Positions 1 through 64,000 of a stretch of 64,000 bases of DNA are shown here, one piece after another. The stretch lies in contig CAYUET010000002.1 of assembly GCA_964443875.1 (NCBI GenBank), forward strand, positions 70,082 to 134,081. The letters run 5' to 3'. Numbering within the stretch: position 1 is the stretch's first letter; each line of letters starts with the position of its first letter. This stretch comes from an uncultured bacterium. GTDB taxonomy: Bacteria; Auribacterota; JAFGBW01. The notes beneath the pieces are model-generated. The model saw only the letters and a list, made by a program, of their open reading frames with translations. It was not told the origin of the DNA and did not search any database. The translations under genes were made by a program, and so were the position numbers.

Positions 1-734
1 TCTGGACAAGTTTCTGCGATCGCTATATTGAATCCGTGAAACCCTATTTTTCTGAACAGGGAAAGAATAATGAACGTTCAGTTGCTGTATTATTCCATGT
101 TCTCAGTCAGTTTTTAAAATGTGCACACCCGGTCATCCCTTTTATTACTGAAGAATTGTGGCAGATTTTAAGACAGATCGATCCGGATCTTTCTCCTCTA
201 TTGGCCGCTGCCCGATACCCTGAAATAAAAATGCTCGCGCCGTCAGAGCCTCTTTTACAATACACAGAATCCAAATATGAGGTGATCAAGTCAGCAAGAA
301 ATCTGCGTAAGCAGTTTAACCTGGCTCCTTCTGCAGAGGTTCATTTCATCATTAAGGCGGATGATGAATCCAGACGGGAGTTTTTGATGGTTGAAGCAGT
401 AGCGATTTCAAGGCATATCAAGGCGGCATCCCTGAAGGTTGATTCTGCCTTTAAACCTCTTCATCCCATGCCTTCTGAAGTCACTCCTTTAGGGATCATT
501 TATATGGAACTGGATAAGTCTTATATTGACTTTGAGAAGGAAAAAGTGAGAATTCAGAAAAGAATAGATGAAGCGAACCGTGTTCTTGAAAATATTAGCA
601 AGAAAATAAACAATGAAAAATTTGTTGCCAATGCCGCTCCGGCGATTGTGGAGGCGGAAAAGGTCAAATATGAGGAAATGCAGGATGAACTTGCCAAGCT
701 GAAGGATATCCTGAATTTTTATTCTGAATCATGA
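1..734 (+). CDS. valS: Valyl-tRNA synthetase, C-terminal fragment (5' end lies outside the window)
   Basis: Frame 3 is open from the window edge and reads WTSFCDRYIESVKPYF. The FCDWY-like motif is typical of the class I ValRS/IleRS anticodon-binding region. The C-terminal coiled-coil tail (AIVEAEKVKYEEMQDELAKLKDIL) is typical of ValRS. The stop TGA overlaps the next ATG. Confidence 0.7.
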   Translation, partial: WTSFCDRYIESVKPYFSEQGKNNERSVAVLFHVLSQFLKCAHPVIPFITEELWQILRQIDPDLSPLLAAARYPEIKMLAPSEPLLQYTESKYEVIKSARNLRKQFNLAPSAEVHFIIKADDESRREFLMVEAVAISRHIKAASLKVDSAFKPLHPMPSEVTPLGIIYMELDKSYIDFEKEKVRIQKRIDEANRVLENISKKINNEKFVANAAPAIVEAEKVKYEEMQDELAKLKDILNFYSES

Positions 735-1585
735 AACCAACAAAAGAAAACATACAATGCCTTATTCAGCTCGCATTGACCGAGGATGCACCCAAGGGAG
801 ATGCAACAACACAGGCCATTGTGCCTTTGGACGCTTTTTCCGGGTTTAAAATTATAGCCAAGGAAGAAGTGGTGGTTTGCGGTTCTGATATTGCCGTGGA
901 ATTTTTCAGCCAATTAAGTCAGGGCTTTGTATTTGACAAAGTAACCAAAGACGGGGAGCTTCTTCAGACAGGAGAGGTTCTTCTTTCCGGCAAGGGGCCT
1001 TCCCGGACCATTTTAACCGCCGAGCGCTCGATACTTAATATCATGCAGCGCCTATGCGGAATTGCGACTCTCACGAGATCTTTTGTGCAGAAAACTGAAG
1101 GGTCCGGGATAACCATTCTTGATACGCGAAAAACAGCCCCGGGCCTGAGGCTTTTTGAAAAATATGCGGTCAGTACCGGAGGCGGAACAAATCACCGTTT
1201 TGGTCTTTCGGATATGATCATGCTTAAGGAAAATCATCTCATGATTGAAGGAAAACATGGTGAAGGCTATATCCGCAGAGCTGTCCAGAAATGCAGAGAC
1301 ATGCATCCTTCCTTGAGAGTTGAAGTGGAAATCAGAAGTTTTTTGGAAGCCGAGGAAGCGGCCTCTTCGGGTGCGGATGTGATTCTTCTGGATAATATGT
1401 CTCCTTCAGAAATAAAAAAATCAGTTAAGGTCATCCAGAACCGGACAAAAATTGAAGTTTCCGGGAATGTGGATCTGACAAATATTCACAAATATCTGAT
1501 CAGGGGAGTTGATTATATTTCCATTGGCGCTTTGACTCATTCCTATAAGTCCTCTGATTTATCTCTGCTGATTGACAATGCATAA
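731..1585 (+). CDS. nadC: Nicotinate-nucleotide pyrophosphorylase (quinolinate phosphoribosyltransferase)
   Basis: 284 aa. Motifs LTAERSILNIMQRLCGIAT, ILDTRKTAPGLR and YAVSTGGGTNHRFGLSDMIMLKENH match the QPRTase family. An ATGA overlap with valS suggests translational coupling. Confidence 0.9.
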   Translation: MKPTKENIQCLIQLALTEDAPKGDATTQAIVPLDAFSGFKIIAKEEVVVCGSDIAVEFFSQLSQGFVFDKVTKDGELLQTGEVLLSGKGPSRTILTAERSILNIMQRLCGIATLTRSFVQKTEGSGITILDTRKTAPGLRLFEKYAVSTGGGTNHRFGLSDMIMLKENHLMIEGKHGEGYIRRAVQKCRDMHPSLRVEVEIRSFLEAEEAASSGADVILLDNMSPSEIKKSVKVIQNRTKIEVSGNVDLTNIHKYLIRGVDYISIGALTHSYKSSDLSLLIDNA

Positions 1586-2375
1586 GGCATTTGCCTTGGC
1601 TGTTTTAATACGGGTTGTTTTTTTCTCAGGACTTTTTCTGTTTTATTGTGCAAGTCTGTCTTCGGGGTATTCTGAAAATTCACCGGAACCTCTTGCACAA
1701 TATTATGGGGAAAAATTATCCTATAATATTTCCTGGTTTGGAATTCCGGCAGGTGAGGCACTTCTTCAAACGGATATTGTTCCCTACCATGGAAAAAGAG
1801 CCTTGCGTTTTATAGGAAAAGTCCATTCTGCTCTATGGTTCTCAAGAATTTATTATGTGGAGGATACAGTTCAAACCTATGTTCATCCTGTTTCTCTGTC
1901 TCCCTATGAGATTGCGGTTGATTTCAGGGAGGGGAAAAAATATCATAGAAAAAAGAATTATCTTTTTGATTTAAAAGATAAGACGGTAAAAGAGAAAGAT
2001 TCCAGGAGGCCGGCTATACCCATTCCTTCGGATGTTATGGATATGTTTGGGGCTTTTTTTACGGCGAGAATATATCCTTACAGGAAGGAGGCTTGTTTGA
2101 AGAGGGCTGTTTCAGACGGAAGGAAATGTTATGAAGTCAAATCCGTCTTTAACGGATACGCGGAAATAGACAGTGTTCTGGGATCAAAACGGTGCATGCA
2201 AATCCGTCCAAGCCAGATCCAGCTTGATCTCATCGGAATAAGCCAGAATCCTTCCGCCCTCTTCATTTACCTGACGGATGATACGAGGCGTATTCCTCTT
2301 CTGGTGACAGGAGAGATAAGAATAGGATCTCTGGTTGCAAAACTTGTCAAAGCAGAATTTCCATTGAAAAAATAA
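1572..2375 (+). CDS. Hypothetical secreted or lipoprotein-like protein (possibly DUF3108-type)
   Basis: 267 aa with an N-terminal hydrophobic signal and Cys (FYCASLSSG). The [21 protein letters not shown] motif resembles DUF3108 proteins. It overlaps the nadC end by 14 nt. Confidence 0.55.
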
Positions 2376-2425
2376 AAAAATTGCTTAAAAGTATAGGCTT
2401 TAAAGAATTAAGAAAGGATAACCAT

Positions 2426-3367
2426 ATGGGGCGTTATGTTGTTACAGGCGGAGCAGGTTTTTTAGCATCGCATTTATGTGAACGGCTTTTAAAAGAAGGC
2501 CATGAGGTTGTTTGTATGGATAATCTTCTGACCGGGAGTTATAAGAATATTGAGTCTCTGGGCGGAAAACCTGGTTTTGAATTTTTAAAACAGAATGTCT
2601 CACAGAGTATTCTTGTTGCCGGTAAAGTCGATTACATTTTTCATTTTGCCTCCCCGGCCTCCCCTGTGGATTATCTGGAGTTTCCCATTCCAACGCTTAA
2701 GGTAGGGGCCATGGGAACACATAATTCCCTGGGTTTTGCCAAAGGGAAAAATGCAAAGTTTTTTCTGGCAAGCACTTCGGAAGTCTATGGAGATCCCCTT
2801 GTTCATCCACAGGAGGAAAGCTACTGGGGCAATGTGAATCCCATAGGGCCGAGAGGGGTTTATGACGAAGCCAAGCGTTATGCGGAATCCATTACCATGG
2901 CCTATCACCGTTACCACGGCATATCCACCCGTATTGTCAGAATTTTTAATACCTACGGTCCCCGCATGCGGCTCAGGGACGGGCGTGTGGTTCCGAATTT
3001 CATGTGTCAGGCACTTAAAGGCGAAGATTTGACTGTTTACGGAGACGGGTCACAAACTCGGAGTTTTTGTTATGTGGAAGATCTGGTAGACGGCATTTAC
3101 CGTCTATCCCAGAAAGAGTACTATGAGCCTGTCAATATCGGAAATCCATCCGAAATTACCGTTTTAGAGTTTGCAGAACGGATTATCAAAATTACCGGAT
3201 CAAAATCCAAAATCAAATTTGACCCTCTTCCTGAAAATGATCCCAAGGTGCGTCAGCCTGACATTACCCGGGCTAAAACGCTTTTAGGTTGGGAGCCTAA
3301 GATCGGTCTGGAAGAAGGTCTTGAAAAAACACTGGGATATTTCAAAAAAGAACTGGGAATAGCTTAA
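2426..3367 (+). CDS. UDP-glucuronate decarboxylase (UDP-xylose synthase, ArnA C-terminal-like SDR)
   Basis: It has the Rossmann motif [12 protein letters not shown], the YDEAKR catalytic region and [14 protein letters not shown]. The ATG at 2426 carries an AAGGA RBS 8 nt upstream. The longer ORF listed from 2381 starts with TTG and was not chosen. Confidence 0.85.
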
Positions 3368-3373
3368 TTTCAG

Positions 3374-4003
3374 ATGCTGTCCCTGAAGAACGCTGCTTTA
3401 TGTTCGTTGTATACGATGATCGCGGCCTGGTTGATTAACCTTTTCGGCCTGATAGCCAGTTATCAGGCCGTAACGCCCTATGCTACTCCAGGAATAGCTC
3501 TTCTGGCAACTCTGGGAATTTTCCCTCTTATTTCCTGTGTGTTACTGATTCCTTTGAGTCTGCCTTTTTATTTCTGGAAACGCTGGAGAAATCAGGTTGT
3601 TTTTTTGATTCTTGCCTCTCTTATTTATGTCTGTGTTTCCCTGACGGCGATGATCTTTTCCGGATGGATTGAGGAAAAAGGTATCCTGAATTTTACCAGA
3701 CGAATGAAGCCGTTGATTCAAAAGATTGAAGAATACCGCAATTCAAAAGGATACTTCCCGGATTCCCTCAAAGGATGCATTGAAGGCCGTATTGAAACCG
3801 GAATGTCACGTTTTTCGATTTTGGAATATAAGAAAAGGAAAGAGGGGGAGCCTTTTCTTTTTGATTCAGAATGGATGATAACGGTATCGGATAAGAAAAA
3901 TATACAGGACATCTTATTTTATCTTCCTTCCGGGAACTATCCTTCTTCAGCTTATGGAGGAAAGGTGGCGCGTTTCGAAGACTGGGGAAGAGTGAGAAGA
4001 TGA
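3374..4003 (+). CDS. Hypothetical integral membrane protein
   Basis: 209 aa with three or four hydrophobic helices at the N-terminus and no recognisable family. Confidence 0.5.
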   Translation: MLSLKNAALCSLYTMIAAWLINLFGLIASYQAVTPYATPGIALLATLGIFPLISCVLLIPLSLPFYFWKRWRNQVVFLILASLIYVCVSLTAMIFSGWIEEKGILNFTRRMKPLIQKIEEYRNSKGYFPDSLKGCIEGRIETGMSRFSILEYKKRKEGEPFLFDSEWMITVSDKKNIQDILFYLPSGNYPSSAYGGKVARFEDWGRVRR

Positions 4004-4120
4004 AAAGGTGCATTAATTATGATAAACCTGCAAAAATAAGATATCCCCTGAATTTTTCACTAACTCTTTTAAATTATTTTTTTTTATGATATTGATTTTG
4101 ATTGAATTCATCATTATGGA

Positions 4121-5044
4121 ATGGAAAATCCTGAATCAGAGTTTATGGAGAAAGCAGTGAACATTAAAGATCTATTTATACCATCATGGAAGAGAAGTGA
4201 TCCCCTGGTAAGACTTAAAGCGGTTCAGACTGGGGCATTGAATCCGGACATTCTGGAGGAAATAATTCTGAATAAGGAGGAAACTCTGGAAATAAAAAAA
4301 GCTGCCGTTCTCAGGTTAAAGGATGAAAACCGGAGTGAGAAATTGTTTCAGAATGTATATGGGGATGATTCGCAGGATTTAAGAAAACAATTGCTGAAAA
4401 ATATTATGGATGAACAGAGGATTCGTTCTCTTTATTTTAAAATGCGTAAGGAAGGAGGGAAAAGCTTTTTGGAAGTGCCTTTGGAATTGAGACTTTTTGA
4501 AATATGGGAAGATCAGGTTGCCCAGACAGATGACTCAGGTCTGCTTCTGGAGATTGCTCAAAAAGCGAGAACTTACACTATGGGATCTTATGTGAGCTGT
4601 CAGGTTTATACTGTTGTAGAGAAGGCGATTGCGAAGATAACGGATTTTCATAAGCTCACCGAGTGGTTTTTAAAAGAGTTTAAGACTACAAAGGAACTTC
4701 ATTATTCGATCCGGGATGGGTTGTATGAACTTTCGAAAAAGACTCAGCCTGATTTTATTTTTGCCCATATCAATGATCTTGATTATTTGGGATACAGTTT
4801 CATGCGCGGTGAAAAGGAATGGGCTCTTGCCGCTGAACGCAGAATTTTTAAGCTTGGAAAAAAGATAATGATTGAAGAAAAGAAGATCCGCAGGAAATGC
4901 TCAAGCTGCAATGGAAGCGGCGGAGGGGATGTGCGGGTGCCCTACACCGACCGGGACTGGGAATGGGAAAAGTGCGAATCCTGCAAGGGAACCGGGGTGG
5001 AAACAGTAACAAAAAAAGAATTCCGTTTTGAAAATGCAGAGTGA
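4121..5044 (+). CDS. Hypothetical protein with alpha-helical (HEAT-like) repeats and a C-terminal CxxC...CxxC zinc ribbon
   Basis: 307 aa. The C-terminus CSSCNGSGGG...CESCKGTG resembles a DnaJ-type CxxCxGxG zinc finger. The rest is helical and charged. Confidence 0.5.
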   Translation: MENPESEFMEKAVNIKDLFIPSWKRSDPLVRLKAVQTGALNPDILEEIILNKEETLEIKKAAVLRLKDENRSEKLFQNVYGDDSQDLRKQLLKNIMDEQRIRSLYFKMRKEGGKSFLEVPLELRLFEIWEDQVAQTDDSGLLLEIAQKARTYTMGSYVSCQVYTVVEKAIAKITDFHKLTEWFLKEFKTTKELHYSIRDGLYELSKKTQPDFIFAHINDLDYLGYSFMRGEKEWALAAERRIFKLGKKIMIEEKKIRRKCSSCNGSGGGDVRVPYTDRDWEWEKCESCKGTGVETVTKKEFRFENAE

Positions 5045-5242
5045 TTATTTTGATCAGTCCCTAATACAAGGCTGCTTTTGAATCTGTCTATAAATTTTTT
5101 AAAAATGAATTTTTTTGAGGAGAAGGATATGGGGGATATTTCAGGAAATCGATATCTGTCAGTTATCCACAAAAATGAAAGAAAAAATGATATATTTGTA
5201 TTATTTTTTCAGAACTCGACCTATCCAGGAGAATGAAAATTG

Positions 5243-5875
5243 TTAAATTTCCAGAAAATTGTAGATTTTTTCGGCAACATTTTTTTTGTTCAATAACCCC
5301 CAGGGTTGGGGTGTGGAGGCATTTCGAAGCCAAAGAGTATACTCGCCTGTATCACTGCCAAGCGAATCGGGCGTATTGTAGAGAATGGCATCCAGATTTT
5401 TTTTATTCATCTTATTCCGGATTTTTTCAGGCTGAAATTCTGTTTCCAGGGCGAAGCCCAGGGTTTTCTGATGCGGCTTTTTCAAAGCCCCTAAAGTGGC
5501 TGCAATATCCGGATTGTTTGTTAACTCCAGAGTCAGATTTTTCAGGCCGCTGGCTGTTTTGCTGGAATTGAAATTTTGGGGCGAATAGTCTGCAACTGCA
5601 GCGGCAAAAACGGCAGCATCGGCTTTTTGAAAGTATTTCAAACCTTCGTTCAGCATGTCCCGGGCGGTGAGGATGTGAATCGTGTGGATTCGGTTTCCAT
5701 GCGGCAGGTTGGATTCTTCCACCGGACCTGTGATGAAAATAACCTCAAAGCCCAAAGCATCTGCTTTTTCAGCCAGAGCTTTCCCCATTTTTCCGCTGGA
5801 AGCATTGCTGAGATAGCGTACCGGATCAATGGGTTCACGGGTAGGTCCTGAGAAAATCAGTATTTTTTTATTCAC
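5243..5875 (-). CDS. coaB: Phosphopantothenate--cysteine ligase (stand-alone CoaB domain)
   Basis: ILIFSGPTREPIDPVRYLSNASSGKMG matches the start of the CoaB half of Dfp. The start codon overlaps the coaC stop by 4 nt. Confidence 0.85.
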   Translation of the reverse strand: MNKKILIFSGPTREPIDPVRYLSNASSGKMGKALAEKADALGFEVIFITGPVEESNLPHGNRIHTIHILTARDMLNEGLKYFQKADAAVFAAAVADYSPQNFNSSKTASGLKNLTLELTNNPDIAATLGALKKPHQKTLGFALETEFQPEKIRNKMNKKNLDAILYNTPDSLGSDTGEYTLWLRNASTPQPWGLLNKKNVAEKIYNFLEI

Positions 5876-6447
5876 AGACTTTTTTTTTGAGCAAGACGGG
5901 AAAGAATTGTTTCAACGATCTGGGAGGGTTCACTCATTCGTCCCGTACCCAGAGCGCCGCAGGCCTGAACTCCGGTTTCCGGACCGATCTGAATCCATCC
6001 CTGATCCAGCATTGTTTTAACATTTTTCTGTACAGCTTCTTTACTCCACATGTTGGCATTCATAGCCGGGCAGAAAAAAAGGAGGCATTCAGGATTTGTT
6101 CCCAGGGCAGATCCGCAAACCGCATCATCTGCAAAGCCATGGGCGATTTTTGCAATCATATCCGCCGAGGCAGGCAGAACAATCATGGCTGCGGCTTCAC
6201 AGGCGGGATAAAGGTGCGGGAAGGTTTCATTTTTGATGCCGGAATGTGTTTTCGGAAAAATAGTGGTTATTACCGGATTGATGGTTACGGCTTCAAAGGA
6301 AAGGGGCTGAACAAATTCGCAGGCAGAGGGCGTCATGGCGGTACAGACTTTAAAATTTTCTTTTTTAAGCCGGCTGGCAACTTCTACCGCTTTATAGGCG
6401 GCGATGCCTCCACTGATTCCTAAAAGAATGACTGGATTTGTTTCCAT
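5872..6447 (-). CDS. coaC: Phosphopantothenoylcysteine decarboxylase (stand-alone CoaC flavoprotein)
   Basis: ILLGISGGIAAYKAVEVASRL and PAMNANMW are flavoprotein-decarboxylase motifs. The protein is 191 aa. Confidence 0.85.
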   Translation of the reverse strand: METNPVILLGISGGIAAYKAVEVASRLKKENFKVCTAMTPSACEFVQPLSFEAVTINPVITTIFPKTHSGIKNETFPHLYPACEAAAMIVLPASADMIAKIAHGFADDAVCGSALGTNPECLLFFCPAMNANMWSKEAVQKNVKTMLDQGWIQIGPETGVQACGALGTGRMSEPSQIVETILSRLAQKKSL

Positions 6448-6514
6448 AGATTACCTTTTTTTTAAGAGCATATTCTTTTAAAGAGTAAACAAAATCAGGT
6501 TATGCGTATGCTTA

Positions 6515-7486
6515 TTATGCCTTTATTTTGGGGTTCATAACATTGATCCCCCATTCTTTCAACAACTTTTTCGCCTGGCTCACATCTTTGGTGATTTGTT
6601 CAATAAGTTCATTTGTATTGGGAAATCGCATTTCATTACGTATTTTTTGAAGGGGTTCAATAGTGATTTTCCTGCCATAGAGAGAAACCGTGTCTTTGTA
6701 ATCAAAGAGGTGCACTTCATAGATGCAGTGTCCCTGATTTTCAAACGTGGGACGTTTTCCGATATAGAGAGCGCCTGTATATTTATTGTTATCTATCCAG
6801 GCCCGGATAACATAAATACCTTCAGTAAGTTCCTGAAGGGAAGGAGAGGAAAGATTGGCTGTCGGGAAGCCGAGCTTACGGCCTATCTGATGTCCCTGGA
6901 TAACCATGGCGGTATAGAAAATCTGACGGTTGAGGAGGCGGTTGACCAGTTCAAACTGATTTTTTTCCAAAGCTTGTCGGATGCGGGAGGAGCTTATGGT
7001 TTCATTTTGAAATGAAAGAAGGGGAATGATCTGAACTTTAAACCCGAATTGAGGTTCCATTATTTTCAGATCATGGGCAGAGGCTCCTGCATTCTTTCCA
7101 AAACGAAAATTTTCTCCGATAATAATGGATTTAACTTTGAAAAGGTCTACCAGAATTTTTTTGACAAAGGCTTCCGGAGGGGTGTTAAAGAAATGCCTGG
7201 ATACATCCGCAAGCATGCAGAAAGAAATCCCCATATCTGAAAAAAGGGAAAGCTTTTGAGGAATCGTCAGCAGAGTTTCCATTTGAGAGTTCTCATGAAG
7301 GATGTTAAAAGGATGTTTTCTGAAGGTGAATATGCCTGAGGGAATGGAAAGCTTTAAACCTTCAGCTACGGTTGCTTCAATGATTTTTTGATGCCCGGGG
7401 TGAATTCCGTCAAAGTTACCGATGGCGATGGAAGTTCCTTTTAATTCCTCCCATTTAAAATCTTCAATTTTTTCGAAAAGTTTCAT
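6515..7486 (-). CDS. ribF: Bifunctional riboflavin kinase / FMN adenylyltransferase
   Basis: 323 aa. IAIGNFDGIHPGHQKII is the nucleotidyltransferase motif. The C-terminal riboflavin kinase domain is recognisable (GRKLGFPTANL, YIGKRPTF). Confidence 0.9.
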   Translation of the reverse strand: MKLFEKIEDFKWEELKGTSIAIGNFDGIHPGHQKIIEATVAEGLKLSIPSGIFTFRKHPFNILHENSQMETLLTIPQKLSLFSDMGISFCMLADVSRHFFNTPPEAFVKKILVDLFKVKSIIIGENFRFGKNAGASAHDLKIMEPQFGFKVQIIPLLSFQNETISSSRIRQALEKNQFELVNRLLNRQIFYTAMVIQGHQIGRKLGFPTANLSSPSLQELTEGIYVIRAWIDNNKYTGALYIGKRPTFENQGHCIYEVHLFDYKDTVSLYGRKITIEPLQKIRNEMRFPNTNELIEQITKDVSQAKKLLKEWGINVMNPKIKA

Positions 7487-7493
7487 TCTGGCC

Positions 7494-8183
7494 TTATACC
7501 GGCAAAGTTCGTTTCAGTAGAGCTTCAATAGAATCTGGACGCTTATGAAGGGTAAAGGCCTCATTAACGTGATGCCCTGCCTGGCCTATGCGTCTTAAAG
7601 AAGTCAGAACGCCTCTTGTGGAGAGTTTTCTGGCGATATCTTCACAAAGAGTCCGGACATAGAATCCCTTTTTGCAGGTGATTTTAAAGCTGATATGAGG
7701 AAAATCATAACGGATCAGTTCGATTTTTTCAACAAAGGTCTCACGGCTTGGGATTTCAATATTCTGGCCGGTTCGGGCGTATTCATAGGCGGGTCTTCCC
7801 TGAATTTTTATGGCGCTGTAGGCAGGAGGCCTCTGGATGATGGTACCTACAAAACTATGGAGAGTCCCTTCCACATCCGCTTGTGCGGGAATGTGGGGCA
7901 AAGAACAGAAATCGGTAATTTTCCCTGTGATGTCTTCCGTGTCAAAAGCAACCCCCAGGAGAAGAGTGGCTTCATAAATTTTGGGCTGCTTCTGAAAAGC
8001 GTCAAATAATTTTGTGGCCTCTTCGGTCATGATGATGATTAGGCCGGAAGCAATGGGATCCAGTGAACCGGCATGGCCCATTTTACTGAAACGATATTTT
8101 TTTTTCAGGAAAGAGACACAGTCAAAGGAAGTCCATCCGCAGGGTTTGTCAAATAGCAGATAACCGCTGGTTTTATTTTTCAT
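7494..8183 (-). CDS. truB: tRNA pseudouridine(55) synthase
   Basis: GYLLFDKPCGWTSFDCV and MGHAGSLDPIASGLIII contain the catalytic Asp. Confidence 0.9.
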   Translation of the reverse strand: MKNKTSGYLLFDKPCGWTSFDCVSFLKKKYRFSKMGHAGSLDPIASGLIIIMTEEATKLFDAFQKQPKIYEATLLLGVAFDTEDITGKITDFCSLPHIPAQADVEGTLHSFVGTIIQRPPAYSAIKIQGRPAYEYARTGQNIEIPSRETFVEKIELIRYDFPHISFKITCKKGFYVRTLCEDIARKLSTRGVLTSLRRIGQAGHHVNEAFTLHKRPDSIEALLKRTLPV

Positions 8184-8526
8184 CCTTGTGAATTTCTCTG
8201 ATCAGGTGATCAATCTTAAAGGCATATTCCGAAGTGTGGTCCGGAAATAAGTGGAGTTTCGGGGTATACTTGAGGCGGATACGGCCTGAAAAAAGTTTTT
8301 GAATTCTATGGAGGGCATGGCAGAGATAAGTAAATCCCTCCTCTGCTTTTTCTTTGGAGCCTAAAACAGAAATATAAACACGTGCAACATCGAGATCAGG
8401 GGTGACGTCAACATCGGTTACCGTATAAAAATAATTTTTACCCTTGGGGACCTGAATGTCTTTCTGGATGATGTCGCTGACAATTTTGTGAATGAGGCTG
8501 CCGACCTTTTTTAAACGCTCTGACAT
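8173..8526 (-). CDS. rbfA: Ribosome-binding factor A
   Basis: 117 aa. RLKKVGSLIHKIVSDII...VTDVDVTPDLDVARVYISVLG is a KH-like RbfA sequence. It overlaps truB by 11 nt. Confidence 0.85.
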   Translation of the reverse strand: MSERLKKVGSLIHKIVSDIIQKDIQVPKGKNYFYTVTDVDVTPDLDVARVYISVLGSKEKAEEGFTYLCHALHRIQKLFSGRIRLKYTPKLHLFPDHTSEYAFKIDHLIREIHKDEK

Positions 8527-8538
8527 GGAAAAGCCTTT

Positions 8539-10890
8539 TTATAAACTTGAAGCGGTTTTTTCAAGAATGTGAAATTCAATAATATCACCTTCTTCAAATT
8601 CGTGAAATCCATCCAGCTGAACTCCGCACTCGATTCCCATTTTAACTTCGCCGACATCTTCTTTGTAATGCTTGAGTGTTGCAATTTTATAAGCCTGTTC
8701 GCTGAGTCTCTGTCCGCTGCGCTTAATTCTTCCGTAGGCGCTTTTCAGAATTTTGCCTTCAATTACAAGGCTTCCGGCAATTGCTCCCACTTTTGAAATT
8801 TTAAAGATTTTCTTCACTTCACAGGCACCTATGGGTTTTTCGACGGTTTCAAAGTCCAAAAGACCTTCCATGGCTTTCACAACATCTTCATAGAGTTTAT
8901 AGATTACCTGATACTCCGGAATTTTAACATTAAGCCTTTTGGCAAGGGTCTGCGCAGAAGGACTGACCCTGACGTTAAAGGCAAAAATAATAGCCCCGTA
9001 GGCCTGAGCCAGAGATACATCGGTATCAGTAACGGCGCCTGTGGCGGCATGAATAATTTTTAACTTCACTTTTTCCGAAGTAATGGAGAGAAGTAAAGAA
9101 TTTAAGGCGGCGATCGATCCCTGGAAGTCTGCCTTAAGGACGATTTTAAATTCCTTTTTGGTTTCATTCTGAAGGGAACTGTAAAGATTATCAAGCGTAA
9201 TGACGTCCCTTTTATTGAGCATGTTGCGACGTCTGGATTCCTCTTCCTTTTTTGCCACTTCCTTGGCTTCACGGTCAGAAGGGTAGACTTTGACTTTTGC
9301 CGCAACCTCCGGGACATCTGAGAATCCATATACTTTGACAGGCATGGAGGGAGTCGCTTTTTCTACCTGTTCTCCGCGATCATTTTCCATGCGTCGTATT
9401 TTACCGTAAATATGTCCGCAGACAACCGGATCGCCTGTGGAAATAACTCCATTTTTTACAAGTACCGTGGCCACAGGTCCGAGCTGGTTGGTCTGACAGC
9501 TTTCCAGGATGATTCCGAAAGGTTTTCCTTTTGGATTGGCTTTCAGTTCCAGGACTTCTGCCTGAAGATTAATGGCATCCAGAAGTTCATCGATCCCCTG
9601 ACCGGTTAAAGCCGATACAGCAATAAAAAGATTGTCTCCACCCCATTCTTCAGGGGTAATATTGTAAGGGGCAAGATCGGATTTGATTTTATCCGGATTG
9701 ACGTAAGGAAGATCAATTTTATTAATGGCGACAATGATTGGAACCTGTGCTTCACGGGCATGGCTTATAGATTCAATGGTCTGGGGCTGAATGCCGTCAT
9801 TGGCTGAGACCACCAGAACAACAATATCGGTTACATTCGCCCCCATGGCACGCATGGAGGTAAAAGCCGCATGACCGGGGGTATCAATGAAGCAGATTTT
9901 ACTTCCCTTATGCTGGACCATGTAGGCTCCAATGTGCTGGGTAATTCCTCCTGCTTCAGTATCTACAATTTTTGTTTTACGGATGGTGTCCAGAAGTGTG
10001 GTCTTTCCATGATCCACATGCCCCATGATCGTCACGACAGGGGCACGTACTTCCAGTGCCTCTTCTGTCTGTTCAACAGGGTCCTGTGTCTTTTCTGTGA
10101 TTTTTTTAAGAAGCTCCTGTTCAGGGGCTTTAACTTCCATATGAATTTTGAATTCATCGGCAACGATTAAAATCGTATCTTTGTCCAGGCTCTGGTTAAT
10201 AGAAGCGATCATTCCAAGCAAAAACAGTTTTTTGATGATTTCTGATGCAGGAATATTGGTGGCTTCTGCCAGTTCTTTAACCGTAACGCCGTCGGTAACA
10301 ATAATAGGTTCTTTTGTTTCGGGAACAAAACCAGCCGCATTTACATTTTGAGTGTCAGTAACTGCATCGGTTTCGCCGTCTTTGGTTTTTGGACTGAATT
10401 TTGTTTTTGTTGTTTTTCTTTTGATGTATTGTTCTTCTTCAAAGATTTCCTCAAAAACTTTTTCATATTTTTCAATGTCTACATTTTCTTCAGGAAGTTC
10501 TTCCAGAGTCGTTTCAGCAAAAGTTTTTGCATCCGGGGATTCCTCTGTGGCTACTTTATGCGTCGGAGGAGGAAGCGTGTCTTTTTTTGATTTTGCTTTG
10601 GGGGCCGTTTCTACAGATTTTTTTTCATGTTTTTTGGGTCTGGAGTCATCAGCGGGAGCCGCCTTTTTGGCAGGATTTTCTTTTTTAGCAGCGTGAACAA
10701 CGGGGGAAGGCGCAGACACAGCTGAGGTTCCCATGGCTAAAAGACGTGTGAGTTTTTCTTCCACCACAGTCAGAGATTCCTCAGGTATGGACGAAGAATG
10801 GGTTTTATAAGTTATTTTCAGTTCATCCAAAACAGTCTGAATTTCTTTGGAGGAACAGTTGTGTTTTTTTGCTAATTCATAAATTCGCAT
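8539..10890 (-). CDS. infB: Translation initiation factor IF-2
   Basis: 783 aa. The G domain carries GHVDHGKTTLLD, DTPGH and NKID. The N-terminal region is Lys/Pro-rich and the C-terminal beta-barrel domains are present. Confidence 0.95.
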   Translation of the reverse strand: MRIYELAKKHNCSSKEIQTVLDELKITYKTHSSSIPEESLTVVEEKLTRLLAMGTSAVSAPSPVVHAAKKENPAKKAAPADDSRPKKHEKKSVETAPKAKSKKDTLPPPTHKVATEESPDAKTFAETTLEELPEENVDIEKYEKVFEEIFEEEQYIKRKTTKTKFSPKTKDGETDAVTDTQNVNAAGFVPETKEPIIVTDGVTVKELAEATNIPASEIIKKLFLLGMIASINQSLDKDTILIVADEFKIHMEVKAPEQELLKKITEKTQDPVEQTEEALEVRAPVVTIMGHVDHGKTTLLDTIRKTKIVDTEAGGITQHIGAYMVQHKGSKICFIDTPGHAAFTSMRAMGANVTDIVVLVVSANDGIQPQTIESISHAREAQVPIIVAINKIDLPYVNPDKIKSDLAPYNITPEEWGGDNLFIAVSALTGQGIDELLDAINLQAEVLELKANPKGKPFGIILESCQTNQLGPVATVLVKNGVISTGDPVVCGHIYGKIRRMENDRGEQVEKATPSMPVKVYGFSDVPEVAAKVKVYPSDREAKEVAKKEEESRRRNMLNKRDVITLDNLYSSLQNETKKEFKIVLKADFQGSIAALNSLLLSITSEKVKLKIIHAATGAVTDTDVSLAQAYGAIIFAFNVRVSPSAQTLAKRLNVKIPEYQVIYKLYEDVVKAMEGLLDFETVEKPIGACEVKKIFKISKVGAIAGSLVIEGKILKSAYGRIKRSGQRLSEQAYKIATLKHYKEDVGEVKMGIECGVQLDGFHEFEEGDIIEFHILEKTASSL

Positions 10891-10896
10891 AATGTA

Positions 10897-12216
10897 TTAA
10901 GAAATCCTTTGTTTGATGGCATTTCGGATGATCTCCATGATTTCTTCAGTACCGCTTTTTCCGATACCGGGAATGGAATAGAGTTCATCTGCTTTTAAAT
11001 TTTGAAGATCGCTTAAAAACTGATACCCGTTTTCATTAAAATATTCACGGACTTTATTGCTGAAGCCTTCAATTTCAGAAAGGGGAATTTTTAATTTGTC
11101 ATCCGCTTCTGAAGCCGCCGCTTCAGATTCCTTACTTTCTTTTTTAGGGGCTACGGGTGTAATAGTAAGTTCTTTTTCAATCACTTCAATATCCACTTTC
11201 CAGCCCAGAAGCTTGGAGGTAAGACGTGCATTATGTCCATGTTTGCCGATCGCGAGCGAAAACTGTGTTTTATCCACATAAATCAGGATTCTTTTTTTCT
11301 GTTCATCCACGGTAACATGTTTTAATTTAGCCGGGTTCATGGCATTTCTGCAGAAGGTTTCAACATCGGCAGACCAGGGAACAATATCAATTTTTTCCCC
11401 GTTCAGTTCCTGGACGATATTTTTAACTCTGGAACCTCTCATTCCGACGCATGCGCCCACACAATCGACCTTGGATTCTTTTGAAAATACGGCAATCTTT
11501 GTCCGGTAGCCGGGTTCACGAGCGATTCCCTTGACTTCAACGGTTCCATCGGAAATTTCCGGAACTTCGATTTCAAAAAGTTTTTTTACAAAATTGGGAT
11601 GTGAACGGGAAACCAGAACCTCAGGGGTTTGTGAGGATTTTTTAACTTCAAGAATATAGACTTTTAAACGGTCCCCGATGTTGTAATCTTCGTTTTCAAT
11701 CTGTTCTCTCTGTTTTAAAAGGGCTTCACCGCGACCCAGATCAATAATGATGTTGGATCCCTCCTTCTGGCGTACAGTTCCTGTGACAACCTGAAAAACT
11801 TTATCTTTGTACTCATTAAAGACCAGATCTGCTTCCGCATCGCGAAGTTTTTGAATCAGAACCTGCTTGGCGGTCTGGGCCGCTATTCTGCCGAAATTAT
11901 CAGGAGTCACCTCCAGAACAACGAAATCACCTAAAGCAACGTCCGGGTTGGTTTCCTGGGCTTTGGAAATGTTGATTTCATGAGTGCCTGCAACTTTTTC
12001 ATCTTCAATGACAGTGAATTTTGCATGAACTTCCACTTCAAAGGTGTCAGGATTAATTTCAATGATTGGGTTTGCAATTCCGCTAACGCTTTTTCGAGCA
12101 GCAGATTGAAGAGAGGACTTGATGGTCTCTAAAAGGACATTCCGTTCAATTCCCTTTTCCCGCTCCATATAGTCGATTACGGTTTTTAATTCTTTATTCA
12201 TCATTTTCAATCCCAT
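10897..12216 (-). CDS. nusA: Transcription termination/antitermination factor NusA
   Basis: 439 aa with S1 and KH domains and a C-terminal acidic repeat. Alternative in-frame starts exist at 12204 and 12201 (MMNKEL), so the true start may be 4-5 codons shorter. Confidence 0.9.
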   Translation of the reverse strand: MGLKMMNKELKTVIDYMEREKGIERNVLLETIKSSLQSAARKSVSGIANPIIEINPDTFEVEVHAKFTVIEDEKVAGTHEINISKAQETNPDVALGDFVVLEVTPDNFGRIAAQTAKQVLIQKLRDAEADLVFNEYKDKVFQVVTGTVRQKEGSNIIIDLGRGEALLKQREQIENEDYNIGDRLKVYILEVKKSSQTPEVLVSRSHPNFVKKLFEIEVPEISDGTVEVKGIAREPGYRTKIAVFSKESKVDCVGACVGMRGSRVKNIVQELNGEKIDIVPWSADVETFCRNAMNPAKLKHVTVDEQKKRILIYVDKTQFSLAIGKHGHNARLTSKLLGWKVDIEVIEKELTITPVAPKKESKESEAAASEADDKLKIPLSEIEGFSNKVREYFNENGYQFLSDLQNLKADELYSIPGIGKSGTEEIMEIIRNAIKQRIS

Positions 12217-12335
12217 CTTTCTTTAGGTGGATCTTCTATAAAACAAAAAGGAGTGGACAAACCACTCCTTTTACCAAGGAAAAAATTTTTAGAACTTTTT
12301 ATCAAAGAGTCCGCAGATATGCAAGTTAAAAGTTT

Positions 12336-13514
12336 TTAAGAGTTTATCCTCAGGGAAAAGTCATCAGGAAGGGTTGGGTTAATAAAAGGGGGGATTTTGT
12401 AAAGTTTCTGATAAGCCTTAAGAATAGTCCCGTATTCATAAGGCTTAAGCCAATCCGGGGAAAGGGGAATATAGATGAAATGACCCTCCATAATCCGGCG
12501 GCAGTACTCAGTGGCGGTATTCAGATCCTGAAAAGGATAAAAAAAACCCTGTTCTCCCTGTTTCATAATACTTGTAATGCCTCCACGGAAGGGAATAACC
12601 ATAGGGATTTTGAGGTATAGGCATTCCAGTTCTGCCATGGAAAGTCCCTCAAAGCGTGAAGTTGAAACATAAAGAGTCAGACGGGAGTAGAATTCCCTCA
12701 TGTTTTTGTATATTCCCGGAAAGTGAACATTCGAAAGTTCCAGTTTTTCGGCATATTTCCGGCAGGCCTTCAAACCAATGGCTTCTCCCGCAATAAGAAA
12801 TTCTGCGGAAGGAAAGAGAAGAGAAAGTCTTTTAAAAAGAGTCAGAAGTGCAAAGGGCTGTTTTTGCTCTTTGAAATTTGAAACCGAACCGATGCAAAGG
12901 GATTTGGCAGGCGGCGGATTTTGAACGTTCAGTGTCAGCTCTTTTAAATCAAGACAGTCAGGGATTACATGGGCTTTGGAAGAGGAAGAACAAAGAGAGC
13001 AGCTTTGTGCACGTTTAAGGTTTTCCCGGGCAATAAAAACCAGAGAGTCGGACCTTTGGTTAAGCCAGGCTTCAAGTGCAACATAAATTTTTGTCAGAAG
13101 CGGATTAAGAAAATAATCATGTCCAAATCCGTGATAGGTATGAATAACCCCCTGTATTTTGGAACAAAACGCAGCAAAGCGGACTGCAAGAGAGGGTTTT
13201 GAGCAGTGTGTGTGAACAATATCAAATTTATTTTTACGGAAAAAACGGATCAGAGCAATTATAAGGAACAGATCTTTGAAAGGATTGAACGGCCTGCAAA
13301 GGAGAGGATTGCGGATTACCTGAATGCCCTGTTTTTTCAGGGCCTGATATTCCGGCTCAAGAGGGCCGGATTCCCCGTAAAAAAGTGAAAGATCAAAGCA
13401 TTGAGCCGAATTTAACAGGGATAGGAGGCGAAGCGTGGAAAGCTGTGCCCCGCCCATTTCAGCGGTGGTGATGACATGGAGGATTTTTATTTTTTGATTA
13501 TTCGCAGCATGCAT
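12336..13514 (-). CDS. Glycosyltransferase family 4 (GT-B fold)
   Basis: 392 aa. The N-terminus KILHVITTAEMGGAQ matches Glyco_trans_4-like_N. The C-terminal FEGLSMAELECLYLKIPMVIPFRGG carries the GT4 EX7E-type motif. Confidence 0.7.
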   Translation of the reverse strand: MHAANNQKIKILHVITTAEMGGAQLSTLRLLSLLNSAQCFDLSLFYGESGPLEPEYQALKKQGIQVIRNPLLCRPFNPFKDLFLIIALIRFFRKNKFDIVHTHCSKPSLAVRFAAFCSKIQGVIHTYHGFGHDYFLNPLLTKIYVALEAWLNQRSDSLVFIARENLKRAQSCSLCSSSSKAHVIPDCLDLKELTLNVQNPPPAKSLCIGSVSNFKEQKQPFALLTLFKRLSLLFPSAEFLIAGEAIGLKACRKYAEKLELSNVHFPGIYKNMREFYSRLTLYVSTSRFEGLSMAELECLYLKIPMVIPFRGGITSIMKQGEQGFFYPFQDLNTATEYCRRIMEGHFIYIPLSPDWLKPYEYGTILKAYQKLYKIPPFINPTLPDDFSLRINS

Positions 13515-13618
13515 GAGAATGTATTATCTTTTTTTAATGGAAAAAACATCCCTTTTTTCTATTGAAAAGTTGAAGTGAGTTTGGATAATACGAACATTTA
13601 ACCAAGAAAAGAGGTTTT

Positions 13619-13933
13619 ATGCAGGACTTTAAAAATGTAAAGGTGATAAAAAAAGCGAATATCTATTTTGATGGAAAAGTGACAAGCCGTACTGTTGTTT
13701 TCAGCGACGGCACCAAAAAGACGCTCGGAATCATGCTGCCGGGTGAATATGAGTTTGGTACTGGAGCCAAGGAAATAATGGAGATTCTGGAGGGCGATCT
13801 GGAGGTGCTTCTTCCCGGAGAAACGCTATGGGATCACTTTACTCAGGGTGATTCCTTTGAGGTGAAAGCTAATTCCAAATTCAGCCTCAAAGTTAAGACA
13901 GTTACAGATTACTGCTGTTCTTATCTGCAGTAA
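13619..13933 (+). CDS. ppnP: Pyrimidine/purine nucleoside phosphorylase PpnP (YaiE/DUF1255 cupin)
   Basis: 104 aa. The YFDGKV...[11 protein letters not shown]...[14 protein letters not shown]...FEV pattern is colinear with E. coli PpnP. An AAAGAGG RBS is present. Confidence 0.8.
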
Positions 13934-13960
13934 TGAGGATGTCCTTCATATGGAGGTGAT

Positions 13961-15226
13961 ATGACTTCTCTGGAAATCTGTTTCAGATGTCTGAAACACA
14001 GGGAGGTTGAAATATCACCCGATAAAAAATACTGTGTCTGCGGCGGGACTTTTCATTATTTTGATCATCCCTCAAGTCTTCGAATTCTTCATGCCGACAT
14101 GGATGCCTTTTTTGCCAATGTGGAAATTCATGACAACCCCGGGCTTAAAGGAAAACCTATCATTGTTGGGGGAAGTCCGAAAAGTCGAGGCGTCGTGTCG
14201 ACCTGTTCCTATGAGGCCCGAAAATTCGGTATTCATTCCTCCATGTCGCTTGCAAAGGCTTATACGCTTTGTCCCTCCGGAGTTTTCCTCCCGGTACGGA
14301 TGCAGCGTTATGCAGAAGTTTCCGCTCAGGTCTTTAAAATATTTGAATCCTTTACCCCTGAATATGAACCTTTAAGTGTTGATGAGGCCTTTCTCGATAT
14401 GAAAGGAACCGAAGGTCTGTTCGGACATCCTGTTGCGGCCGCTTTGAAATTGAAGCACAAGGTCAAAGAAAAAACCGGGATAACGGTTTCTGTCGGAGTT
14501 GCCCCCAATAAATTTTTAGCCAAGCTGGCTTCCGGAGAAAATAAGCCGGATGGCCTTTTTGTGGTCACCCCGGATTCCACAGACTCCTATCTCGACCGTT
14601 TGAGCATAGAAAATATGTGGGGCATAGGGAAAGCCACTTTGCCGGTGATGAAGGGAAACAGGATTAATACGATTGGAGACTTACGGCGCTGTTCTGAAGA
14701 AAAGCTCAAGAGCATTTTTGGAAATCAGTGGCAGCGTTTTTACAAGCTTTCACGGGGTGAGGATGACCGTAAGGTTGAAACAGAGTATGAGGCGGAGTCC
14801 ATAGGCAGGGAAACCACTCTGGAAAAGGATAGCTCAGATAAAGAGGAAATGAGGAAGATCCTCTGGGGGCTTTGTGAAAATGTTTCAAGACGGCTCTATA
14901 ATGATGGTGTAAGAGGAAAGAAAGTAACCTTGAAAATCAAAACAAGTCAGTTTATACTCATGACCCGTTCCCGGAAACTTTCCAACCCTGTTTATCTTGA
15001 TCTGGATATTTTTAACACAGTAAAGGACCTTCTGGAACAACTGGATTTAAGGGGGCTCAGGATAAGGCTTCTTGGTGTTTCGGTCTCTTGTTTCAAAAAA
15101 GAGGGGCCTGAGGAATTACTGCTCTTTGAAGACTCAAGGGAAATCCGCAAGGAAAAACTCAGCGAGGCCTTAAATAAGATCAAAGACAGGTTCGGGGATT
15201 CTGTGATTACCCGTGCTGTAAAGTAG
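13961..15226 (+). CDS. dinB: DNA polymerase IV with an N-terminal zinc-ribbon extension
   Basis: ILHADMDAFFANVEIHDNPGLKGKPIIVGG matches the DinB/UmuC palm. About 40 extra N-terminal residues carry CFRC...CVCGG. The RBS is GGAGGTGA. Confidence 0.9.
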   Translation: MTSLEICFRCLKHREVEISPDKKYCVCGGTFHYFDHPSSLRILHADMDAFFANVEIHDNPGLKGKPIIVGGSPKSRGVVSTCSYEARKFGIHSSMSLAKAYTLCPSGVFLPVRMQRYAEVSAQVFKIFESFTPEYEPLSVDEAFLDMKGTEGLFGHPVAAALKLKHKVKEKTGITVSVGVAPNKFLAKLASGENKPDGLFVVTPDSTDSYLDRLSIENMWGIGKATLPVMKGNRINTIGDLRRCSEEKLKSIFGNQWQRFYKLSRGEDDRKVETEYEAESIGRETTLEKDSSDKEEMRKILWGLCENVSRRLYNDGVRGKKVTLKIKTSQFILMTRSRKLSNPVYLDLDIFNTVKDLLEQLDLRGLRIRLLGVSVSCFKKEGPEELLLFEDSREIRKEKLSEALNKIKDRFGDSVITRAVK

Positions 15227-15533
15227 GGAGAGAAAGAAAGGGCATACTCGCCTGGGTCCTTTAAATGCCCTTATGTCTTAGTCTGAATTTTGCGCGCAGG
15301 CGTCAAATATTCAGGAGGCAACGTCAGTTTGATTCAGTCAAAACAGGCTTGCGCAGATAAAAGGTTGTTTTTTGTTTGGATGTAAGATTGAGTACAATTT
15401 GTACCATAAGATTGAAGTCGATATTAGGGCTGGAATGATTGATTTGTTAGCCTTTAAAAGGATTTGAGTTAATTTTTCATGCAATATTCGGGTTAGAGGT
15501 TAAGTTTTGCGGGGAAGTTAAAAACGTTAAGAT

Positions 15534-18500
15534 TTATTTGGAGTCCATGGAAGAAATCTGAAAATTTTTGAGAATCAAAGCACGGTTTTCCTGGGGCTGT
15601 TTTGTTTTTATTTTCCAGCGTTTGGGTCTGTCAGATTCACAAAGTCCAATCAGAGCAGTAATATTGGCTTCATCTTTCAGAGTCTTCGGGACAGGGATTA
15701 GATGTTCGAACTGGAGAATTCCATTCTTATCAAAATTTTTTGAATAGGGTGAGTGGATTTGAATGTCTTCCTGAAAAAGGAGCTCTCCTTTGGAATTTAA
15801 AAAATGGATGAATAGATTGAACGGCGGGAGTGTTTTCTGGAGACTTTTTCCGGAGCAGTAAAACATGAGATATTCACTGGGTTTGAGAAGATGAGAGGAA
15901 AAGGCGATTGTATTGATTTCTGCTTTTCCGTCAAACAGGGCGTTTACGGGGTGTTTTTGCCATCCTTTGGAATCAGGAAGGGAAGGGGGCTCTGGCAAAG
16001 GATTTGTCATTTCTGCTTCAATCTTTTTCAATGTGAGGGAATTCAGCATAAGCTCAGGAATACCGATCATTACCCGATCCGCTGATAATGTTTCTGAAAA
16101 AAGAAAATCTGTCTGAAAATCTGTTTTCCGGGCAATAAAGCCGTCTGCCCAGATCCACCGGTCGAGACACAGGGGGGTCTTTTTAAGAATATTTCCTTTG
16201 TTGAATAGGGTGATTTTCAGATCATTGAGTTTGATGAGATCAGGATTTCGAAGGCTGATCCGGATCTTTTTTAAAAGAGTGTCCGGCTTAAGGGGGTAGG
16301 AGAGCTGAATTTCGTGAAGGGAGGAGTCATAAAGAATCTGTGGATGGGTTAAACGGGTGAGAAACAGGGACGTTTTATCGGTAAGGGGGGCAAGAGCAGG
16401 CAGGGAAACATAGCTCCATCCTTGGGACTCGTGAACCGAATAAGGGAGATGATTGTCTGTAAAAAATTGTTTTAATCCATTGAGATGAATCGATTCGAGG
16501 AGGAATCCGTTTTCTCCGAAGGGATTGATCACTCTTTCGTTATAGTCCCAAAACAGATACCTGTCCCGGTAACAGGCTTTGTCCTGAATCAGCCGGGGAG
16601 TGGTTAATCCCGGAAGGTGTTTCTGGACGGAGGGAATGAGTGCGGGCGGAAGAAATACTTTTTCTTGAGGATTAAGGCTTTGGATCAGAGACAGGGCTTC
16701 TTTTTTATCGGGTTGAAGGGAGGCATGTTGTTTATAAACAAACAGTTCAGCGATTCCCCATGAATTTTTTCCGGAGAGAGTAAGACGTATTTGTCTGAGG
16801 GGGGTCTCTTTGAAGCGGATATCAATATGTCCGTTCGGAAGGAGACGTATATTACCGTTGAATTCCTGAAAAACAGGAATGTATCCCGGTATTTGTGCAA
16901 GGGTAAGCCATTGCCCGGCTTCCTGGGCTCCTTCCACGAGAATACCTTGAGGAATGGAGGTTACATCCGTTCCGGATACCAGCTCAATTCTGCAGAGGGC
17001 GACAGGAGTCTGACAGTTAAAAGTGAGAGAGGAGTTTTTTTCGGCGGGGGAGGTCCAGAGGGTTGAAAAATGGCGGTCCAGAAGATTTTGTCCAAAAGGC
17101 GCCTTTTTATTTTCCTGTATCGGAATAAGCAGGGCCGATATGTCTTCATAGGCATTGGGGGAAAAGGTGAAATCATGGAAAACCGTGTAGCTGCCCATGT
17201 CCCTCCGTATATAAGAGCAGACAAGAGATTTTAGCTGGGTTTCAAGAGCGTCTGGATTGGGGAGATTCATCCGGCTATCCGTGATCAGGGCAGTTTTTGA
17301 AGCGTCATCCACAAGTTTTAAAAATTCGATGTTTCTGAAACCGCCGAAGTCCGAACAGATAATTTTCTTTTTACTTTCAAAGGAAACCGACTGGGCGGTT
17401 GTGAAATGAGCGTAGGCCTTTGAAATGCCCTGTTGCTCCAGATAACGGATGACTTCTTCCGGGCCTTCCATGCGTTTTTTATCATGGGCGTAAAACTGCA
17501 TGAAGGCCAGATTATAGGGAAGGACAAGAACTATGAGTATGGAAAGGAAGGGAATGTGGAGGACAGGTTTCCAGGCGGCAAATCTTTCAAAAGCGGATAG
17601 AAAGGGAATGCCCAGAAAAACATAGAGAGGCAGCCCGTAGCGGCTTAGTTGTTCCCTGCCGTTCTGGCTGAAGATGAAGCATGCGGCGAAAAAAAGAAGT
17701 CCTGAAAAAAGCATCAAGGAAACAGCATTAGTCTCCTGTCTGTTTTTGAGGCGGTTGCGGAATGAGAAGAAAAAGGACATAAAGGCCGAAATCCACACCA
17801 GCGATGTAAGTCCTGTAATAAGAGGGCCCCAGGGGTGATGGGCGAATTCCCGGCAGCGGCCGAAGAGCATGGAGGATATGTTGATGAAATTGACAAGCTG
17901 GTCGAAGTATACGGAGAAATGGGCAAGTCCCCCTTTCATACGGAAGGTAAGCCACCCGTTTTCAATATTTCCCATCCACCAGGGAAGGCTTCCGATGAAG
18001 AAGAAAAGACTCAGAAGAACCAGGGCTTTTCCCCGGTATTCGGAACGAAGCCGGATGAAAAAGACAAGGGCTCCTGCCCCCAGAAAGGGAAGGATCATCA
18101 TAAAGGTCCAGAAGCCTATCCCGGCAATCAGTCCGGCAATGGAGATTGAAACGAGGGGAAAGGAAGCCTCGGAGTTTTTCAGGGCCTGAAGAAGAAGGAT
18201 GAGAAACCAGGTTCCCAGAGCAATAGTTTGCATATAGCCGCCCATAGGGGAGAGACTGTATTCATTAAAAACGAGAGGCGGAATTGTCAGAAAAAGGGCG
18301 GTATAGACGGGAAAACGGTTTCCGTTCATTTTACGTGAAAGAATGAGCATTCCGGCTATGAGAAAGAGGGAGGAGATGAAGGGGGACATGCGGAGCCAGA
18401 AGGTATCCGTGGAAAACAGGGAAAAGAAAAACGCGGCAAGGATCGATTCCAGGGACCCCAGATAGGGGGCCCCCCAGTAAAAGGGTGAAAAACGGCCTTC

Positions 18501-18635
18501 GAGCATATCCATGGCCATGAGCCCGGGAACCGCTTCGTCATAATAGACGTGTCCGAAGCAGGGAAGTTTCCAGAAGATGAAACGAAAGGCAAGGCCTGTT
18601 GCAATCAGAGCAAGTGAAGAGACCCATTTCAACAT
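15534..18635 (-). CDS. GT-C family glycosyltransferase, ArnT/PMT-like (GT39/GT83-type) with a large C-terminal periplasmic domain
   Basis: About 1,033 aa. TM1 is followed by YYDEAVPGLMAMDMLEGRFSPFYWGAPYLGSLE, carrying the DE motif and a PYxxKPPL-like loop of ArnT/PMT. It has at least 10 predicted TM helices. The roughly 550-aa C-terminus is a discoidin-like beta-rich domain. The ATG at 18635 lies 7 nt after the ubiA stop. The longer ORF from 18677 uses GTG and overlaps ubiA. Confidence 0.75.
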   Translation of the reverse strand: MLKWVSSLALIATGLAFRFIFWKLPCFGHVYYDEAVPGLMAMDMLEGRFSPFYWGAPYLGSLESILAAFFFSLFSTDTFWLRMSPFISSLFLIAGMLILSRKMNGNRFPVYTALFLTIPPLVFNEYSLSPMGGYMQTIALGTWFLILLLQALKNSEASFPLVSISIAGLIAGIGFWTFMMILPFLGAGALVFFIRLRSEYRGKALVLLSLFFFIGSLPWWMGNIENGWLTFRMKGGLAHFSVYFDQLVNFINISSMLFGRCREFAHHPWGPLITGLTSLVWISAFMSFFFSFRNRLKNRQETNAVSLMLFSGLLFFAACFIFSQNGREQLSRYGLPLYVFLGIPFLSAFERFAAWKPVLHIPFLSILIVLVLPYNLAFMQFYAHDKKRMEGPEEVIRYLEQQGISKAYAHFTTAQSVSFESKKKIICSDFGGFRNIEFLKLVDDASKTALITDSRMNLPNPDALETQLKSLVCSYIRRDMGSYTVFHDFTFSPNAYEDISALLIPIQENKKAPFGQNLLDRHFSTLWTSPAEKNSSLTFNCQTPVALCRIELVSGTDVTSIPQGILVEGAQEAGQWLTLAQIPGYIPVFQEFNGNIRLLPNGHIDIRFKETPLRQIRLTLSGKNSWGIAELFVYKQHASLQPDKKEALSLIQSLNPQEKVFLPPALIPSVQKHLPGLTTPRLIQDKACYRDRYLFWDYNERVINPFGENGFLLESIHLNGLKQFFTDNHLPYSVHESQGWSYVSLPALAPLTDKTSLFLTRLTHPQILYDSSLHEIQLSYPLKPDTLLKKIRISLRNPDLIKLNDLKITLFNKGNILKKTPLCLDRWIWADGFIARKTDFQTDFLFSETLSADRVMIGIPELMLNSLTLKKIEAEMTNPLPEPPSLPDSKGWQKHPVNALFDGKAEINTIAFSSHLLKPSEYLMFYCSGKSLQKTLPPFNLFIHFLNSKGELLFQEDIQIHSPYSKNFDKNGILQFEHLIPVPKTLKDEANITALIGLCESDRPKRWKIKTKQPQENRALILKNFQISSMDSK

Positions 18636-18642
18636 GATGGAT

Positions 18643-19644
18643 TTACCATTGCCAGAGAGGCATGATTTGATTCTCACTGATGTTGAAAAGGGAGTAAAGG
18701 CCTGGAATTTTACACAGCATCAGGACAATAAAGAGAATGAGACAGAACAGTGTGAAAAAAACAAAATTACGTTCCCTGTAGAGTTTCTCCGGTGCCTGAA
18801 CCGGGCTGTCCGTTTTAAAGCCCAGATAGAGGTAGTAGGTGAGAAATCCTGAGAGGAAAGGAAGCATGAGAATGAGTTCCAGGTGGTAGCGCACCATGAA
18901 AATGCCGGCAAAAAGGCTTCCGGTGACAGCATAGAAGAAGACACTGAAAAGAAGCCGTTCAGGGGTGTAGTGCCGAAAGGATTTTCGGTAGGCTCCGGCT
19001 TTTCCTTCCTGTTTGATTTCCCGAAGTTCCGCAAAGCGCTTGAGGGCCATAAAAAAGGCCCCGTACATCCAGTAGGCGATGAAAAGGGATACCGGAGGAA
19101 AACGGTCCGGAATCAGAATAAACCAGCCCATCACGAGACGGATGGGGTTGTTTATGGATTCGGAAAGGACATCCAGGTAAGGGATTTCCTTGGTGCGGAA
19201 AGGGGAAATATTGTAGAACATTCCCATGATCCACAGGGAGACTGCGGCCCAGCCAAAGGGAATATTGATAGAGAAGGAGAGGCTTATGCCCACACAGGCA
19301 AGAAAGATCCATTCGGCATAACCCAGGGGAATATTGATCAGACCGGAGGGTACGGGTCTGAATTTTTTTTTGGGATGATAAAGGTCAAAGGGGGCATCCA
19401 GGATTTCATTAATCACATAGTTGCTTGAAGCCACAAGGCAGATGGCTGAAACGGAGAGCAGAAGTTTTAAGGGCGAAATGACTGAAAAATCCGGAATCAG
19501 AAAAAAAGCCAGAATAATGCCCAGCCCCATGAAAACGTTTTTAAACCAGTGATCCGGTCTTGCGATATCCACATAGGGCCCGAATTTTCCGAGTGTTTTA
19601 TAGCGGGGAATGGAGGATTTTTCACTTCCATCAATGGTTTTCAT
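18643..19644 (-). CDS. UbiA-family polyprenyl-phosphate 5-phosphoribosyltransferase (DPPR-synthase type)
   Basis: 333 aa with 8-9 TM helices. NEILDAPFDLYHPKKKFRPVPSG matches the NDxxDxxxD...HPxKRFRPIAAG signature of mycobacterial Rv3806c-type decaprenyl-phosphate phosphoribosyltransferases. A second Asp-rich region is present. Confidence 0.75.
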   Translation of the reverse strand: MKTIDGSEKSSIPRYKTLGKFGPYVDIARPDHWFKNVFMGLGIILAFFLIPDFSVISPLKLLLSVSAICLVASSNYVINEILDAPFDLYHPKKKFRPVPSGLINIPLGYAEWIFLACVGISLSFSINIPFGWAAVSLWIMGMFYNISPFRTKEIPYLDVLSESINNPIRLVMGWFILIPDRFPPVSLFIAYWMYGAFFMALKRFAELREIKQEGKAGAYRKSFRHYTPERLLFSVFFYAVTGSLFAGIFMVRYHLELILMLPFLSGFLTYYLYLGFKTDSPVQAPEKLYRERNFVFFTLFCLILFIVLMLCKIPGLYSLFNISENQIMPLWQW

Positions 19645-19809
19645 GATAAGCCCCGGACCTTTCTAAAAAGGATGTTTCCTTGAAGTATAAAAATGTTGTT
19701 TATCAACACTTTTTTCAGATACGTCAATAAAATTATATGCTGGAATTCGCTTTACAAAAAGTTCTGTTTGAAGGAATCTTAAAAACTAATTTTTAAGGAA
19801 TTTAAATAA
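19645..19809. promoter_or_regulatory. AT-rich divergent promoter region between the ubiA-GT-C operon and the GT-C paralog
   Basis: The spacer is 165 bp with no ORF and contains TGTTG-N5-CAACA. The downstream ATG has an AAGGAA RBS. Confidence 0.4.
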
Positions 19810-22800
19810 ATGTTTTTGTTCAAACGGAGCCTTTTCTGGACCTCAGCAGCAATTCTTGTCTTTGTTTTTACACGGCTGTTTTTCATCTCTCTTCCCTCCT
19901 ATGCGGTCACTTATTTTGATGAGGCGATCACCGGGCTTATGGGGATGCATCTTTTAAGGGGTGAGTTTCCCGTATTTTACTGGGGTTGTCCCTATCTAGG
20001 GCCTCTGGAGGCCCTGTTTGCAGCTCTTTTTTTTCTTATCACCGGAGAAGCCTCCACTTTTGCCTTAAGGCTTTCCCCACTCCTGGCCTACCTGATCTAT
20101 GGAGGAGCCCTTTTAGCCCAGGCAAGACTCACCATGAAAAAGGAAGTCTTTTATTTCTGTTTTCTGTTTCTGATTTTTCCGCCTTATTATCTTCTTCATT
20201 TTTCTCTGACCGCCATCGGGGATTACATGAATACGGTCATGCTTGGAAGTTTAATGATACTTCTGACCTCTATCATGATTACGGATGAAAAACGGCTGAA
20301 TTTACGGAATGTTTTTCTTCTGGGGCTTCTTTCGGGTTTTTCCTTCTGGACTTTTATTCAGACTGCGCCTGTGATTCTGGCCTGCCATTTGATTCTGTTT
20401 CTCCGGATGCGTTTCAGCTATCCGGGAATCCCTCTGCTTCTTTCCTTTCTGGGATTTGTTCTGGGGAGTCTTCCCTTCTGGATGTGGAACTGGAATAACG
20501 ATTTTTTAACCTTTACCATGAAAGTCACGGGGGCTGACCCGGGAAGTTTTCCGGGTCATGCCCGTAATTATTATGAGGTGTTAAAACTACTTCTGGGTAA
20601 CTATTCCCTTCAGCCCCAGGGATACAGGACTTTTACCGCAGGCCTTGCCGCTTTTTTTCTGATCGCGGTTCCCTGTCTTCTTTTTTCCGGACAGGGTCTT
20701 TTTGCGAGACTTAAGAAACCTGATCCTCTTCTCCTTTTGATTGTTGCTTTTACCGGAAACTCTCTGGCTTATATTGTAAGCTCGCATGGAGATCTTAAAC
20801 TCCCGCGTTATCTTCTTCCTCTTTATTCCTCGCTTCCTGTTCTTCTGCCTTTTGCCTTATCTTTTCTGCTTAAAGGGCGTTATTTTTTTGTTTTTTCAAC
20901 AGGGCTTCTTCTTTTGATGAGCCTTCCTGAAAATATCCGCTTTACGAAAAGTAATCTCGATCCTGCCTATATCAATCGTTTCACGCCCAGAAGAGCGGAA
21001 TTAAATGAGTTTTTTGATTATCTGGGACAGAATAATATCCGGCATCTTTATGGGGCCTACTGTTTTACTCAGATATTGACTTTTGAGTCCAAAAAATCGG
21101 TGACTGCTGCGGATTATTCGGGTTTCAGAAATATGAGTTACCTGCGGGAGGCGGACAATGACCCTCGCACCGGGCTTGCCGCAGAGGATCTTCTGGGGGC
21201 TCCGGACAGTGATTCCCTGGAATCCACAATCAAGCTTTTGACGAGGAAATATCAGAAGAAAAAATGCGGCCGTTTTACTGTTTTTCATGATTTTAAAATT
21301 AATGACGCCTCTGATGCCCCTTTGCCCTCCGGCAGCATTCAGAGTATTTCGGTATGTGAACAGCAGGAACGGAAAAATTTACTGAATGACAGGATTTTTG
21401 AAACCTTCTGGGAAACGCAAAAGCCCATGACCGGCAAAGAGTGGATAACTTTGACTTTTGTGAAACCGGTGAGGGTGACGCGGCTTCTTCTGATTCCGGG
21501 GACGGATTATCTTGCCTTTCCAAGAGGGCTTCGCATGGAAGGAACGGATGTCCGCGGGCACAGGATCAAGCTTGCAGAGGCGAAATCCATTTGCGGATCT
21601 TTCAAGGTTTTTCATGGAAAGCCAAGGCTTTTTGGGAAAGGGGAAATTGAGATCCGTCTGGACAAAGAAACAGAGCTTTCTTCTGTCACACTTTTTCAGA
21701 CCGGGGAGGATCGCTTTTTTCATTGGAAAATAGGGGAGATTATCCCTTTTGAACAGAAACAGGAAAATTCTCTTTTAATCAGCTCTGTGCCTGAAATTCC
21801 GGAGGACAGATTTCTTGTTACAACCCCGGAGCTATATCTCAAACATTATTATAAAACTTTCCATGATCAGCAAACCATTCCTCTTTATCCGCCCATGCTG
21901 ACTTATCTGCACTGGTCAAGGGTATGGGACTATGACACTCCCAAAAGGTATTTGAATATGGATTCTGATCTTTTGTTTATTTTGCCGCCTGATCATTGGG
22001 AGTATTTTAAAAATTATCTTCAGTCCCATGAAATAGCCTATAGTCTGAAGGAAACGCACAACCTCGTTACTGTGCAAACACAGTCCTGCGGGATTCCGAA
22101 AGATCGAAAATACATCCCTTTGCTGCCCCGGACAAAATGGGCAGAGACTTTTAATCAAAATCCGGTATTTGAAGCTTTTTTTCCTGAGCCTGTCTTGCTT
22201 TATGGTTTTAAACTGGCAAAACCGCCATGTGGATTTCAGTGGAAAGATCTGATGATTGAGATTCTGGATTCGGGCGGAGAATGGAAGTCTGTTGCTTTTA
22301 AAACTCATGAGGCCTATTGGACGGATGAAGTGATTCTGGAATCCTGCCGTGAGGGCTCAGAGGTACATTTTGAAAAACCGGTTCCTGCTCAAAAAGTTCG
22401 GTTTATTCTTCATGGCCTTTACAAAACACCTCAGGATCTTGAGGATTTCTGCAAATCAGAGATTATTGGGGATTTTAAATCCGGGAAGGACGAGTATCTG
22501 GTAAAAAAGACTGAGGCTTCGGGTTCTGTGGCAATTTTTGAAGAAACCCTTTCTCTGGATGATTTTTCTCTTAATCCTTCAAACCCTCATCCGGGCGGGT
22601 ATCTTGAGGTTCATGCCCGTTTTTCATGGCTTAAAAAGAAGAGAAAGAATATGGCTTCTACTTTTTTCCTTCATGCCCTGGACTCCACAGGGTATAAAGT
22701 TTTTCAGCTGGACAGAGATCTGGATTTTGGTAGAAACCCTCAGGATTTAAAAAAACCTTTTGAGAGGAAATATTTTATAAAAATCCCTGAATCCATTAAG

Positions 22801-22950
22801 GAGAAGTCTTTAAGGGTGATTATCGGGCTTTATGATCAGCGAACGGGTAAGCGTTCCAAGCCCTCTTCTTCTCATCCTGTCGACATGAGGTCTGTTGAGC
22901 TGGGGGAGATTTTTATTGCCCCTGATGTTCACAGACCAGAAGATCAGTGA
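19810..22950 (+). CDS. GT-C family glycosyltransferase, ArnT/PMT-like, paralog of 15534..18635
   Basis: 1,046 aa. YFDEAITGLMGMHLLRGEFPVFYWGCPYLGPLE aligns residue by residue with the paralog. Homology continues through the C-terminal domain (FESKKSV...YSGFRNMSYLRE versus FESKKKI...FGGFRNIEFLK). Confidence 0.75.
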   Translation: MFLFKRSLFWTSAAILVFVFTRLFFISLPSYAVTYFDEAITGLMGMHLLRGEFPVFYWGCPYLGPLEALFAALFFLITGEASTFALRLSPLLAYLIYGGALLAQARLTMKKEVFYFCFLFLIFPPYYLLHFSLTAIGDYMNTVMLGSLMILLTSIMITDEKRLNLRNVFLLGLLSGFSFWTFIQTAPVILACHLILFLRMRFSYPGIPLLLSFLGFVLGSLPFWMWNWNNDFLTFTMKVTGADPGSFPGHARNYYEVLKLLLGNYSLQPQGYRTFTAGLAAFFLIAVPCLLFSGQGLFARLKKPDPLLLLIVAFTGNSLAYIVSSHGDLKLPRYLLPLYSSLPVLLPFALSFLLKGRYFFVFSTGLLLLMSLPENIRFTKSNLDPAYINRFTPRRAELNEFFDYLGQNNIRHLYGAYCFTQILTFESKKSVTAADYSGFRNMSYLREADNDPRTGLAAEDLLGAPDSDSLESTIKLLTRKYQKKKCGRFTVFHDFKINDASDAPLPSGSIQSISVCEQQERKNLLNDRIFETFWETQKPMTGKEWITLTFVKPVRVTRLLLIPGTDYLAFPRGLRMEGTDVRGHRIKLAEAKSICGSFKVFHGKPRLFGKGEIEIRLDKETELSSVTLFQTGEDRFFHWKIGEIIPFEQKQENSLLISSVPEIPEDRFLVTTPELYLKHYYKTFHDQQTIPLYPPMLTYLHWSRVWDYDTPKRYLNMDSDLLFILPPDHWEYFKNYLQSHEIAYSLKETHNLVTVQTQSCGIPKDRKYIPLLPRTKWAETFNQNPVFEAFFPEPVLLYGFKLAKPPCGFQWKDLMIEILDSGGEWKSVAFKTHEAYWTDEVILESCREGSEVHFEKPVPAQKVRFILHGLYKTPQDLEDFCKSEIIGDFKSGKDEYLVKKTEASGSVAIFEETLSLDDFSLNPSNPHPGGYLEVHARFSWLKKKRKNMASTFFLHALDSTGYKVFQLDRDLDFGRNPQDLKKPFERKYFIKIPESIKEKSLRVIIGLYDQRTGKRSKPSSSHPVDMRSVELGEIFIAPDVHRPEDQ

Positions 22951-24493
22951 AAGTTTTGACCGGGACAAAGGTGCTTTCCGGGATTTCTGCAAAAAGGGTA
23001 TTCCAGTAATACATGCCTCCGTTCCATAAGCCCGGAAGCTCAAGAGCTTTCAGGTTTCTGCCTTCATGCGATTTAATCGAGATGATCCCGCCTTCCGGTT
23101 CCGAAAAATGAGTCAGATCATAGGCCTCCCCTTTGTAGTTTTTGAGGCCCAGGACCATGAAAACCGGATTAAAATGTGTGGAGCTTCTGACCATGGACAT
23201 TACTTTATCGGAGTTCAGATCGATCTGTGAAGTTTCCACAATCTGAAGAGAACGTGATTTATCGTGGTTCTCCACCCAGAAGGGGAGTCCTCCGATTTCT
23301 CCCTTGTTGCGCACAAGTCCGCAAATCCTCACGGGTCGGTTGAGTGTATGGCGCAGATAGTTTATCTGGTTTTCAAGGCTTTCAGAATGAAGAGCGGGCG
23401 GCGGTGTAAGGGAGAGTGTTTCTTTGATGAATTTAACAATCTGCTGCACATGGCTTTTATCGGGTTTGGTGAGATCCAGTTCTTTTTGATAATTGAAAAT
23501 TTTTTCCTGGATTCCGAGTAAAAGTCCGGCAAGCATTCTCATGTTTTGAATGGAAGGTGTTTTCGCTGAAAGGGTCTGCACATTATCAATGTTTTTAATG
23601 AAGACAATATCGTACTCCCCGGAGACTTGGCTGAGATTCCGGAGAAGAGCGCCGTGTCCCGCAGGGCGTAAGACAAGGCGGCCTTTTGAATCACGGAAAG
23701 GCTTGTTTTCCAGATCCAGAGCGAGGGTATCGGAAGATTTGGATTGAACGGAGAAGCTGACGGAGCTGGGCCGCAGGACCTCTGTTTCGGCGTTTTTACG
23801 GCACTGAATATATTCTTTCAGGGGATCTAAAAAATCTTCGGAAATAGTGAAATGTACATGGGAATTTTTTGGAAAGGGACTGCAGGTTAAAGCAGCTTCG
23901 AAAAGATGTTCATCCACAGGGCTTAAAGATTGCTGGTCATTTTTATGAAATTTGATCAGGGCCTTGGGTATTTTTCCGTAGTTCAGTCCTTTGGGGGTCA
24001 GGAGGATATCGAGTATTTCTCTATAGTGTTCGCGGGAGATGAGTTCTTTTACTGTTTTTCCTGTTTGTTCCCTGAGACAAGCCTGGAGGTCTTCAAAAAA
24101 GGCGAATTTCTGAATGTTGTTCAGAAATTGTTCAAGGCTCAAAAAGTCCGGATCTTTGTTGATGACTCCGTGGTAGAAGACGGAACGGCTGATGGAGGGA
24201 TAGCTGTTGAGCAGGGAAAGCAGGGGTTTGAACATCCGGGAAGCCGCGCCGGAGGCGGGGATAAAGTGGAGCCAGAGTTTTGACTGGATTTCTCTTTTAA
24301 AATAGTTTTCAGCATCCTGAATTTCTGCAGGATTCAGCATTACAATGCCTTCCCCAGGCGTACAGGGCTTGATTAGTTTTAACGGTGAGAATCCGCGGGT
24401 AATTGTTTGAATCTGGGATTCAATCTGGGGCATATTTAATCCGTGTTCTTCAACTTGCCGGATATCAGCCTGAGAAAAGGAATAGTCTGTCAA
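22913..24493 (-). CDS. UDP-sugar pyrophosphorylase-like nucleotidyltransferase (UDPGP-like, resembles DUF4301 family)
   Basis: 526 aa. IPASGAASRMF parallels the LNGGLGTxMG motif of UGPase/UAP family enzymes. LRPAGHGALLRNL parallels their PDGNGGLYRAL motif. The 3' end overlaps the convergent GT-C gene by 38 nt. Confidence 0.5.
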   Translation of the reverse strand: MTDYSFSQADIRQVEEHGLNMPQIESQIQTITRGFSPLKLIKPCTPGEGIVMLNPAEIQDAENYFKREIQSKLWLHFIPASGAASRMFKPLLSLLNSYPSISRSVFYHGVINKDPDFLSLEQFLNNIQKFAFFEDLQACLREQTGKTVKELISREHYREILDILLTPKGLNYGKIPKALIKFHKNDQQSLSPVDEHLFEAALTCSPFPKNSHVHFTISEDFLDPLKEYIQCRKNAETEVLRPSSVSFSVQSKSSDTLALDLENKPFRDSKGRLVLRPAGHGALLRNLSQVSGEYDIVFIKNIDNVQTLSAKTPSIQNMRMLAGLLLGIQEKIFNYQKELDLTKPDKSHVQQIVKFIKETLSLTPPPALHSESLENQINYLRHTLNRPVRICGLVRNKGEIGGLPFWVENHDKSRSLQIVETSQIDLNSDKVMSMVRSSTHFNPVFMVLGLKNYKGEAYDLTHFSEPEGGIISIKSHEGRNLKALELPGLWNGGMYYWNTLFAEIPESTFVPVKTFTDLLVCEHQGQ

Positions 24494-24687
24494 AGCGGTT
24501 TCCTTTTGGATGTTGAAAAATAATATAAAGATCCCTCTGTCAAAGAGTCAAGAAAGAAAGAAGAAATCAGTGTTCAATGTAAAGATGCTTATGAATTGAA
24601 TTTCTATTGCTTTGTTGTTTTTTGGGTAATATAAAAATTAAAAAAATGAATGTATAAAAAATACAAAATATAATTATTTTTATTAAA

Positions 24688-24710
24688 AAATGTAATAAAA
24701 AATTACATTT
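24688..24710. promoter_or_regulatory. Perfect 9-bp inverted repeat (AAATGTAAT-N5-ATTACATTT), a candidate operator
   Basis: It lies in a 308-bp AT-rich region upstream of the pilin-like operon. A related TGTAATGTATTTT follows at about 24766. Confidence 0.45.
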
Positions 24711-24840
24711 TTAGACCATAAAAGCCTTAAATGTTAATATTATGTTGTTTTTTTGAAAAAAATATTGTAATGTATTTTTTGATGATGTTGATCAGAATTT
24801 AATGAATGGCAGGGATCTTAAGAAAGAGGAGCTGAAAAGG

Positions 24841-26229
24841 ATGAAAACAACAAAAAGATTATCTGTTAAAGGGAGTGCGCTGATTGTATCTATTATTTTT
24901 TCAACCCTTATCGGGATGGGGACTGTTGCGCTTCAGAATTTTCAATACCTGACACACAAGACGAACCATAAATCTTTTGAGGGTAATAAAGCCCGCTATA
25001 TGGCGGAAGCTGGTATTATGCTTGCCCTTGATGAGCTTAATAACCAGACTTCCTCCCCTTTTTCCGGAGCCGGGGATTTTTACTGGGCTTCTTCAGGCGG
25101 TAATATTTATACCCTCTCCCGTTCGGATATCGGGAGTGTGAATGTGACGGTTGATTATACAGACCCCAATTCCGTGGTGATTAAAAGTTATGGATTCTAT
25201 CAGAGTGTAAGAAAAGGTTTAGAAGTTAAGGCTATTAAGGCAGGCTCTTCAGCCATTAATCCCATTTTCCCGGGAGCCATTGCCGCCCAGTCCGACATTG
25301 TGACCATGAATTCTTTTACCGTGGATTCCTTTGCAAATGGGGTCTATGACGCTCTTCATCCGGGCTACAACGGGCATGTGTTTACCAAAGATGACAGTAT
25401 CAATTTAAAATCAGGAACCATTGTCAGAGGTCATGTTTACGCCCCTCCAAGTCCTGTTCCGGTTTTCAATACCGGAGAAAATTCCAACGGTAATGTGTAC
25501 TGGACCGCTGCAGATGAAACTGCAGCACATAATTGCGGCGGGAGTACAGGGGTTTTTACAGAGTTTAAACCGGTCGCTATTCCTCCTCATCTTTTAATGA
25601 CAGGCTCGCCTACTGCAGTTCTGTCAAGCGGGGGGAGTTATGGAAGCGGTCATTATACAGGGGCAACGGGTCTTGGAAACTTGACTTTTACCGGCGGTTT
25701 TTATAAAATAGATGGGGATATGGCTCTTGGCAACAGCAAGGTGCTGACCATTAAAGGAAACAGTGATATCTATATCACAGGAGACTTGTCTCTGGGGAAC
25801 GGAGCGATGATAATCAATTATACCCTGAAAGCGGATGGATCTGATCCTGACACCTTGCCTGACGTGGATAAGGTTTATACCCTGAGAATTTATGTGGACG
25901 GCGGACTCACCTTTTCTCAGGGCAATGAAGTGAATATGTACTGCAATTATGATGTCACCAAGCTTCAGCTTTACGGATGCGGGAACGGCTATTTTGCAAC
26001 CCCAGCTAAAAAAATCAATATTAAAAACGGAGGGTCATTTTTCGGATTTGTCTATGCCCCGTATTATGAGGTGGAATTTAATAATGCCAATGAGGTTTTC
26101 GGCGCCTTTGCCTCGTATCAGATTATTCCGAAAAACGGATCAAAGATTCATTTTGATGAACGTTTATGGGGCTTTGTGGACGGGGTGGCCCCGGATAAAT
26201 ACGGATTAAGCGGATGGGAGGAAATATGA
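24841..26229 (+). CDS. PilX-like minor pilin (type IV pilus or pseudopilus assembly protein, PilX_N domain)
   Basis: The N-terminus KGSALIVSIIFSTLIGMGTVALQN...KARYMAEAGIMLALDEL fits the PilX N-terminal domain. The ATG at 24841 has an AGAGGAG RBS. An alternative upstream ATG lies at 24802. Confidence 0.65.
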   Translation: MKTTKRLSVKGSALIVSIIFSTLIGMGTVALQNFQYLTHKTNHKSFEGNKARYMAEAGIMLALDELNNQTSSPFSGAGDFYWASSGGNIYTLSRSDIGSVNVTVDYTDPNSVVIKSYGFYQSVRKGLEVKAIKAGSSAINPIFPGAIAAQSDIVTMNSFTVDSFANGVYDALHPGYNGHVFTKDDSINLKSGTIVRGHVYAPPSPVPVFNTGENSNGNVYWTAADETAAHNCGGSTGVFTEFKPVAIPPHLLMTGSPTAVLSSGGSYGSGHYTGATGLGNLTFTGGFYKIDGDMALGNSKVLTIKGNSDIYITGDLSLGNGAMIINYTLKADGSDPDTLPDVDKVYTLRIYVDGGLTFSQGNEVNMYCNYDVTKLQLYGCGNGYFATPAKKINIKNGGSFFGFVYAPYYEVEFNNANEVFGAFASYQIIPKNGSKIHFDERLWGFVDGVAPDKYGLSGWEEI

Positions 26230-26421
26230 AGAAGACAAACCAGACGCATTATTTGTTTAAAAGCGGATTTCACCCGAATATGGACCGGCATTGCAAATAT
26301 TCGGGAGCCAGGGTCAGGCCTATGCCGCATAGGACTGGCATGCGTAAAAAATAATCGCTTTTAAAAAAATAATAAGAGTGATCTGTGCCGTTTTACCTTT
26401 TAAACCTGAAAGGTCGAAACC

Positions 26422-26880
26422 ATGGGGATATTATGTAATCATCACGATTCCAGGATCCGGATTAAGGGATTTTCCCTGATCGAACTCCTGATCGCCATTT
26501 TTATATTTTTTCTGATTTTTTCAGGAGTCATGAAAAGTCTTGCCTCTATTTTCACTGTTCAAAAGGATTCCCGTGAACTGGCGATCGCCTCTCAGATTCT
26601 AGGTGATATTGCCGAAAAAATCACCTATATGAGAAATACGGCCGGATGGGATGTGATTGATTCTTCCACCCTGGTTTTTAACTCAACGACGGTTGCTGAA
26701 TTGAATTCTCTCCCCGGGAGTTCGGTCAATGTTGCAGTTGTACCTTATAAGGATGCATCCGGCGCAGATACGAATACTTTGAAAAGGATTACGATTACGC
26801 TGAATTGGACTTCCAAAAATGGGAAAGCAAAATCAGAGGCCTTTGAAATGGTGTTGTCAAAACCGCCGTCAGGAATATGA
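26422..26880 (+). CDS. Prepilin-type N-terminal cleavage/methylation domain protein (PilV-like pseudopilin)
   Basis: KGFSLIELLIAIFIFFLIF is a class III signal (G|FxLIE) followed by a hydrophobic helix. The protein is 152 aa. Confidence 0.7.
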   Translation: MGILCNHHDSRIRIKGFSLIELLIAIFIFFLIFSGVMKSLASIFTVQKDSRELAIASQILGDIAEKITYMRNTAGWDVIDSSTLVFNSTTVAELNSLPGSSVNVAVVPYKDASGADTNTLKRITITLNWTSKNGKAKSEAFEMVLSKPPSGI

Positions 26881-26884
26881 GTTT

Positions 26885-27508
26885 ATGAAAAAAAGAGCTT
26901 TTTCAATAGTGGAGCTGCTTATTTCTCTGACTCTGCTTGCGGTGGTGAGTATAGGTTTTTTTTCTGCCTTCCGGTTTTACCAGGCAAGAGGGCTTGCCTC
27001 CACCCAGAAAGCGATAAATCTTAATGCCATGCGTTCCTCTCTGGATAAGCTCAAACAGGATCTCCTGATTTCCAAAGGGCTTTATAACAATGATTATTCA
27101 AAAGTTCACGCCGTGAATGACCCCTTTAATGTTTATCAGACAAAAGATAATCAGCTGATTGTCAAAATTCCTTCGGTTTATTCTACCAATGAGTTTATTG
27201 ATGTATCTGATCCGGAATATACCGATTATTATTTTTATTACTTATCCGGAGGCGAGCTCATCAGAAAAACATTCAGAAGCACAAAAACGGGTTCATCCCG
27301 GCCAACGGATGATTATATTCTTGCCAAAGGATTGAAATCCATTCGTTTCAGTGACGGATTACATACTTTAGGGACTCTTTCCAGCGAAAAGCTGTTGAGC
27401 ATCCGGCATATTCAGATTGTCATTACCGCAGAGGTGCAGAACACGCTGAACGGGACTCCCCAGACTGAAACATTGACCTTGAATGTTTCCTTTCGTAATT
27501 ATATGTAA
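26885..27508 (+). CDS. Prepilin-type N-terminal domain protein (PilW-like pseudopilin)
   Basis: MKKRAFSIVELLISLTLLAVVSIGFF has Ala rather than Gly at position -1. The ATG at 26885 was chosen over the longer ORF from 26819. Confidence 0.65.
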   Translation: MKKRAFSIVELLISLTLLAVVSIGFFSAFRFYQARGLASTQKAINLNAMRSSLDKLKQDLLISKGLYNNDYSKVHAVNDPFNVYQTKDNQLIVKIPSVYSTNEFIDVSDPEYTDYYFYYLSGGELIRKTFRSTKTGSSRPTDDYILAKGLKSIRFSDGLHTLGTLSSEKLLSIRHIQIVITAEVQNTLNGTPQTETLTLNVSFRNYM

Positions 27509-27684
27509 ATCGCCTTTTCTTTCTTTTTTTCCAGGATAAGTCTGCTTCCTTAACTCTTCGAAAACCTGATTGTTATGAAATGAAAATATTTTGCCTGTTG
27601 CCATTCCCATTGAACAGGGGATGTGGTAGCTTATTCTTTATATGCGGAAATTTATTTATAACGTAAAAACAGGTATCGGAATTC

Positions 27685-30600
27685 ATGGTGTTTTTTAAAA
27701 AACTGACAGTCCTCCTTTTTGCCTTTATTTTTCTTTTTGAGCAGGCTTTTTCAGTTTATGCAACCCCTTGTGTTTCAAATGATTCAGAGATGTCAAAACA
27801 GTGCCTTGCTCCAAATTCAGAGATGGGAGCCATCCATGTTAAGAAACTGTTTCTCAACACCCTGATAGAGGCCTGGCTTTATTATTCCCGGAATAAGGAC
27901 CCTGAAGGGGTAATGGACTGGAAAAAAATTCATTATCACCTTGTGAAAAACGGATTTAATATCAGGGAAATATCCGGAAGCAGTGAAAAGGACAGCTATG
28001 TCACCCTTTATTTTAAAACAATGAAGGGAACCACCCAGGAGGTCTCTTTTCATTTTGACAGAAAAGGAAAAAACCTGATCAAGCCTAAAATAACTTTTCC
28101 TCCGGACAAGGAGACCTATGCTTTTGGTTTCAATGAAGGGATTGAAAGCATGGATACCCGGATTCTTGATTTTCTTGAAACACCTGCTTTTGACGAGGAT
28201 CTCTGGGCTAATCAGCAGGAAAAGAAAAAAGAAACCCTTAGGGAAGTTAATAAAAACAGCACTCCTGAAAGTTCAACGCGCATTGCCGGAGCTGTCCTTG
28301 CCTATGCGGCGACTTTTTCAGCCCTTACTTTGCTTTTTTTATATGCGCCCTTTGGGCTTTATGCCCTGGGATCTGTACTTCTGATTGCTGTGATAACGGG
28401 GCTTATCACCATGGCTGAAACAGCCCTGATCAGCACGACAAGGGATGAAAAAGCGGTGGCGTATCTTCAGAAAGAGGCTAAGAAAGGGAACCGGTCCGCT
28501 AAGAAGGCGCTTGACCTTGTGAATAAAACCCATCAGAAACTTCCTACAATCACCCTGACTAAAAATCTGGTTGGTGTTCCGGGCGGAATCATGATTTCGG
28601 GTATTTCGAATTCTTTTATTTCACGCTATTTTACGGGCGGAATAGCGGCCCAGATTCTTGACAGGATTTTTTCAGTAGTCTTGACACTTGTTTTTACTGA
28701 ACAGATTCCCAAGGATATAGCTTCTGCGGATAAAAAGGTTTATATTGTCATGGCCATGGCCCCTGTTTTTCCTTTTTTTGAAAAGATTTTGTGGCCGGTG
28801 ATAGCCCTTTTGAACAGATTAAATCATTTTTCTCTTCAGTTTGTTTCAGCTCTGTTTTTTCTGGACCGTTCCTCGCAGAAAAAACAAAGGACTTATGCTA
28901 AAAAAATGGGGAGAATTTTTGAAAATGGCTGGCTTGAAGGAACGCTTTCTGACCTGGAATACCATTTTCTTGACGGAGTTCTTGCCCTTGATTCTACAAC
29001 AGTCGGAGAGCTTTTTGCCAAAAGAGACTGGAGCTATACCCTCTTTTCGTTATCCCCGGAGCTAAGTATTTCTAAAGCCGTAGAAAAACTGGATGGAACA
29101 TTTTTTTCCTATATTCCGCTGATTGATAAATATGGTTCCTGTCACCAGGTTGTATCCAGAGAGGATATTCTTCTTCATAATCAAAAGAGGGTGACGCTGC
29201 AGAAAAAACTGGATTTTTTCCGGGATAGGAAAGAAAAATTGATGCATCACCTTGAAGTTCAGGAAGCTTCATTGAAAGAACTCCCGGAGGATGGACAAAT
29301 TCAAAGGCTGGTCTCTATTTATAAAAAACATATTCAGATTGCAGAAAAGAACTCCATGGAACTTGGATATCAGATTTCATCCCTGGAGTATAAAAATCTC
29401 CTGACTCTGGATCCTCTTCCTCATGTGATGATCAGTAAAGATCAGCCGGCGGGTGATGTGCTGAAATTTTTTCTTTCCGAATATCCACCGAAAATGGCGC
29501 TTATGGTGGATGCCCGTAAAAGGCCTGTTGGGGTGGTGACCCTGGAAGATATCATGGAATTTCTTTTTCAGCAGGAGATTTTTGATGAGACGGACATTGC
29601 CAAGAATTCTGGAAGCAGGGAAAGCCTCTCCCGGAAACCCATGCAGCTTATTTCGAATCCTGTAATTCAGAAAAACAGACGTCTGGCGGCAAGACTTCTT
29701 GAATTTAAAAAAACAAAGCCGGAAACTTCTGCATTGGATCATCGCTATGAAATTTCCCATCTGAAAAAGGAACTTGAATTTCTTTCTTCTGTTCAGATTG
29801 GTTTCCTTTTTGACCTTTTATGGGCAGATGCGTTTGGCAACCGTAAAATACAGCCTTTTATCTATTCCTGCAATATGGAGGGTTATCATGTCCTTGCCGG
29901 ATGGTTTCAGCAAAAAAAAGAGTATGAAGATCTTTTCATTCTGCTGAGAAAGGCATTTAAAGAAATCAAGCGTATGAATTCAGGGGTTCCCGCCGCACAT
30001 AATTTTCATCAGATTTACAATGACTTCTACAAATTGATCCGCTATGCCCAGATTGGAAATCCCCAGAAGGATCCCCGGATTGATTTTCTCCTTAAGGAAC
30101 CAGTGCTTCAGAAAACGGCCGCTTTTTTAATGAACAGGAATGAAGATTATTTGAAAGATAATCTGATCCGTCTGAAAGAAATGTCCCAGATTGCCGAATC
30201 CACTCAAAGTTACCATCCCCGGAGTTTTTTTAGAAAAATACAGCCTTTCCTCACCTCCGGAATGATTGCTTTTCTGATCGGGGGAGTTGTGGCTTTGGGA
30301 TTCCTGATCAGTTCACAGATGGGCGGTTTTGTTCTTGTGACCCTGACGCTTACGTTTTTATCCGGATTGATCTCTGCAATGGAAGCGGCGGTCTTTTCCG
30401 TCAACAGGGAATCAGTTGAAAACTTGAGTTATTCAGGGGATCCTCTGGCTTTCCTTCTCAAGGATATCCTTGAAAACCGGCAGAAATATATTCCGACCAC
30501 TGTATTTTTTGATACTCTGATTAAAATTCCCGGAGGGATCCTTTTGAAATCCGCATCCCTTCCCATACTCGGGGAGCTGGGAAGCTGGTTTTTTTCCACC

Positions 30601-31494
30601 CTGTGGTTTACTGTTTTCGTCAAAGTCATTCCGAAATTTTTAGGTGTAAGTTTTTCTCTTTCCGTTTCAAAAGTAGCGGCTCCTATTCTTAAATTTTTAA
30701 GAGCAGTTTTCTACCCTGTTATTTTTTTAATGCAGAAACTTACTTTGTTTTTTAAATTGTATCTCAAGGCGCTTACCTTTGGGAAAATTGATTTTATTGC
30801 CCCTGCCCATCAGAAGGAGAGCGTTGAGATTTATAACCAGCAAAGGCAGCAGATCAACCGCGTTTTTGAGTCGGAAAAACAGGAGGCTCTTGCCAGCGAA
30901 CCTGACTCACCTGTTTATAAAGAAAAGAAGACTACGCTGGGTCTTCTTGAAAAGGGTCTTGCCTTTTTCGGTGAGGTTCCGGGAGTTGTTACTGTTGCAG
31001 ACCTATTGAACATCAAAGCTCAGCAGAAATCCCTTCCGAAAATTTTTGATCTGCCTTTTGATATTACGATCGAAAAGGCCAACTCTGCTATTCAGAATTG
31101 TCCTTTTTCCAGAATTCTTCTCTATGACCGTGTTATCAACGGTAAAATGAATTACATCGGATGTGTATTCAAGGAAGATATCCTTCAGGCCTATACGGAA
31201 AAGAACAGAAGGGGAGCTCCCCTTTCGAGTCTTTTATATACCCTGGTTCCTAAAATTTCTCTTTCCTCCCCGGCAAAGGATTTGCTGAAAAAGTTTCTGG
31301 CTGTGGGAACAGCCCATCTTTCCATTGTGGAGGATGGGGAGGGAAATCCTGTTGCCGTTCTTTCTCTGGAGGATGTTATGAAATATATGCTGACCCCGAA
31401 AAATGCGGAAACACGGGTAAGAGAAAATGTACCAATCCCCGCTGAAATTTCAGAAATGATTTCCCCTTATCACCCGGAAAAACACGCGGCTTAA
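27685..31494 (+). CDS. Large membrane protein with a tandem duplication of the DUF21 (CNNM/CorC-type) transmembrane domain plus CBS domains
   Basis: 1,269 aa. It has a signal peptide, a roughly 200-aa soluble N-domain, a first DUF21 (ITGLITMAETALISTTRDE...TEQIPKDIA) with a CBS pair (VGVVTLEDIMEFLFQQEIFDE), a second DUF21 (LISAMEAAVFSVNRESVENL...VKVIPKFLG) and a terminal CBS (VAVLSLEDVMKYML). Confidence 0.7.
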   Translation: MVFFKKLTVLLFAFIFLFEQAFSVYATPCVSNDSEMSKQCLAPNSEMGAIHVKKLFLNTLIEAWLYYSRNKDPEGVMDWKKIHYHLVKNGFNIREISGSSEKDSYVTLYFKTMKGTTQEVSFHFDRKGKNLIKPKITFPPDKETYAFGFNEGIESMDTRILDFLETPAFDEDLWANQQEKKKETLREVNKNSTPESSTRIAGAVLAYAATFSALTLLFLYAPFGLYALGSVLLIAVITGLITMAETALISTTRDEKAVAYLQKEAKKGNRSAKKALDLVNKTHQKLPTITLTKNLVGVPGGIMISGISNSFISRYFTGGIAAQILDRIFSVVLTLVFTEQIPKDIASADKKVYIVMAMAPVFPFFEKILWPVIALLNRLNHFSLQFVSALFFLDRSSQKKQRTYAKKMGRIFENGWLEGTLSDLEYHFLDGVLALDSTTVGELFAKRDWSYTLFSLSPELSISKAVEKLDGTFFSYIPLIDKYGSCHQVVSREDILLHNQKRVTLQKKLDFFRDRKEKLMHHLEVQEASLKELPEDGQIQRLVSIYKKHIQIAEKNSMELGYQISSLEYKNLLTLDPLPHVMISKDQPAGDVLKFFLSEYPPKMALMVDARKRPVGVVTLEDIMEFLFQQEIFDETDIAKNSGSRESLSRKPMQLISNPVIQKNRRLAARLLEFKKTKPETSALDHRYEISHLKKELEFLSSVQIGFLFDLLWADAFGNRKIQPFIYSCNMEGYHVLAGWFQQKKEYEDLFILLRKAFKEIKRMNSGVPAAHNFHQIYNDFYKLIRYAQIGNPQKDPRIDFLLKEPVLQKTAAFLMNRNEDYLKDNLIRLKEMSQIAESTQSYHPRSFFRKIQPFLTSGMIAFLIGGVVALGFLISSQMGGFVLVTLTLTFLSGLISAMEAAVFSVNRESVENLSYSGDPLAFLLKDILENRQKYIPTTVFFDTLIKIPGGILLKSASLPILGELGSWFFSTLWFTVFVKVIPKFLGVSFSLSVSKVAAPILKFLRAVFYPVIFLMQKLTLFFKLYLKALTFGKIDFIAPAHQKESVEIYNQQRQQINRVFESEKQEALASEPDSPVYKEKKTTLGLLEKGLAFFGEVPGVVTVADLLNIKAQQKSLPKIFDLPFDITIEKANSAIQNCPFSRILLYDRVINGKMNYIGCVFKEDILQAYTEKNRRGAPLSSLLYTLVPKISLSSPAKDLLKKFLAVGTAHLSIVEDGEGNPVAVLSLEDVMKYMLTPKNAETRVRENVPIPAEISEMISPYHPEKHAA

Positions 31495-31638
31495 AAGATA
31501 GCCCGAATTTTGAACCAAGTAACAAAGAATCTTTTTCTTTAAACCTCTCTCGAAGTATTTCTTTATTCTTTCCGTGTATTTGTTAAAATGATTACTTTTA
31601 TTAAATAATCGTTTCGTCATAATCCGGAGGATTTAAAA

Positions 31639-32655
31639 ATGAAGGTTTTTAAGTGCATTTTCTTTTTATTGCTTTGTTCTCTAATTTTGCCTTCAGCCCT
31701 TTTTGCTTCAGTAATTAAATTTGCCTCTCTGGCCCCTGAGGGGAGCACCTGGGTCAAGGTGCTTACTCAATGGAATCAGGAACTTACGGAAAAAAGCAAG
31801 GGAGCACTTAAGTTTCGTGTGTATTCCGGAGGGGTGGCCGGGGACGAAAAGGATGTGATCCGGAAAATCAGGCTGGGACAGCTCCATGCCGGAGGCTTTA
31901 CCGGAGTAGGTCTTGGTGAAATTGCGCCTGAGGTACGCATTCTGGATGCTCCCTTTCTATTCAGAAATACCGAAGAAGTTGATTATATTCTGGGTGCCTT
32001 TGAAAAAGAATTCTTCAAAGCCTTCAGACAGAAAGGCTATGTGCTTTTAGGCTGGGCGGAAGTGGGGTTTGTTTATTTTTTTACCGCAGAGAAAGCCTCT
32101 GATTTTGAGAATCTAAAAGGGATGAAGATGTGGGCCTGGGAAGGAGATCCCATTGCAGAAGCCCTTTTTAAAAGCTTGAATATAAGTCCGGTTCCCCTTT
32201 CTATTGCCGATGTTACAACCTCCCTTCAGACCGGACTCATCAACGGGGTATATTCCTCTCCCATGGGGGCCCTGGCTCTTCAGTGGACAAACCGTACAAA
32301 ATACATGCTGAACCTCAAATTGTGCAATGCTTCAGGGGCTGTCCTGGTTTCTGCCAGGCTTTTTGATTCCTTGCCCGGCGATCAAAAAGATCTTCTTCTG
32401 GACACGGGGAAGAAACATTTAAGGCATCTCACAGAACTTTCGCGTGCTGAAAATATTTCGGCAATTGATTTTTTGAAGCAGAATCATGTTGAAGTTACGG
32501 AGTCCCTGATTCCCGAGGGATCGGAAACGATAGAGAAGACCGGAACCAGGGCAAGGGAAATGCTGATTGGAAAGCTGTATGACAAAAAATTTCTGGAAAA
32601 GGTTGAAACCTCCCTTGCGGAATATCGTGCCGCACATCCATTAAAAGCGGATTAG
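31639..32655 (+). CDS. dctP: TRAP transporter substrate-binding protein (DctP family)
   Basis: 338 aa with a signal peptide and DctP-family motifs. It is the first gene of a three-gene operon. Confidence 0.85.
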   Translation: MKVFKCIFFLLLCSLILPSALFASVIKFASLAPEGSTWVKVLTQWNQELTEKSKGALKFRVYSGGVAGDEKDVIRKIRLGQLHAGGFTGVGLGEIAPEVRILDAPFLFRNTEEVDYILGAFEKEFFKAFRQKGYVLLGWAEVGFVYFFTAEKASDFENLKGMKMWAWEGDPIAEALFKSLNISPVPLSIADVTTSLQTGLINGVYSSPMGALALQWTNRTKYMLNLKLCNASGAVLVSARLFDSLPGDQKDLLLDTGKKHLRHLTELSRAENISAIDFLKQNHVEVTESLIPEGSETIEKTGTRAREMLIGKLYDKKFLEKVETSLAEYRAAHPLKAD

Positions 32656-32659
32656 ACTG

Positions 32660-33172
32660 ATGCCCTGGATTCAGAAAATTGAAGCTTTTCTTTTAAAAGT
32701 TGAACAGTTTTTTCTGGTTCTGCTTTTAACTCTCATGATATTTTTTGCCTTTACCCAGGTTATTTTGCGGCAGTTTTTTTCAACAGGGATTCTCTGGGCT
32801 GATTTGTTTGTAAGACATCTTGTGCTCTGGACAGGATTTTTTGGCGCGGCATGCGCCACAGTGAGGAAAAGACATTTTATTATCGATCTCTTAAATAAAA
32901 ATCTTTCCCCGGGTTTTAGGGAATTTGCGGATTTTTTGACGGATATCTTTGAGATCCTTGTCCTGGCCTTGCTTTTAAAGGGCGCCTTTGTTTTTTTTAT
33001 GGATGATTATCAATACGGATCAGAGCTTTTTTCCTTTTATTCTTTGCACGTTAAATCCTGGAGCATGACTCTGATTTTTCCGGCAGGTTTTATTCTGCTT
33101 CTGACTCATTCCCTGCTTTCCTTCATCAAAAATGCCTGTCTTCTGTTCAGAGGAAAAGGGGGGCGAAAATGA
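32660..33172 (+). CDS. dctQ: TRAP transporter small permease (DctQ family)
   Basis: 170 aa with 4 TM helices. It is positioned between dctP and dctM. Confidence 0.8.
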   Translation: MPWIQKIEAFLLKVEQFFLVLLLTLMIFFAFTQVILRQFFSTGILWADLFVRHLVLWTGFFGAACATVRKRHFIIDLLNKNLSPGFREFADFLTDIFEILVLALLLKGAFVFFMDDYQYGSELFSFYSLHVKSWSMTLIFPAGFILLLTHSLLSFIKNACLLFRGKGGRK

Positions 33173-34428
33173 TACTCCTCCTTCTTTCTGTCCTCCTGAT
33201 CCTGACCTTTTTGGGTGCTCCGATTTTTTTGATTCTCGGCGCTCTGGCCCTCGTGGCCTTTCACTCCGCAGGAATTGATTCTTCAGCCATTTTTGCGGAA
33301 ATGTACCGCCTTGCTTCTCTCCCTGCCCTGGTGGCGATACCACTTTTTACCTTTGCCGGATATGTTCTCGCGGAAAGCAGGGCTCCAAAACGTTTTTTAG
33401 GGATTGCGGAGTCTCTTTTCGGCTGGATTCCCGGAGGGCTTTCCGTGGTCAGTCTTTTTACCTGTGCCTTTTTTACGGCTTTTACCGGTGCTTCCGGAGT
33501 CACAATCATTGCCTTGGGAGGCTTGCTTTATCCTATGCTTACCAATAAAGGCTATTCGGAAAAATATACCTTGGGCCTTCTAACCACAACAGGAAGCCTG
33601 GGGCTTCTTTTCCCTCCCAGTCTTCCCATAATTCTTTACGGTCTCATTGCCAAAATCAGCATTGATCAGCTTTTTCTTGCAGGGCTCATTCCCGGATTAC
33701 TTCTGATCCTTGTTCTTATGGTTTACGGGTTTGTCTGTGAAAAGCATCCTCCCCTGGTTTCTTTTTCATGGATAAATGTCCGGACCTCAATTCGGGAGGC
33801 GATGTTTGAGATTCCTCTTCCCTTTATCATTCTCGGGGGAATCTACGGGGGGATTTTTACAGCCACGGAGGCCTCCGCCATCATGGCTTTTTATGTGTTT
33901 GTTGTTGAGTTTTTCATCTATCGTGATCTTGCCTTAAAAAAAGATCTGGTGAAAGTGATTGAACAGAGCATGATGCTGGTAGGCGCTATTCTCATCATGA
34001 TGGGAATGGCCATGGGGCTTACCAATTATCTGATTGATGCTCAGGTTCCCATGCATATGTTTGAATGGATTCATATGTATATTTCAAATAAATATTTTTT
34101 TCTTATTCTTCTGAATGTTTTTCTTCTGGTCATGAATATGATTCAGATGTTTTCCGCCATCATCATTGTCGTCCCTCTCATTTTGCCGGTTGCTTTGCAG
34201 TATGGCGTGGATCCCCTTCATCTGGGGATTATTTTTCTTCTGAATCTGGAAATCGGATACATGACGGCCCCCGTGGGCATGAATCTGTTTCTGTCGGCGC
34301 TCCGTTTTGAAAAACCGATTACTCAGGTTTACAGGGCGTCTTTACCCTTCTGGTTCATTATGATGGCTGTTCTTGTTCTGGTGACTTATGTTCCGGAGCT
34401 TAGTCTGGCATTAATTTTCAGGAATTGA
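33169..34428 (+). CDS. dctM: TRAP transporter large permease (DctM family)
   Basis: 419 aa and polytopic. It overlaps dctQ by 4 nt. Confidence 0.85.
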   Translation: MILLLLSVLLILTFLGAPIFLILGALALVAFHSAGIDSSAIFAEMYRLASLPALVAIPLFTFAGYVLAESRAPKRFLGIAESLFGWIPGGLSVVSLFTCAFFTAFTGASGVTIIALGGLLYPMLTNKGYSEKYTLGLLTTTGSLGLLFPPSLPIILYGLIAKISIDQLFLAGLIPGLLLILVLMVYGFVCEKHPPLVSFSWINVRTSIREAMFEIPLPFIILGGIYGGIFTATEASAIMAFYVFVVEFFIYRDLALKKDLVKVIEQSMMLVGAILIMMGMAMGLTNYLIDAQVPMHMFEWIHMYISNKYFFLILLNVFLLVMNMIQMFSAIIIVVPLILPVALQYGVDPLHLGIIFLLNLEIGYMTAPVGMNLFLSALRFEKPITQVYRASLPFWFIMMAVLVLVTYVPELSLALIFRN

Positions 34429-34517
34429 TTCCTTTCGAGTTTTGTACGCGCGATAAATATTCAGATTATTCCTGTTTGTATTAATTCATTAACGGGAGTT
34501 ATGTCAAAAGGTCAACA

Positions 34518-36581
34518 TCACTGGAAATTGGGGGAAGTTTTTAAACCAGGGGTGCCGAAATGAAGGAGTTTATGTGCAGCCTGTATTTGTTCAGCAGTGC
34601 CCAGCATGAATACCCTGTCCCCGGTTAAAAAGGTATGATCAGGATTGGGATTGGTCATGTGCTGCCCTTTCCGTTCAATGGCAATCAGCGTTGCACCCGT
34701 CTTCCTTCGTAAGTCGACTTCCCGAAGGGTGCGCCCCTCAAAAGCAGCCGTATACTGGGATTCAAGTTCAAAGGAGTCAACGTAAATGCCGGGGGATAAT
34801 TCCGTGTGTAATAAGGAAGTGTCAATGGAGGTTTTTTCCCTTTTAGGGGAGGGCTCCTTGACGGAGATCATGGATTCCAAAGCTGTCTGCGCGCGGCTGT
34901 ATACAAGCGACATGCGTTTGCGTGCCCACAGGGTGATAAACAAGGCCACTGCAGTCAACAATAAAAACACCGTCCGGGAAGGAAGAAGGGTTGAACTCAA
35001 GATGGAGGTTAAAAGAAACAGCAGAAAAATCGACGCCAATACGAGAGCGTTGGTAATGAATAAGCGGGTTGGACGCACCCATACGCCCTTCAGGGAGAGG
35101 GGCAGAGCTGTCTCCGCAAGCATCATGGCCAGGGCTTCAGTTTTTCTTATAATCGCGAGATAAAGCGGCAAACTGAAAATCACACAAGCAAGACATACAA
35201 AGGCTGCCAGCTGCCCCGACAGTGAAATCCCGTATCTTGCCAATGCCCCGTATCCGAAAGTCCCAAGTGCAAAAATAGCTGAAATTAAAACCAGATTCAT
35301 GACAATGGTGATAATGGAACGTTTGACAACAAGGCGTATAGCGCTGTTTGATTTTCCCCTGCTTAATTGTTCAATCCACTGCGCGTAGAAAGCAAACCTT
35401 GCGGCCCAGCGGCGTCCGGATTCATACTGAGGGAGCAATTTTGAGCCCCTTTCCCCGGCTCTGATCATATAGGGGCTGAGAATGGTAGTTAAGACAGCTA
35501 CTCCTACTCCTATCTGGTAAACAGACTCGCCCCCGATTCCCTGGGAGAAAGCCAGTGCGGAAATAATGAAGGCAAACTCCCCTACCTGTGCCATTCCTGC
35601 TCCAATCCGGATGGCGGAATCCAGAGAATGGCCTGTAAACAATGTGCCAAAAAAATTCATTGTAAATTTACCGGCGATCACAACAAAGGTGATCAGAAGG
35701 AGAAAAGGGAGATAATTCCAAAGAGCCGCCGGATTCAACTGAAGCCCGATGGTCACAAAAAATACAGCGCTGAAGATATGCCTTAAAGGATCTATAAGGG
35801 CCACGATTTGTTTTTTTGCATTGGATTCCGAGGCGATTGCTCCGATCAGAACAGCTCCAAGGGCAAGGCTCAGTTCGAGTTTTACGGCCAAAAAGGCCAC
35901 ACCAAAACACAGGCCGACAAGCATCACGATAAGCAACTCATCATTTTTAAAACGGCCAATGTAATTGAGCAGACGCGGGATGGTCAATAAACCGGCGACA
36001 ATAACCATCGCCAGAAAAAGAGTCAAATGCCAAAGCCGTTCAACAACCATCGCTGTCTGAAAAGTCCCGGTATAGGCTATGCCTGTGAGTATGGCAATCA
36101 TGATAACCGCCAGCATATCCTCCACCAGGGTAATCCCGATCATTGCCCCGGCGTATTTTTCCCTGGTAAGTCCCATTTCATTCAGAATTTTCGCGAGGAT
36201 TGTACTGGAGGAATCACAGATAATGGCCCCTAAAAAAAGGCTCTCCACAGGTGCCCAGCCCATGAACCGTCCAAGAATGAATCCTATCCATAACATAATG
36301 GCGACATCCAGCAAGGCCACGATAAAAGCAGTGCCCCCCACTGTTCTCAGTCTGCGAAGGTTGAAATCAACTCCCAGTGAAAACATCAGAAACACCAAAC
36401 CGATATCTCCAAGCGTCCTTATGATCTGTTCATCATGAATAAAATTGAAAGGAGGGGTATTAGGGCCGATGATTAACCCTGCCAGGACATATCCGATAAC
36501 TTTCGGCTGATCCAGTTTGTGAAAGATAAAGGCGGTAAAACCCGCTATTGTTAATATGAGAGCCAAATCTTGCAGGAGCAT
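34518..36581 (-). CDS. Monovalent cation:proton antiporter (CPA2/Kef-type) with a C-terminal RCK_C (TrkA-C) domain
   Basis: 687 aa. The Na_H exchanger core shows GYVLAGLIIGPNTPPF. The C-terminus GRTLREVDLRRKTGATLIAIERKG...GDRVFMLG is a TrkA-C domain. The RBS is AGAGGAAG. Confidence 0.8.
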   Translation of the reverse strand: MLLQDLALILTIAGFTAFIFHKLDQPKVIGYVLAGLIIGPNTPPFNFIHDEQIIRTLGDIGLVFLMFSLGVDFNLRRLRTVGGTAFIVALLDVAIMLWIGFILGRFMGWAPVESLFLGAIICDSSSTILAKILNEMGLTREKYAGAMIGITLVEDMLAVIMIAILTGIAYTGTFQTAMVVERLWHLTLFLAMVIVAGLLTIPRLLNYIGRFKNDELLIVMLVGLCFGVAFLAVKLELSLALGAVLIGAIASESNAKKQIVALIDPLRHIFSAVFFVTIGLQLNPAALWNYLPFLLLITFVVIAGKFTMNFFGTLFTGHSLDSAIRIGAGMAQVGEFAFIISALAFSQGIGGESVYQIGVGVAVLTTILSPYMIRAGERGSKLLPQYESGRRWAARFAFYAQWIEQLSRGKSNSAIRLVVKRSIITIVMNLVLISAIFALGTFGYGALARYGISLSGQLAAFVCLACVIFSLPLYLAIIRKTEALAMMLAETALPLSLKGVWVRPTRLFITNALVLASIFLLFLLTSILSSTLLPSRTVFLLLTAVALFITLWARKRMSLVYSRAQTALESMISVKEPSPKREKTSIDTSLLHTELSPGIYVDSFELESQYTAAFEGRTLREVDLRRKTGATLIAIERKGQHMTNPNPDHTFLTGDRVFMLGTAEQIQAAHKLLHFGTPGLKTSPNFQ

Positions 36582-36643
36582 ATTTTCTTCCTCTTTATTC
36601 CATAGTTGTTATAACTATCTGAAATTAATCAAGATCTCCTTAC

Positions 36644-37021
36644 TTAAATGATTCTTTTAAATTCCCTCAGATAGAGATCCTCGGTCATTATGCTTATAAA
36701 TTTATCATCATCGCATATGCTGATAATATCCTTCATTCTTAACAGCGGAAAAAAATGTTCTGTTAACCAGACTTTCAAATTTCCCCGGTCATCGCACATG
36801 AAGATTTTCCCACCGGAACTGGTGAAATTTTCAGTAAGTTTTACGACATCATATTTTTCATGGCAGATGTTTTTATATTTTAATCCCGAGTCCACAAAAT
36901 AGATATAAACATGTGCCTGTTCCATAAGGTGAAAGGATGCATAGCGCACAGCCACCCAGCAGGTTTCAATATCATTGGTCGAAATGATAATGCCCACTTT
37001 TTTATTTTCAGTCTTTTTCAT
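36644..37021 (-). CDS. Small DsrE/DsrF/YchN-like protein (tentative)
   Basis: 125 aa. KKVGIIISTNDIETCWVAVRYA and KIFMCDD loosely match the DsrE-like fold. The RBS is weak. Confidence 0.4.
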   Translation of the reverse strand: MKKTENKKVGIIISTNDIETCWVAVRYASFHLMEQAHVYIYFVDSGLKYKNICHEKYDVVKLTENFTSSGGKIFMCDDRGNLKVWLTEHFFPLLRMKDIISICDDDKFISIMTEDLYLREFKRII

Positions 37022-37353
37022 AATCTTTATTTAATCTTTTTTATATAAATAACCAACCAGTTTTTTATGGAGATCAATCCTTTGTGCAAACGGGCGGCAT
37101 CAGTCCCTGGGGAGCCCTTCAGCTATGGCTATCCCGTATACGGCATGAATATAAACATAAATCCTTTTTTTTGAAATTGGACTCCAATTGATTCCAGATT
37201 TCTATTTATAAAATGTGCGGGTAAAAGAATCCAAAAAAGTCTTTTCCGCGTGACGTAAGTTTAAAATAGTATTATAAGAAAAAACTTCATGATTGCGACA
37301 CAGTGTTTTAGTATAAAAAAGCAGGCTTTTCCCTTTCAACTTAAAAAGGACTT

Positions 37354-38895
37354 TTGCCCATGACATCTTTGGTTAACACATATTTTAATAACTCTGTTAT
37401 TCAGGGAAGTATCAATCTTTTTCTTCTTGTTCTGATCGTTACAGGTGTCTGTTTTCTGATTATCGGGCATGAGCGCAGAAGTGACAGGGAAAAACTTCAC
37501 CCCTGGTTCGGGCAATATACCGTAAACATCCCCAATTTCATGTCCTATCTCCGTTTTCCAATCGGGGCCTTTATGTGCTGTATTTACTTTTTTACGATTT
37601 TCCATACCCCTTTCTGGAATTTTATTTTCCATTTATGTTTTGCCCTGGTCTGTGTTTTTGACTATCTGGACGGAACCTTTGCCCGAAAATGGAATGCCAT
37701 CACCGAAGACGGGAAATCCCTGGATCCGGCATCAGATAAATGGGTCACTTTCTGCCTTGCTCTTCTGGGCTTTTTTTATGCGGGACTTCGCTGGTGGGTG
37801 CTTGCGATTGTGGTTGTCCGCGAGGTTTTAAGCATGTTTCAAAGGGCAAGAATGCGGCGCAAGGGAGAGGATGTTTCAGCCAAATGGCTTGGGAAGGTGA
37901 AAACGGGGGTGCAGTTTGCCGTACTCTATATTGTCATTTTGAGATCCCCTGTTCTGCCTGGTACGATTGGTCTGGACCAGTTTGCAAAAATGCTTCCTGA
38001 CGGTCTTGTTCTCTGGGGAATGCTTCTGATGTGCTTTTGCACCATTATTTCCCTGTTCCCCTTTTATAAAACATTTTCCTATGTGAACGATTATACCAAA
38101 TCTCAGAAGGAGGAATGCAATAAGGCCTGGTATATTCTTGGCATTCCGAACTTCTTTACCATGGGGAATTATCTTTGCGGGGTCACGGCTGTCTATTTTG
38201 CGATGCCGGAGGTGCATGTGGACTACCGGCCTTTTGTGGTGCTGTTCTGGATTATCGCGGCCGGGATTTGCGATGCCATCGACGGTCCCATGGCCAGAAA
38301 ATTGAAGTCCTATTCGGATTTCGGAGCCTGCCTGGATTCTTCGGTGGATCTTTCCACCTTCGGTCTTGCTACCGCCATCATTATTTCCTTCCGTTTCTGG
38401 CAGGAAAACTGGCCTTTGCTGGGCATTGTTCTTGGCTCGATCTATTTTGTTTTCGTTCATTTGCGGCTTGCGCGTTTTACCGTGCTTTTAAATGATAATG
38501 AGGATAAAACCAAAAAACAGGATTTTGTCGGCATGCCTTCCCCTTCCGGCTCCATGGGAGTGATGGTGGCGTTTACTTTTTTTCAGGAGGTCTGGGCGCT
38601 TACGATTGCGGTTCTTTTTCTTTCCTGGGTCATGTACAGCAAATTGGATTTCATCAGTCATTCGAATTCCGTTAAACATACGATTTATAGATATGTGCTG
38701 ATCCCTTTTGTTCTCATCGGTTTTTTTATGCTTTGTATCCTGGTGTTTCAGCAGCCTTTTGTGAGTGCGCATACGTCCCGTGAACTGATTATTTATTTTA
38801 AAATTTGTTCCTGGATTCTTTTTGTGCCCTGGATGATCTATATGCTGGATGCTATCTGGAGGACCTATATCCGGAAATGGATCAAAGAGGTTTAA
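37354..38895 (+). CDS. Membrane protein with two tandem CDP-alcohol phosphatidyltransferase domains
   Basis: 513 aa. Two complete DGx2ARx8Gx3Dx3D signatures are present: FDYLDGTFARKWNAITEDGKSLDPASD and DAIDGPMARKLKSYSDFGACLDSSVD. Each sits in its own TM bundle. Confidence 0.8.
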   Translation: MPMTSLVNTYFNNSVIQGSINLFLLVLIVTGVCFLIIGHERRSDREKLHPWFGQYTVNIPNFMSYLRFPIGAFMCCIYFFTIFHTPFWNFIFHLCFALVCVFDYLDGTFARKWNAITEDGKSLDPASDKWVTFCLALLGFFYAGLRWWVLAIVVVREVLSMFQRARMRRKGEDVSAKWLGKVKTGVQFAVLYIVILRSPVLPGTIGLDQFAKMLPDGLVLWGMLLMCFCTIISLFPFYKTFSYVNDYTKSQKEECNKAWYILGIPNFFTMGNYLCGVTAVYFAMPEVHVDYRPFVVLFWIIAAGICDAIDGPMARKLKSYSDFGACLDSSVDLSTFGLATAIIISFRFWQENWPLLGIVLGSIYFVFVHLRLARFTVLLNDNEDKTKKQDFVGMPSPSGSMGVMVAFTFFQEVWALTIAVLFLSWVMYSKLDFISHSNSVKHTIYRYVLIPFVLIGFFMLCILVFQQPFVSAHTSRELIIYFKICSWILFVPWMIYMLDAIWRTYIRKWIKEV

Positions 38896-39026
38896 CCCGG
38901 ATTTCAGATGCTGCTGCAATATCCCCGGAACAAGGCCCGTCTTCTGAAAAAAACAGGGCTTTGTAAAAAAATCAAAAGAGATCAGGCCTGAAGGAAGCAG
39001 ATTTTCAGAGAGACCTTACTATTTTT

Positions 39027-39752
39027 TTATGATCTGTTCCGGCTGAGATAATTTTTTTGAAGTTCAAGAATCTGCTGAATGCCTGATTTTCCAAGGGAAA
39101 CAAGACTTTCCAGCTGGGATTGAGTAAAAGGATTTTCCTCGGAGGACATCTGCACTTCCACGAATTTCCCTGATTCCGTCATTACGAGGTTCATGTCCAC
39201 ATCGGCTTTGGAATCCTCGGAATAATCCAGGTCTAAGAGCAGTTCCCCTTTGACAAGCCCCAGGCTTACGGCGCAGACATGTTCGATCTGCGGATTTTCC
39301 TGAAGGAGACCTTCCCTGAGCATCCGGGAAATCGCAAGGCTTAAGGCTACGGAAGAGCCGGTGATAGATGCCGTACGGGTTCCCCCGTCGGCTTGAAGCA
39401 CATCACAGTCAATCCAGATTGTTTTACCCGGAATTTTTTTAAGATCCACAACGGTTCGGAGGGCCCGGCCGATAAGTCTCTGAATTTCAATGGTGCGTCC
39501 GCCCTGTTTGCCTTTGGAGGCTTCCCGGGGAGCGCGGGTCGGTGTAGAGGCGGGAAGCATGGAATATTCGCAGGTGAGCCAGCCGTCGGTCAGGGGATTC
39601 AGAAAAGGAGGAACTTTGTCTTCAATGCTCACCGCACAGTTGACAAGGGTATTGCCGGATTGCATGAGAACTGATCCCTTGGCATACTTCTGCAGAGGTG
39701 CCAGAAGGGAGGTTTCCCGGAGCTGATTGAAAAGCCGTCCTTCAGAACGCAT
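39027..39752 (-). CDS. rph: Ribonuclease PH
   Basis: MRSEGRLFNQLRE...KGKQGGRTIEIQRLIGRALR...DCDVLQADGGTRTASITG is colinear with E. coli RNase PH. The start was set at the internal Met matching the family N-terminus. The ORF is open upstream to 39842. Confidence 0.85.
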   Translation of the reverse strand: MRSEGRLFNQLRETSLLAPLQKYAKGSVLMQSGNTLVNCAVSIEDKVPPFLNPLTDGWLTCEYSMLPASTPTRAPREASKGKQGGRTIEIQRLIGRALRTVVDLKKIPGKTIWIDCDVLQADGGTRTASITGSSVALSLAISRMLREGLLQENPQIEHVCAVSLGLVKGELLLDLDYSEDSKADVDMNLVMTESGKFVEVQMSSEENPFTQSQLESLVSLGKSGIQQILELQKNYLSRNRS

Positions 39753-39759
39753 AAAGACT

Positions 39760-40080
39760 TTAGTTGCTCTGGGCAAGAGTGCGCAGGTAAGCCCGCACAT
39801 TCTTGAACCCCTGAAGGTGTTTGAAGGTGGCCCCATTTTCAAAAATCACAGCGGTTTCTGAATAGGGCAGATTATAATGTTCAATGATTTTCCGGCTCAT
39901 TTCATAATTCAATTCAAATTTTCTGAGCCTGCCGTTGTATTCGGGCTGAATGACTTCTACAAAAGGCGGGGAATTTCTGTCGTCCATTTCATTTTTCCTT
40001 TGAAAGTTCACCAGGACCGGGGTTTTTATGTCCCTTATCATGGTTTTGAAAGCGTCAAGCATCTGTTCGTTATGAATCAT
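39760..40080 (-). CDS. Hypothetical protein (106 aa)
   Basis: It ends 8 nt upstream of rph and is probably co-transcribed. No family was recognised. Confidence 0.4.
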   Translation of the reverse strand: MIHNEQMLDAFKTMIRDIKTPVLVNFQRKNEMDDRNSPPFVEVIQPEYNGRLRKFELNYEMSRKIIEHYNLPYSETAVIFENGATFKHLQGFKNVRAYLRTLAQSN

Positions 40081-40186
40081 AAGGCCCCCCTCATTTAAGG
40101 CGTAATCTTAAGACGGGGATTGAAAAAAAACAAGAGAAAAAAACGATTTTTTCTCACATTGCTGAAAAATGGAACATTGGGGGATT

Positions 40187-40585
40187 TTATTGCTGGACGT
40201 TGAAGAAAATGTAGGCGAGAACTCCGGAGAGGATAATAAGAGCCAGGCGGTTTAAATGTTTGATGATATGGAATTTTTCTTCATTTTCAGGGGCGATCAC
40301 ATCATCGGCCAGTTCCTCGAAATTCTGAAAAAGCTCTATTCCGATGAAAATGCAGAGAAGGAGAATTAAAAAGGGGTGATACGATATAAACTGATAGAGG
40401 GATTGAAAACTTTTAGAAAACCCTGTAAAGATGATGGTCAGGGTCAGGCAGGCAATAAAGATCTTTAAAAATTTCTGATGAATTTTCAGCATAAAAAATT
40501 CCCTTCTGCTCAAGTATTTTGAAATACGGTTGAAAGGATTCTTCCTGTTTAACACATTATAGCTTTTCAGAAGGAATGTTTCCAT
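40187..40585 (-). CDS. Hypothetical small membrane protein
   Basis: 132 aa with three hydrophobic helices. Confidence 0.4.
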   Translation of the reverse strand: METFLLKSYNVLNRKNPFNRISKYLSRREFFMLKIHQKFLKIFIACLTLTIIFTGFSKSFQSLYQFISYHPFLILLLCIFIGIELFQNFEELADDVIAPENEEKFHIIKHLNRLALIILSGVLAYIFFNVQQ

Positions 40586-40820
40586 CTTTTACTTAAATAT
40601 TTATCGGCGTCTGCGGATGATGAAAAATTTTAAGGTATATTTTTTTTAAGTATGATAGGGTCAAAAAACATGGTTTAAGGTTGGTTATCGTGCCAGCGGT
40701 AATTCCCCTAAAAGGAGGGTGACAGGATCAAACTTTTTATATAATAAGGGATTCAAAGCATTTAAAATTATTTTCATTCAATATGCGGGTTATTCGAGTA
40801 AATATAAGGAGTGTTGAATA

Positions 40821-42020
40821 ATGTCGGAGAACATATTTTCAGATCGAATCGTGGATGTTCCCAGGTCTTTTATCCGGGAAATTCTTAAGGTCACCCTTGA
40901 TAAAAATGTTATTTCATTTGCCGGAGGCCTGCCCAATCGTGATCTTTTTCCGGTTGCAGAGCTTAAAGAAGCGACTCAGCAGGTGTTTGATATTTACGGC
41001 TGTGATATTTTTCAATACAGCAACTCCGAAGGTCATCAAAAGCTCCGGGAATACATTTCCGCACGCTACCGGCAAAAGAAAAATCTGAACATTCCGGTGG
41101 ATAATATTCTCATAACGAGCGGTTCCCAGCAGGGACTGGATCTTCTGGGAAAGGTGCTTTTAAACGACAGGGACGGCCTCGTGATTGAAGAACCCGGATA
41201 CCTCGGAGCTATTCAGTCTTTTTCACTTTATAAGCCCCGTTTTCTGCCGGTCAGGATCACTGAAACAGGCATGGATACAGAGAAATTAAGAGAAGTCATT
41301 GTTTCTGAAAAACCGAAACTGATGTATACCGTCCCCACCTTTCAGAATCCTTCAGGAATTTCCTATACGCCTGATAACCGCCGTGAAGTCGCTAAAATCA
41401 TTGAGCGGAGTCAGACCCTGCTGATTGAGGATGACGCCTACGGTGAATTGCGGTTCTCAGGGGAGAGCAAAGAGTCTTTTAAGGACCTGCTTCCTGAACA
41501 GTGCGTGCTTTTAGGATCTTTTTCAAAAATTGTAATTCCGGGATTCAGAATCGGGTGGGTTGTGGCTTCAGATTCCATCATGGATAAGCTGATCGTTGCC
41601 AAGCAGGCGGCGGATCTGCATACGAGCCATTTTACCCAGAGTATCCTGTATCAGTATCTGAACGATAATGATGTGGACAAGCACATCCGTCTTATCCGCG
41701 AGGCCTATGGGAAGCAATGTCAGGCGATGCTTGACGGGATGGAGGAGTATTTTCCAAAAGAGATGAAATTTACACGGCCCGAGGGAGGAATGTTTTCCTG
41801 GGCTGAACTGCCCGAGGGGCTTAATTCTCTCGATCTTTTTGAGCTGGCGGTGAAGGATAATGTTATTTTTGTTCCGGGAGATCCTTTTTATGTGGGAAAG
41901 AAAAAAACTCGCACCATGAGGCTTAATTTTTCCTGCGTTGATGAAGCCACAATTCTTGTGGGGATTCAAAGGCTGGGCAAGGCTATTCAGAAATTGATGG
42001 ATAAAAGAGTATCTGTCTAA
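40821..42020 (+). CDS. PLP-dependent aminotransferase, class I/II
   Basis: 399 aa. SFSKIVIPGFRIGWVVAS carries the PLP lysine motif. The RBS is AAGGAG. Confidence 0.8.
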   Translation: MSENIFSDRIVDVPRSFIREILKVTLDKNVISFAGGLPNRDLFPVAELKEATQQVFDIYGCDIFQYSNSEGHQKLREYISARYRQKKNLNIPVDNILITSGSQQGLDLLGKVLLNDRDGLVIEEPGYLGAIQSFSLYKPRFLPVRITETGMDTEKLREVIVSEKPKLMYTVPTFQNPSGISYTPDNRREVAKIIERSQTLLIEDDAYGELRFSGESKESFKDLLPEQCVLLGSFSKIVIPGFRIGWVVASDSIMDKLIVAKQAADLHTSHFTQSILYQYLNDNDVDKHIRLIREAYGKQCQAMLDGMEEYFPKEMKFTRPEGGMFSWAELPEGLNSLDLFELAVKDNVIFVPGDPFYVGKKKTRTMRLNFSCVDEATILVGIQRLGKAIQKLMDKRVSV

Positions 42021-42027
42021 TCCCTAT

Positions 42028-42149
42028 GGGTTTAATTCCCTGGAGTTTACTGCGGATTGTCATTTCGGGCGTTGGTGAGAAATCCAGATTCCTCACATTT
42101 GTTCGGAATGAGATTTGATACTCCGCAGCCTGCGAGAGGGTTGTTCATT
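42028..42149. repeat. Structured intergenic repeat element, copy A
   Basis: It has conserved termini (GGGTTTAATTCC...ACTGCGGaTTGTCATT and ...CGCAGCcTGCGaGaGGGTTGTTCATT). These flank a nested hairpin core (GTCATTTCGgG...TTCGGAATGA and GTGAG-N12-CTCAC). Confidence 0.7.
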
Positions 42150-42170
42150 CTTCTTTGAAGACAGAAAATT

Positions 42171-42638
42171 TCAGGCTTTGTTTTTTTTTATTTGCTTGAG
42201 AATGGCCTGGATCAGAGTGTCCAGGCTTTGAAGAAAGGCGGAGCGGTCTTTTTTTTCAAAGGGCGCGGGGCCTGAAGTCATATCCCCGATGCTTCGCAGG
42301 TAGGTGGAAAGATCCCGGGCGGCCAGGGCGCTTCCTATGGATTCCGGAGTGTAAATACGGCCCTTGGAGTTGAGAACTCTTGCCCCTTTTTTAATGGAGC
42401 GGGAGGCAAGCGGGATGTCGGTTGTGATGACGATGTCGGTATCTGTGACCTTTTCAACAATCCAGTCGTCGGCCGCATCCATGTTTCCGGGGACGACGAC
42501 CATTTCAAACAGGTCTTCCCGGGGTATCCGCATGGGAGCGTTGGCCACGAGATACACCCTGATCTTATAGCGCAGAGCCACACGATACACCTCTTCTTTG
42601 ACAGGACAGGCATCCGCATCCACATAGAGGGTAATCAT
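42171..42638 (-). CDS. YaiI/YqxD family protein (UPF0178, DUF188)
   Basis: 155 aa. MITLYVDADACPVKEEV is the N-terminus typical of the UPF0178 family. Confidence 0.75.
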   Translation of the reverse strand: MITLYVDADACPVKEEVYRVALRYKIRVYLVANAPMRIPREDLFEMVVVPGNMDAADDWIVEKVTDTDIVITTDIPLASRSIKKGARVLNSKGRIYTPESIGSALAARDLSTYLRSIGDMTSGPAPFEKKDRSAFLQSLDTLIQAILKQIKKNKA

Positions 42639-42691
42639 TTTAAAAACCTTTCCTATAAAGAAATTGTAAAATTTCTGATTTTAATTTCATT

Positions 42692-42813
42692 GGAATTAAT
42701 TCCCGGAAGCTTACTGCGGCTTGTCATTTCGAGCGTTAGCGAGAAATCCAGATTCCTCACGTTTGTTCGGAATGACTTTAGATACCTCACAGCTTGCTGC
42801 GGGGTGTTTCATT
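42692..42813. repeat. Structured intergenic repeat element, copy B
   Basis: It is about 85% identical to copy A through the core (GTCATTTCGAGCGTTAGCGAGAAATCCAGATTCCTCACGTTTGTTCGGAATGAC) and has the same termini (CAGCTTGCTGCGGGGTGTTTCATT). Confidence 0.7.
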
Positions 42814-42941
42814 TTTTATTTTCATGTTCCTTGAGCAGTTAACCATATTTTAAGTTTAAAAACAAATCAAAGCTTGATTTGAATTTGTTTTTGATTAACA
42901 TCAACTGTTAAATGACGGTCAATAACAACAGAGGAGGCGTT

Positions 42942-43544
42942 ATGAGAAATGGATTGAAAATACTTTTTTGGGGAATGATTGTGGCCATTTTTAGCGGCGT
43001 GGTTCTCAATGCAGAAGAGATTACGAATGACACCCTGAAAACAATCTTCAGCCGTAAAAGTGTCCGTTCTTATAAAAATGAAGTGGTCACCCGGGATCAG
43101 TTAAGTCTGCTCGTCAAGGCTGCTATGGCTGCTCCAACGGCTGTGGACAAGCGTCCCTGGGAATTCATTGTCATCACGGACAGGAAAGTGTTGGAGGAAT
43201 TGAGCGAAGTTCTGCCGTATGCCAAAATGGTGACAGAGGCAGGCTCGGCGGTGATTATTTTAGGGGATACGGAAAAACAGTTCGGCGGAACAAACAGCAA
43301 TTTCTGGGTGATGGATTGCAGCGCCGCTACGGAGAACTTTCTTTTGGCTGCTGAATCCATGGGGCTTGGCGCTGTATGGACAGCCATTTATCCGGATCAG
43401 TTGAGAGTCAGTAAGGTACGGGAGGCACTTAAGATTCCCGACCGTTACATCCCCTTGAATCTGATTCCCGTGGGCATTCCCACAGGGGAGGATAAACCTA
43501 AAGACAAATATAATGCCGCTCAGATCCACTGGGAGAAATGGTAG
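42942..43544 (+). CDS. Nitroreductase-family flavoprotein with an N-terminal signal or anchor
   Basis: FSRKSVRSYKNEVVTRDQLSLLVKAAMAAPTAVDKRPWEFIVI is the nitroreductase motif. The ATG at 42942 follows an AGGAGG RBS that lies inside the longer listed ORF. Confidence 0.8.
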   Translation: MRNGLKILFWGMIVAIFSGVVLNAEEITNDTLKTIFSRKSVRSYKNEVVTRDQLSLLVKAAMAAPTAVDKRPWEFIVITDRKVLEELSEVLPYAKMVTEAGSAVIILGDTEKQFGGTNSNFWVMDCSAATENFLLAAESMGLGAVWTAIYPDQLRVSKVREALKIPDRYIPLNLIPVGIPTGEDKPKDKYNAAQIHWEKW

Positions 43545-43612
43545 ATATTTACGATATAAAAAAAGCCGGATACGGGAGCTCCCTGTATCCGGCTTTTTTT
43601 AATTTGAAGTTT

Positions 43613-46351
43613 CTATTTTTTAATCAGGTCAATTTCAATATTCAGAGGTTCGGCAAATTGATCCAGTACCTCTTTTTCAATAAAGGGAATATCCTGTTCC
43701 AGCTTAAAGGCAAGGTCTTTATTCTGACAGCGGAGTTTTCCGATTTTATACTGTCCATAGGAAAGCTTTTCAGGATTTTTATAGGTTACGATGATTTTTT
43801 TGCCCTGGAAAAGTGTCTGGACGCTGATTTCGCAGCTTTCATCAAACTGTTTTGCAAGCAGTTTCGGATTGAAGCTTAAATGGCCCATGATGCCGCGGAT
43901 GCCGAAAACCTCCAGGAGCATGGTCATGACAGTCCAGGCGGCAGAGCCTGTGATGTAGCAGTAACGCGCGCGGCCTTCGCCGTTGAAATATTCCGGAACG
44001 CAGGGGAAGAAAAGGCTTTTTTCAGTATTCTTCCACATTTTATAGATGGAGTGGAGGACCTCAAAACCCTCTTTTACAAGGCCTCTGCGGTAAAGTCCGT
44101 TGGCGAACATGACGTTCATGTGGCTGAAGAAGCTTCCGTTTTCCTTGTCTCCGTAATTGAAGGAAAAGGCGCGTCCCATGTTGAGCATCATTTTTCCGAA
44201 GTTGGTATTGAGCCTGAAGCCCTGGTGCTCCTTGTCTCTCAAAAGATCGCCTGCGGCCTTGAAGGCCTTTTTACACTGGGATTCAGTAGCCACGCCGGAC
44301 ATGATGGGGAAGACCTGACCGGTGAGGGTCATCTGTTCTTCATTATTAATCATTCCTTCAAGGCGCATTCCGTCGTTGTTGTAATAGCCGTTGAAATATT
44401 CGTGTTTTCCGGTAGAGATGAACTCATTGTCACGGATCTGTTTTTTGAGGGCCTCTGAATAGGTGTTCAGAATTTCAGAAAGTTCATTCAGATTAAAAGA
44501 AACCTGTTCCCCATTAATTCTTCCTTCTTCTACCTTAATGAAATAAGCCTGAAGCACAGCCTGCAGTTTTACGGGGTCGTTTAAAAAGACAGCGGGGATT
44601 CCGGGCTTGACCAGGGAGAGCATTTCCGAGGGAAGGGAAAGGGCGGGGATGTCTTTTTCCGCAAGAATGCCGCAGTAACGGGCCAGGGTTGCGAGGTTGG
44701 CTGCAAAGGCTGCGGAAAAGGGAACGGATTCGCCTTTGGCATGAGCCATGTCCAGACCGTCATTCCAGTCCGCATCTTCAAGCCGGAGATTTCCGTGTTC
44801 TCCGCGGTTGAAGAACTGGGTGAGGTTCTGAAGAAGCAGGTGGATAAAAATTTCACTTTTAACGACTTCATTATTTTTATTTTTAAGCCAGGTTCCGTCT
44901 TCTTTTTTCCAGTCCGGGTTGATTTTTTTGCTCCGGTGTGAAAAACGGTCCTGGAAAAAGGGTCTTTTTTCCAGAAGAATGGAATAATCGCCTGTCTGCT
45001 GAACATAGAGATCAATGGTCACTGTCGGCCATACGCCGTGATCCATCCAGGTCCTGGGAATGTTATTGCGGTCGGCAATGAATTCTCCGGGTTTAAGCCC
45101 GATAATGGTTGCATTGGAGCCGTCGATCCTGACTCCCTGAATGTTGTTCAAAAGGATGTCTCGTGTATCGGAAGGGTTGGTTAAAAGGATGCCCAGACAG
45201 TCCTGCCACAGGTCTCTCCAGCCTCTTCCTCCGCGGCCATAGCCGAAATCCGGAAGAAAGGAACAGCCGAAGATGCGGCGCATGACGGGCTGCAGGGAAA
45301 CCCAGACAAGCCAGTTGTTGAAGGCGGGATCTCCGGTCATGAAGACGAGCCGCTCAACCTGGTTTTTCCACCAGACCCTGGTTTCCTCAAAAACAGACAT
45401 GACCTTCCGGTCGGAATTGTAGCGTTCCAGAAGAGGCATCCAGTTCTCTTCCCGGTTATGAATTCCAAGAAGGATTGCAAATTGCCGGGATTCTCCGGGA
45501 TTAAGCGTAAAGGATTTGAAGCGCAGGGCCGCGATGCACTGCATGCCGTCTGTGTCTTTGGGATCTTCAAAGGCTTTGTCCGTATAGATCATTTCCGGGG
45601 TTTCCAGACTTCCGCCCTCGCCGATAAAGGCTTCAAGGTCGGAAACAACACCTGCAAGGGTTTCCCCTTCTGAAGAAAAGGCAAAGGCTGAATAATCATT
45701 GGCGCAGGGTTTGTGGCCTCTTTCATCAAAGGACATGGTCGGGCAGAGGATCACGCCGTTGGGGTGTTTTTTATTCCGGTTGAGCATGGTGGTCACCTGA
45801 CGGTGGTCCCTCAAATTATCAGCAGAACGGCCGTATAAAGGAATTGCAGCCGTAGGCAGAAGCGTCAGCGGGGCATCAGAAGTGTTGGTGAGCGTAATCA
45901 GACTGACTTCAAAAGGGTCTCCATTGGAAGGAACAAACATATCGGTTCGGGCTTTTAAGCCTGTTTTTTTATGGGCTCTTTCAGTGGTAAAATACCCCGG
46001 TCCGGCAAAGACATCCGTATTGCAGGCTTTCTGGCTTTTGGCTCTCTGAAAAGCTTCATCGGCACTGACCCCCGGGACAGACCAGATTTCCTTATCGTTG
46101 ATTTTGACCCAGAAATTCCTGGAATTTTTGGTTTGTAGAATGCTTTCGGATACCTGGGGTTCTGTTAAAAAGGAATTCTGGCCGGTTTTGATATCGCCTT
46201 TGAGCTCGGGGGTGACGGCGGACATCATTCCCTGCATATTGAAAAGAGGAAAGTAAAGCCGGTTGATACGGTTTGCATTTTTAACCGTGAATTCGCCTGT
46301 GGGTTTTTTTTCTTTTGCGGTAAAGTCCAGCTGCATTCTTTTTGAGGCCAT
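43613..46351 (-). CDS. GH94-family-like glycoside phosphorylase (cellobiose/cellodextrin/chitobiose phosphorylase-like)
   Basis: 912 aa. GRGGRGWRDLWQD parallels the GxGxGFRDSNQD motif. LRLEDADWNDGLDMA carries the catalytic-Asp DWND motif. ITGSAAW parallels the WLTGSASW motif of the GH94/GH65 six-hairpin fold. Confidence 0.6.
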   Translation of the reverse strand: MASKRMQLDFTAKEKKPTGEFTVKNANRINRLYFPLFNMQGMMSAVTPELKGDIKTGQNSFLTEPQVSESILQTKNSRNFWVKINDKEIWSVPGVSADEAFQRAKSQKACNTDVFAGPGYFTTERAHKKTGLKARTDMFVPSNGDPFEVSLITLTNTSDAPLTLLPTAAIPLYGRSADNLRDHRQVTTMLNRNKKHPNGVILCPTMSFDERGHKPCANDYSAFAFSSEGETLAGVVSDLEAFIGEGGSLETPEMIYTDKAFEDPKDTDGMQCIAALRFKSFTLNPGESRQFAILLGIHNREENWMPLLERYNSDRKVMSVFEETRVWWKNQVERLVFMTGDPAFNNWLVWVSLQPVMRRIFGCSFLPDFGYGRGGRGWRDLWQDCLGILLTNPSDTRDILLNNIQGVRIDGSNATIIGLKPGEFIADRNNIPRTWMDHGVWPTVTIDLYVQQTGDYSILLEKRPFFQDRFSHRSKKINPDWKKEDGTWLKNKNNEVVKSEIFIHLLLQNLTQFFNRGEHGNLRLEDADWNDGLDMAHAKGESVPFSAAFAANLATLARYCGILAEKDIPALSLPSEMLSLVKPGIPAVFLNDPVKLQAVLQAYFIKVEEGRINGEQVSFNLNELSEILNTYSEALKKQIRDNEFISTGKHEYFNGYYNNDGMRLEGMINNEEQMTLTGQVFPIMSGVATESQCKKAFKAAGDLLRDKEHQGFRLNTNFGKMMLNMGRAFSFNYGDKENGSFFSHMNVMFANGLYRRGLVKEGFEVLHSIYKMWKNTEKSLFFPCVPEYFNGEGRARYCYITGSAAWTVMTMLLEVFGIRGIMGHLSFNPKLLAKQFDESCEISVQTLFQGKKIIVTYKNPEKLSYGQYKIGKLRCQNKDLAFKLEQDIPFIEKEVLDQFAEPLNIEIDLIKK

Positions 46352-46406
46352 TATATTCTCCTTTTTATATAAATAGTCCGGATATTTAGGGATTTTTTTG
46401 GCTCAA

Positions 46407-46434
46407 GGTCAAGGCTTTTCCTGACCCTTTTTTT
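46407..46434 (+). terminator. Terminator-like hairpin (GGTCAAGG-cuuuu-CCTGACC followed by CTTTTTTTAT) in the 5' leader of the 46528 gene
   Basis: A GC stem of 7 bp plus a bulge is followed by a run of 7 T on the + strand. It lies 90 nt upstream of the start codon, between divergent genes. Confidence 0.4.
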
Positions 46435-46527
46435 ATCGGTTTTTATCCGGAAGAAAAAGTAACGAGACTCTTCCCACACCTCTCCACTTATGGTATCTTA
46501 TGTTAATTTGAATAAAAGTGGACGATT

Positions 46528-49008
46528 ATGGCCAGACAAATAATTTATATCCTGGTTTTTGCCGTGTCCTGCGGCTTCTGCCTGACGGGAAACTCCGTAT
46601 GGGGACTCAGTCCTCATTCTGTCATGGTTCAGTCTGAAGGCAGTGATTTTCGGGTGAATTATGACGAAGTGATTATCAGCGAGATTTCAAAGCTTGAAGA
46701 GGAATTGAAAAATCTGCCGGATAAGATTCAAAAGACTCCTGAGGATTATAAGGTTAAAATTGTTGAGGGCTTCACCCCTCACGGCAAGGATCTTTTGAAG
46801 CAGATGCTTAAGAGAGGGAAAATCACCCTCCTGGCCGCACCAGAGGGTACTCCGCTTAAAAATCTGGTGGAGGAGGTCGCAGATCCCAGAATGACAACCG
46901 TTTTCCGAATTTCCGACTACTACCTGGATCAGACTGTGAAATACAAGGCAACCCCCAGAGATGTTCACTGGGAGCTTTTGAAAAAAGATATTGCCAAACA
47001 TCTGGTAAAAAAACCTAACAAGAGGATTGTGGTGGAAGGCCCTTTTGCCCTTCAGGATGAGCTTTGGAACTACCTGGCCGGAGAGACGGGAGTTTTTGTT
47101 TTAAAACTTTTTGTCAATTACCCTAAAAAAATCCGAAAGGGGAAACTGGGCATTGCGGATGATAGTAAATCCGTGGAAAAATGGAACCTGATCCGTAAGA
47201 ATGAGCTGAATGATATTTATCCGCAGCTTCCCCATGCTCATTTTGTGGTTAATCTTGCGCCTGCCCAGGAATTTTATCCCTATTCCAACTTAAGGCTTAT
47301 GAATCTGTCAGACAAATCCTTTCATTCCAAAGACCGCTTTGCCAATGCCTTTCTGTCCATTCCTGACAACGGAACAGTGGATATTGTCACGGCCGGGGGG
47401 GGAGGAGATGTTTACGGGGCCATTCTGCAGGCCATGTCCCTGAAGGAAGTGCTTCTTAAGGCCGGTAAAAAAAATATTCGCTTCAGGGTTTTTACCTCGA
47501 ATTTGAAAAGGGGAAGCGAGAATCCCAAGGGCGGTCCGGCAGACATGAAAAAAATTCTCTACCCTGTAAAGGGCAAACTGAAATCGATTCCCCCCTGTAA
47601 AAACAGTCGTCATTTTTATCGTATTTTTGAGGGCATTGAGGTTGTTTCCTCTGTGAGCGATGATGAGAGGCGCGATATAGTTATCGATGGTAAAGAGCTT
47701 ACCACCCGGGTGGCTTTAAGTGACGGGGAAATTGTTGAGAAGGCAAAATCTTTAGGGATAGAAGTGCTTATGGCGGATGCGGCGGTCAGCGGAAAGGATC
47801 TGGCAGAGGATTACGAAGGGATGACATCAAAGGAATCCGTTTTTACCATAATCGGAGATATGGGAGGGGATATTGCGGCCCGTTTTCCTGTTCCCCGGAA
47901 CGGTAAAAATTATCCTGAGAAAGATGTGCGTTCCCCCAATACGGATACCCTGTTTCTGGATATGGCCTATCATTTGAAAAAAATCCAGCTTTCACGCGGC
48001 ATTGAGGATAAAACCTGGGTATCCATTGCCGCCTACGGCGGTGACGGGGAGCTTGGATATACCGGGCTTCAGTATCTGAAGGAAATTATAGGCTCTGAAG
48101 AGCTGCAGGCTGTGTTTTATAATCTGAAATTTCTTACGGCTCACAAATCGATCCTGGACCGTCTGCTTCAGTGGAATATTCACAGCGAGGTTTCCGGAAA
48201 TCTGATCAACAATATCCGGAAATGGATAGAGGAATATAAACCCAATGAATATGAAGAAAAAAGATCCCCCTGGAGCTTTGATCAGGCTTCACAGATCAAA
48301 GGTCCTCAGCAGACCATCCGCAACGGCACAAGAACCGTTGTAATGCCTGTGGAATATGTGAATACGATTTATGTGGCTCCTGAAACCTTAAGAGAGCGCA
48401 TTGACGACCAGATCAGCACTGAAGGAAAAGGGTGGTTTGATATTGACCAGGAACTCCGGTCAAAGTGTGAGCATAATCCCGTGGGAGAGCCCACGGGATT
48501 ATGCACGGAAATGACGGATCCCAACAATATCCGTGACCGTAAAAATGTCAATGTAAGACTTCTGGTGGATCATGTGAGAAAAGTATCCGGCTGCATGACC
48601 TTTAAAGAGGCCGTGCAATGGCTTTTCAGAAAGGGTGTTCTCGGGGGCGGAATCAATGCTTATCAGTTTGAAAAAGGGCTTCTTTTTCTCAAGCTGAGCG
48701 AGGTCTATCCCTCTGAGATTTTAATTCAGAATGAACTGCAGAGCCTGTCTGAAATATTTGTTTTACTGGAAACGCTGAATAAAAAGGAAGTGAATCCTAA
48801 GGAAAGGGAAAGAGTTCAGGCGCTTTATCATTTATTGAGTCAGTACATTCTGTACAAGGTCGGCGGGTTTGAGGAAACAGTCAAAGAGGATTTGAAGCTT
48901 ATGCCTTTTATTGCAGAATACTACCCTGTGCTTTATTTTCTGCTCGCAAACCGTGGTCCTTTGGAGGAACTGAAAATTTCCGGCGAAGCGGTTTCAAAGG
49001 CGGCCTAA
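46528..49008 (+). CDS. Large hypothetical secreted protein (826 aa)
   Basis: It has a signal peptide (MARQIIYILVFAVSCGFCLTGNSVWG) and three Gly-rich acidic loops (TAGGGGDVYG, IGDMGGDIA, AAYGGDGELGY). No family was recognised. Confidence 0.5.
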   Translation: MARQIIYILVFAVSCGFCLTGNSVWGLSPHSVMVQSEGSDFRVNYDEVIISEISKLEEELKNLPDKIQKTPEDYKVKIVEGFTPHGKDLLKQMLKRGKITLLAAPEGTPLKNLVEEVADPRMTTVFRISDYYLDQTVKYKATPRDVHWELLKKDIAKHLVKKPNKRIVVEGPFALQDELWNYLAGETGVFVLKLFVNYPKKIRKGKLGIADDSKSVEKWNLIRKNELNDIYPQLPHAHFVVNLAPAQEFYPYSNLRLMNLSDKSFHSKDRFANAFLSIPDNGTVDIVTAGGGGDVYGAILQAMSLKEVLLKAGKKNIRFRVFTSNLKRGSENPKGGPADMKKILYPVKGKLKSIPPCKNSRHFYRIFEGIEVVSSVSDDERRDIVIDGKELTTRVALSDGEIVEKAKSLGIEVLMADAAVSGKDLAEDYEGMTSKESVFTIIGDMGGDIAARFPVPRNGKNYPEKDVRSPNTDTLFLDMAYHLKKIQLSRGIEDKTWVSIAAYGGDGELGYTGLQYLKEIIGSEELQAVFYNLKFLTAHKSILDRLLQWNIHSEVSGNLINNIRKWIEEYKPNEYEEKRSPWSFDQASQIKGPQQTIRNGTRTVVMPVEYVNTIYVAPETLRERIDDQISTEGKGWFDIDQELRSKCEHNPVGEPTGLCTEMTDPNNIRDRKNVNVRLLVDHVRKVSGCMTFKEAVQWLFRKGVLGGGINAYQFEKGLLFLKLSEVYPSEILIQNELQSLSEIFVLLETLNKKEVNPKERERVQALYHLLSQYILYKVGGFEETVKEDLKLMPFIAEYYPVLYFLLANRGPLEELKISGEAVSKAA

Positions 49009-49032
49009 CCCGCATAAGGTCTTTCTTCGTGA

Positions 49033-49581
49033 TTATTTGATATTTCCTTTGACGAAACTCATGAATTCCTGACGGGTGGCTCTGTCGCGGAAGCAGCCTA
49101 AAATGGAGCTGGTGATCATGGTGGCATTCTGTTTTTCAACCCCGCGCATGGCCGTGCAAAGGTGATAGGCTTCAATCACAACGCCAACTCCCTGCGGATT
49201 CAGGGCTTCTTCAATACACTGGGCGATCTGCTGGGTCAGCCTTTCCTGAACCTGCAGACGGCGCGCATAGGATTCCACAACCCGCATGATTTTGCTTAAA
49301 CCCACGATTTTTCCGTTGGGAATATAGGCCACATGGGCCTTTCCGTGGAAGGGCAAAAGGTGGTGCTCACACAGGGAATAAAGGCCTATGTCTTTTACAA
49401 CCACCATTTCATCATAGTTTTCATGAAAAACAGCGGATTTCAGGATTTGGATCGGGTCTTCCTTGTATCCTTTGGTGAGAAACTGATACGCTTTTTCAAC
49501 GCGTTCAGGAGTTTTTTCAAGCCCTTCACGTTTCGGGTCTTCTCCAATGGCTTTTAATATCTGAACAATGGCATCCTGCAT
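49033..49581 (-). CDS. folE: GTP cyclohydrolase I
   Basis: 182 aa. The motifs [18 protein letters not shown] and [12 protein letters not shown] match the FolE family. Confidence 0.9.
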
Positions 49582-49879
49582 GCTGTTACGCTCCTTCCTG
49601 TGAATTCAACAAAAGTGTATTTAACACAATCCCTGGTTTGCTGGCAATAGAGTAAGGTTTTTTTCTTCGGTTTGTGACAAAATGTCTCATTTTTTGACAG
49701 GGGTATCCGTGTAATAAAAAAAGGTCTGATGAAGGCTTTTTTGTGTAATTTATTTAAAAATATAAAGTTGCAATTATTGCGATGTTTGGCATGCGTTATG
49801 AATTTATAATAAGCATAAATACTAAACACAGCCCTTATAGGGATAATAAAAAACAAATAAACCAAGAAAGGAGTTAACC

Positions 49880-50308
49880 ATGAATGGAACTTATGCTTAC
49901 TACAATCCGTTAAGGGAGCTGCACTATTTCCAGAAACAGCTCAGTGATTTATTTGAGGATTTTAATGAGCGTCGTGGTGAATATCCCCTTGTGAATATCT
50001 GGGGGAATTCTGAAGGTCTTCTGGTCACAGCAGAGCTTCCTGGTCTGGATGTGAAAGACATTCAGCTGACCGCCAAAGGGGATACTCTGACTCTGGAAGT
50101 TGAAAAAAAATCAGAGGTCATTGATTCACAGGGGATCTGTATTCACAGGAATGAAAGGGAAGGTGATCCCTTTATTAAAACAGTGAGGCTTCCCTATGAA
50201 GTAAACGGGGAGAATATTTCCGCAAAATATTCCAATGGTGTTTTAAAGGTAACACTGCCTAGGGCAGAAGCGGGAAAACCGAGAAAAATAACCGTAACAC
50301 AAGAATAA
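49880..50308 (+). CDS. Small heat-shock protein (Hsp20/alpha-crystallin family), 1 of 3
   Basis: It has an alpha-crystallin domain (LVTAELPGLDVKDIQLTAKGDTLTLEV...GVLKVTLPR). The RBS is AAAGGAG. Confidence 0.85.
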   Translation: MNGTYAYYNPLRELHYFQKQLSDLFEDFNERRGEYPLVNIWGNSEGLLVTAELPGLDVKDIQLTAKGDTLTLEVEKKSEVIDSQGICIHRNEREGDPFIKTVRLPYEVNGENISAKYSNGVLKVTLPRAEAGKPRKITVTQE

Positions 50309-50335
50309 TAACCGACAACAAAAAGGAGGCTGCAC

Positions 50336-50731
50336 ATGAATAACGATGCCAACAATAATAAAAAAGAAAATACCCGGCCTGAACTCACACAAGACAAACC
50401 TGTATTCACCCCGCTCACAGATATTTATGAATCAACGGAGTCGATTTATGTGGTTTGTGATGTTCCCGGGGTGCAGGAAAAAAACATTGATATTTCCCTT
50501 GAAAACGATGTGCTGACCATTACCGCCTACCAGGATGAGGAGCAGTACGAAGGGTACCAGGCCCTGTACAAAAGTTATGACAGGGGAATTTTTCAGAGAT
50601 CCTTCACGCTTTCTCAGACCATAGACAAGGCAAAAATCAAGGCCACTGTCAAACAGGGAGTCTTAAAGATTGAGCTTCCCAAGTCCGAAGAGGTGAAGCC
50701 TAAGAAGATATCTGTAGAAATTGAAAAATAA
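50336..50731 (+). CDS. Small heat-shock protein (Hsp20 family), 2 of 3
   Basis: VVCDVPGVQEKNIDISLENDVLTITA...GVLKIELPK. The RBS is AAAGGAGG. Confidence 0.85.
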   Translation: MNNDANNNKKENTRPELTQDKPVFTPLTDIYESTESIYVVCDVPGVQEKNIDISLENDVLTITAYQDEEQYEGYQALYKSYDRGIFQRSFTLSQTIDKAKIKATVKQGVLKIELPKSEEVKPKKISVEIEK

Positions 50732-50760
50732 AAATTCTTAAGAACAAGGAGGTGATTTCC

Positions 50761-51276
50761 ATGTTTAAGAATCTTATCCCATGGAAAAAAGGAAAAATGG
50801 AGGCGGCTCGGAAGAAGGAAGATTCATTTATGAATTTTCATAAACAGATGGATCAAATGTTTAATCAATTTCTGAGAGATTTCGATATGCCTGGTTTTGC
50901 TTTTCCTCCACTCAACAGATTTGAAAAGGGATGGATGAAGGCGCCTGAGGTGGATGTGGATGAAAATGAAAAGGAAATCCGGGTTACTGCCGACCTTCCG
51001 GGGATTGATGAGAAAGATGTGGATGTGTCGCTTGAAGGAAACAGTCTGACCCTCAAAGGGGAGAAGAAGGAGGAGAAGAGTTCAGGCCAATCGAAGGGAC
51101 GCCTGACGGAAAGGCGCTACGGCTCCTTTGAAAGAAGGATAGCAGTACCTTCGGATCAGATAGATCCGGCTAAGATCAGGGCTTCCATGAAAAAGGGAGT
51201 ACTGACTGTTCTTCTTCCCAAAATCAGAGGCAGGCAGGAGAATCAAAAAAAGATAGCGATTCAGACGGAGGATTGA
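50761..51276 (+). CDS. Small heat-shock protein (Hsp20 family), 3 of 3
   Basis: VTADLPGIDEKDVDVSLEGNSLTLKGEKK...GVLTVLLPK. The ATG at 50761 follows an AAGGAGGTGA RBS. The listed ORF from 50752 starts at a GTG inside that RBS. Confidence 0.85.
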   Translation: MFKNLIPWKKGKMEAARKKEDSFMNFHKQMDQMFNQFLRDFDMPGFAFPPLNRFEKGWMKAPEVDVDENEKEIRVTADLPGIDEKDVDVSLEGNSLTLKGEKKEEKSSGQSKGRLTERRYGSFERRIAVPSDQIDPAKIRASMKKGVLTVLLPKIRGRQENQKKIAIQTED

Positions 51277-51350
51277 TAATCTATGCCCTTAATCCGGCCG
51301 GTTTTTTCCGGCCGGGTTTATTTTTTATAAACGTTTAAAAGGAAAGAAAA

Positions 51351-52301
51351 GTGAAATATAAGGACTATTATGAGATACTGGGCATAGGGAAGAATGCTTC
51401 GGCAGACGATATTAAAAAGGCCTACCGCAAGCTTGCAAGAAAATACCATCCGGATGTGAACAAGGCCGCCGGGGCGGAAAATAAATTCAAAGACATCAAT
51501 GAAGCGAATGAAGTGCTGAGTGATCCTGAAAAAAGAAACCGCTATGATCACATGGGCAGTGCCTGGCAGAACGGGCAGGATTTTAACCCGCCGCCGGATT
51601 GGGAGCAGTACGGGTTTGGTAAAAGAAGAAGCGGAAGACAAAGCAATGCGGATTTTGGAAACTTCGGCGGATTCAGTGATTTTTTTGAATCCTTTTTCGG
51701 CGGTGGCGGCTTCGGGCAGGGCATGAGCCAGGAGGATATTTTTTCCGGAAGACACAACCGTCATGCCGCAGGACAGGATCTGGAAGCGGAAGTAAGCATC
51801 ACCCTGGAAGAAGCCTACAAGGGGGTAAATAAGACGCTTTCCTTTGAATCCAGAACCCATGGAGCCCGAAATTTTGATGTTAAAATTCCGGCTGGAATCA
51901 GTGACGGAGCGGTTTTAAGACTTAAAGGACAGGGGGGGGAAGGCCGTGGATCAGGTAAAAAAGGCGACCTGCTTTTAAAAATTCATCTTCAGCCTCATTC
52001 GAAATTCCGCATTAAGGGGTCTGATCTTGAAACGGATCTGGAAGTAAGTCCCTGGGAGGCTCTGCTTGGAACCAAGGTCAGTTTTACACTTCTGGACAAT
52101 CCCATCACCCTTACTATTCCGTCAGGCGCACAGTCAGGAAATCGGCTGCGGCTGAAGGGAAAGGGTATGAAAATGAAGAATAACGAGAGCGGGGATTTGT
52201 ACATTGTCGTTAAAATCATGAATCCCAAATACCCCACGCATGAGGAAAAAAAGTTATTTCAGGAACTGGCGGATATTTCCAAATTCAACCCGAGAGGGTA
52301 G
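51351..52301 (+). CDS. cbpA: Curved-DNA-binding protein (DnaJ homolog without zinc finger)
   Basis: The J domain is [36 protein letters not shown]-rich linker and C-terminal substrate-binding domains follow, with no CxxCxGxG repeats. It uses a GTG start. Confidence 0.8.
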
Positions 52302-52318
52302 AGTTTTTTTATCTCATT

Positions 52319-52460
52319 GGGTTTAATTCCTCGCAGCTTGCTGCGGCTTTGTCATTGCGAGGCTTTGCGAAGCAATCTAGATGAGAGAGATTGCTTCGTC
52401 CCAAAGCGTCCTCGCAATGGCGTATTTGATACCTCGCAGCTTGCTGCGGGGTAGTTCATT
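52319..52460. repeat. Structured intergenic repeat element, copy C (variant core)
   Basis: Its termini match copies A and B (GGGTTTAATTCCTCGCAGCTTGCTGCGGCTTTGTCATT ... ACCTCGCAGCTTGCTGCGGGGTAGTTCATT). The core is a perfect nested double hairpin: CATTGCGAGG/CCTCGCAATG outside and CGAAGCAATCT/AGATTGCTTCG inside. Confidence 0.7.
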
Positions 52461-52743
52461 AGGGGATCTGGAAATAATCGGATTCTTTTATAATATCGTT
52501 TTATTTAAAATAAACGATGGAGGACTGTTTTGACATTATTTCAGTTTGATTAATTCTGTTTCAGCAGGGAGTTTTTTTAGTTTTTAAATAATTTTCCGGG
52601 TCAGCCCGCTTTAGTCCGAAATTTCTAAAATACAGTAAAAAGCCTGTTTTTGTGTGATTAATTCTGGACAAATTCTTATCTCAGGAATAAGGTTTTTGTC
52701 ATAAAGAATACACCCTTTAATCCATACAAAAAAAGGTTTATTT

Positions 52744-55700
52744 ATGAAAAGAGTTCTGTTCTTTTTTTTCATGCTTTATTCCGGTTTCTGTTTTTCAGCT
52801 ACGTACACAGTAAGCAGCGACAGCGAGGCAGAATTCGCAGTCGGTACGCTGAGAGGATCTTTGCACCAGGCGGAGGCAAATCCGGGTCCGGATACCATTG
52901 TGTTTGATAGAGATATGACTATTAGTTTAACAAATATTAGCCGTGTTTTTGTTTATAATAATGAGGGGGTTACCATTGATGCCCAGGGGTACAATGTGAT
53001 CATCGACGGAACGGGTATGAATCTGGATCCTGGATGGCCTGCAGTTGGAATATGGCTTGTGGACACCGGGCACCTTTGGGGGGGGGGGCAGTTAGGCGGT
53101 AATGCGACAATAAGGGGAATTACTTTCAGAAATTGTGCCTATGGGGGCGCTTTGGTTTCATCCGGATCAGCGAATAATTCCTTTATTGATTGTACATTTC
53201 ATAACAATGGAGCCAGCGGTATTGTTGTCGATGGTACTGATGCTTCTTTGGACGGAAGTCAGAATACCTCCAATATCACGATTCAGAATTGTGTTTTTTA
53301 TAACCAGGCGCATAGCGGTGTTTATATTAAGAGGACTGAGGATGTTTCCATTGAAAACTGCGTAAGTTACAACAATACCCAGAATGGTTTTCTGATTGCT
53401 GAAAGTTCAAATGTAGATATCAGCAATTGCAGAACCTATTCCAATACCCAGAGCGGAATCTGGTTTATTTCTGATTGCCACAACAATTCTGTAACCGGAT
53501 GCGAAATCGGGGGAAGCGCAGGAGGCAACGGCTGGCCGGGTGTTATCATTTCAGGAACCTGCACGGACAACACCTTAAGAAATAATTCCATTACCCACAA
53601 TGGGGCTGAGGGAATAAAGATTGATGACCATTGCGAAACCACGACCATAGAAAATAATGTGATTGCTGAAAATATTTATTCAGGAATTCTGGTTACGGGT
53701 AGTTCAGGTTCCAGTACCATTATCAACAACACCCTTCTTGGAAATCAGCAGAACGGGATCTGGCTGATGGGGGCTTCCAACAATCGAATCCATAACAACA
53801 CCATTGGAACAAATTCTTCCGGGGCTGTATACGGCAATCGCTGGTGCGGGGTTCTGGTTTCAAGCGGATCAACGGATAATTTTATAGGTGGTGATACAGC
53901 GAGTCTCGGGAACCTCATTGTGAACAACCTTGCAGAAGGGGTAAAGGTGGATGGCTGGGATACGATCCGGAACCTGGTCCGATTCAATACCTATTATTCC
54001 AATGCGCAGGGCGGATACAGGAATGTGAACGGTGCCAACCAGGCGCTTCCAGTTCCTTACATTTACCCCCCGGCAACCTATACTTCTCCCCAGCAGGTTA
54101 CTGTTCACGGGCTGGGTACTCCCGGGACAGTGGTTGACATCTATATCAGTGATTCTCAGACTGATAAAACCCAAGCTCGGTATTATAAGGGAACTGTCGA
54201 GCCCAATGCGGACGGCGAGTTTTCCTTCACCTTTGATTATGACCATCCGGGGCAGATCATTACAGCTGTCGCACGCGACGGAGTCCGGAATTCCAGCGGC
54301 TTTGACGTGCAGATAACAGAAGGCGGCCTGACGGGAACTGTTCTGGATTCCAAGACCAAGATGCCGGTTTATGATGCGGAAGTTTATCTTTATGATTCCC
54401 AAAACCGGATTTATACCGCCACACGCACAGGCACGGACGGAAAATTTACTTTTGCACTTCTTCAGGGGACTTTTTCCATTGTTGTGAAGAAACAGGGGTA
54501 TCGCTTTCCTTCCATACTTACGGAGTCGCTTTCCGGTGCGGCCAAAGGGGAGGTTTTCAGTTTTCAATCTTCTCTGAATCTGGAAATTCCTGTGGATCAG
54601 GGGTATCCGCTGGATGTTAATCTGACCCTGGAAAAGGATAAGGTTTCTGCCGGAGATCCCCTTGGTGTTCAACTGGCAATAAACAATACTTCGACGGATG
54701 ATTATTCAAAAGTGAATCTTCGCTATTATCTTCCTCCCACCCTGAAACTGGCATCGTCCGCTCCTGTCCAGGTGAATGGAGAAACGGTCAGCCTGCAGAC
54801 GGAAACAGACGGTTTTATTCTGCCTCTTTCCAATATCAGGGCAGGAGATAACTTTACCATTCCCCTCGTTTTCTGGGTGTCCGGAGGGGCCGAGGAAAAA
54901 GAGTTTATGATCGGGGCAAGGGCCTATCAGGTTCGCGGCGGAAGTGCTCTTTATTTAAGTGACCTCCGCCTTAAGGAGGTTGCGGTTGTGCCGGATGAGT
55001 TCATGGAAAATTCAACCCTGATCGGCAAGGTCTTTCTGGATTCCAATGCAAACGGTATCCAGGATTACGGAGAAAAGGGAATTCCCAACGCGGTGATTTA
55101 CTCCGAGCAGGGACTTATCATTACGACGGATAAAAACGGTTTATATTCTGTGCCTGACATCACAGAAGGTTCCCATGTGTTCATGGTTAAAAGAAACTCT
55201 TTACCCAAAGGCATGACTCTGGAAAAAAATTCCATGATGGTTCACGTGCGTAAAGGTTCCATGCACAAGGTGAATTTTGCAGTGAAGGCGGAGAGTGCGG
55301 ATATCTCTGTGGATACCCCGGCTTCCACGATCATTCTTCAGGAGGAGATGAATCCTCCCGTTGCCTTTACCGAGGTTAATCTGCGGAAATATGAGAATCA
55401 GGGATTCAGAAAAACCGGAGAGGACCAATACCAGATGGAATTTGATATTGTGTCGAATTCGAGGCTTTATATCAAAGATTGGGATTTTGTCTTAAGGACC
55501 GTTTCGGATCAGAGGGAGGTGTTTGTAAAATCCTCCCAGCAAATTTCAATGCTTCCCAAACAATTTATAGTGCCCCTGAACGGGCGTCAGCTTTATGAAC
55601 TCAACGGAAAAAATCTGGAATATTTTTTAACAATCACCTATTCCAATGGAGTAAAGACAGAGACCCCGGCTCAGAAAATTAGAATTGAGCATAAGGGAAG

Positions 55701-58700
55701 CGGAATAATCCCGGGTTTGCTGCAATTTGAGGCCAGAAACCCGCTGAAATTGAAAACAACCCCGAATTTACCCAAACAGGGAGCTATTTCTGTTTCCGGG
55801 TATACCAGGGCTGATTCATCGCTGATCGTGAGCTGTGTTTCCCATGAGGAAATTCTTTTTGAACAGCTGATTGATTCGGATTCCAAGGGGCATTTTGAGC
55901 ATTCCTTTCTGGTGCCTTTCGGAGAATACGAAATTCGTCTTACCAATGAAAACGAAAAGGCCCCGTTTTATCAGAAATCCATTACTTTAAGCTCCAGCCA
56001 GTTGATTTTGGTCGCCATGGCGGAAGAGGAAATCGGAAAGCTCAGCAGCACCGGAAATATTGAGGTTGCCGGCAACAGTGATAAGTTTGATGAGGAATTA
56101 TATAACGAAGGCAAAGCGGCTTTTTACCTGAAAGGAAAAGTGAAGGGAAAGTATCTGCTTACCCTTTCCTATGATTCGGAAAGAGGAAAAACTCAGGATG
56201 ATGAGCTGTTTAATTATCTTGATCCGGATAAGTATTATCCCATCTACGGGGATTCCTCACAGACCGATTATGATGCAACAGACAGCGACGGAAAGCTTTT
56301 TCTGATGGTGGAATGGGACAGATCCAAAGCGCAATGGGGAAATTTTCAGACCCGTCTTAACGACGAATCTCTTTTGTTTTACAACCGTTCTCTTTACGGC
56401 GGAAAAGTGGAATACACCTCCTTATCTTCAACAAAGTTTGGAGATCCGGACATGCAGGTCATCCTTTTCGGATCTTCTTCACTTTCCCGTCAGGGCTTCA
56501 ATACCATTGAATCCACCGGGGGCTCTCTTTATTATTTGAGCCGGAGTGATATTGTGAAAGGCAGCGAGCAGGTGTTTTTAGAAGTCAGGGATACTGTTAC
56601 CGGGGAAGTCGTTGAAAAGATCGATCAGATCCGCAGTGTGAATTATGAGATGGATTATGACTCGGGCCGCATTGTTTTTACCTCTCCGGTTCCCAGAACT
56701 ATGAGGACCAGCCGTGTTACGGATACCAGCCTGAATTTCAGAAATCAGGTGTATATTGTGGTGACCTATGAATACAAACCGGACTCCCCGATTGAAGATG
56801 CAAATGCCGGCTTAAGAGTGGAAAAGGCTATCGGCGATCATGTTTCCGTGGGCACGACTTTAATTACAGAGGATAATGGAAGCAATGATAATGCTGAACT
56901 TAAATCTGTGGATGTGACTTCGCATATTACAGAAAACACGAAAATCCGCATGGAGGCGGCGGCAACGGATCAATATAATCCGAGGACGCTTTCCTCTCAG
57001 AACGGGGGCTTATCCTTTTCCCAGAATTCTTTGGGACGTGCGGATGATTCAGGGCATGCCTATTCCGTAGTGGTTTCCAACCAGAAGGATCAGAAAAGGG
57101 ATTTGTCTGTGTATTATACCAAAAGAGAGTCCGGATTTATTAATGAACGGGACTACAACGAAGCCGGTACGGAAAAAACAGGAGCCAACGCCCAGGTCAG
57201 GGTCTCTGAAAAGGTGAAACTTTTTTCCGAACTTTTCCATGAAACCACCGATGATGAAACCCAGATAGCCAAGGGTTATAAGAAGAAACTGGAAGGCCGC
57301 GCCGGAGTTGCCTGGCAGGCCCTTGAGAAACTGAGACTGGAAACGGAATATCACGGCATCAAAAAAGAAGTGCCGGATGATACGATCAATCTCTGGGGGC
57401 TGGCCGGGTATTATGATTTTTCGCAGAAAATGAGCGCTTTTCTGAAGCAGCAGGTCAGCGGGGCAGAAGATGACATGACCGCCACTCAGGGGGGACTGGA
57501 ATATCAGGTGACTGAACGTTTGCGTCTGGGACTTTCCCATACGGTCGGTGAAGAAGGGGATTATTCACAGGTCAATGCCCTGTGGGCCGTGGATAAAACA
57601 AGAGAGTTTTACATGGAGGCCCAGAGCGACGGATTAAACCAGGGCAGCGGAAATGATACCGAGCTGGTCGTGGGAATGAATGATGTTTTAAACCGTTATT
57701 CCTCCATGTATACGGAATATAAAATCCGCAGCAGCGGGGATTATTCCTATACCACGATCGGTTCAGGTTACCGTCATAAAATCAGTGATCTGACTCAGAT
57801 GTATATCAACTATGAAAATGAAACCCGTGACGATGACAGGGACAGCAATGTACTGGGAGGCGGGATCAGCTACTGCAAACCGGACAAAGCCTATCTTTCA
57901 ACCGGGGTGGAAGTCAGAAGGGATGAAACAACAGATGAGATCGAGCAGTGGCTCACCCAGAACAAGGCCAAATGGACCTTTGACTGCGGTCTTTCCCTGT
58001 TTGGAAAAGTGAATTATTCGCAGACAGACAATGAAACCCTGGACATCCGGCAGGCGGACTATAAGGAATACGCAACAGGAATAGCCTACAGGCCCGTGCT
58101 TCTGGATGTGGTTAATTTTCTTTTCAAATATACCCGTCTGACCGACCAGAATCCTGCGGAAAGAGAAGAGCCGGAATGGCTCTCCGAGCACAAGACCGAT
58201 GTGTATTCCGGTGAATTTTTATGGGATATCTGCAAATGTGTTCAATACTTTTTCAAATACGCCTGGAAACAGTCGGATTATGAATACACGTTTTCAGAAG
58301 AGGAATTTGAATCCGAGATCTCCCTGTGGATCAATCGCATCAATGTCTATATCACGCAGAATATAGGAACAGCCCTGGAATACCGGGTAAAGGATTACCA
58401 GACCCTGGATGAGAAAAAAGAGGGTTATGCTGCGGAATTGTTTTATGACCCTGTGGAAAATTTCAGGGTCACGGTAGGTTATAATTTTACGGATTTTTCA
58501 GACAATATGCAGTCCTTCAATGATTATGAAAACTATGGCCCTTATATTCGTTTCACCGGTAAGGCTGCCTTTGATGAACTGGAGATGCTTTCTCCCTTTA
58601 AGAAGGAATATTACAACTGGAGACTTTTCAAGAGTATGCCTGAAGACTTTAAAATTTCCGGGAAATTGGACCTGGCCTTTGGCTTTGTGGACAGGGATTT

Positions 58701-60909
58701 TGAGTGGAATCTTTCAAACATGGACCTCTGGGAAAAGAATTGGCGCTACCTTTACGGAGAAGATAAGGAAAATACCTATAATCCGGGTATGTACAGCCAG
58801 TTAAGAGTGAATACGGAATATCCTCTTTCGGATGAATGGGCGCTCTATTTTGATTTTTCAATTGATCCCCATATGGTCGCTTCCAAGTCAGATACTGTCC
58901 ATGTGACGAGTGAATCCGGGGACTCTGCGGAGGTGACTTTTTATTACTGGGCGTCAAATGACAAAACGATCTCGCGAAGTGTACGAACAAAAAATGGAAA
59001 TGCCTTTAATACGGGCGAACAGAATGTTCATGATAACACCATCGATTCTTATCAGATAGAGACCAGCTGGGGGGATACTTTTACCATTCCTGAAACAAAG
59101 CTTGATGAACAGATTGTACCCTGGAAGACACTTGCTTTAGGTTATAAGTCAGATGAGAATTATTTTAAGTTGAATGTACTGGGCGATATGACCGCCACCT
59201 ATAGCAGTGATGATCCCCTGAGACTGGTTGGAAACCGGGATTTCTGGCAGCCTCATTCCTGGCTTTATTTCTGGCAGCCCGGCCAGTATTATTACGGGAC
59301 TCAGGCCTTCGGGAAGGGAAGGCTGGATGACTCTCTTATTTTTTACAACCGTAACAGTTTTGCCCAATGGCTCACCTATGTGCGGGGCGCACAGTTTGCA
59401 ACGAACGTAGAGGGTCTCGGCCGTTTTGAAGGAGCCGTGGCAACGCCCATTACCCAGTGGGATCTTTATGACGGATACACGGACGTCAATAATGTGAGCG
59501 GAGCCTTCCGCTATAAGTCAGCCCTTGATGCAGAGGCCCCTGTTCAGATCGGAAGTACTTATGCCTTCAGGGCCGGGTACAACGATGAAGAGCTGGATTT
59601 TATGAACCAGGTTTTTGCAGGAGATTGCTATTTTACACTGTGGAATGATTATAAGGTAACTATGGAATATGCGGTCAGCAGCACAGAGACGGATAAGACC
59701 TCGGATATCTACGCTGAGAAATATATTGGTCAGGCTTTTAAACTGAATGTGGAACGCAAGGTTGATTTTGCTTCTTTTGAGCACACCTTAAGCTTGGATG
59801 CCTCGGGGATGACCAAGGATTTTATGTCCGCAGGGTCGGATTACCGTTTTACTTCCCTTGATCAGTTCTGGTCAAATCACCTTGATTTTTATGACCATCC
59901 CCAGTGGTTCAAGGATGAGGTGCTTCCTTGCAGGCTGGGTAACGGGCTTCGTGAAAACCGGAATGTATACAAGGCTGCTTGTATCTCCCAGAACAGTGAT
60001 AAGGTGACCAACCTTCTGCAGTTCATGTATGTGGAAAGCAATGAGGAGCAGGAATTCCAGGAAAGAAGGCTCCGTGAAGAGCTGACAGTTCCTGTGGAGG
60101 ATCTTTTTACCCTGCAGTTCATGGTATTGAACAACCATTACCCTGAAACTGAAGCCGGGATTGAGCCTCTGGCGAATCAGACCGATGTCGCCAAATATCT
60201 TTCGCCCAACGCGGATGAAAGGGATATTCTGAATAATTCCATTCTTGCCGGAGAGGATCCCTCCATAGGAGCTTACTCCACGGGAATCAAGGTGCCGCTG
60301 TTTGGAAAGAAGATAGAGTTGGTGGGTGTTTATGAATATACCAATAATTACGGGGATCAGTTCCCCCAGTTTATCATGCAGGATACATCCTATGGAAACC
60401 TTGTCAGCAACGACGACGGGCGTTTTGATTCCCCCGTCACCTTTCTGGATAGTCAGCAGATTTTTGACCTTCCTTCCTATGATTATTACAATATCTACAG
60501 AATGAAACTGTTTTTCTACCCTTGGGAACCGGTAACCCTTCAGGTGGCCTATACCAAGAATGAGAATAAATTTGCTTCGGGTATTGACGACAATATCAAT
60601 CATTTATTTTTTGAAGCCAAGTACCAGGATCCGGATAAAAAGTACCAGACGAGGATGAATTATACCCGTTCCAAGATGATGAATGTTCCGGATTATATGG
60701 AAACAGGAGACCTGGAATATGAGTCCCACGATAATTTTTTCACGGAGTTTGCCTACTTTTTTTCAAAGGATTCCAAGATGTATGTGCATTATGGTATTTT
60801 TGCAGGCATGACCGATTATACTTCAACCCCTTACCTGGTTTCTCCCTGGTCTTTGCCTACGCTGGATACCCGGAATATTGTTCGTGTGACCTATTCTAAA
60901 AAGTTTTAG
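52744..60909 (+). CDS. Giant secreted or surface protein (2,721 aa): parallel beta-helix repeats, Cna-B/CarboxypepD_reg-like and DUF11-like domains, and a long C-terminal putative beta-barrel region
   Basis: It has a signal peptide (MKRVLFFFFMLYSGFCFS). Residues about 100-430 hold roughly 10 PbH1-type repeats (NxxxNGxxI/V...). Cna-B-like modules follow (GTVLDSKTKMPVYDAEVYLYD...TDGKFTF and GKVFLDSNANGIQDYGEKGIPNAVIY...TDKNGLYSV), then a DUF11-like repeat. About 1,700 aa rich in Tyr/Asp/Asn/Gly follow, ending VRVTYSKKF. Confidence 0.8.
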   Translation: MKRVLFFFFMLYSGFCFSATYTVSSDSEAEFAVGTLRGSLHQAEANPGPDTIVFDRDMTISLTNISRVFVYNNEGVTIDAQGYNVIIDGTGMNLDPGWPAVGIWLVDTGHLWGGGQLGGNATIRGITFRNCAYGGALVSSGSANNSFIDCTFHNNGASGIVVDGTDASLDGSQNTSNITIQNCVFYNQAHSGVYIKRTEDVSIENCVSYNNTQNGFLIAESSNVDISNCRTYSNTQSGIWFISDCHNNSVTGCEIGGSAGGNGWPGVIISGTCTDNTLRNNSITHNGAEGIKIDDHCETTTIENNVIAENIYSGILVTGSSGSSTIINNTLLGNQQNGIWLMGASNNRIHNNTIGTNSSGAVYGNRWCGVLVSSGSTDNFIGGDTASLGNLIVNNLAEGVKVDGWDTIRNLVRFNTYYSNAQGGYRNVNGANQALPVPYIYPPATYTSPQQVTVHGLGTPGTVVDIYISDSQTDKTQARYYKGTVEPNADGEFSFTFDYDHPGQIITAVARDGVRNSSGFDVQITEGGLTGTVLDSKTKMPVYDAEVYLYDSQNRIYTATRTGTDGKFTFALLQGTFSIVVKKQGYRFPSILTESLSGAAKGEVFSFQSSLNLEIPVDQGYPLDVNLTLEKDKVSAGDPLGVQLAINNTSTDDYSKVNLRYYLPPTLKLASSAPVQVNGETVSLQTETDGFILPLSNIRAGDNFTIPLVFWVSGGAEEKEFMIGARAYQVRGGSALYLSDLRLKEVAVVPDEFMENSTLIGKVFLDSNANGIQDYGEKGIPNAVIYSEQGLIITTDKNGLYSVPDITEGSHVFMVKRNSLPKGMTLEKNSMMVHVRKGSMHKVNFAVKAESADISVDTPASTIILQEEMNPPVAFTEVNLRKYENQGFRKTGEDQYQMEFDIVSNSRLYIKDWDFVLRTVSDQREVFVKSSQQISMLPKQFIVPLNGRQLYELNGKNLEYFLTITYSNGVKTETPAQKIRIEHKGSGIIPGLLQFEARNPLKLKTTPNLPKQGAISVSGYTRADSSLIVSCVSHEEILFEQLIDSDSKGHFEHSFLVPFGEYEIRLTNENEKAPFYQKSITLSSSQLILVAMAEEEIGKLSSTGNIEVAGNSDKFDEELYNEGKAAFYLKGKVKGKYLLTLSYDSERGKTQDDELFNYLDPDKYYPIYGDSSQTDYDATDSDGKLFLMVEWDRSKAQWGNFQTRLNDESLLFYNRSLYGGKVEYTSLSSTKFGDPDMQVILFGSSSLSRQGFNTIESTGGSLYYLSRSDIVKGSEQVFLEVRDTVTGEVVEKIDQIRSVNYEMDYDSGRIVFTSPVPRTMRTSRVTDTSLNFRNQVYIVVTYEYKPDSPIEDANAGLRVEKAIGDHVSVGTTLITEDNGSNDNAELKSVDVTSHITENTKIRMEAAATDQYNPRTLSSQNGGLSFSQNSLGRADDSGHAYSVVVSNQKDQKRDLSVYYTKRESGFINERDYNEAGTEKTGANAQVRVSEKVKLFSELFHETTDDETQIAKGYKKKLEGRAGVAWQALEKLRLETEYHGIKKEVPDDTINLWGLAGYYDFSQKMSAFLKQQVSGAEDDMTATQGGLEYQVTERLRLGLSHTVGEEGDYSQVNALWAVDKTREFYMEAQSDGLNQGSGNDTELVVGMNDVLNRYSSMYTEYKIRSSGDYSYTTIGSGYRHKISDLTQMYINYENETRDDDRDSNVLGGGISYCKPDKAYLSTGVEVRRDETTDEIEQWLTQNKAKWTFDCGLSLFGKVNYSQTDNETLDIRQADYKEYATGIAYRPVLLDVVNFLFKYTRLTDQNPAEREEPEWLSEHKTDVYSGEFLWDICKCVQYFFKYAWKQSDYEYTFSEEEFESEISLWINRINVYITQNIGTALEYRVKDYQTLDEKKEGYAAELFYDPVENFRVTVGYNFTDFSDNMQSFNDYENYGPYIRFTGKAAFDELEMLSPFKKEYYNWRLFKSMPEDFKISGKLDLAFGFVDRDFEWNLSNMDLWEKNWRYLYGEDKENTYNPGMYSQLRVNTEYPLSDEWALYFDFSIDPHMVASKSDTVHVTSESGDSAEVTFYYWASNDKTISRSVRTKNGNAFNTGEQNVHDNTIDSYQIETSWGDTFTIPETKLDEQIVPWKTLALGYKSDENYFKLNVLGDMTATYSSDDPLRLVGNRDFWQPHSWLYFWQPGQYYYGTQAFGKGRLDDSLIFYNRNSFAQWLTYVRGAQFATNVEGLGRFEGAVATPITQWDLYDGYTDVNNVSGAFRYKSALDAEAPVQIGSTYAFRAGYNDEELDFMNQVFAGDCYFTLWNDYKVTMEYAVSSTETDKTSDIYAEKYIGQAFKLNVERKVDFASFEHTLSLDASGMTKDFMSAGSDYRFTSLDQFWSNHLDFYDHPQWFKDEVLPCRLGNGLRENRNVYKAACISQNSDKVTNLLQFMYVESNEEQEFQERRLREELTVPVEDLFTLQFMVLNNHYPETEAGIEPLANQTDVAKYLSPNADERDILNNSILAGEDPSIGAYSTGIKVPLFGKKIELVGVYEYTNNYGDQFPQFIMQDTSYGNLVSNDDGRFDSPVTFLDSQQIFDLPSYDYYNIYRMKLFFYPWEPVTLQVAYTKNENKFASGIDDNINHLFFEAKYQDPDKKYQTRMNYTRSKMMNVPDYMETGDLEYESHDNFFTEFAYFFSKDSKMYVHYGIFAGMTDYTSTPYLVSPWSLPTLDTRNIVRVTYSKKF
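53078..53088 (+). repeat. Homopolymeric G11 tract inside the giant gene (codons about 112-115, WGGGQ)
   Basis: Eleven consecutive G were counted directly in the sequence. They sit in-frame within the 5' part of the 2,721-aa ORF. Confidence 0.9.
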
Positions 60910-60971
60910 TCCGGATCATGAAACAGAAAATTTCTTCAGTGATGAAGAACGCTATATAAAAGGAGTGGATT

Positions 60972-61250
60972 ATGCTGACAGCCATTATTTTAATTCAGGT
61001 TGAAAGAAAAAAAGTAAATGAAGTTGCGGATAAACTTCTGGAAATCAAGGGTATTACTGAAGTGTATTCGGTGAGCGGGCACTGGGATCTTGTGGCGGTC
61101 CTGAGGGTCTCCCAGAATGAACAGCTGGGAGAGGTTGTCACCTCTCATATTACCCAGATTGAGGGGATTCACAAAACAGAAACCATGGTTGCCTTTAAAG
61201 CCTTTTCAAAACACGACCTGGAATGCATGTTTGACATCGGGAACGCATAG
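60972..61250 (+). CDS. Stand-alone Lrp/AsnC-type ligand-binding (RAM) domain protein
   Basis: 92 aa. IILIQVERKKVNEVADKLLEIKGITEVYSVSGHWDLVAVLRV matches the AsnC_trans_reg C-terminal domain. There is no HTH. The RBS is AAGGAG. Confidence 0.6.
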   Translation: MLTAIILIQVERKKVNEVADKLLEIKGITEVYSVSGHWDLVAVLRVSQNEQLGEVVTSHITQIEGIHKTETMVAFKAFSKHDLECMFDIGNA

Positions 61251-61332
61251 GATTTTTAAAAATAAAAAAGGATAAAGCGGAGGGGATCTGCTTTATCCTT
61301 TTGAGGGGTATCATCCTTAATTAGGGATGATC

Positions 61333-61704
61333 TTAAATCAGGATCATGCGGGTGAGCGCAATATCGCCGTCCGCAAGATAATGCAGGACGCGGATAATCT
61401 TGTTGCGGAAACCGTTTCTGTGACTGATGACTTCGCAGATGGTTTCCCGTCCGCCTTTAATAATACGGGTACAGAGTTCAATATTATGTTCCATTAATAT
61501 TTTTGCAATTTCTGTAACTTTGACATGCAGGGGGGTATTTTCCTGAAAGAGGGCATGAAAGAGTTTTTCAAGCGTGAATAAAGAGGGTTCAAATAACTGG
61601 ACAATTTGCCGGTAATAGCGGATCAGATCATCCACACGCGCATCGTGTGATAAATTGAGTTCAACTCGTCGAATTGGATAGAAAAAATTTCGCAAAAAGC
61701 TCAT
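61333..61704 (-). CDS. Hypothetical protein (123 aa)
   Basis: Soluble and helical, with no family recognised. Confidence 0.4.
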   Translation of the reverse strand: MSFLRNFFYPIRRVELNLSHDARVDDLIRYYRQIVQLFEPSLFTLEKLFHALFQENTPLHVKVTEIAKILMEHNIELCTRIIKGGRETICEVISHRNGFRNKIIRVLHYLADGDIALTRMILI

Positions 61705-61964
61705 TGATTTCCCCTTTATTTTGAATTGGTGAAAAAGAATAAAGCAGGAATGGTGCCAATTTTTATTAAAAATAAATTTGTGATGTAATATGCTTGTTTG
61801 TAGTTAATTGTGATTTATTATTTTTTTAATTTCTCGCTTTCGTTTATGAACAGTTTTGTTCACTCCTGTACAAAAGGAAAATAAACTTGACGAAAAAGTG
61901 AGGGAGGACTAAAAAGTCACAAAATCCAATAGTTTTCGCACATTAACAGAGGAGATGAAATTTT

Positions 61965-62675
61965 ATGAAGAAACTGATGGCTATATTTGCATTGGTATCC
62001 GCTTTATGTTCCTTATCTTATGCTGATGATTATGATTTTGAATTCGGCCCACGGCTTGGATATATTTCTTATTCAGATGATCTGCTTGATGCAGGGATGA
62101 TGTGGGGGGTGCAGGGCTCCTTCTATCTGAATCCGGATAATCGCATCCGCTTAAGTTATGATTTCTATACCGGAGATAAAACCAGTGAAGTTCGTGAACT
62201 CGATTACTCCAGGACCTGGACGCAGAACGGTACTGTTTATACGAATTATTATTTTATTGACTGGATCTTTGAATATGAAATTGAAACCAATCCTCTTTTT
62301 CTTGAATATAATTATCTTTTTATCCTGGATGATTTTAATTTTTACATCGGTGCCGGCCTGGGTATTTCTTTTAATGATATCTCCACCAGTTCCAGCTTTC
62401 ATCGGCAGAATGCGATCAGTCAGAGTATTGCCGCAGAGCTGAACAGTGCCATAAATGTAAAATCGGATATGGATGATTCTTTTATGTATGGATTTACCGC
62501 CGGGGGGGCCTACAAAATTTATGATAACCTGACGGTTGAGGTCACTGCAGCCTATATTCTTAATGAGGCTGATGCAAGCGTATCCATTAGAGGTCCTGAC
62601 TATGCAGCTGATCAGGATATCACTGTGGATATGGATAGTTTCAGTCTTGTTTCTTCGCTGAATTATCTGTTTTAA
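61965..62675 (+). CDS. Small outer-membrane beta-barrel protein (OmpA-like/OmpW-like barrel)
   Basis: It has a signal peptide (MKKLMAIFALVSALCSLSYA). Amphipathic strands alternate, and it ends in a C-terminal ...LNYLF. The RBS is GAGGAG. Confidence 0.65.
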   Translation: MKKLMAIFALVSALCSLSYADDYDFEFGPRLGYISYSDDLLDAGMMWGVQGSFYLNPDNRIRLSYDFYTGDKTSEVRELDYSRTWTQNGTVYTNYYFIDWIFEYEIETNPLFLEYNYLFILDDFNFYIGAGLGISFNDISTSSSFHRQNAISQSIAAELNSAINVKSDMDDSFMYGFTAGGAYKIYDNLTVEVTAAYILNEADASVSIRGPDYAADQDITVDMDSFSLVSSLNYLF

Positions 62676-62692
62676 ATAGTTCTGATTTATCT

Positions 62693-62732
62693 AAAAGGGG
62701 GGGGGATCAATAAGATTTCCCCCTTTTTTTTT
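62693..62732. terminator. Bidirectional intrinsic terminator (AAAA-G9-loop-C5-T9)
   Basis: It lies 18 nt after the OMP gene stop. A G-run pairs with CCCCC and is flanked by A4 upstream and T9 downstream. Confidence 0.6.
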
Positions 62733-62940
62733 GTCTTGATTTTATGCATATCGCCAGATATCCGGGGTCGAAAGTCCGGGAAATGGTTTTCGAAAAAAAA
62801 AGGTATTGTGTTTTTATAAAATTAGGTTCAATTTTGAACATTGGAAATTAGGCTTTGATCCATGAAAAGCCTGAAAAATTTGGAATGCATGTTATTAACG
62901 GCAGCCATTCAGGCGGCAGGCCGGTTAACGAAATGAGTGT

Positions 62941-64000
62941 ATGAACGAGACGTTACTGAAAAAAGAAATTCATGAATGCCTTTTGAAATATTTTGGCTAT
63001 TCGGCTTTCCGCCCCGGTCAGTATGAAGTGATTGAGAGTCTGCTTATGGGGATTCCCACCATGGCGGTCATGCCGACAGGAGGGGGAAAGTCCATCTGCT
63101 ACCAGATTCCCGCCCTTCTTCTGCCGGGTGTGACGATTGTGGTATCCCCCTTGATTTCTCTGATGAAGGACCAGGTGGATAAGCTGGTTCAGAGAAAAAT
63201 CCCGGCAGCCCTTCTCAACAGCACCTTAAGCTTAAGACAGGGAGAGGATGTTCTGGAAGAGTGCCGGAAAAGGCGGATCAAGCTTCTTTATATTGCCCCT
63301 GAACGCTTTCATTCCTCCCTGTTCAGGGAGGCTTTTCAGAATATTCAGGTCTCTCTTTTTGCCGTGGATGAAGCGCATTGCATTTCCCAGTGGGGGCATG
63401 ATTTCAGGCCCTCCTATCTCCGGATGAACCATGCGGTGCATATGCTTGGAAACCCTGTGGTCGGTGCTTTCACAGCCACAGCCACCCCCGAGGTGCGGGA
63501 GGATATTGTCAGGCAGCTGGAATTGAAAAATCCGCGGGTGGTGATCCGGGGGTTTGACCGCCCCAATATCCGTTATCTGACCCTTGCTCTCAAGGAAAAG
63601 GAGAAGGAAATGGAAGTGGTGGATATTTTAAGAAAATTCAGGGTTTCAACCATTATTTACTGTTCTACAAAAAAAAGCACGGATCGTCTCTGCGAGCATC
63701 TGCAGCATCACGGGGTTCGCTGCGAAAGTTATCATGCGGGGCTTGATCCCCGCCAGCGGGATCAGGTGCAGGAATGGTTCATCACCGGCAGGCTTCCGGT
63801 CATAGTCGCCACCAATGCCTTTGGAATGGGAATAGACAAGCCGGATATTCGTCTCATCATCCATTACAATCTCCCCGGTTCACTGGAGGCCTTTTATCAG
63901 GAATCCGGAAGAGCCGGCCGGGACGGCCAGGTTTCATACAGCATGCTTATGGGGAATACAAGGGATGTTAAAATTCAGGAGTATCTGGTCAACTGCAGTT
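62941..64000 (+). CDS. recQ: ATP-dependent DNA helicase RecQ (3' end lies outside the window)
   Basis: FGYSAFRPGQYEVIESLLMG, AVMPTGGGKSICYQIPALLL, FAVDEAHCISQWGHDFRPSY and ESGRAGRDGQ are helicase motifs I-VI. The ORF is open to the window end and is not in the supplied ORF table because it has no stop. Confidence 0.9.
   Translation, partial: MNETLLKKEIHECLLKYFGYSAFRPGQYEVIESLLMGIPTMAVMPTGGGKSICYQIPALLLPGVTIVVSPLISLMKDQVDKLVQRKIPAALLNSTLSLRQGEDVLEECRKRRIKLLYIAPERFHSSLFREAFQNIQVSLFAVDEAHCISQWGHDFRPSYLRMNHAVHMLGNPVVGAFTATATPEVREDIVRQLELKNPRVVIRGFDRPNIRYLTLALKEKEKEMEVVDILRKFRVSTIIYCSTKKSTDRLCEHLQHHGVRCESYHAGLDPRQRDQVQEWFITGRLPVIVATNAFGMGIDKPDIRLIIHYNLPGSLEAFYQESGRAGRDGQVSYSMLMGNTRDVKIQEYLVNCS

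What the first reader, a model, noticed from the sequence alone, without database searches (positions are those of the whole stretch)
24841..27508. Orphan cluster of three prepilin-type proteins including a 463-aa PilX-like protein, with an unusual Ala at the -1 site
Three consecutive genes encode class III signal-peptide proteins (KGSALIVS..., KGFSLIELL..., RAFSIVELL...). No PilB/PilC/PilD/PilQ or T2SS GspD/E/F genes lie in the flanking 20 kb.

The third protein has Ala instead of the near-invariant Gly before the cleavage site. This could affect prepilin peptidase processing, so that protein may be a non-cleaved anchor. The large PilX-like protein is Ser/Thr/Gly-rich (NQTSSPFSGAGDFYWASSGG, SSGGSYGSGHYTGATGLG), giving plenty of O-glycosylation sites for the neighbouring GT-C enzymes.
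Basis: partly seen in the sequence, partly recalled or inferred. Interest (0 to 1): 0.5.

Follow-up and report, generated by a model that had tools for sequence, protein, structure and literature searches.

The report
Minor-pilin tip set with solenoid cap
These three genes are an ordinary set of "minor pilins" that most likely forms the tip of a type IV pilus-like filament in an uncultivated Auribacterota bacterium. The largest one carries an ice-binding-protein-like beta-solenoid, as in the Thermus tip pilin ComZ, and the "unusual" alanine is an accepted cleavage-site residue.

Summary
Three co-directional genes lie at 24841-27508: g1 (462 aa), g2 (152 aa) and g3 (207 aa). g2 and g3 have canonical class III signal peptides. 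g3 has Ala at -1. No pilus or secretion machine gene lies anywhere in the 64-kb window.

The interpretation mostly fails.
- **Ala at -1.** It is within the published definition of the motif (Gly or Ala). It is identical in two independent assemblies. It is kept in four diverged orthologues and recurs in a fifth lineage. It occurs in 5 of 80 representatives of the wider g3 family.
- **Fold assignments.** The g3 model (pLDDT 92.5) matches only GspJ/XcpW/EpsJ pseudopilins. The g1 model is a GspK-like pilin domain plus an ice-binding-protein-like beta-solenoid (Pfam DUF7305), with ComZ of Thermus as the best Foldseek match. g2 looks PilV/GspI/ComGE-like, but weakly.
- **What the trio is.** It is a PilX-PilV-PilW (GspK-I-J) tip/priming set. 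It is conserved under purifying selection (dN/dS 0.13-0.20) and sits in different contexts in relatives.
- **Link to a machine.** In Phycisphaerae, DUF7305 proteins lie inside complete ATPase-platform-PilM-secretin operons.
- **Glycosylation idea.** The Ser/Thr/Gly-rich stretches are conserved and confidently modelled. The "GT-C" neighbours are neither syntenic nor confirmed.

Verdict: a new member of a known kind, of modest interest.

The parts
24494..24840 (.). AT-rich intergenic region between the divergent DUF4301 gene and g1. It is the presumed promoter region of the trio. GAGGAG lies 9-15 nt before the g1 ATG.
   Evidence: Sequence read directly. The promoter scan gave only consensus-level matches, so the promoter is inferred, not shown.
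24841..26229 (+). g1: a 462-aa PilX/GspK-class tip minor pilin. It has a class III-like N-terminus without Glu5 (KG|SALIV), a pilin domain (helix 13-68, strands 89-133) and an ice-binding-protein-like beta-solenoid (about 147-440, Pfam DUF7305 at 279-442). A conserved C-terminal strand follows at 454-461.
26226..26354 (+). A 42-aa, very basic small ORF whose ATG overlaps the g1 stop codon (ATGA). Its first ~17 codons correspond to the g2 leader peptide of a relative. It marks an insertion of about 190 nt between g1 and g2.
   Evidence: The 84%-identical relative L037 has an ORF of the same length (57% aa and 66% nt identity; differences at codon positions 1/2/3 = 13/10/21). L035, L005, L001 and L007 have g2 directly after g1. 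No Pfam hit. Function unknown.
26422..26880 (+). g2: a 152-aa minor pilin with a canonical class III signal peptide (IRIKG|FSLIELL, Glu5). Probably PilV/GspI/ComGE class.
   Evidence: Pfam N_methyl 25.8 bits against a cut-off of 21.2. NCBIfam, all below cut-off: ComGE E 4e-7, PilV E 1e-3 over residues 15-128, GspI E 0.024. Four of 5 orthologues hit PilV and ComGE. dN/dS 0.15. No structure was predicted.
26885..27508 (+). g3: a 207-aa GspJ/PilW-class minor pilin with the class III signal peptide MKKRA|FSIVELL (Ala at -1, Phe+1, Glu5) and a C-terminal FRN motif.
   Evidence: Pfam N_methyl 22.1 bits against 21.2. AF2 model, pLDDT 92.5. The top 20 Foldseek PDB hits are all GspJ-class chains (the XcpGHIJK filament-model chain 9a1f_S, XcpW, EpsJ, GspJ 3CI0_J; E 8e-6 to 2e-3), followed by TTHA1219. 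The [LF]RN C-terminal motif is present in 78 of 84 family representatives. Two of 70 family members hit Pfam PilW and one hits T2SSJ. dN/dS 0.20.

Best explanation
The three genes encode a core minor-pilin set of a type IV filament: g1 is PilX/GspK-class, g2 is PilV/GspI-class and g3 is PilW/GspJ-class.

Inferred mechanism, step by step:
1. All three proteins are inserted in the inner membrane by their N-terminal hydrophobic helix.
2. g2 and g3 (and possibly g1) are cut after Gly or Ala and N-methylated by a prepilin peptidase encoded elsewhere.
3. The three assemble through their alpha-1 helices into a GspIJK-like heterotrimer that primes filament assembly and stays at the tip.
4. g1 lacks Glu5, as cap subunits do. 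It sits on top and presents its ice-binding-protein-like beta-solenoid (DUF7305) as a bulky tip 'plug' or ligand-binding module, as proposed for ComZ of Thermus thermophilus and for cyanobacterial PilX.
5. The ATPase, platform protein, secretin, peptidase and major pilin are encoded elsewhere in the genome.

Shown here: the genes, the motifs, the predicted folds, conservation of the trio, purifying selection, and physical embedding of DUF7305 homologues in complete machine operons in Phycisphaerae.

Inferred only: formation of the complex, processing, tip location, and the ligand.
For: - **Motifs.** g2 and g3 have canonical class III peptides, and g1 lacks Glu5.
- **g3 fold.** Every one of the top 20 PDB matches is a GspJ-class pseudopilin.
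- **Precedent.** ComZ is a GspK-like pilin domain plus an ice-binding-protein-like solenoid. It binds the GspI-like PilA2 and is argued to be a tip pilin (PMC6561018). Cyanobacterial PilX have the same architecture and occur in PilX-PilV-PilW-FimT sets (bioRxiv 10.64898/2026.02.12.705559).
- **g2.** It gives weak PilV/ComGE/GspI hits, reproducible in 4 of 5 orthologues.
- **Conservation.** The trio g1-g2-g3 is kept in order in at least 7 lineages at 44-84% g1 identity. dN/dS is 0.13-0.20.
- **Link to a machine.** In Phycisphaerae/Planctomycetota loci, two DUF7305 proteins, each preceded by two pilins, lie between T2SSE-T2SSF and PilM...secretin. An Omnitrophota locus has a g2-like, a g3-like and a DUF7305 gene in a row.
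- **Phylum background.** Some Auribacterota MAGs are reported to encode type IV pili (PMC9324843). The window is Auribacterota by its NusA neighbours.
Against: - No machine, peptidase or major pilin gene could be shown for this genome. Only 64 kb of a 222-kb contig is visible, and the genome was not in the searchable genome set.
- g1 has no sequence-level match to ComZ, GspK or PilX_N. The similarity is structural only, from a model of moderate confidence (pLDDT 79.8, pTM 0.64), and the Foldseek TM-score to ComZ is low (0.19).
- The class of g2 rests on sub-threshold profile hits, and no model was made.
- No FimT/GspH-like fourth minor pilin is present in the window.
- Heterotrimer formation was not modelled.
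Confidence: 0.75

Rival explanations
1. The cluster is a machine-less orphan. g3 is a non-cleaved membrane anchor because Ala replaces Gly at -1. The Ser/Thr/Gly-rich g1 is a substrate for O-glycosylation by the neighbouring GT-C enzymes.
For: - Ala at -1 is real and is the minority state (5 of 80 family representatives).
- g1 is richer in Ser/Thr/Gly than its neighbours.
- Two large multi-pass membrane proteins and a UbiA prenyltransferase lie 2-9 kb upstream.
- From my own knowledge: a GT-C arabinosyltransferase (TfpW) glycosylates pilin in some Pseudomonas aeruginosa strains.
Against: - Gly or Ala is the defined -1 residue, and Ala-1 pilins are processed in streptococci.
- Ala is conserved in four diverged orthologues and recurs in L007 and in Phycisphaerae operon pilins.
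- The rich stretches are conserved structural motifs with pLDDT 70-96.
- The neighbours give no glycosyltransferase hit at E<=1. They are not in the same transcription unit and are not syntenic in any relative.
Confidence: 0.05
2. The trio is the tip of a type II secretion pseudopilus (a secretion piston) rather than of an extended pilus.
For: - The closest solved relatives of g3, and of the g1 pilin domain, are T2SS pseudopilins (XcpW/EpsJ/GspJ; GspK/XcpX).
- The Phycisphaerae operons carry T2SSM_b-like and T2SSB-like hits and a GspD-type N0 secretin.
Against: - The same operons carry PilM and an MshEN-type ATPase, which are typical of type IV pili.
- Thermus minor pilins also resemble T2SS pseudopilins yet serve pili (PMC6561018).
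- A bulky ~300-residue solenoid cap is known from pilus tip pilins (ComZ, cyanobacterial PilX), not from characterised T2SS GspK.
- The fold cannot discriminate between the two.
Confidence: 0.15
3. The trio is specifically a ComZ-like DNA receptor of a competence pilus, used for natural transformation.
For: - ComZ binds DNA and pairs with a GspI-like pilin.
- The closest NCBIfam hits of g2 and g3 are competence minor pilins ComGE/ComGF, below cut-off.
Against: - There is no sequence homology to ComZ, and its DNA-contacting lysines cannot be mapped.
- The same fold is proposed to act as an adhesin or plug in cyanobacteria, and ice-binding-like domains are generic adhesive modules.
- No ComEA/ComEC genes are in the window.
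Confidence: 0.12
4. The three genes are decaying remnants of a lost pilus system.
For: - No machine genes lie within 24 kb upstream or 36 kb downstream.
- A ~190-nt insertion separates g1 from g2 and has displaced the ancestral g2 start.
Against: - All three ORFs are intact.
- dN/dS is 0.13-0.20.
- The trio is conserved across lineages down to 44% identity.
- g2 has acquired a new start with a basic leader ending in Gly.
Confidence: 0.05

Closest known systems
ComZ-PilA2-PilA3 competence minor pilins of Thermus thermophilus (PDB 6QVI; PMC6561018)
   Same: - A large tip pilin made of a GspK-like pilin domain and an ice-binding-protein-like triangular beta-solenoid.
- It is encoded next to a GspI-like pilin and a further ~200-aa minor pilin. 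TTHA1219 is the next PDB match of g3 after the GspJ proteins.
- The N-terminus of the large subunit is non-canonical.
   Different: - No detectable sequence similarity.
- g1 is shorter (462 against about 550 aa).
- The gene order is K-I-J.
- No adjacent major pilin or GspH-like pilin.
- DNA binding is untested.
- Different phylum.
Cyanobacterial core minor pilin sets PilX-PilV-PilW-FimT (bioRxiv 10.64898/2026.02.12.705559)
   Same: - PilX with a beta-solenoid resembling ice-binding proteins, inserted before the last strand.
- Co-encoded with PilV and PilW family pilins.
- The sets are often unlinked from the machine.
- The solenoid is proposed as a tip plug replacing PilY1.
   Different: - The window's set has only three members, with no FimT/GspH-like pilin.
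- Membership of the cyanobacterial subfamilies was not tested.
- No adjacent glycosyltransferase or major pilin.
GspK-GspI-GspJ (XcpX-XcpV-XcpW) pseudopilus tip complex of type II secretion (PDB 3CI0, 5VTM)
   Same: - Three minor subunits of about the same relative sizes.
- The cap subunit lacks Glu5.
- The g3 fold matches GspJ, and the g1 pilin domain matches GspK.
   Different: - GspK carries an alpha-helical insertion, whereas g1 carries a beta-solenoid.
- No Pfam T2SSK, T2SSI or T2SSJ hits for the window proteins.
- Not embedded in a gsp operon.
Phycisphaerae/Planctomycetota pilus-like operons with paired DUF7305 genes (for example L012, JAGPMT010000016.1)
   Same: - Same Pfam domain (DUF7305), with 22-28% identity to g1.
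- Each DUF7305 gene is grouped with two pilin genes, and some of those pilins have Ala at -1.
   Different: - There the sets are duplicated in tandem and sit between the ATPase/platform genes and the PilM...secretin genes.
- The order is pilin-pilin-DUF7305.
- In the window's lineage the set is single and unlinked.

Membership tests
Type IV pilin / pseudopilin (class III signal peptide, Pfam PF07963, IPR012902) | A short hydrophilic leader ending in Gly or Ala, followed by about 20 hydrophobic residues with Glu at +5 | tested here: met
   g2 has IRIKG|FSLIELL and g3 has MKKRA|FSIVELL. N_methyl scores are 25.8 and 22.1 bits against a cut-off of 21.2. g1 has KG|SALIV with no Glu5 and no N_methyl hit, so the feature is met for g2 and g3 only.
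Type IV pilin / pseudopilin (class III signal peptide, Pfam PF07963, IPR012902) | Pilin fold: a long N-terminal alpha-helix packed on an antiparallel beta-sheet | tested here: met
   The g3 model has helix 8-62 plus seven strands (pLDDT 92.5). The g1 model has helix 13-68 plus strands 89-133. g2 was not modelled.
Type IV pilin / pseudopilin (class III signal peptide, Pfam PF07963, IPR012902) | Cleavage and N-methylation by a prepilin peptidase, and assembly by a GspE/PilB-GspF/PilC machine | not testable with these tools
   No peptidase or machine gene is in the window. The rest of the genome could not be reached.
GspK / PilX class cap minor pilin | No Glu5; pilin domain superposable on GspK | tested here: met
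GspK / PilX class cap minor pilin | Profile match to T2SSK or PilX_N, and the alpha-helical insertion domain of GspK | tested here: not met
   No such Pfam or NCBIfam hit at E<=1. The inserted domain is a beta-solenoid. g1 is therefore GspK-like in role and core fold but is not a member of the T2SSK family.
ComZ-type / cyanobacterial-PilX-type beta-solenoid tip pilins | A pilin domain combined with a triangular beta-solenoid of the ice-binding-protein (DUF3494-like) fold | tested here: met
ComZ-type / cyanobacterial-PilX-type beta-solenoid tip pilins | [quoted passage not shown] | tested here: inconclusive
   The order of secondary structure fits: four strands, then the solenoid, then a conserved terminal strand at 454-461 after a low-confidence linker. 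The model coordinates could not be inspected.
ComZ-type / cyanobacterial-PilX-type beta-solenoid tip pilins | Sequence homology to ComZ; DNA binding | tested here: not met
   The profile of the g1 family does not find 6QVI at E<=10. DNA binding cannot be tested here. The resemblance is therefore structural and architectural only.
GspJ / PilW class minor pilin | GspJ fold | tested here: met
   The top 20 Foldseek PDB hits of the g3 model are all GspJ-class chains: the XcpGHIJK filament-model chain 9a1f_S, XcpW, EpsJ and GspJ (prob 1.00, E 8e-6 to 2e-3).
GspJ / PilW class minor pilin | Profile match to Pfam PilW (PF16074) or T2SSJ (PF11612) | tested here: not met
   g3 itself hits only N_methyl. 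Among 70 members of its HMMER family, 2 hit PilW (best E 2.7e-9) and 1 hits T2SSJ. The link is transitive only.
GspI / PilV / ComGE class minor pilin | Profile match above cut-off, or GspI fold | tested here: inconclusive
   For g2, all hits are below cut-off: ComGE E 4e-7 (30 bits against 49), PilV E 1e-3 (19.4 against 52.2, aligned over residues 15-128) and GspI E 0.024. Four of 5 orthologues hit PilV and ComGE. No structure was predicted.
Verru_Chthon cassette pilin-like proteins (TIGR02596-02600) | Match to cassette protein A-D models | tested here: not met
   The window proteins gave no hit at E<=1. One g2 orthologue hit protein C at E 0.033 only.

The most novel reading that the evidence does not exclude
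The Auribacterota-type trio is a minimal tip module that lacks a FimT/GspH-like member and has become genomically independent of its machine. Its DUF7305 solenoid is a lineage-specific receptor for DNA, polysaccharide or a partner cell. The recurrent Gly-to-Ala switch at -1 in g3 and in Phycisphaerae minor pilins reflects a PVC-group prepilin peptidase with relaxed or shifted specificity, used to order or time subunit processing. The conserved 42-aa basic ORF inserted between g1 and g2 would then be a new small regulator or chaperone of tip assembly.
Probability: 0.12. Interest if true: 0.5.

Novelty: new member of a known kind. Interest (0 to 1): 0.3.

Why it matters
- It gives Pfam DUF7305 a structural reading and a probable role: the beta-solenoid cap of PilX/GspK-class minor pilins.
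- It extends the ComZ/cyanobacterial-PilX architecture to Auribacterota, Planctomycetota (Phycisphaerae) and Omnitrophota, phyla where pilus biology is essentially unstudied.
- It provides a natural series of Gly/Ala -1 variants within one orthologous group, which could be used to probe prepilin peptidase specificity.
- For genome annotation, it shows that a 'hypothetical protein' trio should be labelled as a core minor-pilin set.
- None of this overturns current understanding.

Tried and rejected
- **Exact look-up of g1 on its source contig.** It failed. Only short Logan contigs carry g2, so the 222-kb source contig beyond the window and the rest of the MAG could not be examined.
- **Genome-collection scan.** It did not contain the source genome. 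The closest entry was an Auribacterota MAG with 75% g1 identity.
- **Sequence-profile searches of the three families against the PDB.** They gave only N-terminal-helix hits to geopilins, plus a chance hit of the g1 profile to filovirus GP1 (E 2.7e-4 over 88 residues), which I regard as spurious.
- **Literature search for DUF7305.** It found nothing.
- **Supplements of the Auribacterota paper.** They are not held, so which pil genes those MAGs carry could not be read.
- **A fourth gene.** A 138-140-aa two-TM protein accompanies the trio in L005, L007 and L009. It is absent from the window and from L001, it is not a pilin, and it has only weak EI24/DUF4271 hits. I dropped it as a core part.
- **Sequencing error at the Ala codon.** Rejected (and orthologues).
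- **Terminator and promoter scans.** Not above shuffled expectation.
Full report
**What is in the sequence**

Three co-directional ORFs occupy 24841-27508 on the + strand.

- g1 (24841-26229, 462 aa) starts MKTTKRLSVKG|SALIVSIIF. A GAGGAG ribosome-binding site lies upstream. Orthologues start at the same Met, so the 475-aa upstream start is unlikely.
- g2 (26422-26880, 152 aa) has IRIKG|FSLIELL.
- g3 (26885-27508, 207 aa) has MKKRA|FSIVELL.

g2 and g3 pass Pfam N_methyl above its gathering score. g1 hits only DUF7305 (PF23981, residues 279-442, E 6e-15). It lacks Glu5 and does not hit N_methyl or PilX_N. A six-frame motif scan finds no other pilin-type N-terminus in a real ORF anywhere in the window.

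Pfam scans of all long ORFs show housekeeping and transport genes. These include ValRS, NadC, CoaBC, RibF, TruB, IF-2, NusA, DinB, a TRAP transporter, a Na+/H+ exchanger, RNase PH, HSP20 genes and DnaJ. No T2SSE, T2SSF, prepilin peptidase, PilM/N/O or secretin was found. A tblastn search with machine proteins from a relative also found nothing.

**Organism**

The nearest named relatives of g1 and of NusA are 'Candidatus Aureabacteria/Auribacterota' MAG proteins. The source genome itself is not in the species-representative genome set. Its 222-kb contig could not be fetched.

**The Ala at -1**

- The codon is GCT. Two independently assembled runs (SRR8925805 and SRR8925774) are 100% identical to the window over 5.5 and 2.3 kb, including this codon. 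It is not a sequencing error.
- Among orthologues of g3 in trio-type loci, five have Ala and five have Gly.
  - Ala: the window, P0015 (94% identical, MKNRA|FSIVELL), P0016 (74%, MNRRA|YTILELL), L035 (VKKRA|FTFIELF) and the distant L007 (RRRA|FSFVELL).
  - Gly: L005, L001, L009, L022 and P0019.
- Ala is thus retained in the window's subclade while the neighbouring residues change, and it arose again in L007.
- An exhaustive HMMER search with the g3 profile against 1.84 billion cluster representatives found only 84 relatives at E<=0.001. Of the 80 with a recognisable cleavage motif, 75 have Gly and 5 have Ala.
- Pilins with Ala at -1 also occur inside complete Phycisphaerae pilus operons (MQTA|FTLIEVM and RKQA|FTLIECL in L012).
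[quoted passage not shown] It also shows that all five ComG pilins of S. sanguinis end in Ala and are processed by ComC (PMC7212644; PMC3244431).

Ala is therefore a minority but normal state. Nothing suggests that g3 is an uncleaved anchor.

**What the three proteins are**

*g3.* The model was built from 70 family members and has pLDDT 92.5. Its 20 best Foldseek matches in the PDB are all GspJ-class chains: the XcpGHIJK filament-model chain 9a1f_S, XcpW, EpsJ and GspJ of 3CI0. The Thermus minor pilin TTHA1219 comes next. The family shares a C-terminal [LF]RN motif (78 of 84). A few members reach Pfam PilW or T2SSJ.

*g1.* The model has pLDDT 79.8. It shows a long N-terminal helix, a four-stranded sheet, a large beta-rich domain and a conserved terminal strand.
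- Foldseek ranks ComZ of Thermus thermophilus first (E 3.7e-8), followed by ice-binding proteins.
- This is the architecture described for ComZ: a GspK-like pilin domain with an ice-binding-protein-like solenoid, proposed to cap the pilus and shown to bind the GspI-like PilA2 (PMC6561018).
- The same architecture is described for all cyanobacterial PilX proteins (bioRxiv 10.64898/2026.02.12.705559).
- There is no sequence-level similarity to ComZ.

*g2.* It gives sub-threshold but reproducible hits to PilV, ComGE and GspI.

Taken together, the sizes, the Glu5 pattern (absent in g1, present in g2 and g3) and the folds fit a GspK-GspI-GspJ / PilX-PilV-PilW tip set.

**Conservation and context**

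The trio occurs in the same order in relatives with 44-84% g1 identity. In every relative it sits between different genes:
- hydrogenase and DsbD in L001;
- MaoC and ATP synthase in L005;
- LysE, DUF445 and two PVC-type pilins in L007;
- TGT in L009.

No ATPase, platform, PilM or secretin gene lies within the available flanks of these loci. dN/dS against L035 is 0.13 for g1, 0.15 for g2 and 0.20 for g3, so the genes are maintained.

Distant DUF7305 homologues (22-28% identity) in Phycisphaerae/Planctomycetota sit inside complete operons. The order there is T2SSE (with MshEN), T2SSF, a major-type pilin, two pilins, DUF7305, two pilins, DUF7305, PilM, T2SSM_b-like, T2SSB-like, secretin. An Omnitrophota contig has a g2-like, a g3-like and a DUF7305 gene in a row.

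This ties the protein family physically to a type IV filament machine. In the Auribacterota-type lineage the set has simply become unlinked from it. A published survey reports type IV pili in some Auribacterota MAGs (PMC9324843). Whether this genome has them could not be tested.

**The glycosylation idea**

g1 is indeed Ser/Thr/Gly-rich (27.9%), but so are beta-solenoids in general. The 2721-aa beta-helix protein in the window has 23.4%.

Both are conserved motifs (PF[ST]G..F.W and SGG.Y..GHY.G). Both lie in regions modelled with pLDDT blocks of 70-86 and 92-96. They are not disordered linkers.

The 'GT-C' neighbours (15534-18677 and 19810-22950) have no glycosyltransferase Pfam hit even at E<=1. 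A convergent DUF4301 gene separates them from g1. No relative shares them. Glycosylation is not excluded, but nothing supports it.

**Mechanism proposed**

The following is inferred, not shown.
1. The three proteins insert in the inner membrane.
2. g2 and g3 are cut after Gly or Ala and N-methylated by a peptidase encoded elsewhere.
3. The three form a GspIJK-like heterotrimer that primes polymerisation of a major pilin and remains at the tip.
4. g1 needs no Glu5 because no subunit lies above it. It caps the filament and exposes its solenoid as a plug and/or ligand-binding surface.

Whether the filament is a pilus or a secretion pseudopilus is open, and so is the ligand (DNA, polysaccharide or a surface).

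**Novelty and score**

This is a new member of a known kind. It gives DUF7305 a structural and contextual meaning and extends ComZ-type tip pilins to PVC-related candidate phyla. It contains nothing that would surprise a pilus specialist. Interest 0.3.

Noticed in passing
window 26226-26354 (+), spacer 26230-26421; L037 1786-1914: A 42-aa, very basic ORF (11 Lys/Arg) starts on the g1 stop codon (ATGA). It fills most of a ~190-nt spacer that other relatives lack. L037 has an ORF of identical length (57% aa and 66% nt identity, with third-position changes predominating). Its first ~17 residues align with the g2 leader peptide of L035. It looks as if an insertion split the ancestral g2 start and g2 acquired a new leader. 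It is unclear whether the small ORF is functional.
   Followed up: partly
L005 4003-4422; L007 12439-12855; L009 9367-9789 (- strand): A 138-140-aa two-transmembrane protein accompanies the trio in three relatives. It is not a pilin and has only weak EI24/DUF4271 Pfam hits. It is absent from the window and from L001 (tblastn).
   Followed up: partly
L012 5131-18953 (Phycisphaerae MAG JAGPMT010000016.1); also L014, L017, L024-L027: These loci are complete type IV filament operons with two tandem 'pilin-pilin-DUF7305' sets between T2SSE(MshEN)-T2SSF and PilM...secretin. The first pilin of each set in L012 has Ala at -1. A hybrid histidine kinase/response regulator lies just upstream.
   Followed up: partly
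window 15534-22950: Two ~1046-aa multi-pass membrane proteins on opposite strands flank a UbiA-family prenyltransferase (18643-19644). Neither has a significant Pfam hit; only a weak F5/8 type C match at 521-565 of the second.
   Followed up: partly
window 27685-31494 (+): A 1269-aa protein immediately downstream of g3 contains two CNNM transmembrane modules with CBS domains. This is an unusual tandem duplication of a CorC/HlyC-type transporter module.
   Followed up: no
window 52744-60909 (+): A 2721-aa protein with right-handed beta-helix/NosD, CarboxypepD_reg, SdrD-B and SpaA-like domains. It is probably a giant surface adhesin.
   Followed up: no
L007 13753-15201 and 15253-15993: In one relative, two PVC-style pilin-like proteins (GGFTLIELLVVIGIL...) and a flagellin gene lie 1.4-3 kb downstream of the trio.
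   Followed up: no
g1 family profile (alignment A1), profile positions 170-257: The HMM of the g1 family hits Marburg/Ravn virus GP1 chains in the PDB at E 2.7e-4 over about 88 residues. I judge this a chance match in a compositionally similar region.
   Followed up: no
window 49880-51276 (+): Three HSP20 genes lie in tandem, directly followed by a DnaJ-family gene (51351-52301).
   Followed up: no

What the first reader, a model, noticed from the sequence alone, without database searches (positions are those of the whole stretch)
27685..31494. Tandem duplication of a whole DUF21-CBS (CorC/CNNM-type) transporter module within one 1,269-aa polypeptide
CorC/HlyC/CNNM family proteins normally have one DUF21 TM domain plus a CBS pair in about 420-450 aa, and they dimerise. 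Here one ORF carries two complete DUF21 domains, each followed by CBS sequence. It also has an N-terminal signal peptide and a roughly 200-aa extracytoplasmic domain.

This looks like a covalently fused pseudo-heterodimer, a useful natural test of how these Mg2+/divalent-cation transporters assemble. The two halves are diverged, so it is not a recent assembly artefact.
Basis: seen in the sequence. Interest (0 to 1): 0.5.

Follow-up and report, generated by a model that had tools for sequence, protein, structure and literature searches.

The report
Single-chain double CorB/CNNM-type membrane protein
One conserved 1,269-residue bacterial gene encodes two complete CorB/CNNM-type membrane modules joined by an extra membrane helix, and because lysines replace the usual magnesium-binding residues in both modules it is a rare, built-in asymmetric "dimer" that probably does not handle magnesium in the textbook way.

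Summary
ORF 27685..31494 (+) is uninterrupted and encodes 1,269 aa. It has two PF01595 (DUF21/CNNM) domains (each E about 2e-22), each followed by CBS sequence. The halves align at 23% identity (E 8e-17).

It is not an artefact. Two other assemblies carry the same uninterrupted gene (73% and 67% identity) in the same gene neighbourhood. Every domain is under purifying selection.

It is very rare. Among 1.84 billion representative proteins, only its own cluster has this architecture.

An extra hydrophobic helix (aa 849-876) precedes the second module, as the topology requires if both modules face the same way.

Pairing of the two halves within one chain is inferred, not shown. The canonical Mg2+/Na+ ligands are replaced in both halves:
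- Half 1 has K293 where the family has Asn.
- Half 2 has D943, K947 and K980, the last replacing the near-invariant Glu.

The ATP-binding Arg is lost in the half-1 CBS pair and kept in half 2. There is no CorC_HlyC domain.

Best reading: an asymmetric single-chain DUF21-CBS dimer of a divergent subfamily, substrate unknown. It is a new variant of a known kind, of moderate to high interest.

The parts
27685..31494 (+). Whole ORF, 1,269 aa plus stop: a tandem DUF21-CBS protein
   Evidence: ORF list. Pfam gives two PF01595 stretches and three PF00571 stretches. Full-length orthologues P0002 and P0003 exist.
27685..27762 (+). aa 1-26, a signal-peptide-like segment (MVFFKK, hydrophobic run, VYA|TP)
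   Evidence: Hydropathy peak of 1.9. The small-residue -3/-1 pattern just before the conserved (T/Q)-P-C is kept in all three orthologues. Cleavage is inferred, not tested.
27763..28278 (+). aa 27-198, an N-terminal domain, probably extracytoplasmic, with the conserved pair C29/C40. Fold unassigned.
28279..28347 (+). aa 199-221, a hydrophobic helix ('TM0') directly before TM1 of module 1. Its topology is unresolved.
   Evidence: Hydropathy 1.9. AlphaFold models aa 199-253 as one continuous helix at pLDDT 56-82. It is the least conserved hydrophobic segment, at 41-68% identity.
28348..28860 (+). aa 222-392, DUF21/CNNM transmembrane domain 1. Site residues are T238, T242, K293 (codon 28561-28563), T338 and E339 (codon 28699-28701). 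G297 sits at the Na+-sensitivity position.
   Evidence: PF01595 E 2.2e-22. MtCorB 7M1T by sequence, E 9e-8, and by fold, E 2e-10. pLDDT 85-95. Residue mapping.
28879..29604 (+). aa 399-640, the helical bundle plus CBS pair 1. A helical hairpin of about 77 aa is inserted between CBS1 and CBS2 (aa 492-568, nt 29158-29388). The ATP-phosphate Arg is replaced by Y476 (codon 29110-29112; Leu in both orthologues).
   Evidence: PF00571, two stretches. AlphaFold helices at aa 492-530 and 536-568, pLDDT 85-94. Fold match to the TpCorC CBS domain 7cfh, target-normalised TM-score 0.83. Alignment to MtCorB R235.
29605..30228 (+). aa 641-848, a conserved all-helical linker domain with no family match. Its start resembles the C-terminal extension of the single-module relatives P0009 and P0010.
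   Evidence: No Pfam or PDB match. For aa 691-855, identity is 73-78% and dN/dS 0.09-0.19. BLASTP of P0009 aa 395-575 against aa 582-750 gives E 3e-7.
30229..30312 (+). aa 849-876, the extra transmembrane helix TM0'. It takes the chain from the cytoplasm back to the outside so that module 2 has the same orientation as module 1.
   Evidence: Hydropathy 2.17, the highest peak of the second half. Positive residues (R846, R850, K851) lie before it and an uncharged SSQMGG turn after it. It is modelled as a helical hairpin with TM1', at low pLDDT.
30313..30774 (+). aa 877-1030, DUF21/CNNM transmembrane domain 2. Site residues are S893, S897, D943 (30511-30513), V979 and K980 (30622-30624). K947 (30523-30525) sits at the Na+-sensitivity position.
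   Evidence: PF01595 E 1.6e-22. 7M1T by sequence, E 1e-6. This is the most conserved region of the protein: 83-90% identity, dN/dS 0.04-0.14. Residue mapping.
30775..31395 (+). aa 1031-1237, a degenerate helical region plus CBS pair 2. The ATP-site residues S1142, R1143 (31111-31113), S1227 and D1230 are retained.
   Evidence: PF00571 E 3e-7. PDB sequence hits to CorC/CorB CBS domains 7cfi, 7cfk and 7msu. Alignment.
31396..31491 (+). aa 1238-1269, a short C-terminal tail. There is no CorC_HlyC domain.
   Evidence: No PF03471 hit, although most homologues returned carry it.
31639..34428 (+). The dctP-dctQ-dctM TRAP transporter genes immediately downstream. This neighbourhood is conserved; a functional link is not shown.
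   Evidence: Pfam DctP and NCBIfam dctM. The order is the same in L001 and L002. No terminator-like site was found in the 144-nt gap.

Best explanation
The gene encodes a single-chain, built-in asymmetric version of the normally homodimeric CorB/CNNM (DUF21 + CBS-pair) membrane protein.

Inferred layout:
- A signal peptide and an extracytoplasmic N-terminal domain of about 170 aa.
- Module 1: three-pass DUF21 domain, helical bundle, CBS pair.
- A conserved helical cytoplasmic linker domain.
- One extra membrane helix (TM0') that carries the chain back to the outside.
- Module 2: DUF21 domain and CBS pair, in the same orientation as module 1.

I infer that the two modules pair with each other through TM2/TM3 and through the CBS pairs, as two CorB chains do. 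One polypeptide would then be one complete functional unit.

The two halves have divided the labour:
- Half 1 keeps the near-invariant TM3 glutamate (E339), but has a lysine (K293) at the Asn/Ser ligand position and has lost the ATP-binding arginine in its CBS pair.
- Half 2 has that glutamate replaced by lysine (K980), paired with D943 at the Asn position. It has a second lysine (K947) at the Na+-sensitivity position. It keeps the ATP-binding Ser-Arg and Asp.

Positions 71 and 111 (MtCorB numbering) both touch the same Mg2+ ion in the solved structures. The K293/E339 and D943/K980 pairs are therefore expected to form internal salt bridges that occupy the cation site.

Most likely working model: half 2 is a structural and nucleotide-sensing partner with a plugged site. 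Half 1 carries the only site that can still be titrated. The substrate or coupling ion differs from canonical Na+/Mg2+ exchange.

Shown: the architecture, its conservation, its rarity and the residue replacements. Inferred: intramolecular pairing, the salt bridges, the topology of the N-terminal part, and any transport activity.
For: Architecture.

Independent uninterrupted orthologues in the same neighbourhood.

Purifying selection on every domain, strongest on DUF21-2.

Closest solved relative is MtCorB 7M1T/7M1U, by sequence and by fold.

CorB TMD facts, all from PMC8242095: it is a dimer of three-TM protomers that dimerise through TM2/TM3. Mg2+ is bound by S21, S25, S71, the G110 carbonyl and E111. 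E111, I112 and P114 are invariant from archaea to human. CNNM2 E357K at this Glu is a disease mutation. R235L abolishes ATP binding.

TpCorC ligands S43, S47, N90, G129 and E130, and N94 for Na+ sensitivity: PMC7875539.

Alignment with 149 homologues:
- Position 111 is Glu in 144; half 2 has K in all three orthologues.
- Position 71 is Asn in 117; half 1 has K and half 2 has D.
- Position 75 is Asn in 114; half 1 has G and half 2 has K.
- No homologue has K or R at any of these three positions.
- R235 is Arg in 130; half 1 has Y/L/L and half 2 has R.

TM0' hydropathy and flanking charges.

The Pro-Gly signature in TM2 is exclusive to both halves plus P0009 and P0010 among 156 sequences, so both halves come from one divergent subfamily.
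Against: - No direct evidence that the halves pair within one chain. The AlphaFold model was confident only for half 1 (half 2 pLDDT 24-60, pTM 0.44), because MAFFT placed all short homologues on half 1. Coordinates and PAE were not available.
- Salt bridges are inferred from homology, not measured.
- The hydrophobic helix aa 199-221 sits between a presumed periplasmic domain and TM1. That is topologically awkward if it is a full membrane pass.
- Ser-to-Thr changes at positions 21 and 25 of half 1 keep the hydroxyls, and E339 is kept. Some cation binding in half 1 cannot be excluded.
- Only three orthologues exist, so conservation statistics are thin.
Confidence: 0.55

Rival explanations
1. 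It is an ordinary CorB/CorC-type Na+/Mg2+ exporter that merely happens to be fused. Both halves bind and move Mg2+ as in MtCorB and TpCorC.
For: Both halves pass the PF01595 threshold. Both keep the TM1 hydroxyl residues, E28, P114, K115 and P142 (MtCorB numbering). MtCorB is the closest solved structure.
Against: The first-shell ligand positions are changed in both halves to residues seen in none of 149 homologues: K293; D943 and K980. E130A abolishes transport in TpCorC (PMC7875539). CNNM2 E357K is pathogenic (PMC8242095). The Asn linked to Na+ sensitivity is G297 in half 1 and K947 in half 2.
Confidence: 0.1
2. The two halves do not pair with each other. Each pairs with its counterpart in a second chain, or by domain swap, giving a dimer of tandem proteins with four DUF21 domains.
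For: CBS-pair and DUF21 domains are intrinsically self-associating (PMC8242095). The linker of about 210 aa and the helical hairpin inserted in CBS pair 1 are long enough to allow either arrangement. Nothing tested here distinguishes the two arrangements.
Against: The degeneracy is complementary: Glu is kept only in half 1 and the ATP Arg only in half 2. That is what one expects if the functional unit is a half 1/half 2 pair. A like-with-like pairing would give a unit with no Glu and another with no ATP site. TM0' places TM1' next to module 1's end in the membrane.
Confidence: 0.2
3. It is no longer a transporter. It is a membrane sensor or regulator that uses the extracytoplasmic domain and one nucleotide-binding CBS pair, for example to control the adjacent TRAP transporter or another partner.
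For: Both cation sites are internally neutralised. A lineage-specific extracytoplasmic domain and cytoplasmic helical domain have been added. Synteny with dctPQM is conserved in all three assemblies. Whether CNNMs transport or regulate has been debated (PMC8242095 abstract).
Against: The membrane domains are the most strongly conserved parts, including P114/K115 of the pi-helix and the belt-helix P142. That points to a conserved conformational machine. Synteny alone does not show a functional link. P0009, a single-module relative, is not next to a TRAP system.
Confidence: 0.14
4. It is an artefact or a decaying gene: two adjacent CorC-like genes joined by a sequencing or assembly error, or a half that is a relic.
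For: None found. This is the default worry for any long fused ORF.
Against: Three independent assemblies (NCBI genome contig, Logan SRR22388113, ENA ERZ15185608) carry the same uninterrupted frame at 67-73% protein identity. The junction region (linker domain and TM0') is conserved and under purifying selection. DUF21-2 has the lowest dN/dS of all, 0.04-0.14.
Confidence: 0.01

Closest known systems
Prokaryotic CorB/CorC Mg2+ transporters (MtCorB, PDB 7M1T/7M1U; TpCorC, 7CFF-7CFK)
   Same: Each half has the DUF21 three-TM domain with the belt helix (P142 kept). Each keeps TM1 E28 and the TM3 x-x-x-I-P-K turn, followed by a helical bundle and a CBS pair. These are the best sequence and fold matches.
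   Different: - There are two modules in one chain plus a linking TM helix.
- There is no CorC_HlyC domain.
- Mg2+ ligand positions N90/S71 and E130/E111 are K293/E339 in half 1 and D943/K980 in half 2.
- The Na+-linked N94/N75 is G297 in half 1 and K947 in half 2.
- The ATP Arg is missing in half 1.
- A signal peptide, an N-terminal domain and a helical linker domain of about 210 aa have been added.
Eukaryotic CNNM1-4
   Same: A signal peptide and an extracellular domain precede the DUF21 domain, and an extra cytosolic domain follows the CBS pair (described in PMC8242095). Half 2 carries the natural counterpart of the CNNM2 E357K disease substitution. Half 1 carries the counterpart of CNNM4 R407L.
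   Different: No sequence or detectable fold relationship of the N-terminal domain or linker domain to CNNM domains was found. No CNBH domain was detected. CNNMs are single-module chains.
Single-module relatives P0009 (638 aa) and P0010 (601 aa) from metagenome-assembled genomes
   Same: They share the otherwise unique Pro-Gly signature in TM2, the I-P-T motif and a signal-like N-terminus. They also share a helical extension after the CBS pair that resembles the start of the window's linker. They are the closest relatives of half 2, at 119 and 96 bits.
   Different: They have one module only. They keep N71, N72, N75 and E111, but lack the TM3 Pro (GEDLGK/GEDLSK). They have no 170-aa N-terminal domain. 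P0009 is not next to a TRAP system.
Eukaryotic FEX fluoride channels versus bacterial Fluc dimers (an analogy, not homology)
   Same: A protein that normally works as a dimer of identical or similar chains has become a single chain of two homologous domains, one of which has a vestigial site (PMC5417652). From my own knowledge, not tested here: FEX also joins its two domains with an added membrane helix that sets their relative orientation.
   Different: The fold is unrelated. Fluc/FEX domains are antiparallel, whereas parallel orientation is inferred here. In the window protein both sites are altered, not just one.

Membership tests
CNNM/CorB/CorC superfamily (DUF21 + CBS pair) | DUF21 transmembrane domain (PF01595) above the gathering score | tested here: met
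   144.6 bits against a cutoff of 28.4. Two separate stretches score 80.1 and 80.5 bits when tested as separate pieces.
CNNM/CorB/CorC superfamily (DUF21 + CBS pair) | CBS pair directly after the transmembrane domain | tested here: met
   PF00571 scores 59.7 bits overall. There are two stretches after module 1 and one above threshold after module 2. The second CBS motif of module 2 is supported by alignment to MtCorB and TpCorC CBS pairs.
CNNM/CorB/CorC superfamily (DUF21 + CBS pair) | Invariant TM3 pi-helix motif G-E-I-x-P-K (E111, P114, K115 of MtCorB) | tested here: not met
   Half 1 has T-E-Q-I-P-K, so E, P and K are kept. Half 2 has V-K-V-I-P-K, so Glu is replaced by K980 in all three orthologues. 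Glu is present in 144 of 149 homologues and none has K or R.
Canonical Mg2+-transporting CorB/CorC/CNNM2/4 | Complete first-shell Mg2+ site (Ser, Ser, Asn/Ser, Gly carbonyl, Glu) | tested here: not met
   Half 1 has T238, T242, K293, T338 and E339. Half 2 has S893, S897, D943, V979 and K980. Ligand identities are from PMC8242095 and PMC7875539.
Canonical Mg2+-transporting CorB/CorC/CNNM2/4 | Asn linked to Na+ sensitivity (TpCorC N94, MtCorB N75) | tested here: not met
   G297 in half 1 and K947 in half 2. Asn is present in 114 of 149 homologues.
Canonical Mg2+-transporting CorB/CorC/CNNM2/4 | Mg-ATP binding residues in the CBS pair (MtCorB S234, R235, T313, D316) | tested here: inconclusive
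   In half 1 the Arg is replaced (Y476; Leu in both orthologues, equivalent to the ATP-dead R235L), while T619 and D622 are kept. In half 2, S1142, R1143, S1227 and D1230 are all kept. Binding itself was not tested.
Canonical Mg2+-transporting CorB/CorC/CNNM2/4 | Dimer through TM2/TM3 and Mg2+ transport activity | not testable with these tools
   AlphaFold gave a confident model for half 1 only, without coordinates. There is no functional assay.
Bacterial CorC/HlyC-type (DUF21-CBS-CorC_HlyC), including the NCBIfam equivalogs GldE, PaeA and CorC | C-terminal CorC_HlyC domain (PF03471) and a score above the equivalog cutoff | tested here: not met
   There is no PF03471 hit. GldE scores 80 against 376, PaeA 40 against 500, CorC 12.7 against 379, and PRK11573 48 against 475.

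The most novel reading that the evidence does not exclude
This would be the first single-chain CNNM/CorB 'dimer', and one in which built-in lysines (K293, K947, K980) stand in for the bound cations in both protomers. The DUF21 fold would then have been re-purposed here for cation-independent or differently coupled transport, of something other than Mg2+ (a proton, an anion or an organic solute), or for signalling. Only one nucleotide-sensing CBS pair and one titratable site would remain. That makes it a natural asymmetric construct for dissecting how the two protomers of this family cooperate.
Probability: 0.3. Interest if true: 0.7.

Novelty: new variant of a known kind. Interest (0 to 1): 0.58.

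Why it matters
CNNM/CorB proteins are a very large family, close to 90,000 known sequences according to PMC8242095. They are linked to human hypomagnesaemia and Jalili syndrome. Their mechanism is still argued over, including whether they transport or regulate, the coupling ion, and how the two protomers and the ATP-bound CBS disc cooperate.

Laboratory work on such questions usually needs engineered concatemers with one protomer mutated. Here nature supplies one. It is a conserved fusion in which one half carries the equivalent of the CNNM2 E357K change and the other half the equivalent of the CNNM4 R407L / MtCorB R235L change. Both halves are under strong purifying selection.

If the halves pair as inferred, the protein shows that a DUF21 dimer can work with a single glutamate site and a single nucleotide site. 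The charge-swapped Lys/acid pairs also mark which positions set ion specificity in this fold.

It is the only such architecture detected among 1.84 billion representative proteins, and it comes from an unplaced bacterial lineage.

Tried and rejected
1. Assembly artefact or frameshift fusion was rejected. There are three independent uninterrupted copies and dN/dS is well below 1 across the junction.

2. A search for further orthologues or other tandem proteins found essentially nothing.
- The genome-contig scan with the three-sequence alignment found none.
- The metagenome-contig scan found only a distant CBS match.
- The word-indexed search found only the three orthologues.
- Exhaustive HMMER found one full-length cluster, and every other listed hit was 640 aa or shorter.

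3. A full-text search for two, tandem or duplicated DUF21 domains gave nothing relevant. One further paper search was badly framed and returned nothing.

4. A full-length AlphaFold run intended to test the pseudo-dimer did not resolve it. MAFFT aligned all 137 short homologues to half 1 (tested beforehand). Half 2 came out at pLDDT 24-60, and neither coordinates nor PAE are returned. The assembly question therefore stays open.

6. The linker domain gave no Pfam or PDB match.

7. Taxonomic placement through IF-2 failed. No Rfam hit in the window could help. The organism is left unplaced.

8. The promoter and terminator scan around the gene was uninformative.

Full report
**Observation.** The window holds an uninterrupted ORF at 27685..31494 on the + strand, encoding 1,269 aa. 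Pfam reports PF01595 (CNNM/DUF21) in two stretches and PF00571 (CBS) in three. I then scanned six consecutive pieces separately:
- aa 221-420 gives PF01595 at E 2.2e-22.
- aa 871-1070 gives PF01595 at E 1.6e-22.
- aa 421-700 gives CBS at E 1e-10, in two stretches.
- aa 1071-1269 gives CBS at E 3e-7.
- aa 1-220 and aa 701-870 match nothing.

BLASTP of the first 700 residues against the rest aligns 232-627 with 887-1235 at 23% identity, E 8e-17. CorC_HlyC (PF03471), which most homologues returned carry, is absent from both halves.

**Not an artefact, and rare.** The word-indexed search of 5.8 billion clusters returned only the protein itself and two orthologues, of 1,272 aa (73% identity) and 1,270 aa (67% identity). 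They lie on independent contigs from a Logan assembly (SRR22388113) and an ENA assembly (ERZ15185608), with the frame continuous.

In both contigs dctP-dctQ-dctM follow the gene, as in the window. The end of the upstream pseudopilin-like gene is recognisable too.

A codon-level comparison shows purifying selection everywhere. dS is mostly 0.5-3. dN/dS is 0.07-0.10 for DUF21-1, 0.04-0.14 for DUF21-2 and 0.09-0.19 for the linker domain. The second module is the most conserved part of the protein, at 83-90% identity. It is not a relic.

An exhaustive HMMER search with aa 70-1269 against 1.84 billion representatives found 685 hits at E of 0.001 or better:
- Only one was full length, the orthologue cluster itself.
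- The next best reached only E 1e-24.
- None of the 150 listed exceeded 640 aa.

Scans of GTDB genomes and JGI metagenomes found no further copy. A tandem protein built from remote DUF21 clades could still have escaped this search. A full-text literature search for two or tandem DUF21 domains found nothing relevant.

**Anatomy.**
- aa 1-26: signal-peptide-like, with a conserved small-residue -3/-1 site before (T/Q)-P-C.
- aa 27-198: a conserved domain with two invariant cysteines.
- aa 199-221: a hydrophobic helix.
- aa 222-392: DUF21-1.
- aa 399-640: helical bundle and CBS pair 1, with a helical hairpin of about 77 residues inserted between the two CBS motifs.
- aa 641-848: a conserved all-helical linker domain.
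- aa 849-876: a strongly hydrophobic helix (TM0').
- aa 877-1030: DUF21-2.
- aa 1031-1237: CBS pair 2.
- aa 1238-1269: a short tail.

The solved CorB structure has three membrane passes per protomer, with the N-terminus outside and the CBS pair in the cytoplasm. It dimerises through TM2 and TM3 (PMC8242095). After a cytoplasmic CBS pair, exactly one additional pass is needed to start a second DUF21 domain in the same orientation. TM0' is that pass:
- Positive residues precede it (R846, R850, K851).
- An uncharged six-residue turn follows it.
- The next loop, TM1'-TM2', carries four positive charges.

In module 1 the TM1-TM2 loop has ten Lys/Arg, which fixes the canonical orientation.

The helix at aa 199-221 is unexplained. 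AlphaFold models aa 199-253 as one continuous helix at moderate confidence. A full extra pass there would be incompatible with a periplasmic N-terminal domain.

**Relationship to solved structures.** MtCorB (7M1T/7M1U) is the best PDB match for both halves by sequence. It is also the best fold match for the AlphaFold model (Foldseek E 2e-10). The TpCorC CBS domain matches at a target-normalised TM-score of 0.83.

The model is confident only for half 1 (pLDDT 85-95). MAFFT put all 137 single-module homologues on half 1, as a trial had predicted, so half 2 stayed at pLDDT 24-60. The tool returns no coordinates. Whether the two halves pack against each other could not be tested and remains an inference.

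**The ion site.** In MtCorB the Mg2+ is held by S21, S25, S71, the G110 carbonyl and E111. E111, I112 and P114 are invariant from archaea to humans, and CNNM2 E357K at this Glu causes disease (PMC8242095). In TpCorC the ligands are S43, S47, N90, G129 and E130, and N94 is linked to Na+ sensitivity (PMC7875539).

I aligned both halves of the three orthologues with 149 homologues and the MtCorB sequence:

| MtCorB position | Residue in 149 homologues | Half 1 | Half 2 |
|---|---|---|---|
| 111 | Glu in 144, never Lys/Arg | E339 | K980 |
| 71 | Asn in 117 | K293 | D943 |
| 75 | Asn in 114 | G297 | K947 |
| 21 and 25 | Ser in 125 and 122 | T238, T242 | S893, S897 |
| 114, 115, 142 | Pro, Lys, Pro in 146-148 | kept | kept |

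All of these residues except T338 (Ser in the two orthologues) are identical in the three orthologues. The register at position 71 is anchored by the I-P-T and P-G-G motifs shared with the closest relatives. A pairwise HMMER alignment differs by one residue there, so K293 versus N294 carries a small uncertainty. K980 does not.

Positions 71 and 111 touch the same ion in the crystal structures. Each half therefore carries a Lys/acid pair, with the charges swapped between halves, at the place where the cation normally sits. I infer internal salt bridges. Neither half looks like a canonical Mg2+ site.

**The nucleotide site.** MtCorB R235L, equivalent to CNNM4 R407L in Jalili syndrome, cannot bind ATP (PMC8242095). 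At this position half 1 has Y476, and Leu in both orthologues. Half 2 keeps S1142-R1143, S1227 and D1230. The degeneracy is thus complementary:
- Half 1 keeps the glutamate and has lost the ATP arginine.
- Half 2 has lost the glutamate and keeps the ATP arginine.

This pattern is what one expects if the working unit is a half 1/half 2 pair.

**Origin.** Two single-module proteins, P0009 (638 aa) and P0010 (601 aa), are the closest relatives of half 2, at 119 and 96 bits. They have a signal-like N-terminus. They also have a helical extension after the CBS pair that resembles the start of the window's linker.

A Pro-Gly pair in TM2 occurs only in both halves of the three orthologues and in P0009 and P0010, out of 156 sequences. 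Both halves therefore derive from one divergent subfamily. Half 1 has diverged further and is about equally distant, at about 70 bits, from half 2 and from ordinary members.

**Function.** The architecture is solid and the activity is not known. I commit to the following, at about 55% confidence. The protein is a single-chain asymmetric DUF21-CBS dimer. Half 2 is a structural and nucleotide-sensing partner with a plugged site. Half 1 holds the only titratable site. The substrate or coupling differs from Na+/Mg2+ exchange.

The rivals are a plain fused Mg2+ exporter (about 10%), like-with-like pairing between chains (about 20%), a non-transporting sensor or regulator, possibly tied to the conserved TRAP neighbour (about 14%), and an artefact (about 1%).

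No NCBIfam equivalog (GldE, PaeA, CorC) comes near its cutoff, so it should be filed only at superfamily level.

**Comparison and novelty.** The closest functional analogy is FEX versus Fluc, where a dimeric fluoride channel became a two-domain single chain with one vestigial pore (PMC5417652). Within the CNNM/CorB family I found no described or detectable single-chain double module. This is a new variant of a known kind.

The organism is unplaced. Its IF-2 is at most 48% identical to the best of 599 confirmed GTDB loci, which span many phyla.

**Open questions.**
- Whether the halves pair intramolecularly.
- The topology of aa 199-221.
- Any link to the TRAP genes.

Noticed in passing
window 24802-27508 (+): Directly upstream lies a run of pseudopilin-like genes. 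One is a 475-aa protein with DUF7305. Two smaller proteins carry the prepilin N-terminal methylation motif (PF07963), and their ORFs overlap at 26819-26880. The last of them is also upstream of the tandem gene in L002, and probably in L001.
   Followed up: partly
window 34518-36581 (-): A 687-aa Na+/H+-exchanger-family protein with a TrkA_C domain lies just after the TRAP genes, on the opposite strand. It is another ion-transport gene in the same neighbourhood, with no evidence of a link.
   Followed up: no
window 15534-18677 (-) and 19810-22950 (+): Two divergently oriented ORFs of almost identical length (1,047 and 1,046 aa) have essentially no Pfam match. The only hit is a sub-threshold F5/8 type C hit in the second. 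Whether they are paralogues was not checked.
   Followed up: no
window 52744-60909 (+): A very long ORF of 2,721 aa, not examined.
   Followed up: no
window 43613-46351 (-) and 46528-49008 (+): Two large ORFs (912 and 826 aa) have no NCBIfam match at E 1e-5. The 826-aa protein has only two near-identical cluster mates, in Logan assemblies.
   Followed up: no
window 8539-10890 (-), IF-2: IF-2 is at most 45-48% identical to the best 80 of 599 confirmed loci from GTDB species representatives. Those loci are spread over Firmicutes, Spirochaetes, Cyanobacteria, Deltaproteobacteria and others. The source genome itself is not among the representatives. The lineage looks deep-branching or poorly sampled.
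   Followed up: partly
window 29158-29388 (aa 492-568): A helical hairpin of about 77 residues is inserted between CBS1 and CBS2 of the first CBS pair. It is modelled at high confidence (pLDDT 85-94) but is the least conserved structured segment (46-58% identity). Its role is unknown.
   Followed up: partly
L084 5828-7912: The single-module relative P0009 sits next to a toxin-immunity-like pair (a PF09000 Cytotoxic weak hit and PF15572 Imm45), not next to a TRAP transporter.
   Followed up: no
window 27368-27610 (-) and L001 1-168 (-): An 80-aa antisense ORF overlapping the end of the upstream pseudopilin gene has a similar counterpart that was called as a gene in L001. It is most likely a shadow ORF of the conserved + strand gene.
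   Followed up: partly

What the first reader, a model, noticed from the sequence alone, without database searches (positions are those of the whole stretch)
37354..38895. Fused tandem CDP-alcohol phosphatidyltransferase domains in one 513-aa membrane protein
Two complete DGxxARx8Gx3Dx3D active-site signatures are present: FDYLDGTFARKWNAITEDGKSLDPASD and DAIDGPMARKLKSYSDFGACLDSSVD. Each lies in its own set of TM helices.

Single-domain enzymes of this family (PgsA, PssA, Pis and others) are about 180-250 aa and act as homodimers. A two-domain fusion could catalyse two successive head-group transfers, for example toward an inositol-type, di-myo-inositol-phosphate-like or unusual glycerophospholipid. 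One domain could also be regulatory.

Together with the DUF21-CBS fusion, this suggests the lineage tends to fuse dimeric membrane modules into one polypeptide.
Basis: seen in the sequence. Interest (0 to 1): 0.55.

Follow-up and report, generated by a model that had tools for sequence, protein, structure and literature searches.

The report
Fused PgsA-like and PssA-like lipid synthase
One membrane protein joins a phosphatidylglycerophosphate-synthase-like half to a phosphatidylserine-synthase-like half, so it probably makes the precursors of both main bacterial membrane lipid classes; the fusion is real and conserved in many uncultured bacteria, but nobody has studied it.

Summary
ORF 37354..38895(+) is 513 aa, or more likely 511 aa from the ATG at 37360. 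It holds the only two complete DxxDGxxAR-x8-G-x3-D-x3-D signatures in the 64-kb window.

It is not a duplicated domain. The halves are only 27% identical. The N half is PgsA-like and the C half is type-II PssA-like.

Residues that bind the acceptor substrate in the S. aureus PgsA and M. jannaschii PSS crystal structures are conserved in the matching halves across 45 homologs. The AlphaFold2 model (pLDDT 88, pTM 0.88) shows an extra TM helix, a 6-TM PgsA fold, a conserved linker helix and an 8-helix PSS fold. Both motifs face the cytoplasm.

All 32 species-level genomes that carry both halves keep them in one uninterrupted ORF. All are MAGs labelled Desulfobacterales, Auribacterota or Verrucomicrobiota/Kiritimatiellia. 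A second family of about 445 aa, named in Margulisiibacteriota, has the same architecture.

Best reading: a bifunctional PGP/PS synthase at the CDP-diacylglycerol branch point, probably a covalent pseudo-heterodimer. Successive transfers, an inositol or DIP-type product, and a regulatory half are not supported.

Neither half reaches its NCBIfam equivalog cut-off, and activity is untested. I could not check whether stand-alone pgsA and pssA coexist in these genomes. I found no paper on the fusion. It is a new variant of a known kind, of moderate interest.

The parts
37345..37350 (+). Shine-Dalgarno-like AAAGGA, 9 nt upstream of the ATG at 37360. That ATG is the likely true start; the TTG at 37354 is only 3 nt downstream of the site.
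   Evidence: Sequence read. The closest homolog P0001 is 511 aa.
37354..38895 (+). Whole ORF including the stop codon: 513 aa from the TTG, or 511 aa from the ATG at 37360. It is flanked by minus-strand genes on both sides (a Na+/H+-exchanger/TrkA-C protein and a 125-aa ORF upstream, RNase PH downstream).
37393..37464 (+). Extra N-terminal transmembrane helix TM0 (residues 14-37). It is hydrophobic but poorly conserved, and the ~445-aa family lacks it. It would place the N-terminus outside the cell.
   Evidence: AF2 helix 14-37. Mean Kyte-Doolittle hydropathy 2.35. Region 1-48 shows 26% mean pairwise identity. The hhalign match to A2 begins at profile column 46 of A1, window residue 54.
37498..38049 (+). 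PgsA-like half (residues 49-232). It has a near-invariant HPxFG..T lead-in, a PNxxSxxR TM1 signature and six TM helices.
   Evidence: TIGR00560 gives 77.7 bits for the isolated N half. phmmer and the profile hit PDB 7drj. Foldseek gives 7drk_B a target-normalised TM-score of 0.80 and rmsd 2.5 A.
37660..37737 (+). Catalytic signature 1, D103xxD106G107xxA110R111-x8-G120xxxD124xxxD128. It is followed by K129, which aligns with S. aureus PgsA K83.
   Evidence: In 45 sequences D103, A110, G120, D124 and D128 are 45/45, and D106, G107 and R111 are 44/45.
37819..37902 (+). Basic residues that align with the glycerol-3-phosphate phosphate-binding residues of S. aureus PgsA: R156 (SaR110), R164 (SaR118) and K183 (SaK137). 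K181 and T184 are also conserved.
   Evidence: HMMER alignment to 7drj, residue roles from PMC8640168, and conservation of 44/45, 45/45 and 45/45.
38050..38127 (+). Conserved cytoplasmic inter-domain linker (residues 233-258) with a short horizontal helix at 239-248. F235, P236, F241, Y243, N245 and Y247 are invariant. It may correspond to the N-terminal horizontal helix of M. jannaschii PSS.
   Evidence: Invariant columns, 59% mean identity, helix 239-248, and the description of the MjPSS horizontal helix in PMC8633023. The equivalence with that helix is inferred.
38128..38892 (+). Type-II PssA-like half (residues 259-513). It has a PNxxTxGNxxCG TM1 signature and eight helices, including two half-length helices (396-409 and 413-428), plus two short strands (about 391-392 and 432-433), as in M. 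jannaschii PSS.
   Evidence: TIGR00473 gives 78.8 bits for the isolated C half. PDB hits are 7b1k and 7pow. Foldseek target-normalised TM-scores are 0.69-0.78.
38272..38349 (+). Catalytic signature 2, D307xxD310G311xxA314R315-x8-G324xxxD328(S329)xxD332. The D-S pair after G2 matches the PSS serine-binding D62/S63.
   Evidence: D310, G311, R315 and G324 are 45/45. D307, D328 and D332 are 44/45. S329 is 40/45.
38464..38547 (+). PSS-type RLARF motif (R371, R374, F375, aligning with MjPSS R101, R104, F105) and the DFVGMPSPSG strand motif (G393, P395 and P397 invariant).
   Evidence: Alignment to 7b1k and 7pow, residue roles from PMC8633023, and conservation.

Best explanation
The gene encodes a natural fusion of two different CDP-alcohol phosphatidyltransferases. 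An N-terminal PgsA-like domain (6 TM helices, preceded by one extra TM helix) is joined by a conserved cytoplasmic linker helix to a C-terminal type-II PssA-like domain (8 helices).

Most likely each half is an independent, active catalytic centre that uses CDP-diacylglycerol. The N half would transfer the phosphatidyl group to sn-glycerol-3-phosphate, giving phosphatidylglycerophosphate, the precursor of PG and cardiolipin. The C half would transfer it to L-serine, giving phosphatidylserine, the precursor of PE. One polypeptide would then carry both enzymes of the CDP-DAG branch point in fixed 1:1 stoichiometry.

Stand-alone enzymes of this family are homodimers through TM3/TM4. The two halves here probably pack against each other as an intramolecular pseudo-heterodimer with both active sites on the cytoplasmic face.

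Shown here: the fusion, its conservation, the subfamily affinity of each half, conservation of catalytic and acceptor-binding residues, and the predicted folds and topology.

Inferred: the actual substrates and products, that both sites are active, the pseudo-dimer packing, and any benefit of the fusion such as co-regulation of the zwitterionic/anionic lipid ratio.
For: 1. One ORF holds two complete signatures, the only two in the window. Pfam PF01066 matches in two stretches at 144.5 bits.
2. The halves are only 27% identical. The isolated N half scores best on pgsA TIGR00560 (77.7 bits, against ClsA 51 and PIPS 17). The isolated C half scores best on pssA TIGR00473 (78.8) and the archaetidylserine synthase models (about 70), against pgsA 28.6 and Pcs 17.
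3. The only PDB sequence hits are S. aureus PgsA (7drj) for the N half and M. jannaschii PSS (7b1k, 7pow) for the C half.
4. The SaPgsA residues that hold the 3'-phosphate of PGP are K83, R110, R118 and K137 (PMC8640168). They align with K129, R156, R164 and K183, conserved in 44-45 of 45 sequences.
5. The MjPSS serine ligands D62, S63, D66 and F105, and the functionally tested R101 (R101E abolishes activity) and R104 (R104E about halves it) (PMC8633023), align with D328, S329, D332, F375, R371 and R374, conserved in 39-44 of 45.
6. The AF2 model has pLDDT 88.3 and pTM 0.88. It reproduces the 6-TM PgsA fold and the 8-helix PSS fold, including the two half-helices and two short strands. Foldseek gives 7drk_B a target-normalised TM-score of 0.80 and 7b1k_B 0.78, both with probability 1.00.
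7. Loop charges give K+R 19 inside and 3 outside when both motifs face the cytoplasm.
8. All 32 species-level genomes with both halves have one uninterrupted ORF, with the motifs 204-214 residues apart.
9. The halves and the linker are equally conserved, at 59%, 61% and 59%.
10. A second family of about 445 aa has the same order and aligns over 424 columns, across the linker (hhalign probability 100, E 6e-61). It keeps the same substrate residues. JGI's automatic names for some members are 'PgsA/PssA'.
Against: - Neither half reaches the NCBIfam equivalog cut-off: pgsA 77.7 (95.1 for the whole protein) against 109.1, and pssA 78.8 (88.8) against 107. The nearest stand-alone proteins are at most about 40% identical, so specificity could have drifted.
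- No activity data exist for any member.
- No psd, pgp or cdsA gene lies next to it, and the gene neighbourhood is not conserved.
- Every genome found with it is a MAG, from at least three phyla. The protein is more similar across phyla (58-63%) than IF-2 is between the window and an Aureabacteria MAG. That pattern fits horizontal transfer and possibly an accessory role rather than a housekeeping one.
- I could not test whether stand-alone pgsA or pssA coexist in the same genomes.
- The pseudo-dimer packing is inferred from the pTM value alone, because model coordinates are not returned.
Confidence: 0.6

Rival explanations
1. Both halves are catalytic, but at least one has a non-canonical substrate. 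Examples are a CDP-AP-type cardiolipin synthase (PG acceptor), a phospho-inositol acceptor, another amino-alcohol such as threonine, or an ether- or isoprenoid-linked CDP donor. The protein would then be an accessory enzyme that makes a specialised lipid alongside housekeeping PgsA and PssA.
For: Both halves score below their equivalog cut-offs. The clade is long-branched and at most 40% identical to any stand-alone enzyme. It is patchily spread across phyla, only in MAGs, and no isolate genome was hit among 185,579 species representatives. The C half scores almost as well on the archaetidylserine synthase models (about 70 bits) as on bacterial pssA (78.8).
Against: The four basic residues that bind the G3P phosphate, and the serine-binding D-S...D, R..RF and F residues, are conserved. 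ClsA, PIPS, AIPS, Pcs and DIPPS models all score clearly lower than pgsA and pssA. The genome scan used two family-specific peptide patterns, so the absence of isolates is not strong evidence.
Confidence: 0.22
2. Only one half is an enzyme. The other is a pseudo-enzyme that serves as a structural dimer partner or regulatory subunit.
For: Two family members have one degenerate signature. P0048 has FDVVHDQLAGRY in the N half. P0061 (locus L031, a PVC-group MAG) has CEALDG...LASSMAL in the C half. So one site can decay while the fusion is kept. The SaPgsA protomers act independently, with a Hill coefficient near 1, so dimer partners need not both be active.
Against: In 43 of 45 sequences both signatures are kept, apart from conservative A-to-S changes at A314 in three of them, along with both sets of acceptor-binding residues. 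The two halves have the same mean conservation. The same holds in the independent ~445-aa family.
Confidence: 0.08
3. One reading: the two domains act in succession on one lipid, making an inositol-, DIP- or otherwise doubly modified head group.
For: It rests only on the presence of two transferase domains. The N half weakly matches archaetidylinositol-phosphate synthase (35.9 bits) and IPCT/DIPPS (20.9 bits).
Against: Each domain needs its own CDP-activated donor. The best matches are two enzymes that compete for the same donor, not consecutive steps. There is no cytidylyltransferase domain. The inositol-type models score far below their cut-offs and below pgsA and pssA.
Confidence: 0.05
4. 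Artefact: two adjacent genes were merged by a sequencing error or a missed stop codon.
For: None found. One MAG has the halves on two contigs (L033 and L034), but both are cut at contig ends.
Against: There are 32 independent assemblies with one uninterrupted ORF and constant motif spacing, about 60 full-length protein clusters, and a linker with six invariant residues.
Confidence: 0.01

Closest known systems
PgsA, CDP-diacylglycerol--glycerol-3-phosphate 3-phosphatidyltransferase (S. aureus PgsA, PDB 7DRJ/7DRK; NCBIfam TIGR00560)
   Same: The N half has the same 6-TM fold (target-normalised TM-score 0.80, rmsd 2.5 A) and the full catalytic signature. It has D-P after G2 and K after D4. K129, R156, R164 and K183 align with the G3P-phosphate ligands K83, R110, R118 and K137. 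It also has the PNxxSxxR TM1 motif with N61 aligned to the cytosine-contacting N5.
   Different: It scores below the equivalog cut-off (77.7 against 109.1). It has an extra N-terminal TM helix and an HPxFG lead-in. It is covalently joined to a PssA-like domain rather than forming a homodimer. Activity is untested.
Type-II (CDP-AP) phosphatidylserine synthase PssA/PSS (M. jannaschii PSS, PDB 7B1K/7B1L/7POW; NCBIfam TIGR00473; archaetidylserine synthase TIGR04217/NF038087)
   Same: The C half has eight helices with two half-length helices, and two short strands at the positions of the MjPSS beta1-beta2 hairpin. Target-normalised TM-scores are up to 0.78. The D-S...D serine pocket, the RLARF motif and the F.G.PSP.G strand motif are conserved.
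   Different: It scores below the equivalog cut-off (78.8 against 107). Its N-terminal horizontal helix is the linker from the PgsA half. Its presumed dimer partner is a PgsA-like domain rather than a second PSS.
The ~445-aa PgsA-PssA fusion family of Ca. Margulisiibacteriota/Marinamargulisbacteria and other MAGs (alignment A2; some members named 'PgsA/PssA' by JGI's automatic annotation)
   Same: It has the same domain order. It aligns with the window family over 424 columns, including the linker (hhalign probability 100, E 6e-61). It keeps the same catalytic and substrate residues.
   Different: Identity is only 27-32%. It lacks TM0 and has a shorter C-terminus. In a bootstrapped NJ tree the N halves of the two families do not group together to the exclusion of stand-alone PgsA (1% support), so common or independent origin is unresolved. 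This family is also uncharacterised.
IPCT-DIPPS of Archaeoglobus fulgidus (PDB 4MND), the known bifunctional fusion in this superfamily
   Same: It is a single polypeptide that combines two activities of one lipid or solute pathway, and it contains one CDP-AP membrane domain.
   Different: There the partner is a soluble cytidylyltransferase that makes the CDP-alcohol, so the steps are consecutive. Here the partner is a second CDP-AP membrane domain of another subfamily, so the steps are parallel. NF041135 scores 20.9 bits against a cut-off of 580.

Membership tests
CDP-alcohol phosphatidyltransferase superfamily (Pfam PF01066) | Score above the Pfam gathering threshold | tested here: met
   144.5 bits against 22, in two matched stretches.
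CDP-alcohol phosphatidyltransferase superfamily (Pfam PF01066) | D1xxD2G1xxAR...G2xxxD3xxxD4 signature | tested here: met
   Present twice, at residues 103-128 and 307-332. Conserved across 45 homologs.
CDP-alcohol phosphatidyltransferase superfamily (Pfam PF01066) | Polytopic membrane fold with the signature on TM2-TM3 at the cytoplasmic face | tested here: met
   Prediction only. AF2 helices 86-112/118-142 and 292-317/322-350 carry the motifs. K+R is 19 inside and 3 outside.
CDP-alcohol phosphatidyltransferase superfamily (Pfam PF01066) | Dimeric assembly through TM3/TM4 | not testable with these tools
   A pTM of 0.88 for the whole chain implies a confident relative placement of the halves. 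Coordinates and predicted aligned errors are not returned, so intramolecular pseudo-dimer packing is inferred.
PgsA equivalog (NCBIfam TIGR00560) | Score at or above the curated cut-off of 109.1 bits | tested here: not met
   77.7 bits for the N half alone and 95.1 for the whole protein. It is nevertheless the best-scoring model for this half.
PgsA equivalog (NCBIfam TIGR00560) | Basic pocket for the phosphate of glycerol-3-phosphate (SaPgsA K83, R110, R118, K137) | tested here: met
   K129, R156, R164 and K183 by HMMER alignment to 7drj, conserved in 44-45 of 45. Residue roles are from PMC8640168.
PgsA equivalog (NCBIfam TIGR00560) | PGP synthase activity with CDP-DAG and sn-glycerol-3-phosphate | not testable with these tools
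   Needs an enzyme assay or complementation.
Type-II PssA equivalog (NCBIfam TIGR00473) | Score at or above the curated cut-off of 107 bits | tested here: not met
   78.8 bits for the C half alone and 88.8 for the whole protein. It is the best-scoring model for this half.
Type-II PssA equivalog (NCBIfam TIGR00473) | Serine pocket and arginine network (MjPSS D62, S63, D66, F105, R101, R104) | tested here: met
   D328, S329, D332, F375, R371 and R374. Conserved in 44, 40, 44, 44, 44 and 39 of 45. Residue roles are from PMC8633023.
Type-II PssA equivalog (NCBIfam TIGR00473) | Eight-helix architecture with two half-length helices and a short cytoplasmic beta-hairpin | tested here: met
   Prediction only. 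Helices are at 259-283, 292-317, 322-350, 354-380, 396-409, 413-428, 443-469 and 472-512, with strands near 391 and 432. Foldseek target-normalised TM-scores are 0.69-0.78 to 7b1k and 7pow.
Type-II PssA equivalog (NCBIfam TIGR00473) | PS synthase activity with CDP-DAG and L-serine | not testable with these tools
   Needs an enzyme assay or complementation.
IPCT/DIPPS (di-myo-inositol-phosphate pathway; NF041135) | Cytidylyltransferase domain plus DIPPS-type CDP-AP domain; score at or above 580 | tested here: not met
   20.9 bits. There is no nucleotidyltransferase domain in Pfam or NCBIfam.
Phosphatidylinositol-phosphate / archaetidylinositol-phosphate synthases (NF045883, NF040950, NF052561) | Score at or above the cut-off (170 / 180 / 350) | tested here: not met
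   17-27, 36-37 and 17 bits respectively.
CDP-AP-type cardiolipin synthase ClsA (NF053678) | Score at or above 240 | tested here: not met
   51.0 bits for the N half and 23 for the C half.

The most novel reading that the evidence does not exclude
The fusion is an obligate covalent heterodimer of two different CDP-alcohol phosphatidyltransferases. The active sites would be completed or allosterically coupled across the pseudo-dimer interface, as homodimeric relatives use residues from the second protomer near the acceptor site. A single protein would then set the ratio of anionic (PG/CL) to zwitterionic (PS/PE) lipid at the CDP-DAG branch point. Alternatively, one half has been retuned so that the pair makes a so-far undescribed head group in anaerobic sediment bacteria. 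The same architecture in two deeply separated families would then point to a selectable advantage of linking these two enzymes.
Probability: 0.15. Interest if true: 0.7.

Novelty: new variant of a known kind. Interest (0 to 1): 0.45.

Why it matters
How bacteria with a membrane-integral (type-II) PssA balance zwitterionic and anionic phospholipids is poorly understood. The E. coli paradigm relies on a peripheral, PLD-type PssA.

A natural fusion of PgsA and PssA would fix the two branch-point enzymes at 1:1. It would also place them in one pseudo-dimer. That gives a ready-made system for asking whether CDP-AP protomers communicate, and a compact two-in-one gene for synthetic-cell lipid synthesis.

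It also matters for annotation. These proteins are currently named after one half only, or generically, so pathway reconstructions for Desulfobacterales, Auribacterota, Kiritimatiellia and Margulisiibacteriota MAGs may wrongly report pgsA or pssA as missing.

Set against that, both catalytic modules are well-known enzymes. If they simply work side by side, the finding is a domain-fusion curiosity.

Tried and rejected
- Exact-sequence look-ups of the window protein (511-aa and 513-aa forms) and of the window's IF-2 found no contig record. The source assembly, and hence the rest of the genome, could not be reached. IF-2 is nevertheless 100% identical to an unnamed NCBI protein on a 222-kb contig.
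- Coexistence of stand-alone pgsA, pssA, psd or pgp in the same genomes could not be tested. Only about 20 kb around each hit is available, and none of those stretches, about 0.5 Mb in total, contains another CDP-AP signature. At that size the result is uninformative.
- I looked for a conserved neighbourhood or operon and found none. Neighbours differ in every locus. tblastn of all window proteins against all loci shows no synteny. The one suggestive neighbour is a PlsC-type acyltransferase two genes upstream in L052.
- The single-origin test of the two fusion families gave conflicting signals. The NJ bootstrap gives 1% support for joint monophyly of the N halves, while the profile alignment spans the linker. 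The question is left unresolved. NJ on 159 columns is weak, and no maximum-likelihood tool was available.
- Five literature searches for any description of a PgsA-PssA or tandem CDP-AP fusion found nothing relevant. One further search call was rejected for a syntax error.
- A recent tandem duplication is rejected because the halves are only 27% identical and belong to different subfamilies.
- The promoter and terminator scan around the gene gave counts close to the shuffled expectation and no convincing sites.
Full report
**1. The observation**

The ORF listing returns a single ORF at 37354..38895 on the + strand, 513 aa, starting at TTG.

The sequence upstream reads ...AAAAAGGACTTTTGCCCATG.... 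The AAAGGA at 37345-37350 is 9 nt from the ATG at 37360 and only 3 nt from the TTG. The nearest homolog, P0001 (97% identical), is 511 aa. The true product is therefore probably 511 aa from 37360. Residue numbers below follow the 513-aa ORF.

A six-frame regular-expression scan of the whole window finds the full D..DG..AR-x8-G...D...D signature exactly twice, at 37660-37737 and 38272-38349, both in this ORF. Pfam PF01066 matches in two stretches with 144.5 bits against a gathering score of 22.

**2. What the two halves are**

The halves are not copies of each other. BLASTP of residues 1-250 against 251-513 gives 27% identity over 136 residues.

Scanned separately against NCBIfam:
- The N half scores best on pgsA TIGR00560 (77.7 bits). 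Next are E. coli-type PgsA (58.2), ClsA (51.0), AIPS (35.9), pssA (22.7) and PIPS (17.2).
- The C half scores best on pssA TIGR00473 (78.8 bits). Next are the two archaetidylserine synthase models (70.4 and 69.5), AIPS (37.0), pgsA (28.6), PIPS (26.6) and Pcs (17.1).

Both best scores are below the curated equivalog cut-offs of 109.1 and 107. I therefore do not file the halves as members of those equivalogs, only as PgsA-like and PssA-like members of PF01066.

Against all PDB sequences, only three distinct chains match:
- S. aureus PgsA (7drj/7drk) on the N half.
- M. jannaschii PSS (7b1k and 7pow) on the C half.

**3. Substrate-binding residues**

The SaPgsA paper (PMC8640168) reports that the 3'-phosphate of the product PGP, that is the phosphate of glycerol-3-phosphate, is held by K83, R110, R118 and K137, plus Y181. 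Alanine mutants of the four basic residues lose activity. In the HMMER alignment to 7drj, whose chain numbering is offset by 20, these four align with K129, R156, R164 and K183. Across 45 family members they are conserved 44/45, 44/45, 45/45 and 45/45.

The MjPSS paper (PMC8633023) identifies the catalytic serine site as D62, S63, D66 and F105. It also describes a conserved R101/R104 network, in which R101E abolishes activity. These align with D328, S329, D332, F375, R371 and R374. Conservation is 44, 40, 44, 44, 44 and 39 of 45.

The residue after D3 also follows the subfamily habit: D-P in the N half, as in PgsA, and D-S in the C half, as in PSS.

These mappings come from sequence alignment, not from a structural superposition.

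**4. Predicted structure and topology**

AlphaFold2 on the 45-sequence alignment gives mean pLDDT 88.3 and pTM 0.88, with no segment below 50. The helices are:
- 14-37, an extra TM0.
- 56-79, 86-112, 118-142, 147-169, 177-196 and 216-232, the six TMs of the PgsA half.
- 239-248, a short linker helix.
- 259-283, 292-317, 322-350, 354-380, 396-409, 413-428, 443-469 and 472-512.

The last eight include two half-length helices, and there are two short strands near 391 and 432. That is the unusual architecture described for MjPSS.

Foldseek against the PDB returns MjPSS chains (target-normalised TM-score 0.69-0.78) and SaPgsA chains (0.65-0.80; 7drk_B rmsd 2.5 A over 192 columns), all with probability 1.00. 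Every unrelated fold falls far behind.

With the catalytic motifs placed at the cytoplasmic ends of TM2/TM3 in each half, the loops carry 19 K+R inside and 3 outside. The two active sites are therefore predicted to face the cytoplasm in parallel, and the linker is cytoplasmic.

A pTM of 0.88 for a 513-residue two-domain chain implies that the relative placement of the halves is predicted with confidence. Stand-alone family members dimerise through TM3/TM4 in SaPgsA and through helices 1, 3 and 4 plus the N-terminal horizontal helix in MjPSS. I therefore infer an intramolecular pseudo-heterodimer. I could not inspect coordinates, so this step is inference.

**5. The fusion is conserved, not an artefact**

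The word-indexed protein search finds about 60 full-length clusters of 496-534 aa at 42-97% identity. Scores then drop sharply to single-domain PssA-like proteins at E about 1e-14.

A scan of one genome per species (185,579 species) finds 32 genomes with both halves. A further MAG has the two halves on two contig ends. In all 32, both signatures lie in one uninterrupted stop-to-stop ORF, 204-214 residues apart.

Mean pairwise identity is 59% in the PgsA half, 61% in the PSS core and 59% in the linker. The linker has six invariant residues: F235, P236, F241, Y243, N245 and Y247. TM0 is only 26% identical.

Two members carry one degenerate signature: P0048 in the N half and P0061/L031 in the C half. 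All others keep both signatures; three of them carry a conservative A-to-S change at A314.

**6. Who has it**

All genomes found are MAGs. They are labelled Desulfobacteraceae, Desulfobacterales, Desulfococcaceae, Desulfosalsimonadaceae, Desulfobulbales, Desulfurivibrionaceae, Candidatus Auribacterota, Verrucomicrobiota, Kiritimatiellia or 'PVC group'. No isolate genome was hit. The scan used two family-specific peptide patterns, so this absence is only suggestive.

The window's own IF-2 is 100% identical to an unnamed NCBI protein on a 222-kb contig. Its nearest named relative is a Candidatus Aureabacteria (Auribacterota) MAG, and unnamed relatives reach 65-89% identity. The window is therefore probably from an uncultured lineage near Auribacterota.

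The fusion protein is 58% identical to the Auribacterota copy and 63% to a Desulfobacteraceae copy. That is similar to or higher than the IF-2 similarity to Aureabacteria. This fits strong constraint, horizontal spread, or both.

The gene neighbourhood is not conserved and contains no psd, pgp or cdsA:
- The window has a Na+/H+-exchanger/TrkA-C protein, a 125-aa ORF with no Pfam match, and RNase PH.
- Other loci have unrelated neighbours.
- One locus, L052, has a PlsC-type acyltransferase two genes upstream.

**7. A wider architecture**

The exhaustive HMMER search of 1.84 billion cluster representatives shows that the window family collapses to a few representatives. It also reveals many other two-signature proteins:
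- P0121 (474 aa, 40% identical) and P0122 (501 aa, 34%).
- A large set of about 440-456-aa proteins at 28-32% identity, aligned in one stretch over query residues about 57-473.
- Proteins of 340-400 aa that also carry two signatures.

A search with one of the ~445-aa proteins, P0134, returns well over 100 clusters. The named ones come from Candidatus Margulisiibacteriota/Marinamargulisbacteria and unclassified marine MAGs. JGI's automatic annotation calls several of them 'CDP-diacylglycerol--glycerol-3-phosphate 3-phosphatidyltransferase/CDP-diacylglycerol--serine O-phosphatidyltransferase'.

Their alignment (A2) keeps both signatures and the same PgsA-type and PSS-type substrate residues as invariant columns. 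It aligns with the window family over 424 columns, across the linker (hhalign probability 100, E 6e-61, 27% identity).

I built a neighbour-joining tree of 159 core columns with 100 bootstraps:
- The window-family N halves plus P0121 and P0122 form a clade (95%).
- The Margulis-type N halves form a clade (95%).
- The window-family C halves form a clade (98%).
- The two families together are not monophyletic to the exclusion of stand-alone PgsA-like sequences (1%).

Whether there was one ancient fusion or two remains unresolved.

**8. Mechanism and rivals**

The best-supported reading is a bifunctional PGP synthase/PS synthase. Two independent CDP-diacylglycerol-consuming sites on one chain, probably packed as a pseudo-heterodimer, would feed the anionic (PG/CL) and zwitterionic (PS to PE) branches. 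I put this at about 0.6.

- Main rival, about 0.2: one or both halves have drifted to another acceptor or donor, and the gene is accessory. This fits the sub-threshold equivalog scores, the long branches and the patchy MAG-only distribution. The conserved substrate residues and the much lower scores of all other subfamily models argue against it.
- A pseudo-enzyme half, about 0.08: contradicted by the equal conservation of both halves and their catalytic residues, although two members show it can happen.
- An assembly artefact: excluded.

**9. Novelty**

Both modules are textbook enzymes. The only bifunctional fusion in this superfamily that turned up in the papers and structures examined here is IPCT-DIPPS, which joins a soluble cytidylyltransferase to one CDP-AP domain. 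It appears in the Foldseek list as 4mnd and is described in PMC8633023.

I found no paper that describes a CDP-AP/CDP-AP fusion in five full-text searches. Databases name these proteins generically, or after one half, or with both names in JGI's automatic annotation.

I rate it a new variant of a known kind, of moderate interest. It is a clean, testable case of a covalent heterodimer at the phospholipid branch point, and a likely cause of 'missing' pgsA or pssA calls in MAG reconstructions. It is not a new chemistry unless the rival explanation proves true.

Noticed in passing
window 15534-22950: A UbiA-family prenyltransferase gene (18643-19644, minus strand; PF01040, 77.9 bits) sits between two divergently oriented ORFs of about 1046 aa (15534-18677 on the minus strand, 19810-22950 on the plus strand). 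Neither large ORF has a significant Pfam match; one has only a sub-threshold F5/8 type C hit. Their N-termini look like multi-pass membrane proteins. This may be a lipid-linked glycan or cell-envelope module.
   Followed up: partly
P0048 (ENA contig) and P0061 = L031/L054 10001-11536 (PVC-group MAG CAMDGM010000002.1): Two members of the fusion family have one degenerate catalytic signature. P0048 has FDVVHDQLAGRY in the PgsA-like half. P0061 has CEALDG...LASSMAL in the PSS-like half, with D3 and D4 replaced by A. These may be natural half-dead variants that still keep the fusion.
   Followed up: partly
proteins P0140, P0148, P0149, P0159, P0160, P0138, P0165, P0175: Shorter proteins of 340-400 aa from metagenomes also carry two CDP-AP signatures. 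Some have two PgsA-type (D-P) signatures (P0140, P0159). Others combine a PgsA-type with a D-S or D-D type. Tandem CDP-AP fusions therefore seem to have arisen repeatedly in several combinations.
   Followed up: no
window 8539-10890 (minus strand; IF-2): IF-2 is 100% identical to an unnamed NCBI protein (P0383) on a 222-kb contig, so the genome is public. Exact look-ups of IF-2 and of the fusion protein in the contig index nevertheless fail. The nearest named relative is a Candidatus Aureabacteria (Auribacterota) MAG, so the window is probably from an uncultured lineage near that phylum.
   Followed up: partly
L052 7983-8786 (MAG JBLIRR010000008.1): A PlsC-type acyltransferase (PF01553, 267 aa) lies two genes upstream of the fusion gene on the same strand, separated by moeA. 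It is the only phospholipid-related neighbour seen in any locus.
   Followed up: no
window 36644-37021 (minus strand) and 40187-40585 (minus strand): The two small ORFs near the gene (125 aa and 132 aa) have no Pfam match at E<=0.001. The 132-aa one looks like a small membrane protein.
   Followed up: no
window 37354 vs 37360: The mechanical ORF starts at TTG 37354, but the ribosome-binding-site spacing and homolog lengths favour ATG 37360. The protein is then 511 aa rather than 513 aa.
   Followed up: yes
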